A DNA stretch of 52,955 bases, from NCBI GenBank assembly GCA_050575255.1, contig JBNZDD010013120.1, positions 6,476 through 59,430 on the forward strand, read 5' to 3'. This DNA is from Harriotta raleighana (lineage: Eukaryota). Below the pieces are notes generated by a model. That model saw only the letters and a list, made by a program, of their open reading frames with translations, did no database searches and was not told the DNA's origin. Shown piece by piece: positions 1 to 52,955 of the stretch. Numbering within the stretch: the first letter of the stretch is position 1; each line of letters begins with the position of its first letter. The position numbers were made by a program, and so were the translations under genes.

Positions 1-755
1 AAACGAAAGTTTGACCTAGTTACAGTTACACAGAGTCGGCCAATCTCGTGCCAGCCGCCGCGGTTATACGAGTGACCCAAATTAATAAAAAAACGGCGTA
101 AAGAGTGTATAAGAAAAACCTTCCACCATTAAAACTGAACTGGTACTTAACTGTTATACGTACTCGTACCAATGAAAAACAATTACGAAAGTAATTTTAT
201 AAAAATAGACCTCTTAAAACACGATAGCTAAAGAACAAACTGGGATTAGATACCCCACTATGTTTAGCCCTAAACCTAGGTATTTACTTACCCAAATACC
301 CGCCAGAGAACTACAAGCGCCAGCTTGAAACCCAAAGGACTTGGCGGTGCCTTAGATCCCCCTAGAGGAGCCTGTTCTAGAACCGATAATCCCCGTTTAA
401 CCTCACCATCTCTTGCTATTACAGCCTATATACCGCCGTCGCCAGCTTGCCCTATGAGGGATAAACAGCAAGCAAAAAGAATTAACCTCCAAAACGTCAG
501 GTCGAGGTGTAGCTTATGAGATGGGAAGAAATGAGCTACATTTTCTACCAAGATCAACAGATAAATAGTGAAATCAAAATTGAAGCTGGATTTAGCAGTA
601 AGAAATAAATAGTATATTAATCTGAAAATGGCTCTAAGGCGCGCACACACCGCCCGTCACTCTCCTCAATTGACCCTTAAAATATATAATGACTCTTCTA
701 AATAAGAGGAGGCAAGTCGTAACATGGTAAGTGTACTGGAAAGTGCACTTGGAAT
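1..755 (+). rRNA. rrnS: mitochondrial 12S rRNA (5' truncated)
   Basis: Conserved motifs gtgccagccgccgcggtta, aaactgggattagatacccc, aagtcgtaacatggtaag; ends at tRNA-Val. Confidence 0.95.
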
Positions 756-826
756 CAAAATGTGGCTAAAAAGTACAGCACCTCCCTTACACAGAGGAAA
801 TACTCATGCAAATTGAGTCATTTTGA
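756..826 (+). tRNA. trnV: tRNA-Val (TAC)
   Basis: Acceptor caaaatg/cattttg, anticodon loop cttacac. Confidence 0.9.
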
Positions 827-2489
827 ACTTTATAGTTAACCCAATAAAACCAGTAATTATAATTTAACCTAAATAATCACATTAAAACTAACCAAAACAT
901 TTATTATTCTTAGTATAGGCGATAGAAAAGAAAATTGGAGTTATACACCCAGTACCGCAAGGGAAAACTGAAAGAGAAATGAAAAAATTCATTAAAGTAT
1001 TTAAAAGCAAAGATAGCCCCTCGTACCTTTTGCATCATGATTTAGCCAGTCTAATCAGGCAAAATGTACTTAAGCCTGCCCTCCCGAAACTAAACGAGCT
1101 ACTCCGAGACAGCAAACAAGTGCTAACCCTTCTCTGTGGCAAAAGAGTGGGAAGATCTCCGAGTAGAGGTGATAGACCTACCGAGTTTAGTGATAGCTGG
1201 TTAGTTAGGAAAAGAATTTTAGTTCTACGTCAATCTCTCTTTTACTCTTTTTAAACTTTTATAATTAAAGAACAAGAAGAAATTGATAGCTATTCAAAAG
1301 AGGTACAACTCTTTTGAAAAAGGATACAACCTTAACAGAGGTGGATAAAGATTATATTAACTAAGGAATTTATTATTGTGGGCCTAAAAGCAGCCATCTT
1401 CCCTGAAAGCGTTACAGCTCTAATAAACAAGACACCAATTATACAAATAAACAATCTCAACCCCCTTTTACTACTAACTTATTTTATTTAATTAAAAGAA
1501 TTTATGCTAGAATGAGTAACAAGAAAGTGAATTTCTCCTTTTACCCGTGTAAGTCAGAAAGAACCAATCACTGACAATTAACGACCCCAGATTGAGGGTA
1601 TTATTTACCCACAAAATAGACGAGAAAAACAAATAATTAAACATCGTTAACCCTACACAGGAGTAAATTAAGGAAAGATTAAAAAAGAAGGAAGGAACTC
1701 GGCAAACACAAATTCCGCCTGTTTACCAAAAACATCGCCTCCTGAACATTGAATATAGGAGGTCACGCCTGCCCACTGACATTAGTTTAACGGCCGCGGT
1801 ATTCTGACCGTGCAAAGGTAGCGTAATCACTTGTCTTTTAAATGAAGACCTGTATGAAAGGCATCACGAGATTTTACCTGTCTCCCTTCTTCAATCAGTG
1901 AAATTGATCTACCCGTGCAGAAGCGGGTATATATACATAAGACGAGAAGACCCTATGGAGCTTTAAATAATATATTAATAAAACGAATTTACAACCCCCA
2001 GGGGATAAGAAATGGACTTAGCATAATAAAATTATTTTTGGTTGGGGCAACCACGGGGTATAAAATAACCCCCGTATCGACCGGGCACACCATGCCTAAA
2101 AAATAGAACAACAATTCTATTTAATAAAACATTTAACGAGCAATGACCCAGAGTATATCTGATTAATGAACCAAGTTACCCTAGGGATAACAGCGCAATC
2201 CTTTTCCAGAGTCCCTATCGACGAAAGGGTTTACGACCTCGATGTTGGATCAGGACATCCTAATGGTGCAACCGCTATTAAGGGTTCGTTTGTTCAACGA
2301 TTAATAGTCCTACGTGATCTGAGTTCAGACCGGAGAAATCCAGGTCAGTTTCTATCTATGTAGTCGTTTCTCCTAGTACGAAAGGACCGGAAAAACAGAG
2401 CCTCTGCTACAAGCACGCTCTATCTTAACCCTCTGTTACCCACTAAAAAGGGCAATAAGAGGCACCCCCCTACCCTAGATAAGGGTATT
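827..2489 (+). rRNA. rrnL: mitochondrial 16S rRNA
   Basis: Motifs cgcctgtttaccaaaaacat, gacgagaagacccta, acgtgatctgagttcagaccgg; between trnV and trnL. Confidence 0.95.
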
Positions 2490-2564
2490 ATTAAGGTGGC
2501 AGAGCCAGGTAATTGCAAAAGCCCTAAACCCTTTGTGTCAGAGGTTCAAATCCTCTCCTTAATA
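2490..2564 (+). tRNA. trnL2: tRNA-Leu (UUR, TAA)
   Basis: Acceptor attaagg/ccttaat, loop cctaaac, T arm agagg-ttcaaat-cctct. Confidence 0.9.
2497..2509 (+). terminator. mTERF1-type termination tridecamer inside tRNA-Leu(UUR)
   Basis: TGGCAGAGCCAGG, one mismatch to human TGGCAGAGCCCGG, at the homologous position. Confidence 0.6.
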
Positions 2565-3536
2565 ATGTTCAAAACATTATTACCTCTTATTAATATCTTT
2601 ATAATAATCATCCCTGTGCTTTTAGCTGTTGCCTTCCTTACACTAGTCGAACGCAAAGTTCTAGGATATATACAACACCGCAAAGGTCCTAACGTTGTTG
2701 GACCCTATGGGCTCCTTCAACCCATGGCAGATGGGTTAAAACTATTTATCAAAGAACCTATTCGCCCTTCTACCTCCTCCTCCTTTATATTTATACTAGC
2801 CCCAACTATAGCCCTAACACTAGCCTTAATTATATGAATACCTCTTCCCCTCCCCTACGCCCTTCTAGATATCAACTTAACCATTTTATTCATCCTTGCC
2901 CTATCGAGTCTTACAGTTTACGCCATCCTCGCCTCAGGCTGATCTTCAAACTCTAAATACGCATTAATAGGAGCTTTACGAGCAGTAGCCCAAACTATCT
3001 CCTATGAAGTCAGCCTAGGACTGATTCTATTATGCTTGATTATTCTCACTGGGAGTTACTCACTTATATCCTTTAACATTACACAAGAGAGCATTTGACT
3101 GCTAATTCCAGAATGACCCTTAGCCGCAATATGGTATATCTCAACACTAGCTGAAACTAATCGCGCTCCATTTGATCTCACCGAAGGAGAATCAGAACTA
3201 GTCTCAGGCTTCAACGTTGAGTACGCAGGAGGACCCTTTGCCCTACTATTTTTAGCAGAATATGCAAACATCCTAATAATAAATACCCTCTCAGCCATCC
3301 TATTTTTAGGAGCCCTACACAACCCCTTAATACCTGAACTAACCACCATTAACCTCATACTAAAAGCAACTATTTTATCCTTAATATTCCTATGAGTACG
3401 AGCATCCTATCCTCGCTTCCGCTACGATCAACTCATACACCTTATCTGAAAAAACTTCCTTCCCCTATCTTTAGCTCTCATTCTATGACATGTCTCCCTC
3501 CCTATCGCTATAGCAAGCGTCCCCCCATCCATTTAA
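2565..3536 (+). CDS. ND1: NADH dehydrogenase subunit 1
   Basis: ATG..TAA, 972 bp; [25 protein letters not shown] and [24 protein letters not shown]. Confidence 0.96.
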
Positions 3537-3542
3537 TATTAA

Positions 3543-3612
3543 GGAAATGTGCCTGAATTAAAGGACTATTTTGATAGAGTAGATAATAGAGGTTAAAGCC
3601 CCCTCATTTCCT
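3543..3612 (+). tRNA. trnI: tRNA-Ile (GAT)
   Basis: ggaaatg/catttcc, loop ttgatag; IQM cluster. Confidence 0.88.
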
Positions 3613-3681
3613 TAGAACAATAGGACTCGAACCTACACAAAAGAGATCAAAACTCTTTATGCTTCCTTACATCACATTCTA
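3612..3681 (-). tRNA. trnQ: tRNA-Gln (TTG)
   Basis: Minus-strand cloverleaf; aagag-atcaaaa-ctctt on + strand. Confidence 0.88.
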
Positions 3682-3750
3682 AGTAGGGTCAGCTAATTAA
3701 GCTTTTGGGCCCATACCCCGAACACGTTGGTTAAAATCCTTCCCCTACTA
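3682..3750 (+). tRNA. trnM: tRNA-Met (CAT)
   Basis: agtaggg/ccctact, loop cccatac. Confidence 0.92.
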
Positions 3751-4794
3751 ATGAACCCATTAACAATATCCATCTTTATCTTAAGCCTAGGACTAGGCAC
3801 AACTATCACCTTCTCTAGCTCCCATTGATTACTTGCCTGAATAGGCTTAGAAATTAATACCATTGCCATCACCCCCTTAATAATTAAACAACATCACCCC
3901 CGAGCTGTAGAAGCAACAACAAAATATTTCCTAACACAAGCTACTGCATCCGCATTACTCTTATTCGCAGCTATCACCAACGCTTGAACAACCGGTCAGT
4001 GAAGCCTCCTAGAGATAGAAAACACAACTGCCATCTCTCTTATCACTATAGCCTTAGCCCTCAAATTAGGTCTTGCCCCAATACACTTTTGGCTCCCAGA
4101 GGTCCTCCAAGGGCTTGACTTAAAGACAGGCTTAATCTTGGCAACATGACAAAAACTCGCCCCTTTCATCATCCTAATCCAAATTGCACCAGCCCTAAAC
4201 CCTTATATTATAACAATCCTAGCACTCCTCTCTACCTTTATTGGGGGTTGAGGGGGCCTCAACCAGACACAACTACGAAAAATCCTAGCCTACTCCTCAA
4301 TCGCCCACCTAGGATGAATAACAATTATCCTACAATACTCTACTAATATCGCTCTTCTTAACCTTTTTCTATATTTAATTATTACTTCTACTATCTTCCT
4401 CTTATTTAATCTATTCAATTCAACAACAATCAACTCAATTTCTATAATAACAACAAAAAATCCAGCTATTACACCTATTGCTATAATAACCCTCCTTTCC
4501 TTGGGGGGTCTTCCACCCCTCACAGGGTTCGTACCAAAATGATTAATTCTTCAAGAACTTGTTTATCAAGACATATTCTTAATCGCCACAATCATAGCAA
4601 TATCCACCCTCCTAAGCTTATTCTTCTATCTCCGACTAACCTACGCCATTACCCTAACAATAACCCCCAACACCATAAACATAACATCAATCTGAACAAC
4701 AAAAAACAACCTGAAGCCCATTCTTCCTATCATTATTACCCTCTCAACAATACTCCTCCCCCTAACCCCCTTGTTGCTCCTCACTCTCCAATAG
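3751..4794 (+). CDS. ND2: NADH dehydrogenase subunit 2
   Basis: ATG; [17 protein letters not shown]; TAG overlaps trnW so probable incomplete T stop at 4792. Confidence 0.95.
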
Positions 4795-4861
4795 AGACTT
4801 AAGTTAAACAAACTAAAAGCCTTCAAAGCTTTTTATAGAAGTTCAACTCTTCTAGTCCCTG
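4793..4861 (+). tRNA. trnW: tRNA-Trp (TCA)
   Basis: aaagc-cttcaaa-gcttt anticodon arm; WANCY cluster. Confidence 0.9.
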
Positions 4862-4862
4862 T

Positions 4863-4931
4863 TAAGGTCTATAAGACTTTATCTCATATATTCTGAATGC
4901 AACTCAGATACTTTAATTAAGCTAAGACCTC
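4863..4931 (-). tRNA. trnA: tRNA-Ala (TGC)
   Basis: tctga-atgcaac-tcaga arm on + strand. Confidence 0.9.
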
Positions 4932-4932
4932 A

Positions 4933-5005
4933 CTAGATGGGTAAGCATCGATCTTACAAACTTTTAGTTAACAGCTAAATATTCAAACCATCGAACATCC
5001 ACCTA
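4933..5005 (-). tRNA. trnN: tRNA-Asn (GTT)
   Basis: tttag-ttaacag-ctaaa arm on + strand. Confidence 0.9.
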
Positions 5006-5055
5006 GGTCCTTCCTCTTCGCCTTTTAGGGGAAGAGAGGCGAGAGGAAGCCCCGG
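5006..5055. promoter_or_regulatory. origin of light-strand replication (OL) hairpin
   Basis: Inverted repeat cttcctc(t)tcgcct ... aggcgagaggaag between trnN and trnC. Confidence 0.88.
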
Positions 5056-5112
5056 AAGGTCCTCCCTTCATTCCCGGAGTTGCAATCCGGTGTGAATTTC
5101 ACTACGAGACTT
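5047..5112 (-). tRNA. trnC: tRNA-Cys (GCA)
   Basis: ccgga-gttgcaa-tccgg arm on + strand; ends approximate. Confidence 0.85.
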
Positions 5113-5179
5113 GGTAAGAAGAGGTTCTACCCTCTGTAAACGGATTTACAATCCACCACCTAAACTCGGCCATCTTACC
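5112..5179 (-). tRNA. trnY: tRNA-Tyr (GTA)
   Basis: ggtaaga/tcttacc acceptor, gga-tttacaa-tcc arm. Confidence 0.88.
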
Positions 5180-5180
5180 T

Positions 5181-6727
<1,547 letters not shown>

Positions 6728-6740
<13 letters not shown>

Positions 6741-6798
6741 AATTGAACCCCCATATTTTAGTTTCAAGCTAATTACATAACCACTCTGTCACTCTCTT
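6728..6798 (-). tRNA. trnS2: tRNA-Ser (UCN, TGA)
   Basis: ttag-tttcaag-ctaa arm on + strand; position after COX1. Confidence 0.87.
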
Positions 6799-6806
6799 AA
6801 TAACAC

Positions 6807-6875
6807 AAAGCACTAGTAAAAGTATTACATTATCTTGTCAAGATAAAATCACGGGCTAAAAACCCGTGTGCTTTA
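6807..6875 (+). tRNA. trnD: tRNA-Asp (GTC)
   Basis: aaagcac/gtgcttt, ttatc-ttgtcaa-gataa. Confidence 0.9.
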
Positions 6876-6876
6876 A

Positions 6877-7567
6877 ATGGCACATCCCTCTCAATTAGGC
6901 TTTCAAGACGCAGCTTCCCCCGTAATAGAAGAACTCTTACACTTCCATGACCACACCCTTATAATTGTGTTTTTAATCAGCACCCTGGTTCTTTATATCA
7001 TCACTGTAATAGTGACAACCAAACTCACGAACAAATTTATTCTTGATTCACAAGGAATCGAAATTATTTGAACTATTCTTCCAGCTATTATTTTGATCTC
7101 AATTGCCCTTCCTTCACTTCGCATTCTCTATCTCATAGATGAAGTAATCAACCCCCACCTAACCATTAAAGCAGTCGGACATCAATGATATTGAAGCTAC
7201 GAATACACTGACTATGAAAACCTAGAATTTGACTCTTACATAGTACAAACACAAGACTTAACCCCCGGTCAATTTCGACTCTTAGAAACTGACCATCGTA
7301 TAGTAATTCCAATAGAGTCCCCAATTCGAATCCTAGTCTCAGCAGACGATGTTCTCCACTCCTGGTCTGTCCCAGCCCTGGGCGTAAAAATAGACGCTGT
7401 GCCAGGGCGACTAAACCAAACTGCTTTTCTAGTTACTCGCCCAGGTGTCTTTTACGGACAATGTTCAGAAATCTGTGGAGCTAATCACAGCTTTATACCA
7501 ATTGTAGTAGAAGCCGTGCCTCTTCAACACTTCGAAAACTGATCTCTATTAACATTAGAAGAAAGCT
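6877..7567 (+). CDS. COX2: cytochrome c oxidase subunit II
   Basis: [15 protein letters not shown]; CuA motif [12 protein letters not shown]; 691 bp with incomplete T stop. Confidence 0.96.
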
Positions 7568-7638
7568 CACTAAGAAGCTAAAGTACCAGCATTAGCCTTT
7601 TAAGCTAAAGATAGGTGACTCATAATCACCCTTAATGA
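7568..7638 (+). tRNA. trnK: tRNA-Lys (TTT)
   Basis: ttagc-cttttaa-gctaa arm. Confidence 0.9.
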
Positions 7639-7803
7639 ATGCCACAACTAAACCCTAACCCGTGATTCCTAATTCTATTGTTTACATGAACTATCTTCCT
7701 AACAGTCCTTCCTAATAAAATTAATAAACATACTTTCACCAATAAACCAACAATTAACTTAATCTCCCCAAAAACCAACACCTGAGTCTGACCATGAACT
7801 TAA
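7639..7803 (+). CDS. ATP8: ATP synthase F0 subunit 8 (54 aa)
   Basis: MPQLNPNPWF...WVWPWT, TAA; 10-bp overlap with ATP6. Confidence 0.95.
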
Positions 7804-8477
7804 GCTTCTTCGACCAATTCATAAGCCCCTCTCTAATAAACATCCCTCTTCTAGCTTTAGCCCTTACCCTTCCATGACTACTTTTCCCCACTCTTACAAA
7901 CCGATGACTAAACAACCGCCTTATTACTCTACAAACATGGTTCATCGGCCAATTCACCATCCAACTTCTAACCCCCATCAATGCAAAAGTTCACAAATGA
8001 GCAATAATCTTTTGTTCCCTTGTACTTCTTCTTATAACCTTAAACTTATTAGGGCTTTTACCCTACACCTTCACCCCTACGACTCAACTATCCCTAAACT
8101 TAGGACTAGCTATTCCCCTCTGATTAGCAACTGTTTTAGTAGGCATGATTAATCAACCCACTACATCCCTTGGTCACCTCCTACCAGAAGGAACCCCTAC
8201 TCCCCTCATTCCCATACTCATCATCATCGAAACAATTAGTCTCATAATTCGTCCTATTGCACTTGCAGTACGGCTTACAGCTAATCTGACAGCTGGCCAC
8301 CTTTTAATACAACTTATTGCCACTGCAGCCTTCGTATTAATAAATTCTATACCAGTAGTGGCTATACTGACTTCCATAGTTCTATTCTTACTTACCCTAC
8401 TGGAAGTAGCAGTCGCACTCATCCAGGCCTATGTCTTCGTCCTCCTATTAAGTCTCTATCTACAAGAAAACACCTAA
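7794..8477 (+). CDS. ATP6: ATP synthase F0 subunit 6
   Basis: 684 bp; [33 protein letters not shown]. Confidence 0.96.
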
Positions 8478-9262
8478 TGGCACACCAAGCACATCCATAC
8501 CACATAGTAGATCAAAGCCCTTGACCTTTAACAGGAGCAGTTGCAGCCCTACTTATAACATCGGGCCTAGCTATCTGATTTCATTACAATTCTTTTATTC
8601 TACTATCCACCGGACTTATCCTCCTACTATTGACTGTAATCCAATGATGACGAGATGTAATTCGAGAAAGTACCTTTCAAGGACACCACACACTCCCAGT
8701 ACAAAAAGGACTACGATGAGGAATAGTCCTCTTTATTACATCTGAAGTTTTATTCTTCTTTGGCTTCTTCTGAGCTTTTTACCACTCTAGTTTAGCCCCT
8801 ACTCCAGAACTAGGAAACTGCTGGCCCCCTACAGGGGTATCTCCTTTAAACCCCTTTGAAGTACCCCTTCTAAATACAGCAATTTTATTAGCCTCAGGCG
8901 TAACAATCACCTGGGCCCATCATAGCCTGATAGAAGGGTCCCGAAAAGAGATAACACAAGCCCTAACATTAACAGTTCTTCTAGGGGTGTACTTCACACT
9001 TCTACAAGCAATAGAATACTACGAAGCCCCCTTTACAATTTCTGACGGGGTCTACGGCTCCACATTCTTCGTTGCCACAGGATTCCACGGCCTGCACGTC
9101 ATCATCGGCACTACCTTTCTCATGGTTTGCCTAGCACGCCAAATCCAATTTCATTTTACCTCAATGCACCACTTTGGCTTTGAAGCCGCAGCCTGATACT
9201 GACACTTTGTAGATGTTGTCTGATTATTCCTTTACGTGTCAATTTATTGATGAGGCTCATAA
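8477..9262 (+). CDS. COX3: cytochrome c oxidase subunit III
   Basis: [12 protein letters not shown]; [12 protein letters not shown]; 786 bp. Confidence 0.96.
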
Positions 9263-9330
9263 ATCTTTCTAGTAAAATTTTACAAATGACTTCCAATCAT
9301 TTAATCTTGGTTAAAACCCAAGGAGAGATA
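9263..9330 (+). tRNA. trnG: tRNA-Gly (TCC)
   Basis: aatga-cttccaa-tcatt arm. Confidence 0.9.
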
Positions 9331-9681
9331 ATGAACCTCATTATTCTTGTTTTCATTGTATGCTTTACATTATCTTCAATTCTAGTAACCATTGCTTTTT
9401 GATTACCCCAATTCAAACCGGATGGAGAGAAACTCTCCCCGTATGAATGTGGTTTTGACCCACTGGGCTCTGCCCGTCTACCCTTTTCCCTTCGCTTCTT
9501 CCTTGTCGCTATTCTTTTTTTATTATTCGATCTAGAAATTGCCCTTCTTCTTCCTATTCCTTGAAGTAATCAACTAGAATCCCCAACAATAACCCTCACT
9601 GCTGCCCTACTTATTATCATCCTTCTCACACTAGGCCTGGTATACGAATGACTCCAAGGAGGTTTAGAATGAGCAGAATAG
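9331..9681 (+). CDS. ND3: NADH dehydrogenase subunit 3
   Basis: [22 protein letters not shown]; TAG overlaps trnR (probable incomplete T at 9679). Confidence 0.95.
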
Positions 9682-9748
9682 GTGTTTAATCTAAACAAGA
9701 ACACTAATTTCGACTTAGTACATCGTGATGAAAACACACGAACACCTT
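9680..9748 (+). tRNA. trnR: tRNA-Arg (TCG)
   Basis: aggtgtt/aacacct, actaa-tttcgac-ttagt. Confidence 0.9.
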
Positions 9749-10045
9749 ATGACACCCTTACACTTCACATTCTCCGCAGCTTTCACATTAAGCTTCTTCG
9801 GCCTAACAATTCACCGTACATATCTCCTCTCCGCCCTTCTTTGTTTAGAAGGAATAATACTAACACTATATGTCGCTCTAACCCTCTGATCTGTACAAAA
9901 CAGCTCTTCCAACTACTTAGTAAGCCCCCTAATCCTACTAGCCTTTTCAGCATGTGAAGCATGTACAGGCCTAGCCCTTCTAGTAGCTACCACCCGCACC
10001 CATGGAAGTAATCACTTACAAAACCTAAATCTCCTACAATGCTAA
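9749..10045 (+). CDS. ND4L: NADH dehydrogenase subunit 4L
   Basis: 297 bp; [23 protein letters not shown]; 7-bp overlap with ND4. Confidence 0.95.
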
Positions 10046-11238
10046 AAATTCTAATCCCCACCCTTATACTAATAACCTTTACCTGACTTACCCCCAAAAA
10101 ATGATTATGAACAACAACAACTTCTCACGCCTTCCTCATTGCTGTCGCCTCTCTAATTTGATTTAAATGGGATAACGAAACTGGCTGAACTTTTACTAAT
10201 AATTTTGTAGGGGTAGACCCCCTCTCCGCCCCCTTGATAATCCTCACCTGTTGACTTCTCCCTTTAATAATAATAGCCAGTCAAAATCACCTAAAAACGG
10301 AGCCCATTAATCACCAACGAGCCTACATTACCCTTTTAATCACCTTACAATTATCCCTAACCATAGCCTTCAGTTCCCTAGAAATGATTTCATTCTACAT
10401 TATATTCGAAACCACCCTCATCCCAACACTTATTCTCATCACCCGATGAGGAAACCAAAAAGAACGACTCAACGCAGGTATCTACTTCCTATTTTATACC
10501 CTAGCAGGCTCCCTCCCCCTTTTAGTTGCCCTCCTTACCCTCCAAAACTGAACACACTCCTTATCTTTGTTCATCCTTCCATTTACACAAACCCAAACAA
10601 ACGACTGAGGTAATATTTTATGATGAGCCGCCTGCTTAACTGCCTTCTTAGTAAAAATACCCCTCTACGGAGTTCACCTCTGACTACCCAAAGCCCATGT
10701 AGAAGCCCCTATCGCAGGCTCTATGATTTTAGCAGCTATCCTACTAAAACTAGGAGGATACGGATTAATACGTATTATTGTAGTCCTAAATCCCTTAACC
10801 AAAGACTACGCCTACCCCTTCATCATCCTCTCCGTCTGGGGCATTGTAATAGCTGGCTCTATTTGTATACGTCAGACAGATCTGAAATCCCTAATCGCTT
10901 ATTCATCCGTCAGTCATATGGGCCTTGTAACTGCTGCTATTCTTATCCAAACCCCCTGAAGCTTCATAGGGGCGATATTACTAATGATCTCTCACGGATT
11001 AATCTCCTCCGCCCTATTCTGCTTAGCTAATACAAACTATGAACGAATCCATAGCCGCACCCTTCTGCTAGCCCGAGGAATTCAGACGATCCTTCCACTA
11101 ATAGCATCCTGATGATTCCTAACCAACCTAGCTAATCTAGCTCTTCCTCCCTCTACTAACTTAATAGGAGAACTATTAATCATGACCTCCCTATTCTCCT
11201 GATCTGTTTGAACCCTTATTTTAACAGGGTTTGGCACT
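10039..11238 (+). CDS. ND4: NADH dehydrogenase subunit 4 (3' truncated at N gap)
   Basis: [30 protein letters not shown]. Confidence 0.93.
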
Positions 11239-11248
11239 NNNNNNNNNN

Positions 11249-12003
11249 AAACGAAAGTTTGACCTAGTTACAGTTACACAGAGTCGGCCAATCTCGTGCC
11301 AGCCGCCGCGGTTATACGAGTGACCCAAATTAATAAAAAAACGGCGTAAAGAGTGTATAAGAAAAACCTTCCACCATTAAAACTGAACTGGTACTTAACT
11401 GTTATACGTACTCGTACCAATGAAAAACAATTACGAAAGTAATTTTATAAAAATAGACCTCTTAAAACACGATAGCTAAAGAACAAACTGGGATTAGATA
11501 CCCCACTATGTTTAGCCCTAAACCTAGGTATTTACTTACCCAAATACCCGCCAGAGAACTACAAGCGCCAGCTTGAAACCCAAAGGACTTGGCGGTGCCT
11601 TAGATCCCCCTAGAGGAGCCTGTTCTAGAACCGATAATCCCCGTTTAACCTCACCATCTCTTGCTATTACAGCCTATATACCGCCGTCGCCAGCTTGCCC
11701 TATGAGGGATAAACAGCAAGCAAAAAGAATTAACCTCCAAAACGTCAGGTCGAGGTGTAGCTTATGAGATGGGAAGAAATGAGCTACATTTTCTACCAAG
11801 ATCAACAGATAAATAGTGAAATCAAAATTGAAGCTGGATTTAGCAGTAAGAAATAAATAGTATATTAATCTGAAAATGGCTCTAAGGCGCGCACACACCG
11901 CCCGTCACTCTCCTCAATTGACCCTTAAAATATATAATGACTCTTCTAAATAAGAGGAGGCAAGTCGTAACATGGTAAGTGTACTGGAAAGTGCACTTGG
12001 AAT
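11249..12003 (+). rRNA. rrnS: 12S rRNA (5' truncated), copy 2
   Basis: Copy of 1-755. Confidence 0.93.
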
Positions 12004-12074
12004 CAAAATGTGGCTAAAAAGTACAGCACCTCCCTTACACAGAGGAAATACTCATGCAAATTGAGTCATTTTGA

Positions 12075-13737
12075 ACTTTATAGTTAACCCAATAAAACCA
12101 GTAATTATAATTTAACCTAAATAATCACATTAAAACTAACCAAAACATTTATTATTCTTAGTATAGGCGATAGAAAAGAAAATTGGAGTTATACACCCAG
12201 TACCGCAAGGGAAAACTGAAAGAGAAATGAAAAAATTCATTAAAGTATTTAAAAGCAAAGATAGCCCCTCGTACCTTTTGCATCATGATTTAGCCAGTCT
12301 AATCAGGCAAAATGTACTTAAGCCTGCCCTCCCGAAACTAAACGAGCTACTCCGAGACAGCAAACAAGTGCTAACCCTTCTCTGTGGCAAAAGAGTGGGA
12401 AGATCTCCGAGTAGAGGTGATAGACCTACCGAGTTTAGTGATAGCTGGTTAGTTAGGAAAAGAATTTTAGTTCTACGTCAATCTCTCTTTTACTCTTTTT
12501 AAACTTTTATAATTAAAGAACAAGAAGAAATTGATAGCTATTCAAAAGAGGTACAACTCTTTTGAAAAAGGATACAACCTTAACAGAGGTGGATAAAGAT
12601 TATATTAACTAAGGAATTTATTATTGTGGGCCTAAAAGCAGCCATCTTCCCTGAAAGCGTTACAGCTCTAATAAACAAGACACCAATTATACAAATAAAC
12701 AATCTCAACCCCCTTTTACTACTAACTTATTTTATTTAATTAAAAGAATTTATGCTAGAATGAGTAACAAGAAAGTGAATTTCTCCTTTTACCCGTGTAA
12801 GTCAGAAAGAACCAATCACTGACAATTAACGACCCCAGATTGAGGGTATTATTTACCCACAAAATAGACGAGAAAAACAAATAATTAAACATCGTTAACC
12901 CTACACAGGAGTAAATTAAGGAAAGATTAAAAAAGAAGGAAGGAACTCGGCAAACACAAATTCCGCCTGTTTACCAAAAACATCGCCTCCTGAACATTGA
13001 ATATAGGAGGTCACGCCTGCCCACTGACATTAGTTTAACGGCCGCGGTATTCTGACCGTGCAAAGGTAGCGTAATCACTTGTCTTTTAAATGAAGACCTG
13101 TATGAAAGGCATCACGAGATTTTACCTGTCTCCCTTCTTCAATCAGTGAAATTGATCTACCCGTGCAGAAGCGGGTATATATACATAAGACGAGAAGACC
13201 CTATGGAGCTTTAAATAATATATTAATAAAACGAATTTACAACCCCCAGGGGATAAGAAATGGACTTAGCATAATAAAATTATTTTTGGTTGGGGCAACC
13301 ACGGGGTATAAAATAACCCCCGTATCGACCGGGCACACCATGCCTAAAAAATAGAACAACAATTCTATTTAATAAAACATTTAACGAGCAATGACCCAGA
13401 GTATATCTGATTAATGAACCAAGTTACCCTAGGGATAACAGCGCAATCCTTTTCCAGAGTCCCTATCGACGAAAGGGTTTACGACCTCGATGTTGGATCA
13501 GGACATCCTAATGGTGCAACCGCTATTAAGGGTTCGTTTGTTCAACGATTAATAGTCCTACGTGATCTGAGTTCAGACCGGAGAAATCCAGGTCAGTTTC
13601 TATCTATGTAGTCGTTTCTCCTAGTACGAAAGGACCGGAAAAACAGAGCCTCTGCTACAAGCACGCTCTATCTTAACCCTCTGTTACCCACTAAAAAGGG
13701 CAATAAGAGGCACCCCCCTACCCTAGATAAGGGTATT
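12075..13737 (+). rRNA. rrnL: 16S rRNA, copy 2
   Basis: Copy of 827-2489. Confidence 0.93.
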
Positions 13738-13812
13738 ATTAAGGTGGCAGAGCCAGGTAATTGCAAAAGCCCTAAACCCTTTGTGTCAGAGGTTCAAATC
13801 CTCTCCTTAATA

Positions 13813-14784
13813 ATGTTCAAAACATTATTACCTCTTATTAATATCTTTATAATAATCATCCCTGTGCTTTTAGCTGTTGCCTTCCTTACACTAGTCGAAC
13901 GCAAAGTTCTAGGATATATACAACACCGCAAAGGTCCTAACGTTGTTGGACCCTATGGGCTCCTTCAACCCATGGCAGATGGGTTAAAACTATTTATCAA
14001 AGAACCTATTCGCCCTTCTACCTCCTCCTCCTTTATATTTATACTAGCCCCAACTATAGCCCTAACACTAGCCTTAATTATATGAATACCTCTTCCCCTC
14101 CCCTACGCCCTTCTAGATATCAACTTAACCATTTTATTCATCCTTGCCCTATCGAGTCTTACAGTTTACGCCATCCTCGCCTCAGGCTGATCTTCAAACT
14201 CTAAATACGCATTAATAGGAGCTTTACGAGCAGTAGCCCAAACTATCTCCTATGAAGTCAGCCTAGGACTGATTCTATTATGCTTGATTATTCTCACTGG
14301 GAGTTACTCACTTATATCCTTTAACATTACACAAGAGAGCATTTGACTGCTAATTCCAGAATGACCCTTAGCCGCAATATGGTATATCTCAACACTAGCT
14401 GAAACTAATCGCGCTCCATTTGATCTCACCGAAGGAGAATCAGAACTAGTCTCAGGCTTCAACGTTGAGTACGCAGGAGGACCCTTTGCCCTACTATTTT
14501 TAGCAGAATATGCAAACATCCTAATAATAAATACCCTCTCAGCCATCCTATTTTTAGGAGCCCTACACAACCCCTTAATACCTGAACTAACCACCATTAA
14601 CCTCATACTAAAAGCAACTATTTTATCCTTAATATTCCTATGAGTACGAGCATCCTATCCTCGCTTCCGCTACGATCAACTCATACACCTTATCTGAAAA
14701 AACTTCCTTCCCCTATCTTTAGCTCTCATTCTATGACATGTCTCCCTCCCTATCGCTATAGCAAGCGTCCCCCCATCCATTTAA
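13813..14784 (+). CDS. ND1: NADH dehydrogenase subunit 1, copy 2
   Basis: Copy at +11248. Confidence 0.94.
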
Positions 14785-14998
14785 TATTAAGGAAATGTGC
14801 CTGAATTAAAGGACTATTTTGATAGAGTAGATAATAGAGGTTAAAGCCCCCTCATTTCCTTAGAACAATAGGACTCGAACCTACACAAAAGAGATCAAAA
14901 CTCTTTATGCTTCCTTACATCACATTCTAAGTAGGGTCAGCTAATTAAGCTTTTGGGCCCATACCCCGAACACGTTGGTTAAAATCCTTCCCCTACTA

Positions 14999-16042
14999 AT
15001 GAACCCATTAACAATATCCATCTTTATCTTAAGCCTAGGACTAGGCACAACTATCACCTTCTCTAGCTCCCATTGATTACTTGCCTGAATAGGCTTAGAA
15101 ATTAATACCATTGCCATCACCCCCTTAATAATTAAACAACATCACCCCCGAGCTGTAGAAGCAACAACAAAATATTTCCTAACACAAGCTACTGCATCCG
15201 CATTACTCTTATTCGCAGCTATCACCAACGCTTGAACAACCGGTCAGTGAAGCCTCCTAGAGATAGAAAACACAACTGCCATCTCTCTTATCACTATAGC
15301 CTTAGCCCTCAAATTAGGTCTTGCCCCAATACACTTTTGGCTCCCAGAGGTCCTCCAAGGGCTTGACTTAAAGACAGGCTTAATCTTGGCAACATGACAA
15401 AAACTCGCCCCTTTCATCATCCTAATCCAAATTGCACCAGCCCTAAACCCTTATATTATAACAATCCTAGCACTCCTCTCTACCTTTATTGGGGGTTGAG
15501 GGGGCCTCAACCAGACACAACTACGAAAAATCCTAGCCTACTCCTCAATCGCCCACCTAGGATGAATAACAATTATCCTACAATACTCTACTAATATCGC
15601 TCTTCTTAACCTTTTTCTATATTTAATTATTACTTCTACTATCTTCCTCTTATTTAATCTATTCAATTCAACAACAATCAACTCAATTTCTATAATAACA
15701 ACAAAAAATCCAGCTATTACACCTATTGCTATAATAACCCTCCTTTCCTTGGGGGGTCTTCCACCCCTCACAGGGTTCGTACCAAAATGATTAATTCTTC
15801 AAGAACTTGTTTATCAAGACATATTCTTAATCGCCACAATCATAGCAATATCCACCCTCCTAAGCTTATTCTTCTATCTCCGACTAACCTACGCCATTAC
15901 CCTAACAATAACCCCCAACACCATAAACATAACATCAATCTGAACAACAAAAAACAACCTGAAGCCCATTCTTCCTATCATTATTACCCTCTCAACAATA
16001 CTCCTCCCCCTAACCCCCTTGTTGCTCCTCACTCTCCAATAG
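14999..16042 (+). CDS. ND2: NADH dehydrogenase subunit 2, copy 2
   Basis: Copy at +11248. Confidence 0.94.
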
Positions 16043-16428
16043 AGACTTAAGTTAAACAAACTAAAAGCCTTCAAAGCTTTTTATAGAAGTTCAACTCTTC
16101 TAGTCCCTGTTAAGGTCTATAAGACTTTATCTCATATATTCTGAATGCAACTCAGATACTTTAATTAAGCTAAGACCTCACTAGATGGGTAAGCATCGAT
16201 CTTACAAACTTTTAGTTAACAGCTAAATATTCAAACCATCGAACATCCACCTAGGTCCTTCCTCTTCGCCTTTTAGGGGAAGAGAGGCGAGAGGAAGCCC
16301 CGGAAGGTCCTCCCTTCATTCCCGGAGTTGCAATCCGGTGTGAATTTCACTACGAGACTTGGTAAGAAGAGGTTCTACCCTCTGTAAACGGATTTACAAT
16401 CCACCACCTAAACTCGGCCATCTTACCT

Positions 16429-17988
<1,560 letters not shown>

Positions 17989-18124
17989 AATTGAACCCCC
18001 ATATTTTAGTTTCAAGCTAATTACATAACCACTCTGTCACTCTCTTAATAACACAAAGCACTAGTAAAAGTATTACATTATCTTGTCAAGATAAAATCAC
18101 GGGCTAAAAACCCGTGTGCTTTAA

Positions 18125-18815
18125 ATGGCACATCCCTCTCAATTAGGCTTTCAAGACGCAGCTTCCCCCGTAATAGAAGAACTCTTACACTTCCATGACC
18201 ACACCCTTATAATTGTGTTTTTAATCAGCACCCTGGTTCTTTATATCATCACTGTAATAGTGACAACCAAACTCACGAACAAATTTATTCTTGATTCACA
18301 AGGAATCGAAATTATTTGAACTATTCTTCCAGCTATTATTTTGATCTCAATTGCCCTTCCTTCACTTCGCATTCTCTATCTCATAGATGAAGTAATCAAC
18401 CCCCACCTAACCATTAAAGCAGTCGGACATCAATGATATTGAAGCTACGAATACACTGACTATGAAAACCTAGAATTTGACTCTTACATAGTACAAACAC
18501 AAGACTTAACCCCCGGTCAATTTCGACTCTTAGAAACTGACCATCGTATAGTAATTCCAATAGAGTCCCCAATTCGAATCCTAGTCTCAGCAGACGATGT
18601 TCTCCACTCCTGGTCTGTCCCAGCCCTGGGCGTAAAAATAGACGCTGTGCCAGGGCGACTAAACCAAACTGCTTTTCTAGTTACTCGCCCAGGTGTCTTT
18701 TACGGACAATGTTCAGAAATCTGTGGAGCTAATCACAGCTTTATACCAATTGTAGTAGAAGCCGTGCCTCTTCAACACTTCGAAAACTGATCTCTATTAA
18801 CATTAGAAGAAAGCT
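18125..18815 (+). CDS. COX2: cytochrome c oxidase subunit II, copy 2
   Basis: Copy at +11248. Confidence 0.94.
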
Positions 18816-18886
18816 CACTAAGAAGCTAAAGTACCAGCATTAGCCTTTTAAGCTAAAGATAGGTGACTCATAATCACCCTTAATGA

Positions 18887-19051
18887 ATGCCACAACTAAA
18901 CCCTAACCCGTGATTCCTAATTCTATTGTTTACATGAACTATCTTCCTAACAGTCCTTCCTAATAAAATTAATAAACATACTTTCACCAATAAACCAACA
19001 ATTAACTTAATCTCCCCAAAAACCAACACCTGAGTCTGACCATGAACTTAA
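18887..19051 (+). CDS. ATP8: ATP synthase F0 subunit 8, copy 2
   Basis: Copy at +11248. Confidence 0.94.
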
Positions 19052-19725
19052 GCTTCTTCGACCAATTCATAAGCCCCTCTCTAATAAACATCCCTCTTCT
19101 AGCTTTAGCCCTTACCCTTCCATGACTACTTTTCCCCACTCTTACAAACCGATGACTAAACAACCGCCTTATTACTCTACAAACATGGTTCATCGGCCAA
19201 TTCACCATCCAACTTCTAACCCCCATCAATGCAAAAGTTCACAAATGAGCAATAATCTTTTGTTCCCTTGTACTTCTTCTTATAACCTTAAACTTATTAG
19301 GGCTTTTACCCTACACCTTCACCCCTACGACTCAACTATCCCTAAACTTAGGACTAGCTATTCCCCTCTGATTAGCAACTGTTTTAGTAGGCATGATTAA
19401 TCAACCCACTACATCCCTTGGTCACCTCCTACCAGAAGGAACCCCTACTCCCCTCATTCCCATACTCATCATCATCGAAACAATTAGTCTCATAATTCGT
19501 CCTATTGCACTTGCAGTACGGCTTACAGCTAATCTGACAGCTGGCCACCTTTTAATACAACTTATTGCCACTGCAGCCTTCGTATTAATAAATTCTATAC
19601 CAGTAGTGGCTATACTGACTTCCATAGTTCTATTCTTACTTACCCTACTGGAAGTAGCAGTCGCACTCATCCAGGCCTATGTCTTCGTCCTCCTATTAAG
19701 TCTCTATCTACAAGAAAACACCTAA
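19042..19725 (+). CDS. ATP6: ATP synthase F0 subunit 6, copy 2
   Basis: Copy at +11248. Confidence 0.94.
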
Positions 19726-20510
19726 TGGCACACCAAGCACATCCATACCACATAGTAGATCAAAGCCCTTGACCTTTAACAGGAGCAGTTGCAGCCCTAC
19801 TTATAACATCGGGCCTAGCTATCTGATTTCATTACAATTCTTTTATTCTACTATCCACCGGACTTATCCTCCTACTATTGACTGTAATCCAATGATGACG
19901 AGATGTAATTCGAGAAAGTACCTTTCAAGGACACCACACACTCCCAGTACAAAAAGGACTACGATGAGGAATAGTCCTCTTTATTACATCTGAAGTTTTA
20001 TTCTTCTTTGGCTTCTTCTGAGCTTTTTACCACTCTAGTTTAGCCCCTACTCCAGAACTAGGAAACTGCTGGCCCCCTACAGGGGTATCTCCTTTAAACC
20101 CCTTTGAAGTACCCCTTCTAAATACAGCAATTTTATTAGCCTCAGGCGTAACAATCACCTGGGCCCATCATAGCCTGATAGAAGGGTCCCGAAAAGAGAT
20201 AACACAAGCCCTAACATTAACAGTTCTTCTAGGGGTGTACTTCACACTTCTACAAGCAATAGAATACTACGAAGCCCCCTTTACAATTTCTGACGGGGTC
20301 TACGGCTCCACATTCTTCGTTGCCACAGGATTCCACGGCCTGCACGTCATCATCGGCACTACCTTTCTCATGGTTTGCCTAGCACGCCAAATCCAATTTC
20401 ATTTTACCTCAATGCACCACTTTGGCTTTGAAGCCGCAGCCTGATACTGACACTTTGTAGATGTTGTCTGATTATTCCTTTACGTGTCAATTTATTGATG
20501 AGGCTCATAA
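19725..20510 (+). CDS. COX3: cytochrome c oxidase subunit III, copy 2
   Basis: Copy at +11248. Confidence 0.94.
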
Positions 20511-20578
20511 ATCTTTCTAGTAAAATTTTACAAATGACTTCCAATCATTTAATCTTGGTTAAAACCCAAGGAGAGATA

Positions 20579-20929
20579 ATGAACCTCATTATTCTTGTTT
20601 TCATTGTATGCTTTACATTATCTTCAATTCTAGTAACCATTGCTTTTTGATTACCCCAATTCAAACCGGATGGAGAGAAACTCTCCCCGTATGAATGTGG
20701 TTTTGACCCACTGGGCTCTGCCCGTCTACCCTTTTCCCTTCGCTTCTTCCTTGTCGCTATTCTTTTTTTATTATTCGATCTAGAAATTGCCCTTCTTCTT
20801 CCTATTCCTTGAAGTAATCAACTAGAATCCCCAACAATAACCCTCACTGCTGCCCTACTTATTATCATCCTTCTCACACTAGGCCTGGTATACGAATGAC
20901 TCCAAGGAGGTTTAGAATGAGCAGAATAG
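20579..20929 (+). CDS. ND3: NADH dehydrogenase subunit 3, copy 2
   Basis: Copy at +11248. Confidence 0.94.
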
Positions 20930-20996
20930 GTGTTTAATCTAAACAAGAACACTAATTTCGACTTAGTACATCGTGATGAAAACACACGAACACCTT

Positions 20997-21293
20997 ATGA
21001 CACCCTTACACTTCACATTCTCCGCAGCTTTCACATTAAGCTTCTTCGGCCTAACAATTCACCGTACATATCTCCTCTCCGCCCTTCTTTGTTTAGAAGG
21101 AATAATACTAACACTATATGTCGCTCTAACCCTCTGATCTGTACAAAACAGCTCTTCCAACTACTTAGTAAGCCCCCTAATCCTACTAGCCTTTTCAGCA
21201 TGTGAAGCATGTACAGGCCTAGCCCTTCTAGTAGCTACCACCCGCACCCATGGAAGTAATCACTTACAAAACCTAAATCTCCTACAATGCTAA
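20997..21293 (+). CDS. ND4L: NADH dehydrogenase subunit 4L, copy 2
   Basis: Copy at +11248. Confidence 0.94.
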
Positions 21294-22663
21294 AAATTCT
21301 AATCCCCACCCTTATACTAATAACCTTTACCTGACTTACCCCCAAAAAATGATTATGAACAACAACAACTTCTCACGCCTTCCTCATTGCTGTCGCCTCT
21401 CTAATTTGATTTAAATGGGATAACGAAACTGGCTGAACTTTTACTAATAATTTTGTAGGGGTAGACCCCCTCTCCGCCCCCTTGATAATCCTCACCTGTT
21501 GACTTCTCCCTTTAATAATAATAGCCAGTCAAAATCACCTAAAAACGGAGCCCATTAATCACCAACGAGCCTACATTACCCTTTTAATCACCTTACAATT
21601 ATCCCTAACCATAGCCTTCAGTTCCCTAGAAATGATTTCATTCTACATTATATTCGAAACCACCCTCATCCCAACACTTATTCTCATCACCCGATGAGGA
21701 AACCAAAAAGAACGACTCAACGCAGGTATCTACTTCCTATTTTATACCCTAGCAGGCTCCCTCCCCCTTTTAGTTGCCCTCCTTACCCTCCAAAACTGAA
21801 CACACTCCTTATCTTTGTTCATCCTTCCATTTACACAAACCCAAACAAACGACTGAGGTAATATTTTATGATGAGCCGCCTGCTTAACTGCCTTCTTAGT
21901 AAAAATACCCCTCTACGGAGTTCACCTCTGACTACCCAAAGCCCATGTAGAAGCCCCTATCGCAGGCTCTATGATTTTAGCAGCTATCCTACTAAAACTA
22001 GGAGGATACGGATTAATACGTATTATTGTAGTCCTAAATCCCTTAACCAAAGACTACGCCTACCCCTTCATCATCCTCTCCGTCTGGGGCATTGTAATAG
22101 CTGGCTCTATTTGTATACGTCAGACAGATCTGAAATCCCTAATCGCTTATTCATCCGTCAGTCATATGGGCCTTGTAACTGCTGCTATTCTTATCCAAAC
22201 CCCCTGAAGCTTCATAGGGGCGATATTACTAATGATCTCTCACGGATTAATCTCCTCCGCCCTATTCTGCTTAGCTAATACAAACTATGAACGAATCCAT
22301 AGCCGCACCCTTCTGCTAGCCCGAGGAATTCAGACGATCCTTCCACTAATAGCATCCTGATGATTCCTAACCAACCTAGCTAATCTAGCTCTTCCTCCCT
22401 CTACTAACTTAATAGGAGAACTATTAATCATGACCTCCCTATTCTCCTGATCTGTTTGAACCCTTATTTTAACAGGGTTTGGCACTCTTATTACAGTTTG
22501 CTACTCCCTTTATATGTTCCTAATAACCCAACGAGGTCTCACTCCCTCTCATTTAATTACCCTCCACCCTTCCCACACACGAGAACACCTAATAATTAGT
22601 CTCCATCTCATCCCCTCCGCTCTCTTAATTCTTTCTCCCAACCTTATTTTAGGATGAACATAA
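21287..22663 (+). CDS. ND4: NADH dehydrogenase subunit 4 (complete)
   Basis: ATG..TAA, 1377 bp; PSHTREHL near C-terminus; last A shared with trnH. Confidence 0.95.
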
Positions 22664-22731
22664 CAGGTATAGTTTAACTAAAACAATAAATTGTGGTTTT
22701 ATAAATGAAAGTTAAAATCTTTTTGTCCGTC
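22663..22731 (+). tRNA. trnH: tRNA-His (GTG)
   Basis: ataaa-ttgtggt-tttat arm; HSL cluster. Confidence 0.87.
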
Positions 22732-22799
22732 GAACAAGACTAAGGAGTACAAAGAATTGCTAATTCTCGAAACCATAGTTCAACTCTATGGCTTGATCA
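22732..22799 (+). tRNA. trnS1: tRNA-Ser (AGY, GCT), D-arm-less
   Basis: agaa-ttgctaa-ttct arm, ccatag/ctatgg T arm. Confidence 0.85.
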
Positions 22800-22871
22800 A
22801 CTCCTAAAAGATAATAGTCATCTATTGGTCTTAGGAACCAAAAATTCTTGGTGCAACCCCAAGTAGAAGTA
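22800..22871 (+). tRNA. trnL1: tRNA-Leu (CUN, TAG)
   Basis: ttggt-cttagga-accaa, cttgg-tgcaacc-ccaag. Confidence 0.9.
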
Positions 22872-23352
22872 ATGAATAGCATCTTCAACTCAGCCTACCT
22901 TATGATTCTACTACTACTCTTCTTCCCCCTAATTTTACCATTATTCCAAAATGCCTTTGATAAAAACATAGAAAATCACGCTAAATGAGCAATCAAATTA
23001 AGCTTCTTCATCAGCCTCGTCCCCCTTGCTATATTTATTGAACAAGGAGTTCAAACCATTATCACAAACATTTCATGAATCAACCTACCCTTATTTAACA
23101 TCAACCTTAGTTTCAAATTCGACACATACTCCGTCATGTTTACATCTGTAGCCTTATACGTTACATGATCCATCCTAGAATTTACATCCTGATACATGTC
23201 CTCTGACCCTAATATTAACCGCTTCTTCAAATACTTACTCCTGTTTTTAATTACTATAATCCTCCTAGTTACTGCTAATAATATATTTCAACTCTTTATT
23301 GGCTGAGAAGGAGTAGGCATTATATCCTTCCTACTAATTGGATGATGGTACG
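22872..23352 (+). CDS. ND5: NADH dehydrogenase subunit 5 (3' truncated at N gap)
   Basis: ATG after trnL; [21 protein letters not shown]. Confidence 0.92.
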
Positions 23353-23362
23353 NNNNNNNNNN

Positions 23363-24733
23363 AGTGCTAACCCTTCTCTGTGGCAAAAGAGTGGGAAGAT
23401 CTCCGAGTAGAGGTGATAGACCTACCGAGTTTAGTGATAGCTGGTTAGTTAGGAAAAGAATTTTAGTTCTACGTCAATCTCTCTTTTACTCTTTTTAAAC
23501 TTTTATAATTAAAGAACAAGAAGAAATTGATAGCTATTCAAAAGAGGTACAACTCTTTTGAAAAAGGATACAACCTTAACAGAGGTGGATAAAGATTATA
23601 TTAACTAAGGAATTTATTATTGTGGGCCTAAAAGCAGCCATCTTCCCTGAAAGCGTTACAGCTCTAATAAACAAGACACCAATTATACAAATAAACAATC
23701 TCAACCCCCTTTTACTACTAACTTATTTTATTTAATTAAAAGAATTTATGCTAGAATGAGTAACAAGAAAGTGAATTTCTCCTTTTACCCGTGTAAGTCA
23801 GAAAGAACCAATCACTGACAATTAACGACCCCAGATTGAGGGTATTATTTACCCACAAAATAGACGAGAAAAACAAATAATTAAACATCGTTAACCCTAC
23901 ACAGGAGTAAATTAAGGAAAGATTAAAAAAGAAGGAAGGAACTCGGCAAACACAAATTCCGCCTGTTTACCAAAAACATCGCCTCCTGAACATTGAATAT
24001 AGGAGGTCACGCCTGCCCACTGACATTAGTTTAACGGCCGCGGTATTCTGACCGTGCAAAGGTAGCGTAATCACTTGTCTTTTAAATGAAGACCTGTATG
24101 AAAGGCATCACGAGATTTTACCTGTCTCCCTTCTTCAATCAGTGAAATTGATCTACCCGTGCAGAAGCGGGTATATATACATAAGACGAGAAGACCCTAT
24201 GGAGCTTTAAATAATATATTAATAAAACGAATTTACAACCCCCAGGGGATAAGAAATGGACTTAGCATAATAAAATTATTTTTGGTTGGGGCAACCACGG
24301 GGTATAAAATAACCCCCGTATCGACCGGGCACACCATGCCTAAAAAATAGAACAACAATTCTATTTAATAAAACATTTAACGAGCAATGACCCAGAGTAT
24401 ATCTGATTAATGAACCAAGTTACCCTAGGGATAACAGCGCAATCCTTTTCCAGAGTCCCTATCGACGAAAGGGTTTACGACCTCGATGTTGGATCAGGAC
24501 ATCCTAATGGTGCAACCGCTATTAAGGGTTCGTTTGTTCAACGATTAATAGTCCTACGTGATCTGAGTTCAGACCGGAGAAATCCAGGTCAGTTTCTATC
24601 TATGTAGTCGTTTCTCCTAGTACGAAAGGACCGGAAAAACAGAGCCTCTGCTACAAGCACGCTCTATCTTAACCCTCTGTTACCCACTAAAAAGGGCAAT
24701 AAGAGGCACCCCCCTACCCTAGATAAGGGTATT
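23363..24733 (+). rRNA. rrnL: 16S rRNA (5' truncated), copy 3
   Basis: Copy of 1119-2489. Confidence 0.93.
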
Positions 24734-24808
24734 ATTAAGGTGGCAGAGCCAGGTAATTGCAAAAGCCCTAAACCCTTTGTGTCAGAGGTTCAAATCCTCT
24801 CCTTAATA

Positions 24809-25780
24809 ATGTTCAAAACATTATTACCTCTTATTAATATCTTTATAATAATCATCCCTGTGCTTTTAGCTGTTGCCTTCCTTACACTAGTCGAACGCAA
24901 AGTTCTAGGATATATACAACACCGCAAAGGTCCTAACGTTGTTGGACCCTATGGGCTCCTTCAACCCATGGCAGATGGGTTAAAACTATTTATCAAAGAA
25001 CCTATTCGCCCTTCTACCTCCTCCTCCTTTATATTTATACTAGCCCCAACTATAGCCCTAACACTAGCCTTAATTATATGAATACCTCTTCCCCTCCCCT
25101 ACGCCCTTCTAGATATCAACTTAACCATTTTATTCATCCTTGCCCTATCGAGTCTTACAGTTTACGCCATCCTCGCCTCAGGCTGATCTTCAAACTCTAA
25201 ATACGCATTAATAGGAGCTTTACGAGCAGTAGCCCAAACTATCTCCTATGAAGTCAGCCTAGGACTGATTCTATTATGCTTGATTATTCTCACTGGGAGT
25301 TACTCACTTATATCCTTTAACATTACACAAGAGAGCATTTGACTGCTAATTCCAGAATGACCCTTAGCCGCAATATGGTATATCTCAACACTAGCTGAAA
25401 CTAATCGCGCTCCATTTGATCTCACCGAAGGAGAATCAGAACTAGTCTCAGGCTTCAACGTTGAGTACGCAGGAGGACCCTTTGCCCTACTATTTTTAGC
25501 AGAATATGCAAACATCCTAATAATAAATACCCTCTCAGCCATCCTATTTTTAGGAGCCCTACACAACCCCTTAATACCTGAACTAACCACCATTAACCTC
25601 ATACTAAAAGCAACTATTTTATCCTTAATATTCCTATGAGTACGAGCATCCTATCCTCGCTTCCGCTACGATCAACTCATACACCTTATCTGAAAAAACT
25701 TCCTTCCCCTATCTTTAGCTCTCATTCTATGACATGTCTCCCTCCCTATCGCTATAGCAAGCGTCCCCCCATCCATTTAA
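24809..25780 (+). CDS. ND1: NADH dehydrogenase subunit 1, copy 3
   Basis: Copy at +22244. Confidence 0.94.
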
Positions 25781-25994
25781 TATTAAGGAAATGTGCCTGA
25801 ATTAAAGGACTATTTTGATAGAGTAGATAATAGAGGTTAAAGCCCCCTCATTTCCTTAGAACAATAGGACTCGAACCTACACAAAAGAGATCAAAACTCT
25901 TTATGCTTCCTTACATCACATTCTAAGTAGGGTCAGCTAATTAAGCTTTTGGGCCCATACCCCGAACACGTTGGTTAAAATCCTTCCCCTACTA

Positions 25995-27038
25995 ATGAAC
26001 CCATTAACAATATCCATCTTTATCTTAAGCCTAGGACTAGGCACAACTATCACCTTCTCTAGCTCCCATTGATTACTTGCCTGAATAGGCTTAGAAATTA
26101 ATACCATTGCCATCACCCCCTTAATAATTAAACAACATCACCCCCGAGCTGTAGAAGCAACAACAAAATATTTCCTAACACAAGCTACTGCATCCGCATT
26201 ACTCTTATTCGCAGCTATCACCAACGCTTGAACAACCGGTCAGTGAAGCCTCCTAGAGATAGAAAACACAACTGCCATCTCTCTTATCACTATAGCCTTA
26301 GCCCTCAAATTAGGTCTTGCCCCAATACACTTTTGGCTCCCAGAGGTCCTCCAAGGGCTTGACTTAAAGACAGGCTTAATCTTGGCAACATGACAAAAAC
26401 TCGCCCCTTTCATCATCCTAATCCAAATTGCACCAGCCCTAAACCCTTATATTATAACAATCCTAGCACTCCTCTCTACCTTTATTGGGGGTTGAGGGGG
26501 CCTCAACCAGACACAACTACGAAAAATCCTAGCCTACTCCTCAATCGCCCACCTAGGATGAATAACAATTATCCTACAATACTCTACTAATATCGCTCTT
26601 CTTAACCTTTTTCTATATTTAATTATTACTTCTACTATCTTCCTCTTATTTAATCTATTCAATTCAACAACAATCAACTCAATTTCTATAATAACAACAA
26701 AAAATCCAGCTATTACACCTATTGCTATAATAACCCTCCTTTCCTTGGGGGGTCTTCCACCCCTCACAGGGTTCGTACCAAAATGATTAATTCTTCAAGA
26801 ACTTGTTTATCAAGACATATTCTTAATCGCCACAATCATAGCAATATCCACCCTCCTAAGCTTATTCTTCTATCTCCGACTAACCTACGCCATTACCCTA
26901 ACAATAACCCCCAACACCATAAACATAACATCAATCTGAACAACAAAAAACAACCTGAAGCCCATTCTTCCTATCATTATTACCCTCTCAACAATACTCC
27001 TCCCCCTAACCCCCTTGTTGCTCCTCACTCTCCAATAG
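25995..27038 (+). CDS. ND2: NADH dehydrogenase subunit 2, copy 3
   Basis: Copy at +22244. Confidence 0.94.
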
Positions 27039-27424
27039 AGACTTAAGTTAAACAAACTAAAAGCCTTCAAAGCTTTTTATAGAAGTTCAACTCTTCTAGT
27101 CCCTGTTAAGGTCTATAAGACTTTATCTCATATATTCTGAATGCAACTCAGATACTTTAATTAAGCTAAGACCTCACTAGATGGGTAAGCATCGATCTTA
27201 CAAACTTTTAGTTAACAGCTAAATATTCAAACCATCGAACATCCACCTAGGTCCTTCCTCTTCGCCTTTTAGGGGAAGAGAGGCGAGAGGAAGCCCCGGA
27301 AGGTCCTCCCTTCATTCCCGGAGTTGCAATCCGGTGTGAATTTCACTACGAGACTTGGTAAGAAGAGGTTCTACCCTCTGTAAACGGATTTACAATCCAC
27401 CACCTAAACTCGGCCATCTTACCT

Positions 27425-28984
<1,560 letters not shown>

Positions 28985-29120
28985 AATTGAACCCCCATAT
29001 TTTAGTTTCAAGCTAATTACATAACCACTCTGTCACTCTCTTAATAACACAAAGCACTAGTAAAAGTATTACATTATCTTGTCAAGATAAAATCACGGGC
29101 TAAAAACCCGTGTGCTTTAA

Positions 29121-29811
29121 ATGGCACATCCCTCTCAATTAGGCTTTCAAGACGCAGCTTCCCCCGTAATAGAAGAACTCTTACACTTCCATGACCACAC
29201 CCTTATAATTGTGTTTTTAATCAGCACCCTGGTTCTTTATATCATCACTGTAATAGTGACAACCAAACTCACGAACAAATTTATTCTTGATTCACAAGGA
29301 ATCGAAATTATTTGAACTATTCTTCCAGCTATTATTTTGATCTCAATTGCCCTTCCTTCACTTCGCATTCTCTATCTCATAGATGAAGTAATCAACCCCC
29401 ACCTAACCATTAAAGCAGTCGGACATCAATGATATTGAAGCTACGAATACACTGACTATGAAAACCTAGAATTTGACTCTTACATAGTACAAACACAAGA
29501 CTTAACCCCCGGTCAATTTCGACTCTTAGAAACTGACCATCGTATAGTAATTCCAATAGAGTCCCCAATTCGAATCCTAGTCTCAGCAGACGATGTTCTC
29601 CACTCCTGGTCTGTCCCAGCCCTGGGCGTAAAAATAGACGCTGTGCCAGGGCGACTAAACCAAACTGCTTTTCTAGTTACTCGCCCAGGTGTCTTTTACG
29701 GACAATGTTCAGAAATCTGTGGAGCTAATCACAGCTTTATACCAATTGTAGTAGAAGCCGTGCCTCTTCAACACTTCGAAAACTGATCTCTATTAACATT
29801 AGAAGAAAGCT
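29121..29811 (+). CDS. COX2: cytochrome c oxidase subunit II, copy 3
   Basis: Copy at +22244. Confidence 0.94.
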
Positions 29812-29882
29812 CACTAAGAAGCTAAAGTACCAGCATTAGCCTTTTAAGCTAAAGATAGGTGACTCATAATCACCCTTAATGA

Positions 29883-30047
29883 ATGCCACAACTAAACCCT
29901 AACCCGTGATTCCTAATTCTATTGTTTACATGAACTATCTTCCTAACAGTCCTTCCTAATAAAATTAATAAACATACTTTCACCAATAAACCAACAATTA
30001 ACTTAATCTCCCCAAAAACCAACACCTGAGTCTGACCATGAACTTAA
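29883..30047 (+). CDS. ATP8: ATP synthase F0 subunit 8, copy 3
   Basis: Copy at +22244. Confidence 0.94.
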
Positions 30048-30721
30048 GCTTCTTCGACCAATTCATAAGCCCCTCTCTAATAAACATCCCTCTTCTAGCT
30101 TTAGCCCTTACCCTTCCATGACTACTTTTCCCCACTCTTACAAACCGATGACTAAACAACCGCCTTATTACTCTACAAACATGGTTCATCGGCCAATTCA
30201 CCATCCAACTTCTAACCCCCATCAATGCAAAAGTTCACAAATGAGCAATAATCTTTTGTTCCCTTGTACTTCTTCTTATAACCTTAAACTTATTAGGGCT
30301 TTTACCCTACACCTTCACCCCTACGACTCAACTATCCCTAAACTTAGGACTAGCTATTCCCCTCTGATTAGCAACTGTTTTAGTAGGCATGATTAATCAA
30401 CCCACTACATCCCTTGGTCACCTCCTACCAGAAGGAACCCCTACTCCCCTCATTCCCATACTCATCATCATCGAAACAATTAGTCTCATAATTCGTCCTA
30501 TTGCACTTGCAGTACGGCTTACAGCTAATCTGACAGCTGGCCACCTTTTAATACAACTTATTGCCACTGCAGCCTTCGTATTAATAAATTCTATACCAGT
30601 AGTGGCTATACTGACTTCCATAGTTCTATTCTTACTTACCCTACTGGAAGTAGCAGTCGCACTCATCCAGGCCTATGTCTTCGTCCTCCTATTAAGTCTC
30701 TATCTACAAGAAAACACCTAA
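30038..30721 (+). CDS. ATP6: ATP synthase F0 subunit 6, copy 3
   Basis: Copy at +22244. Confidence 0.94.
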
Positions 30722-31506
30722 TGGCACACCAAGCACATCCATACCACATAGTAGATCAAAGCCCTTGACCTTTAACAGGAGCAGTTGCAGCCCTACTTAT
30801 AACATCGGGCCTAGCTATCTGATTTCATTACAATTCTTTTATTCTACTATCCACCGGACTTATCCTCCTACTATTGACTGTAATCCAATGATGACGAGAT
30901 GTAATTCGAGAAAGTACCTTTCAAGGACACCACACACTCCCAGTACAAAAAGGACTACGATGAGGAATAGTCCTCTTTATTACATCTGAAGTTTTATTCT
31001 TCTTTGGCTTCTTCTGAGCTTTTTACCACTCTAGTTTAGCCCCTACTCCAGAACTAGGAAACTGCTGGCCCCCTACAGGGGTATCTCCTTTAAACCCCTT
31101 TGAAGTACCCCTTCTAAATACAGCAATTTTATTAGCCTCAGGCGTAACAATCACCTGGGCCCATCATAGCCTGATAGAAGGGTCCCGAAAAGAGATAACA
31201 CAAGCCCTAACATTAACAGTTCTTCTAGGGGTGTACTTCACACTTCTACAAGCAATAGAATACTACGAAGCCCCCTTTACAATTTCTGACGGGGTCTACG
31301 GCTCCACATTCTTCGTTGCCACAGGATTCCACGGCCTGCACGTCATCATCGGCACTACCTTTCTCATGGTTTGCCTAGCACGCCAAATCCAATTTCATTT
31401 TACCTCAATGCACCACTTTGGCTTTGAAGCCGCAGCCTGATACTGACACTTTGTAGATGTTGTCTGATTATTCCTTTACGTGTCAATTTATTGATGAGGC
31501 TCATAA
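30721..31506 (+). CDS. COX3: cytochrome c oxidase subunit III, copy 3
   Basis: Copy at +22244. Confidence 0.94.
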
Positions 31507-31574
31507 ATCTTTCTAGTAAAATTTTACAAATGACTTCCAATCATTTAATCTTGGTTAAAACCCAAGGAGAGATA

Positions 31575-31925
31575 ATGAACCTCATTATTCTTGTTTTCAT
31601 TGTATGCTTTACATTATCTTCAATTCTAGTAACCATTGCTTTTTGATTACCCCAATTCAAACCGGATGGAGAGAAACTCTCCCCGTATGAATGTGGTTTT
31701 GACCCACTGGGCTCTGCCCGTCTACCCTTTTCCCTTCGCTTCTTCCTTGTCGCTATTCTTTTTTTATTATTCGATCTAGAAATTGCCCTTCTTCTTCCTA
31801 TTCCTTGAAGTAATCAACTAGAATCCCCAACAATAACCCTCACTGCTGCCCTACTTATTATCATCCTTCTCACACTAGGCCTGGTATACGAATGACTCCA
31901 AGGAGGTTTAGAATGAGCAGAATAG
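31575..31925 (+). CDS. ND3: NADH dehydrogenase subunit 3, copy 3
   Basis: Copy at +22244. Confidence 0.94.
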
Positions 31926-31992
31926 GTGTTTAATCTAAACAAGAACACTAATTTCGACTTAGTACATCGTGATGAAAACACACGAACACCTT

Positions 31993-32289
31993 ATGACACC
32001 CTTACACTTCACATTCTCCGCAGCTTTCACATTAAGCTTCTTCGGCCTAACAATTCACCGTACATATCTCCTCTCCGCCCTTCTTTGTTTAGAAGGAATA
32101 ATACTAACACTATATGTCGCTCTAACCCTCTGATCTGTACAAAACAGCTCTTCCAACTACTTAGTAAGCCCCCTAATCCTACTAGCCTTTTCAGCATGTG
32201 AAGCATGTACAGGCCTAGCCCTTCTAGTAGCTACCACCCGCACCCATGGAAGTAATCACTTACAAAACCTAAATCTCCTACAATGCTAA
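31993..32289 (+). CDS. ND4L: NADH dehydrogenase subunit 4L, copy 3
   Basis: Copy at +22244. Confidence 0.94.
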
Positions 32290-33659
32290 AAATTCTAATC
32301 CCCACCCTTATACTAATAACCTTTACCTGACTTACCCCCAAAAAATGATTATGAACAACAACAACTTCTCACGCCTTCCTCATTGCTGTCGCCTCTCTAA
32401 TTTGATTTAAATGGGATAACGAAACTGGCTGAACTTTTACTAATAATTTTGTAGGGGTAGACCCCCTCTCCGCCCCCTTGATAATCCTCACCTGTTGACT
32501 TCTCCCTTTAATAATAATAGCCAGTCAAAATCACCTAAAAACGGAGCCCATTAATCACCAACGAGCCTACATTACCCTTTTAATCACCTTACAATTATCC
32601 CTAACCATAGCCTTCAGTTCCCTAGAAATGATTTCATTCTACATTATATTCGAAACCACCCTCATCCCAACACTTATTCTCATCACCCGATGAGGAAACC
32701 AAAAAGAACGACTCAACGCAGGTATCTACTTCCTATTTTATACCCTAGCAGGCTCCCTCCCCCTTTTAGTTGCCCTCCTTACCCTCCAAAACTGAACACA
32801 CTCCTTATCTTTGTTCATCCTTCCATTTACACAAACCCAAACAAACGACTGAGGTAATATTTTATGATGAGCCGCCTGCTTAACTGCCTTCTTAGTAAAA
32901 ATACCCCTCTACGGAGTTCACCTCTGACTACCCAAAGCCCATGTAGAAGCCCCTATCGCAGGCTCTATGATTTTAGCAGCTATCCTACTAAAACTAGGAG
33001 GATACGGATTAATACGTATTATTGTAGTCCTAAATCCCTTAACCAAAGACTACGCCTACCCCTTCATCATCCTCTCCGTCTGGGGCATTGTAATAGCTGG
33101 CTCTATTTGTATACGTCAGACAGATCTGAAATCCCTAATCGCTTATTCATCCGTCAGTCATATGGGCCTTGTAACTGCTGCTATTCTTATCCAAACCCCC
33201 TGAAGCTTCATAGGGGCGATATTACTAATGATCTCTCACGGATTAATCTCCTCCGCCCTATTCTGCTTAGCTAATACAAACTATGAACGAATCCATAGCC
33301 GCACCCTTCTGCTAGCCCGAGGAATTCAGACGATCCTTCCACTAATAGCATCCTGATGATTCCTAACCAACCTAGCTAATCTAGCTCTTCCTCCCTCTAC
33401 TAACTTAATAGGAGAACTATTAATCATGACCTCCCTATTCTCCTGATCTGTTTGAACCCTTATTTTAACAGGGTTTGGCACTCTTATTACAGTTTGCTAC
33501 TCCCTTTATATGTTCCTAATAACCCAACGAGGTCTCACTCCCTCTCATTTAATTACCCTCCACCCTTCCCACACACGAGAACACCTAATAATTAGTCTCC
33601 ATCTCATCCCCTCCGCTCTCTTAATTCTTTCTCCCAACCTTATTTTAGGATGAACATAA
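32283..33659 (+). CDS. ND4: NADH dehydrogenase subunit 4, copy 3
   Basis: Copy of 21287-22663. Confidence 0.94.
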
Positions 33660-33867
33660 CAGGTATAGTTTAACTAAAACAATAAATTGTGGTTTTATAA
33701 ATGAAAGTTAAAATCTTTTTGTCCGTCGAACAAGACTAAGGAGTACAAAGAATTGCTAATTCTCGAAACCATAGTTCAACTCTATGGCTTGATCAACTCC
33801 TAAAAGATAATAGTCATCTATTGGTCTTAGGAACCAAAAATTCTTGGTGCAACCCCAAGTAGAAGTA

Positions 33868-35694
33868 ATGAATAGCATCTTCAACTCAGCCTACCTTATG
33901 ATTCTACTACTACTCTTCTTCCCCCTAATTTTACCATTATTCCAAAATGCCTTTGATAAAAACATAGAAAATCACGCTAAATGAGCAATCAAATTAAGCT
34001 TCTTCATCAGCCTCGTCCCCCTTGCTATATTTATTGAACAAGGAGTTCAAACCATTATCACAAACATTTCATGAATCAACCTACCCTTATTTAACATCAA
34101 CCTTAGTTTCAAATTCGACACATACTCCGTCATGTTTACATCTGTAGCCTTATACGTTACATGATCCATCCTAGAATTTACATCCTGATACATGTCCTCT
34201 GACCCTAATATTAACCGCTTCTTCAAATACTTACTCCTGTTTTTAATTACTATAATCCTCCTAGTTACTGCTAATAATATATTTCAACTCTTTATTGGCT
34301 GAGAAGGAGTAGGCATTATATCCTTCCTACTAATTGGATGATGGTACGGCCGAGCCGATGCCAACACTGCTGCTCTCCAAGCTGTCATTTATAACCGAAT
34401 TGGGGACATCGGCCTCATCCTGTGCATAATCTGACTAGCCACAAACCTTAACTCCTGAGATATAAACCAAGCCATATTCCTCTCAAAAGAACTTAATTTA
34501 ACAACCCCCCTATTAGGGCTAGTCCTAGCCGCAACAGGAAAGTCTGCCCAATTTGGCCTCCACCCATGACTTCCTTCCGCTATAGAAGGCCCCACTCCCG
34601 TCTCAGCATTACTCCATTCCAGCACAATAGTAGTAGCCGGGATCTTCCTTTTAATTCGCCTAAGTCCTTTATTTCAAAACAATAAAGAAATCTTAACCCT
34701 CTGCCTATGTTTAGGGGCCCTAACAACCTTATTTACTGCTACTTGTGCCCTGACCCAAAATGACATCAAAAAGATCATTGCCTTTTCCACCTCCAGCCAA
34801 TTAGGGTTAATGATAGTTACCATCGGATTGAACCAACCATACTTAGCCTTCCTTCACGTATGCACACATGCTTTCTTCAAAGCCATATTATTCCTATGTT
34901 CCGGCTCCATCATCCACAGCCTAAATAATGAACAAGACATTCGTAAAATAGGAGGCCTAAATAATCTTATACCTTTTACCTCCTCCTGTATAATACTAGG
35001 GAGCCTTGCTCTCACGGGTATACCCTTCCTATCAGGATTTTTTTCCAAAGATGCAATCATCGAATCGCTTAACACCTCCTACCTGAACGCCTGAGCCCTT
35101 ATTCTTACTCTCCTTGCAACTTCCTTCACCGCTATCTATAGCCTTCGGCTAATTACTTCCACCATAATAGGTTTCCCTCGATTCCCCTCCATTTCCCCCA
35201 TCAATGAAAACTACAAACTCCTTAAAAATCCCATTAAACGCCTAGCATACGGAAGTATCCTTGCAGGCTTCATCCTTACATCTAATATTCCCCACAACAA
35301 AAATCTTATTATAACTATACCTCCCCTAATAAAACTCACAGCCCTATTGATCACAATCCTCGGCCTCATCCTAGCCCTAGAACTCACTAACTTAACAACC
35401 AAACAACTCAAGATCTCCCCTAATATAAAACTACATAATTTCTCTAATATATTAGGGTATTTTCCACCCATTATCCACCGTCTCCTGCCAAGTATTAACT
35501 TGAAATGAGGACAAACAATTGCCACCCACACAATAGACCTAACCTGATATGAAAAAACAGGTCCAAAAATAACAGAACTTAACCAAAAAATCATTAAAAT
35601 TATTCATTCCCCCCAAAAAGGGATAATTAAAACCTATTTAACCCTCTCTCTTCTATCAATTATTACATTACTTCTCTTCTTTACTCTAATTTAA
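33868..35694 (+). CDS. ND5: NADH dehydrogenase subunit 5 (complete)
   Basis: ATG..TAA, 1827 bp; [49 protein letters not shown]. Confidence 0.95.
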
Positions 35695-35978
35695 ACCACC
35701 CGCAACGCTCCTCGACTCAGTCCCCGAATTAATTCAAGAACTGCAAAAAGCGTTAAAAGAAGAATTCATCCAGCCAAAACTAACAACAACACCCCACTAG
35801 AATACATCAAAGACGTACCACTTAAGTCTCCCCGTCATAGACTCAAACCACTAAACTCATCAACCCCCAGCCAATTTAATATATTTCAATCCCCATAAAA
35901 ATATAATACCCCTATACCTACTCCCACTAAATACAACACCACATTAGTCAAAACAGACCGGTCTCACCAACTTTTAGG
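35691..35978 (-). CDS. ND6: NADH dehydrogenase subunit 6 (3' part only, cut by N gap)
   Basis: C-terminus ...[14 protein letters not shown] then TAA on minus strand. Confidence 0.9.
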
Positions 35979-35988
35979 NNNNNNNNNN

Positions 35989-36778
35989 TATCAAAGAACC
36001 TATTCGCCCTTCTACCTCCTCCTCCTTTATATTTATACTAGCCCCAACTATAGCCCTAACACTAGCCTTAATTATATGAATACCTCTTCCCCTCCCCTAC
36101 GCCCTTCTAGATATCAACTTAACCATTTTATTCATCCTTGCCCTATCGAGTCTTACAGTTTACGCCATCCTCGCCTCAGGCTGATCTTCAAACTCTAAAT
36201 ACGCATTAATAGGAGCTTTACGAGCAGTAGCCCAAACTATCTCCTATGAAGTCAGCCTAGGACTGATTCTATTATGCTTGATTATTCTCACTGGGAGTTA
36301 CTCACTTATATCCTTTAACATTACACAAGAGAGCATTTGACTGCTAATTCCAGAATGACCCTTAGCCGCAATATGGTATATCTCAACACTAGCTGAAACT
36401 AATCGCGCTCCATTTGATCTCACCGAAGGAGAATCAGAACTAGTCTCAGGCTTCAACGTTGAGTACGCAGGAGGACCCTTTGCCCTACTATTTTTAGCAG
36501 AATATGCAAACATCCTAATAATAAATACCCTCTCAGCCATCCTATTTTTAGGAGCCCTACACAACCCCTTAATACCTGAACTAACCACCATTAACCTCAT
36601 ACTAAAAGCAACTATTTTATCCTTAATATTCCTATGAGTACGAGCATCCTATCCTCGCTTCCGCTACGATCAACTCATACACCTTATCTGAAAAAACTTC
36701 CTTCCCCTATCTTTAGCTCTCATTCTATGACATGTCTCCCTCCCTATCGCTATAGCAAGCGTCCCCCCATCCATTTAA
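35989..36778 (+). CDS. ND1: NADH dehydrogenase subunit 1 (5' truncated), copy 4
   Basis: Copy of 2747-3536. Confidence 0.92.
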
Positions 36779-36992
36779 TATTAAGGAAATGTGCCTGAAT
36801 TAAAGGACTATTTTGATAGAGTAGATAATAGAGGTTAAAGCCCCCTCATTTCCTTAGAACAATAGGACTCGAACCTACACAAAAGAGATCAAAACTCTTT
36901 ATGCTTCCTTACATCACATTCTAAGTAGGGTCAGCTAATTAAGCTTTTGGGCCCATACCCCGAACACGTTGGTTAAAATCCTTCCCCTACTA

Positions 36993-38036
36993 ATGAACCC
37001 ATTAACAATATCCATCTTTATCTTAAGCCTAGGACTAGGCACAACTATCACCTTCTCTAGCTCCCATTGATTACTTGCCTGAATAGGCTTAGAAATTAAT
37101 ACCATTGCCATCACCCCCTTAATAATTAAACAACATCACCCCCGAGCTGTAGAAGCAACAACAAAATATTTCCTAACACAAGCTACTGCATCCGCATTAC
37201 TCTTATTCGCAGCTATCACCAACGCTTGAACAACCGGTCAGTGAAGCCTCCTAGAGATAGAAAACACAACTGCCATCTCTCTTATCACTATAGCCTTAGC
37301 CCTCAAATTAGGTCTTGCCCCAATACACTTTTGGCTCCCAGAGGTCCTCCAAGGGCTTGACTTAAAGACAGGCTTAATCTTGGCAACATGACAAAAACTC
37401 GCCCCTTTCATCATCCTAATCCAAATTGCACCAGCCCTAAACCCTTATATTATAACAATCCTAGCACTCCTCTCTACCTTTATTGGGGGTTGAGGGGGCC
37501 TCAACCAGACACAACTACGAAAAATCCTAGCCTACTCCTCAATCGCCCACCTAGGATGAATAACAATTATCCTACAATACTCTACTAATATCGCTCTTCT
37601 TAACCTTTTTCTATATTTAATTATTACTTCTACTATCTTCCTCTTATTTAATCTATTCAATTCAACAACAATCAACTCAATTTCTATAATAACAACAAAA
37701 AATCCAGCTATTACACCTATTGCTATAATAACCCTCCTTTCCTTGGGGGGTCTTCCACCCCTCACAGGGTTCGTACCAAAATGATTAATTCTTCAAGAAC
37801 TTGTTTATCAAGACATATTCTTAATCGCCACAATCATAGCAATATCCACCCTCCTAAGCTTATTCTTCTATCTCCGACTAACCTACGCCATTACCCTAAC
37901 AATAACCCCCAACACCATAAACATAACATCAATCTGAACAACAAAAAACAACCTGAAGCCCATTCTTCCTATCATTATTACCCTCTCAACAATACTCCTC
38001 CCCCTAACCCCCTTGTTGCTCCTCACTCTCCAATAG
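36993..38036 (+). CDS. ND2: NADH dehydrogenase subunit 2, copy 4
   Basis: Copy at +33242. Confidence 0.94.
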
Positions 38037-38422
38037 AGACTTAAGTTAAACAAACTAAAAGCCTTCAAAGCTTTTTATAGAAGTTCAACTCTTCTAGTCC
38101 CTGTTAAGGTCTATAAGACTTTATCTCATATATTCTGAATGCAACTCAGATACTTTAATTAAGCTAAGACCTCACTAGATGGGTAAGCATCGATCTTACA
38201 AACTTTTAGTTAACAGCTAAATATTCAAACCATCGAACATCCACCTAGGTCCTTCCTCTTCGCCTTTTAGGGGAAGAGAGGCGAGAGGAAGCCCCGGAAG
38301 GTCCTCCCTTCATTCCCGGAGTTGCAATCCGGTGTGAATTTCACTACGAGACTTGGTAAGAAGAGGTTCTACCCTCTGTAAACGGATTTACAATCCACCA
38401 CCTAAACTCGGCCATCTTACCT

Positions 38423-39982
<1,560 letters not shown>

Positions 39983-40118
39983 AATTGAACCCCCATATTT
40001 TAGTTTCAAGCTAATTACATAACCACTCTGTCACTCTCTTAATAACACAAAGCACTAGTAAAAGTATTACATTATCTTGTCAAGATAAAATCACGGGCTA
40101 AAAACCCGTGTGCTTTAA

Positions 40119-40809
40119 ATGGCACATCCCTCTCAATTAGGCTTTCAAGACGCAGCTTCCCCCGTAATAGAAGAACTCTTACACTTCCATGACCACACCC
40201 TTATAATCGTATTCTTGATCAGTACTCTAGTAATCTATATCATCACAGTGACAGTAACAACTAAATTAACAAACAAATTTATTCTTGATTCACAAGGAAT
40301 CGAAATTATTTGAACTATTCTTCCAGCTATTATTTTGATCTCAATTGCCCTCCCATCCCTGCGTATTCTATACCTTATAGATGAAATTATTAACCCACAC
40401 CTTACAATTAAAGCAGTCGGACATCAATGATATTGAAGCTACGAATACACTGACTATGAAAACCTAGAATTTGACTCTTACATAGTACAAACACAAGACT
40501 TAACCCCCGGTCAATTTCGACTCTTAGAAACTGACCATCGTATAGTAATTCCAATAGAGGCCCCTATCCGTATTTTAGTATCAGCTGATGACGTACTACA
40601 CTCATGGGCCGTACCCGCCTTAGGGGTAAAAATAGACGCTGTGCCAGGGCGACTAAACCAAACTGCTTTTCTAGTTACTCGCCCAGGTGTCTTTTACGGA
40701 CAATGTTCAGAAATCTGTGGAGCTAATCACAGCTTTATACCAATTGTAGTAGAAGCCGTGCCTCTTCAACACTTCGAAAACTGATCTCTATTAACATTAG
40801 AAGAAAGCT
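40119..40809 (+). CDS. COX2: cytochrome c oxidase subunit II, mosaic variant (three divergent blocks, 5 aa changes)
   Basis: Frame intact; differs from other copies at 40208-40271, 40352-40406, 40560-40625. Confidence 0.93.
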
Positions 40810-40880
40810 CACTAAGAAGCTAAAGTACCAGCATTAGCCTTTTAAGCTAAAGATAGGTGACTCATAATCACCCTTAATGA

Positions 40881-41048
40881 ATGCCACAACTAAACCCTAA
40901 CCCGTGATTCCTAATCATTTTATTTACTTGAGCTATTTTCTTGACCATCCTTCCCAATAAGATTAATAAACACACCTTTTCTAATAAACCCGCAATTCAT
41001 AACATCCCCGCTCCTAAAACTAATAACTGAAACTGACCATGAACTTAA
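40881..41048 (+). CDS. ATP8: ATP synthase F0 subunit 8, divergent 55-aa variant
   Basis: MPQLNPNPWFLIILFTWAIFLTILPNKINKHTFSNKPAIHNIPAPKTNNWNWPWT, 168 bp. Confidence 0.93.
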
Positions 41049-41722
41049 GCTTCTTCGACCAATTCATAAGCCCCTCTCTAATAAACATCCCTCTTCTAGC
41101 TTTAGCCCTTACCCTTCCATGACTACTTTTCCCCACTCTTACAAACCGATGACTAAACAACCGCCTTATTACTCTACAAACCTGATTTATTGGACAATTT
41201 ACTAACCAACTTCTTTCGCCTATTAACCCTAAAATGCATAAATGAGCAATAATCTTTTGTTCCCTTGTACTTCTTCTTATAACCTTAAACCTCTTGGGAT
41301 TATTACCTTATACCTTTACCCCCACAACCCAACTATCCTTAAACCTAGGCCTAGCTGTCCCTCTCTGACTAGCTACAGTTTTAGTAGGCATGATTAATCA
41401 ACCCACTACATCCCTTGGTCACCTCCTACCAGAAGGAACCCCTACTCCCCTCATTCCCATACTCATCATCATCGAAACAATTAGTCTCATAATTCGTCCT
41501 ATTGCACTTGCAGTACGGCTTACAGCTAATCTGACAGCTGGCCACCTTTTAATACAACTTATTGCCACTGCAGCCTTCGTATTAATAAATTCTATACCAG
41601 TAGTGGCTATACTGACTTCCATAGTTCTATTCTTGCTCACACTTCTAGAAGTAGCTGTAGCACTTATTCAAGCATACGTATTTGTCCTCCTATTAAGTCT
41701 CTATCTACAAGAAAACACCTAA
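41039..41722 (+). CDS. ATP6: ATP synthase F0 subunit 6, mosaic variant (three divergent blocks, 5 aa changes)
   Basis: Frame intact; differs at 41182-41239, 41291-41377, 41635-41683. Confidence 0.93.
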
Positions 41723-42507
41723 TGGCACACCAAGCACATCCATACCACATAGTAGATCAAAGCCCTTGACCTTTAACAGGAGCAGTTGCAGCCCTACTTA
41801 TAACATCGGGCCTAGCTATCTGATTTCATTACAACTCCTTTATCTTGCTTTCCGTCGGACTACTCCTGCTAACGCTGACTGTAATCCAATGATGACGAGA
41901 TGTAATTCGAGAAAGTACCTTTCAAGGACACCACACACTCCCAGTACAAAAAGGACTACGATGAGGAATAGTCCTCTTTATTACATCTGAAGTTTTATTC
42001 TTCTTTGGCTTCTTCTGAGCTTTTTACCACTCTAGTTTAGCCCCTACTCCAGAACTAGGAAACTGCTGGCCCCCTACAGGGGTATCTCCTTTAAACCCCT
42101 TTGAAGTACCCCTTCTAAATACAGCAATTTTATTAGCCTCAGGCGTAACAATCACCTGGGCCCATCATAGCCTGATAGAAGGGTCCCGAAAAGAGATAAC
42201 ACAAGCCCTAACATTAACAGTTCTTCTAGGGGTGTACTTCACACTTCTACAAGCAATAGAATACTACGAAGCCCCCTTTACAATTTCTGACGGGGTCTAC
42301 GGCTCCACATTCTTCGTTGCCACAGGATTCCACGGCCTGCACGTCATCATCGGCACTACCTTTCTCATGGTTTGCCTAGCACGCCAAATCCAATTTCATT
42401 TTACCTCAATGCACCACTTTGGCTTTGAAGCCGCAGCCTGATACTGACACTTTGTAGATGTTGTCTGATTATTCCTTTACGTGTCAATTTATTGATGAGG
42501 CTCATAA
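41722..42507 (+). CDS. COX3: cytochrome c oxidase subunit III, mosaic variant (one divergent block, 3 aa changes)
   Basis: Frame intact; differs at 41835-41875. Confidence 0.93.
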
Positions 42508-42575
42508 ATCTTTCTAGTAAAATTTTACAAATGACTTCCAATCATTTAATCTTGGTTAAAACCCAAGGAGAGATA

Positions 42576-42926
42576 ATGAACCTCATTATTCTTGTTTTCA
42601 TTGTATGCTTTACATTATCTTCAATTCTAGTAACCATTGCTTTTTGATTACCCCAATTCAAACCGGATGGAGAGAAACTCTCCCCGTATGAATGTGGTTT
42701 TGACCCACTGGGCTCTGCCCGTCTACCCTTTTCCCTTCGCTTCTTCCTTGTCGCTATTCTTTTTTTATTATTCGATCTAGAAATTGCCCTTCTTCTTCCT
42801 ATTCCTTGAAGTAATCAACTAGAATCCCCAACAATAACCCTCACTGCTGCCCTACTTATTATCATCCTTCTCACACTAGGCCTGGTATACGAATGACTCC
42901 AAGGAGGTTTAGAATGAGCAGAATAG
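42576..42926 (+). CDS. ND3: NADH dehydrogenase subunit 3, copy 4
   Basis: Copy at +33245. Confidence 0.94.
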
Positions 42927-42993
42927 GTGTTTAATCTAAACAAGAACACTAATTTCGACTTAGTACATCGTGATGAAAACACACGAACACCTT

Positions 42994-43290
42994 ATGACAC
43001 CCTTACACTTCACATTCTCCGCAGCTTTCACATTAAGCTTCTTCGGCCTAACAATTCACCGTACATATCTCCTCTCCGCCCTTCTTTGTTTAGAAGGAAT
43101 AATACTAACACTATATGTCGCTCTAACCCTCTGATCTGTACAAAACAGCTCTTCCAACTACTTAGTAAGCCCCCTAATCCTACTAGCCTTTTCAGCATGT
43201 GAAGCATGTACAGGCCTAGCCCTTCTAGTAGCTACCACCCGCACCCATGGAAGTAATCACTTACAAAACCTAAATCTCCTACAATGCTAA
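42994..43290 (+). CDS. ND4L: NADH dehydrogenase subunit 4L, copy 4
   Basis: Copy at +33245. Confidence 0.94.
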
Positions 43291-44660
43291 AAATTCTAAT
43301 CCCCACCCTTATACTAATAACCTTTACCTGACTTACCCCCAAAAAATGATTATGAACAACAACAACTTCTCACGCCTTCCTCATTGCTGTCGCCTCTCTA
43401 ATTTGATTTAAATGGGATAACGAAACTGGCTGAACTTTTACTAATAATTTTGTAGGGGTAGACCCCCTCTCCGCCCCCTTGATAATCCTCACCTGTTGAC
43501 TTCTCCCTTTAATAATAATAGCCAGTCAAAATCACCTAAAAACGGAGCCCATTAATCACCAACGAGCCTACATTACCCTTTTAATCACCTTACAATTATC
43601 CCTAACCATAGCCTTCAGTTCCCTAGAAATGATTTCATTCTACATTATATTCGAAACCACCCTCATCCCAACACTTATTCTCATCACCCGATGAGGAAAC
43701 CAAAAAGAACGACTCAACGCAGGTATCTACTTCCTATTTTATACCCTAGCAGGCTCCCTCCCCCTTTTAGTTGCCCTCCTTACCCTCCAAAACTGAACAC
43801 ACTCCTTATCTTTGTTCATCCTTCCATTTACACAAACCCAAACAAACGACTGAGGTAATATTTTATGATGAGCCGCCTGCTTAACTGCCTTCTTAGTAAA
43901 AATACCCCTCTACGGAGTTCACCTCTGACTACCCAAAGCCCATGTAGAAGCCCCTATCGCAGGCTCTATGATTTTAGCAGCTATCCTACTAAAACTAGGA
44001 GGATACGGATTAATACGTATTATTGTAGTCCTAAATCCCTTAACCAAAGACTACGCCTACCCCTTCATCATCCTCTCCGTCTGGGGCATTGTAATAGCTG
44101 GCTCTATTTGTATACGTCAGACAGATCTGAAATCCCTAATCGCTTATTCATCCGTCAGTCATATGGGCCTTGTAACTGCTGCTATTCTTATCCAAACCCC
44201 CTGAAGCTTCATAGGGGCGATATTACTAATGATCTCTCACGGATTAATCTCCTCCGCCCTATTCTGCTTAGCTAATACAAACTATGAACGAATCCATAGC
44301 CGCACCCTTCTGCTAGCCCGAGGAATTCAGACGATCCTTCCACTAATAGCATCCTGATGATTCCTAACCAACCTAGCTAATCTAGCTCTTCCTCCCTCTA
44401 CTAACTTAATAGGAGAACTATTAATCATGACCTCCCTATTCTCCTGATCTGTTTGAACCCTTATTTTAACAGGGTTTGGCACTCTTATTACAGTTTGCTA
44501 CTCCCTTTATATGTTCCTAATAACCCAACGAGGTCTCACTCCCTCTCATTTAATTACCCTCCACCCTTCCCACACACGAGAACACCTAATAATTAGTCTC
44601 CATCTCATCCCCTCCGCTCTCTTAATTCTTTCTCCCAACCTTATTTTAGGATGAACATAA
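43284..44660 (+). CDS. ND4: NADH dehydrogenase subunit 4, copy 4
   Basis: Copy of 21287-22663. Confidence 0.94.
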
Positions 44661-44868
44661 CAGGTATAGTTTAACTAAAACAATAAATTGTGGTTTTATA
44701 AATGAAAGTTAAAATCTTTTTGTCCGTCGAACAAGACTAAGGAGTACAAAGAATTGCTAATTCTCGAAACCATAGTTCAACTCTATGGCTTGATCAACTC
44801 CTAAAAGATAATAGTCATCTATTGGTCTTAGGAACCAAAAATTCTTGGTGCAACCCCAAGTAGAAGTA

Positions 44869-46695
44869 ATGAATAGCATCTTCAACTCAGCCTACCTTAT
44901 GATTCTACTACTACTCTTCTTCCCCCTAATTTTACCATTATTCCAAAATGCCTTTGATAAAAACATAGAAAATCACGCTAAATGAGCAATCAAATTAAGC
45001 TTCTTCATCAGCCTCGTCCCCCTTGCTATATTTATTGAACAAGGAGTTCAAACCATTATCACAAACATTTCATGAATCAACCTACCCTTATTTAACATCA
45101 ACCTTAGTTTCAAATTCGACACATACTCCGTCATGTTTACATCTGTAGCCTTATACGTTACATGATCCATCCTAGAATTTACATCCTGATACATGTCCTC
45201 TGACCCTAATATTAACCGCTTCTTCAAATACTTACTCCTGTTTTTAATTACTATAATCCTCCTAGTTACTGCTAATAATATATTTCAACTCTTTATTGGC
45301 TGAGAAGGAGTAGGCATTATATCCTTCCTACTAATTGGATGATGGTACGGCCGAGCCGATGCCAACACTGCTGCTCTCCAAGCTGTCATTTATAACCGAA
45401 TTGGGGACATCGGCCTCATCCTGTGCATAATCTGACTAGCCACAAACCTTAACTCCTGAGATATAAACCAAGCCATATTCCTCTCAAAAGAACTTAATTT
45501 AACAACCCCCCTATTAGGGCTAGTCCTAGCCGCAACAGGAAAGTCTGCCCAATTTGGCCTCCACCCATGACTTCCTTCCGCTATAGAAGGCCCCACTCCC
45601 GTCTCAGCATTACTCCATTCCAGCACAATAGTAGTAGCCGGGATCTTCCTTTTAATTCGCCTAAGTCCTTTATTTCAAAACAATAAAGAAATCTTAACCC
45701 TCTGCCTATGTTTAGGGGCCCTAACAACCTTATTTACTGCTACTTGTGCCCTGACCCAAAATGACATCAAAAAGATCATTGCCTTTTCCACCTCCAGCCA
45801 ATTAGGGTTAATGATAGTTACCATCGGATTGAACCAACCATACTTAGCCTTCCTTCACGTATGCACACATGCTTTCTTCAAAGCCATATTATTCCTATGT
45901 TCCGGCTCCATCATCCACAGCCTAAATAATGAACAAGACATTCGTAAAATAGGAGGCCTAAATAATCTTATACCTTTTACCTCCTCCTGTATAATACTAG
46001 GGAGCCTTGCTCTCACGGGTATACCCTTCCTATCAGGATTTTTTTCCAAAGATGCAATCATCGAATCGCTTAACACCTCCTACCTGAACGCCTGAGCCCT
46101 TATTCTTACTCTCCTTGCAACTTCCTTCACCGCTATCTATAGCCTTCGGCTAATTACTTCCACCATAATAGGTTTCCCTCGATTCCCCTCCATTTCCCCC
46201 ATCAATGAAAACTACAAACTCCTTAAAAATCCCATTAAACGCCTAGCATACGGAAGTATCCTTGCAGGCTTCATCCTTACATCTAATATTCCCCACAACA
46301 AAAATCTTATTATAACTATACCTCCCCTAATAAAACTCACAGCCCTATTGATCACAATCCTCGGCCTCATCCTAGCCCTAGAACTCACTAACTTAACAAC
46401 CAAACAACTCAAGATCTCCCCTAATATAAAACTACATAATTTCTCTAATATATTAGGGTATTTTCCACCCATTATCCACCGTCTCCTGCCAAGTATTAAC
46501 TTGAAATGAGGACAAACAATTGCCACCCACACAATAGACCTAACCTGATATGAAAAAACAGGTCCAAAAATAACAGAACTTAACCAAAAAATCATTAAAA
46601 TTATTCATTCCCCCCAAAAAGGGATAATTAAAACCTATTTAACCCTCTCTCTTCTATCAATTATTACATTACTTCTCTTCTTTACTCTAATTTAA
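44869..46695 (+). CDS. ND5: NADH dehydrogenase subunit 5, copy 4
   Basis: Copy of 33868-35694. Confidence 0.94.
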
Positions 46696-47213
46696 ACCAC
46701 CCGCAACGCTCCTCGACTCAGTCCCCGAATTAATTCAAGAACTGCAAAAAGCGTTAAAAGAAGAATTCATCCAGCCAAAACTAACAACAACACCCCACTA
46801 GAATACATCAAAGACGTACCACTTAAGTCTCCCCGTCATAGACTCAAACCACTAAACTCATCAACCCCCAGCCAATTTAATATATTTCAATCCCCATAAA
46901 AATATAATACCCCTATACCTACTCCCACTAAATACAACACCACATTAGTCAAAACAGACCGGTCTCACCAACTTTTAGGAAACGGCTCAGCTGTTAAAGC
47001 AGCCGAATACACAAACACAACTAGTATTCCCCCTAAATAAATCAAAAACAAAACAAAAGACAAGAAAGAAGTACCATGACTAGCTAACAAACCACACCCC
47101 ACGGCCGCTGACACCACTAACCCAAATGCCCCAAAATAAGGAGCAGGATTAGACGCCACCGCCACCAAGCCCATAATAAAACATATAAGTATTAAAATTA
47201 CAAAATAAATCAT
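46692..47213 (-). CDS. ND6: NADH dehydrogenase subunit 6 (complete)
   Basis: 522 bp; VASNPAPYFGAFGLV, FLIYLGGMLVVFVYSAAL; reads through TGA=Trp to TAA. Confidence 0.95.
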
Positions 47214-47283
47214 TATTTCTATCTGGATTTTAACCAGAACTAATGACCTGAAAAATCACCGTTGTTAATTCAACTATAAAAAC
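47214..47283 (-). tRNA. trnE: tRNA-Glu (TTC)
   Basis: atgac-ctgaaaa-atcac arm on + strand; between ND6 and CYTB; second copy at 52859-52928. Confidence 0.88.
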
Positions 47284-47285
47284 AT

Positions 47286-47310
47286 ATGACCCAAAACCTA
47301 CGAAAAACCC
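47286..47310 (+). CDS. CYTB: cytochrome b, first 8 codons only
   Basis: MTQNLRKT directly after trnE. Confidence 0.85.
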
Positions 47311-47320
47311 NNNNNNNNNN

Positions 47321-47367
47321 ATGTCTTCGTCCTCCTATTAAGTCTCTATCTACAAGAAAACACCTAA
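47321..47367 (+). CDS. ATP6: ATP6 3' end fragment, copy 5
   Basis: [14 protein letters not shown] then TAA. Confidence 0.88.
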
Positions 47368-48152
47368 TGGCACACCAAGCACATCCATACCACATAGTAG
47401 ATCAAAGCCCTTGACCTTTAACAGGAGCAGTTGCAGCCCTACTTATAACATCGGGCCTAGCTATCTGATTTCATTACAATTCTTTTATTCTACTATCCAC
47501 CGGACTTATCCTCCTACTATTGACTGTAATCCAATGATGACGAGATGTAATTCGAGAAAGTACCTTTCAAGGACACCACACACTCCCAGTACAAAAAGGA
47601 CTACGATGAGGAATAGTCCTCTTTATTACATCTGAAGTTTTATTCTTCTTTGGCTTCTTCTGAGCTTTTTACCACTCTAGTTTAGCCCCTACTCCAGAAC
47701 TAGGAAACTGCTGGCCCCCTACAGGGGTATCTCCTTTAAACCCCTTTGAAGTACCCCTTCTAAATACAGCAATTTTATTAGCCTCAGGCGTAACAATCAC
47801 CTGGGCCCATCATAGCCTGATAGAAGGGTCCCGAAAAGAGATAACACAAGCCCTAACATTAACAGTTCTTCTAGGGGTGTACTTCACACTTCTACAAGCA
47901 ATAGAATACTACGAAGCCCCCTTTACAATTTCTGACGGGGTCTACGGCTCCACATTCTTCGTTGCCACAGGATTCCACGGCCTGCACGTCATCATCGGCA
48001 CTACCTTTCTCATGGTTTGCCTAGCACGCCAAATCCAATTTCATTTTACCTCAATGCACCACTTTGGCTTTGAAGCCGCAGCCTGATACTGACACTTTGT
48101 AGATGTTGTCTGATTATTCCTTTACGTGTCAATTTATTGATGAGGCTCATAA
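47367..48152 (+). CDS. COX3: cytochrome c oxidase subunit III, copy 5 (majority type)
   Basis: Copy at +38890. Confidence 0.94.
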
Positions 48153-48220
48153 ATCTTTCTAGTAAAATTTTACAAATGACTTCCAATCATTTAATCTTGG
48201 TTAAAACCCAAGGAGAGATA

Positions 48221-48571
48221 ATGAACCTCATTATTCTTGTTTTCATTGTATGCTTTACATTATCTTCAATTCTAGTAACCATTGCTTTTTGATTACCCCA
48301 ATTCAAACCGGATGGAGAGAAACTCTCCCCGTATGAATGTGGTTTTGACCCACTGGGCTCTGCCCGTCTACCCTTTTCCCTTCGCTTCTTCCTTGTCGCT
48401 ATTCTTTTTTTATTATTCGATCTAGAAATTGCCCTTCTTCTTCCTATTCCTTGAAGTAATCAACTAGAATCCCCAACAATAACCCTCACTGCTGCCCTAC
48501 TTATTATCATCCTTCTCACACTAGGCCTGGTATACGAATGACTCCAAGGAGGTTTAGAATGAGCAGAATAG
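48221..48571 (+). CDS. ND3: NADH dehydrogenase subunit 3, copy 5
   Basis: Copy at +38890. Confidence 0.94.
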
Positions 48572-48638
48572 GTGTTTAATCTAAACAAGAACACTAATTT
48601 CGACTTAGTACATCGTGATGAAAACACACGAACACCTT

Positions 48639-48935
48639 ATGACACCCTTACACTTCACATTCTCCGCAGCTTTCACATTAAGCTTCTTCGGCCTAACAAT
48701 TCACCGTACATATCTCCTCTCCGCCCTTCTTTGTTTAGAAGGAATAATACTAACACTATATGTCGCTCTAACCCTCTGATCTGTACAAAACAGCTCTTCC
48801 AACTACTTAGTAAGCCCCCTAATCCTACTAGCCTTTTCAGCATGTGAAGCATGTACAGGCCTAGCCCTTCTAGTAGCTACCACCCGCACCCATGGAAGTA
48901 ATCACTTACAAAACCTAAATCTCCTACAATGCTAA
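48639..48935 (+). CDS. ND4L: NADH dehydrogenase subunit 4L, copy 5
   Basis: Copy at +38890. Confidence 0.94.
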
Positions 48936-50305
48936 AAATTCTAATCCCCACCCTTATACTAATAACCTTTACCTGACTTACCCCCAAAAAATGATTATGA
49001 ACAACAACAACTTCTCACGCCTTCCTCATTGCTGTCGCCTCTCTAATTTGATTTAAATGGGATAACGAAACTGGCTGAACTTTTACTAATAATTTTGTAG
49101 GGGTAGACCCCCTCTCCGCCCCCTTGATAATCCTCACCTGTTGACTTCTCCCTTTAATAATAATAGCCAGTCAAAATCACCTAAAAACGGAGCCCATTAA
49201 TCACCAACGAGCCTACATTACCCTTTTAATCACCTTACAATTATCCCTAACCATAGCCTTCAGTTCCCTAGAAATGATTTCATTCTACATTATATTCGAA
49301 ACCACCCTCATCCCAACACTTATTCTCATCACCCGATGAGGAAACCAAAAAGAACGACTCAACGCAGGTATCTACTTCCTATTTTATACCCTAGCAGGCT
49401 CCCTCCCCCTTTTAGTTGCCCTCCTTACCCTCCAAAACTGAACACACTCCTTATCTTTGTTCATCCTTCCATTTACACAAACCCAAACAAACGACTGAGG
49501 TAATATTTTATGATGAGCCGCCTGCTTAACTGCCTTCTTAGTAAAAATACCCCTCTACGGAGTTCACCTCTGACTACCCAAAGCCCATGTAGAAGCCCCT
49601 ATCGCAGGCTCTATGATTTTAGCAGCTATCCTACTAAAACTAGGAGGATACGGATTAATACGTATTATTGTAGTCCTAAATCCCTTAACCAAAGACTACG
49701 CCTACCCCTTCATCATCCTCTCCGTCTGGGGCATTGTAATAGCTGGCTCTATTTGTATACGTCAGACAGATCTGAAATCCCTAATCGCTTATTCATCCGT
49801 CAGTCATATGGGCCTTGTAACTGCTGCTATTCTTATCCAAACCCCCTGAAGCTTCATAGGGGCGATATTACTAATGATCTCTCACGGATTAATCTCCTCC
49901 GCCCTATTCTGCTTAGCTAATACAAACTATGAACGAATCCATAGCCGCACCCTTCTGCTAGCCCGAGGAATTCAGACGATCCTTCCACTAATAGCATCCT
50001 GATGATTCCTAACCAACCTAGCTAATCTAGCTCTTCCTCCCTCTACTAACTTAATAGGAGAACTATTAATCATGACCTCCCTATTCTCCTGATCTGTTTG
50101 AACCCTTATTTTAACAGGGTTTGGCACTCTTATTACAGTTTGCTACTCCCTTTATATGTTCCTAATAACCCAACGAGGTCTCACTCCCTCTCATTTAATT
50201 ACCCTCCACCCTTCCCACACACGAGAACACCTAATAATTAGTCTCCATCTCATCCCCTCCGCTCTCTTAATTCTTTCTCCCAACCTTATTTTAGGATGAA
50301 CATAA
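48929..50305 (+). CDS. ND4: NADH dehydrogenase subunit 4, copy 5
   Basis: Copy of 21287-22663. Confidence 0.94.
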
Positions 50306-50513
50306 CAGGTATAGTTTAACTAAAACAATAAATTGTGGTTTTATAAATGAAAGTTAAAATCTTTTTGTCCGTCGAACAAGACTAAGGAGTACAAAGAATT
50401 GCTAATTCTCGAAACCATAGTTCAACTCTATGGCTTGATCAACTCCTAAAAGATAATAGTCATCTATTGGTCTTAGGAACCAAAAATTCTTGGTGCAACC
50501 CCAAGTAGAAGTA

Positions 50514-52340
50514 ATGAATAGCATCTTCAACTCAGCCTACCTTATGATTCTACTACTACTCTTCTTCCCCCTAATTTTACCATTATTCCAAAATGCCTTT
50601 GATAAAAACATAGAAAATCACGCTAAATGAGCAATCAAATTAAGCTTCTTCATCAGCCTCGTCCCCCTTGCTATATTTATTGAACAAGGAGTTCAAACCA
50701 TTATCACAAACATTTCATGAATCAACCTACCCTTATTTAACATCAACCTTAGTTTCAAATTCGACACATACTCCGTCATGTTTACATCTGTAGCCTTATA
50801 CGTTACATGATCCATCCTAGAATTTACATCCTGATACATGTCCTCTGACCCTAATATTAACCGCTTCTTCAAATACTTACTCCTGTTTTTAATTACTATA
50901 ATCCTCCTAGTTACTGCTAATAATATATTTCAACTCTTTATTGGCTGAGAAGGAGTAGGCATTATATCCTTCCTACTAATTGGATGATGGTACGGCCGAG
51001 CCGATGCCAACACTGCTGCTCTCCAAGCTGTCATTTATAACCGAATTGGGGACATCGGCCTCATCCTGTGCATAATCTGACTAGCCACAAACCTTAACTC
51101 CTGAGATATAAACCAAGCCATATTCCTCTCAAAAGAACTTAATTTAACAACCCCCCTATTAGGGCTAGTCCTAGCCGCAACAGGAAAGTCTGCCCAATTT
51201 GGCCTCCACCCATGACTTCCTTCCGCTATAGAAGGCCCCACTCCCGTCTCAGCATTACTCCATTCCAGCACAATAGTAGTAGCCGGGATCTTCCTTTTAA
51301 TTCGCCTAAGTCCTTTATTTCAAAACAATAAAGAAATCTTAACCCTCTGCCTATGTTTAGGGGCCCTAACAACCTTATTTACTGCTACTTGTGCCCTGAC
51401 CCAAAATGACATCAAAAAGATCATTGCCTTTTCCACCTCCAGCCAATTAGGGTTAATGATAGTTACCATCGGATTGAACCAACCATACTTAGCCTTCCTT
51501 CACGTATGCACACATGCTTTCTTCAAAGCCATATTATTCCTATGTTCCGGCTCCATCATCCACAGCCTAAATAATGAACAAGACATTCGTAAAATAGGAG
51601 GCCTAAATAATCTTATACCTTTTACCTCCTCCTGTATAATACTAGGGAGCCTTGCTCTCACGGGTATACCCTTCCTATCAGGATTTTTTTCCAAAGATGC
51701 AATCATCGAATCGCTTAACACCTCCTACCTGAACGCCTGAGCCCTTATTCTTACTCTCCTTGCAACTTCCTTCACCGCTATCTATAGCCTTCGGCTAATT
51801 ACTTCCACCATAATAGGTTTCCCTCGATTCCCCTCCATTTCCCCCATCAATGAAAACTACAAACTCCTTAAAAATCCCATTAAACGCCTAGCATACGGAA
51901 GTATCCTTGCAGGCTTCATCCTTACATCTAATATTCCCCACAACAAAAATCTTATTATAACTATACCTCCCCTAATAAAACTCACAGCCCTATTGATCAC
52001 AATCCTCGGCCTCATCCTAGCCCTAGAACTCACTAACTTAACAACCAAACAACTCAAGATCTCCCCTAATATAAAACTACATAATTTCTCTAATATATTA
52101 GGGTATTTTCCACCCATTATCCACCGTCTCCTGCCAAGTATTAACTTGAAATGAGGACAAACAATTGCCACCCACACAATAGACCTAACCTGATATGAAA
52201 AAACAGGTCCAAAAATAACAGAACTTAACCAAAAAATCATTAAAATTATTCATTCCCCCCAAAAAGGGATAATTAAAACCTATTTAACCCTCTCTCTTCT
52301 ATCAATTATTACATTACTTCTCTTCTTTACTCTAATTTAA
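50514..52340 (+). CDS. ND5: NADH dehydrogenase subunit 5, copy 5
   Basis: Copy of 33868-35694. Confidence 0.94.
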
Positions 52341-52858
52341 ACCACCCGCAACGCTCCTCGACTCAGTCCCCGAATTAATTCAAGAACTGCAAAAAGCGTT
52401 AAAAGAAGAATTCATCCAGCCAAAACTAACAACAACACCCCACTAGAATACATCAAAGACGTACCACTTAAGTCTCCCCGTCATAGACTCAAACCACTAA
52501 ACTCATCAACCCCCAGCCAATTTAATATATTTCAATCCCCATAAAAATATAATACCCCTATACCTACTCCCACTAAATACAACACCACATTAGTCAAAAC
52601 AGACCGGTCTCACCAACTTTTAGGAAACGGCTCAGCTGTTAAAGCAGCCGAATACACAAACACAACTAGTATTCCCCCTAAATAAATCAAAAACAAAACA
52701 AAAGACAAGAAAGAAGTACCATGACTAGCTAACAAACCACACCCCACGGCCGCTGACACCACTAACCCAAATGCCCCAAAATAAGGAGCAGGATTAGACG
52801 CCACCGCCACCAAGCCCATAATAAAACATATAAGTATTAAAATTACAAAATAAATCAT
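52337..52858 (-). CDS. ND6: NADH dehydrogenase subunit 6, copy 5
   Basis: Copy of 46692-47213. Confidence 0.94.
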
Positions 52859-52930
52859 TATTTCTATCTGGATTTTAACCAGAACTAATGACCTGAAAAA
52901 TCACCGTTGTTAATTCAACTATAAAAACAT

Positions 52931-52955
52931 ATGACCCAAAACCTACGAAAAACCC
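52931..52955 (+). CDS. CYTB: cytochrome b, first 8 codons only, copy 5
   Basis: MTQNLRKT at window end. Confidence 0.85.

Follow-up and report, generated by a model that had tools for sequence, protein, structure and literature searches.

One of five nearly identical mitochondrial pieces in a stretch of assembled DNA carries eight short blocks of a second, strongly divergent mitochondrial sequence, which raises the question whether two mitochondrial genomes exchanged segments in a living animal, or whether the patchwork arose during data processing. The stretch analysed here (the window, 52,955 nucleotides) is made up of five mitogenome pieces joined by 10-N spacers (11239-11248, 23353-23362, 35979-35988 and 47311-47320), each being part of one vertebrate mitochondrial genome with the standard gene order and in the same orientation. 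Copy 1 (1..11238, on the + strand, as are all features described below) extends from the 12S rRNA gene to cox3, copy 2 (11249..23352) from 12S to nad5, copy 3 (23363..35978), the reference in our comparisons, from 16S to nad6, and copy 5 (47321..52955) from the end of atp6 to the start of cytb; these four carry the majority haplotype. Copy 4 (35989..47310), the piece with the eight foreign blocks, is a rhinochimaerid partial mitogenome from nad1 to the start of cytb. The pieces overlap between 12S rRNA and the initial codons of cytb, an alignment of 14,068 columns in which copies 1, 2, 3 and 5 show 100% identity wherever two or more of them are present. Copies 1 and 2 begin at the same point, copies 4 and 5 end at the same point, and the control region is found in none of the five. 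A tandem array of mitochondrial genomes was considered and rejected, since the spacers join separate overlapping records. Identical, overlapping and with staggered ends, the pieces represent different routes by which the mitochondrial genome of one rhinochimaerid was assembled, probably isoforms produced by a transcript assembler.

The majority ATP6 protein shows 96% identity to Rhinochimaera and 94% to Harriotta raleighana, and differs at 9-14 residues from four named rhinochimaerids, while the majority COX2 differs from that of R. pacifica at one residue, and the majority ATP8 has 54 amino acids, the length found in Rhinochimaera and Harriotta. None of these three proteins has an exact match in a collection of 15 billion proteins. 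The host is thus a rhinochimaerid whose mitogenome is apparently not yet represented in the protein collection.

Eight foreign blocks and their donor

A MAFFT alignment of all five pieces contains 156 variable columns, every one private to copy 4 and located within 40208-41875. They comprise 153 substitutions and, at 40997-40999, an insertion of 3 bp, distributed over eight blocks with a total length of 537 bp; the block coordinates and difference counts that the earlier note had obtained by hand were therefore right, as was its impression that copy 4 is free of differences between the blocks and elsewhere. In order, the blocks are 64, 55, 66, 117, 58, 87, 49 and 41 bp long, with a divergence of 24-37% each, and are separated by gaps of 80, 153, 290, 149, 51, 257 and 151 bp with zero differences. 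The cox2 gene of copy 4 (40119..40809) is a mosaic containing block 1 (40208..40271; 18 substitutions), which yields the residues I39 and T45, block 2 (40352..40406; 14 substitutions), with I90 as in six of six chimaerids, and block 3 (40560..40625; 20 substitutions), with A148 and A164. It is followed by the tRNA-Lys region (40810..40880), identified by its position between cox2 and atp8, which is of host type in copy 4. The atp8 gene (40881..41048), in which block 4 (40916..41032) introduces 32 substitutions and the 3-bp insertion, encodes the donor protein sequence. The atp6 gene (41039..41722) is again a mosaic, with block 5 (41182..41239; 19 substitutions; chimaerid residues N56, S60, P64 and M66), block 6 (41291..41377; 21 substitutions; V107) and block 7 (41635..41683; 14 substitutions, all synonymous), whereas cox3 (41722..42507) contains only block 8 (41835..41875), whose 15 substitutions are non-synonymous in three codons. 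Alignment revealed no foreign letters in the remaining 9.6 kb of copy 4, including nad2, nad4, nad5 and nad6. Of the eight blocks, copy 5 includes no more than the last part of block 7 and block 8, where 18 of 18 variable sites are of majority type.

All reading frames of copy 4 are open under translation table 2. When atp8 is left out of the count, 96 of the 121 differences in cox2, atp6 and cox3 fall at third codon positions, and the encoded residue stays the same in 93 of 106 changed codons, in agreement with the open frames and mainly third-position changes noticed earlier. Sequencing error can be rejected as the source of the blocks, because the changes are mostly synonymous and spell the residues of another species.

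That species can be narrowed down at the protein level. The 55-residue ATP8 of copy 4 is identical to a protein in UniRef and NCBI nr, the cluster of which has six named members, all Chimaera and Hydrolagus; the other five proteins looked up, among them the majority ATP8, ATP6 and COX2, are absent from the collection. When COX2 was compared with 11 named holocephalan sequences, Hydrolagus mirabilis was found to have five of the five residues that copy 4 carries in its blocks, and the other 10 named references had 0-2 of 5; moreover, I39, T45 and A148 occur only in H. mirabilis among the 11. The five ATP6 block residues are all present in five of nine chimaerids, and over the whole protein H. 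mirabilis is the closest, with 6 differences. At the diagnostic residues copy 4 is of donor type inside the blocks (5/5 in COX2 and 5/5 in ATP6) and of host type in the flanks (4/4 and 6/6, respectively); that is, at the 20 sites of these two proteins that distinguish the host from H. mirabilis, it follows the donor at 10/10 inside the blocks and the host at 10/10 outside. Because the ATP8, COX2 and ATP6 residues match in this way, the donor is, as judged from its proteins, a chimaerid, H. mirabilis or a very close relative. According to the accessible part of PMC11521621, the common ancestor of Chimaeridae and Rhinochimaeridae lived ~201 Ma. As in chimeric mitogenomes, different fragments of copy 4 thus closely match different species. 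A plain second haplotype or second individual, on the other hand, was rejected, because gaps of up to 290 bp are free of differences where the donor differs.

Host and donor sequences in independent sequencing runs

A search with 189 sampled words listed 17 sequencing runs, seven of which share part of the words (shares of 0.07-0.26); half of the words occurs in 0 of the 17 runs listed, and no RNA run with words is among those listed. The evidence used here comes from four of the 17 runs, which were aligned to positions 40100-42000; one of them, X2, gave no contig, perhaps owing to filtering, and the site-level figures come from 40 of 326 difference rows listed, all of them in blocks 1-3 and nearby flanks. 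Run X9 consists of raw genomic reads labelled as the host, of which 65,272 align to this region; at 35 of 35 listed block sites, no fewer than 98.9% of them have the majority letter. Because its 145 listed changes match the copy 4-to-copy 3 spectrum of 153 changes class by class, X9 is of host type with essentially no flank differences. X9 and the contigs of run X1, which also have the majority letters at listed block sites, are independent host material without the fragments, in which alleles below about 1% could hide. The X1 contigs are host-like, cover 10 of 30 bins of the aligned region and have letters of their own at 40271, 40310, 40361, 40460 and 40508; they would represent a third, host-like haplotype, belonging either to the host species as a second haplotype or to a sister species.

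The counterpart is found in run X4, record 5 of which is one contig of 10,682 nt (depth 12.3) that spans 40105-42000. This contig has the host letter at none of the 35 listed block sites, a comparison with copy 4 that leaves room for third letters inside the blocks, and no gap at the 3-bp insertion; it differs from copy 4 by 180 other letters and 2 gaps, and its word share is 0.24. It has two extra A in tRNA-Lys, and its upstream continuation is a divergent tRNA sequence. Judging from these letters, the X4 contig behaves as an intact donor genome, being copy-4-like in the blocks and unlike copy 4 in the flanks; from the 35/35 block sites, the protein map and the word share, all 180 differences probably lie in the flanks. 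Block-type sequence hence continues with divergent letters into the flanks, both in the X4 contig and in the H. mirabilis residues, and the proteins encoded in the blocks agree with those of another, known species (ATP8 exactly, COX2 and ATP6 by their residues); these are two of the observations that the earlier note had set against a biological mosaic. The X4 contig may itself be foreign DNA, as its depth is only 12.3 and seven runs with the same species label are nearly without the sampled words.

Both donor-type single-A insertions in the tRNA-Lys region (40821 and 40825) were also observed in seven of ~3,800 X9 reads, with three start points and no sign of mosaic structure. This ~0.2% of donor-like sequence in a host-labelled DNA library would fit traces of chimaerid DNA that entered as contamination, and equally a mitochondrial insertion in the nucleus (NUMT).

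Placing of the blocks and origin of the mosaic

With the X4 contig taken as the donor, divergence from the host is 153/537 (28.5%) in the blocks and 180/1359 (13.2%) in the flanks, the overall value being 17.6% (block versus flank, Fisher p = 3e-14, or 7e-11 without the 16 boundary sites). Tracts placed at random on sequences with the same mean donor divergence attained 28.5% in 0 of 20,000 trials, and, after regional rate variation had been added, in 16 and 84 of 5,000. The block edges are equally distinctive: all 16 have at least 6 differences within the first 23 nt inward, a pattern seen in 0 of 20,000 trials of random tracts. Under +1/-4 local scoring (match +1 and mismatch -4 being the default of BWA-MEM), the best inward score is at most 0 at 15 of the 16 edges, the remaining one having +3, and with increasing rate heterogeneity, scores of at most 3 at all 16 edges arose in only 0, 0 and 1 of 5,000 null trials; under +2/-6 scoring, most edges can be extended. 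The blocks are therefore the most divergent windows of the donor, thresholded and with abrupt, dense edges. Homology-dependent gene conversion, in contrast, predicts a bias to similar windows rather than divergent ones.

The flanks of three blocks reveal how close to the junctions the donor differs. About 9 nt past block 2, at COX2 codon 100 (I in six of six chimaerids), ~11-13 nt before block 7, at ATP6 codon 195 (L in nine of nine chimaerids), and ~12-14 nt after block 5, at ATP6 codon 72 (H. mirabilis only), the donor differs and copy 4 has the host residue. No natural 21-31-mer is thus shared at these three junctions, and therefore bases must have been overwritten.

The diagnostic residues, the divergent flanks of the donor and the excess of divergence in the blocks together uphold the reading preferred in the earlier note, namely that copy 4 is chimeric with sequence of a related species and that overwriting spared just the most divergent windows. 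We regard it as almost certain that the patchwork was produced in data processing and not by mitochondrial recombination; if all artefact readings are combined, we come very close to certainty that one of them holds. Specifically, copy 4 is probably (at roughly 0.83) an in-silico chimera, in which contaminant chimaerid reads were overwritten by host sequence where divergence was low. The same data would have contained a little sequence of a chimaerid, either H. mirabilis or one very close to it, most likely through cross-sample contamination. A base-overwriting step, in the form of read correction (by k-mers or by alignment) or of a consensus or polishing based on mapping of the far commoner host reads, would then have turned donor letters into host letters below ~20-25% local divergence, and would have stopped where the differences were denser. 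The surviving islands of 41-117 bp would have formed bubbles joined to host-identical flanks, and, lying at most 290 bp apart, could have been phased by read pairs into one path.

Two simulations of such a step reproduce the pattern in part. A k-mer threshold of, e.g., 7 per 25 nt gave 12 blocks, 35% cover and divergences of 26.8% inside and 12.6% outside the blocks, and mapping overwrite with 150-nt reads and heterogeneity gave 4.8 blocks, 33% cover, 27.4% inside and 12.5% outside, the observed values being 8 blocks with a median of 61 bp, 28% cover, 28.5% and 13.2%. Block numbers ranged from 9 to 14 in the k-mer threshold model and from 4.5 to 6.4, with medians of 100-138 bp, in the mapping model; the simulations roughly bracket the observed values, with cover and divergence of about the right size, and neither simple model matches all five summary numbers. 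Blocks occur neither in cox1 nor in other genes of copy 4, an absence that overwriting explains only partly. As to the ingredients, the available text of PMC5370491 reports at least one foreign cox1 match in 353 of 446 RNA-seq samples of one project, and cross-contamination is described there and in the corresponding part of PMC5838952 as common in multi-species sequencing. The read corrector Rcorrector sets a limit on changes per k-window, and the conversion of reads from a low-abundance homologue to the high-abundance one is a failure mode named in the accessible text of PMC4615873; the same text states that clustered corrections are reverted, by which paralogues are protected, and this counts against overwriting.

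Letters of the donor could also have been left over from a reference, if a published H. mirabilis mitogenome had served as seed or reference and its letters had been kept where host reads did not map. This would be an artefact too, and it agrees with the H. mirabilis residues at 10/10 diagnostic sites, with edges of the kind expected from +1/-4 soft clipping, with a drop in the depth of host-type reads on copy 4 at blocks 4 and 5, and with loose read ends at the first base beyond blocks 3, 5 and 8 (40626, 41240 and 41876, respectively); it is, moreover, the cause proposed for published chimeras (PMC12840897, and PMC8462277 in its accessible part). However, the four sibling pieces are clean, and closer rhinochimaerid references exist. 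Furthermore, the 9.6 kb of copy 4 free of foreign letters include nad2, nad4, nad5 and nad6, which are usually more divergent than cox2, and the blocks are confined to cox2-cox3, whose transcripts rank with the most abundant mitochondrial mRNAs. This confinement points to contaminant reads that were scarce rather than to a left-over reference, from which blocks would be expected in nad genes as well; we consider such a reference an unlikely source. It is very improbable that a host NUMT was merged into the mitochondrial path. The seven donor-like X9 reads would suit such an insertion, but an old one in the host would carry neither I39, T45 and A148, private to one extant chimaerid, nor an exact ATP8 of the other family; there is no decay, the frames being intact and the changes mostly synonymous, and a mosaic with host-identical flanks would be an assembly product anyway.

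Plain path switching in a de Bruijn graph of uncorrected host and contaminant reads, through naturally shared k-mers and with no overwriting, is more doubtful still. The block edges do adjoin conserved coding motifs, but 16 junctions would be required, and at three of them the donor codons ~9-14 nt away differ where copy 4 is of host type; the at least k-1 (20-30) identical shared bases are lacking there, so that switching was rejected for these junctions, unless the donor individual was without those residues. Finally, real micro-tract gene conversion between rhinochimaerid and chimaerid mitochondrial DNA in a living animal has, in our judgement, hardly any chance of being the explanation. 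Open frames and a clean mosaic speak for it, as does the claim of interspecific mitochondrial recombinants among salangid fishes, with a divergence of up to 8.5% (PMC9144084, accessible part). On the other hand, the two families split ~201 Ma (PMC11521621, in the text available), which speaks against parents able to bring their genomes into one cell. The tracts fall on the most divergent windows, with junction identity down to ~9 nt; eight of them lie in cis within 1.7 kb and none elsewhere; and at least 98.9% of host-type genomic reads carry the majority letters at the 35 listed sites. Since every residue tested is identical between the donor alleles and an extant species, such an exchange could only have happened very recently. 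A minor haplotype with eight tracts of 41-117 bp in cox2, atp8, atp6 and cox3, recently copied from an H. mirabilis-like genome with the frames kept open, is accordingly given the same minimal credence, the trace (~0.2%) of donor-like reads in a host-labelled DNA run being part of what leaves room for it.

Relation to known chimeric mitogenomes

Copy 4 belongs to a known class, the interspecific chimeric mitogenomes, and is unusual only in the size of its fragments and in their divergence-thresholded placing. The chimeras described by Sangster and Luksenburg (PMC8462277, in its accessible part) and in PMC12840897 contain 1-10 heterospecific fragments with 7.5-23.3% divergence. They resemble copy 4 in that fragments match different species and originated in the laboratory or in bioinformatic processing; their fragments, however, measure 70-11,911 bp (mean 1,204), as opposed to 41-117 bp with eight within 1.7 kb in copy 4, where the fragments are restricted to the most divergent windows and the chimera is accompanied by clean sibling copies. 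Multiplexed transcriptomes of multi-species projects also commonly contain foreign reads from highly expressed mitochondrial genes (Ballenghien et al., PMC5370491; CroCo, PMC5838952), where, in the available text, whole foreign reads or transcripts are concerned, whereas in copy 4 foreign sequence is interleaved with that of the host; the string 'chimer' occurs 0 times in the main text of either paper. The accessible account of over-correction by Rcorrector (PMC4615873) offers a further parallel, as the program shifts reads onto the high-count path so long as the changes per k-window do not exceed a threshold; for copy 4, however, a corrector is one candidate step, and the edges fit +1/-4 local alignment equally well. 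The salangid recombinants (PMC9144084, accessible part) are mosaics as well, containing fragments that are the same, or almost the same, as in another species, but they involve confamilial species with at most 8.5% divergence and longer fragments, one of which comprises all of ND4; copy 4 combines ~17.6% mean divergence and families split ~200 Ma with tracts selected for divergence. A literature search found no description of a fine-grained, divergence-thresholded mosaic, although one may still exist.

The patchwork is a contamination warning without biological significance. The chimeric copy is hard to see, being 98.6% identical to its siblings, with open frames and mostly synonymous changes; it would pass marker checks based on cox1, nad2 or cytb, and would yield a strong false signal in recombination tests. 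Interleaved foreign sequence of this kind would probably slip past whole-transcript filters, and nuclear transcripts from the same data set may be similarly patched. The placing of the fragments can serve as a diagnostic: an enrichment of densely edged fragments where the donor is most divergent suggests that software has overwritten bases, while real conversion should favour similar windows.

A minor observation concerns the start of copy 5 (47321, corresponding to 41676 in copy-4 coordinates), which falls inside block 7, eight bases before its end, and has majority letters; this may reflect a break of the assembly graph caused by the bubble, or may be due to chance.
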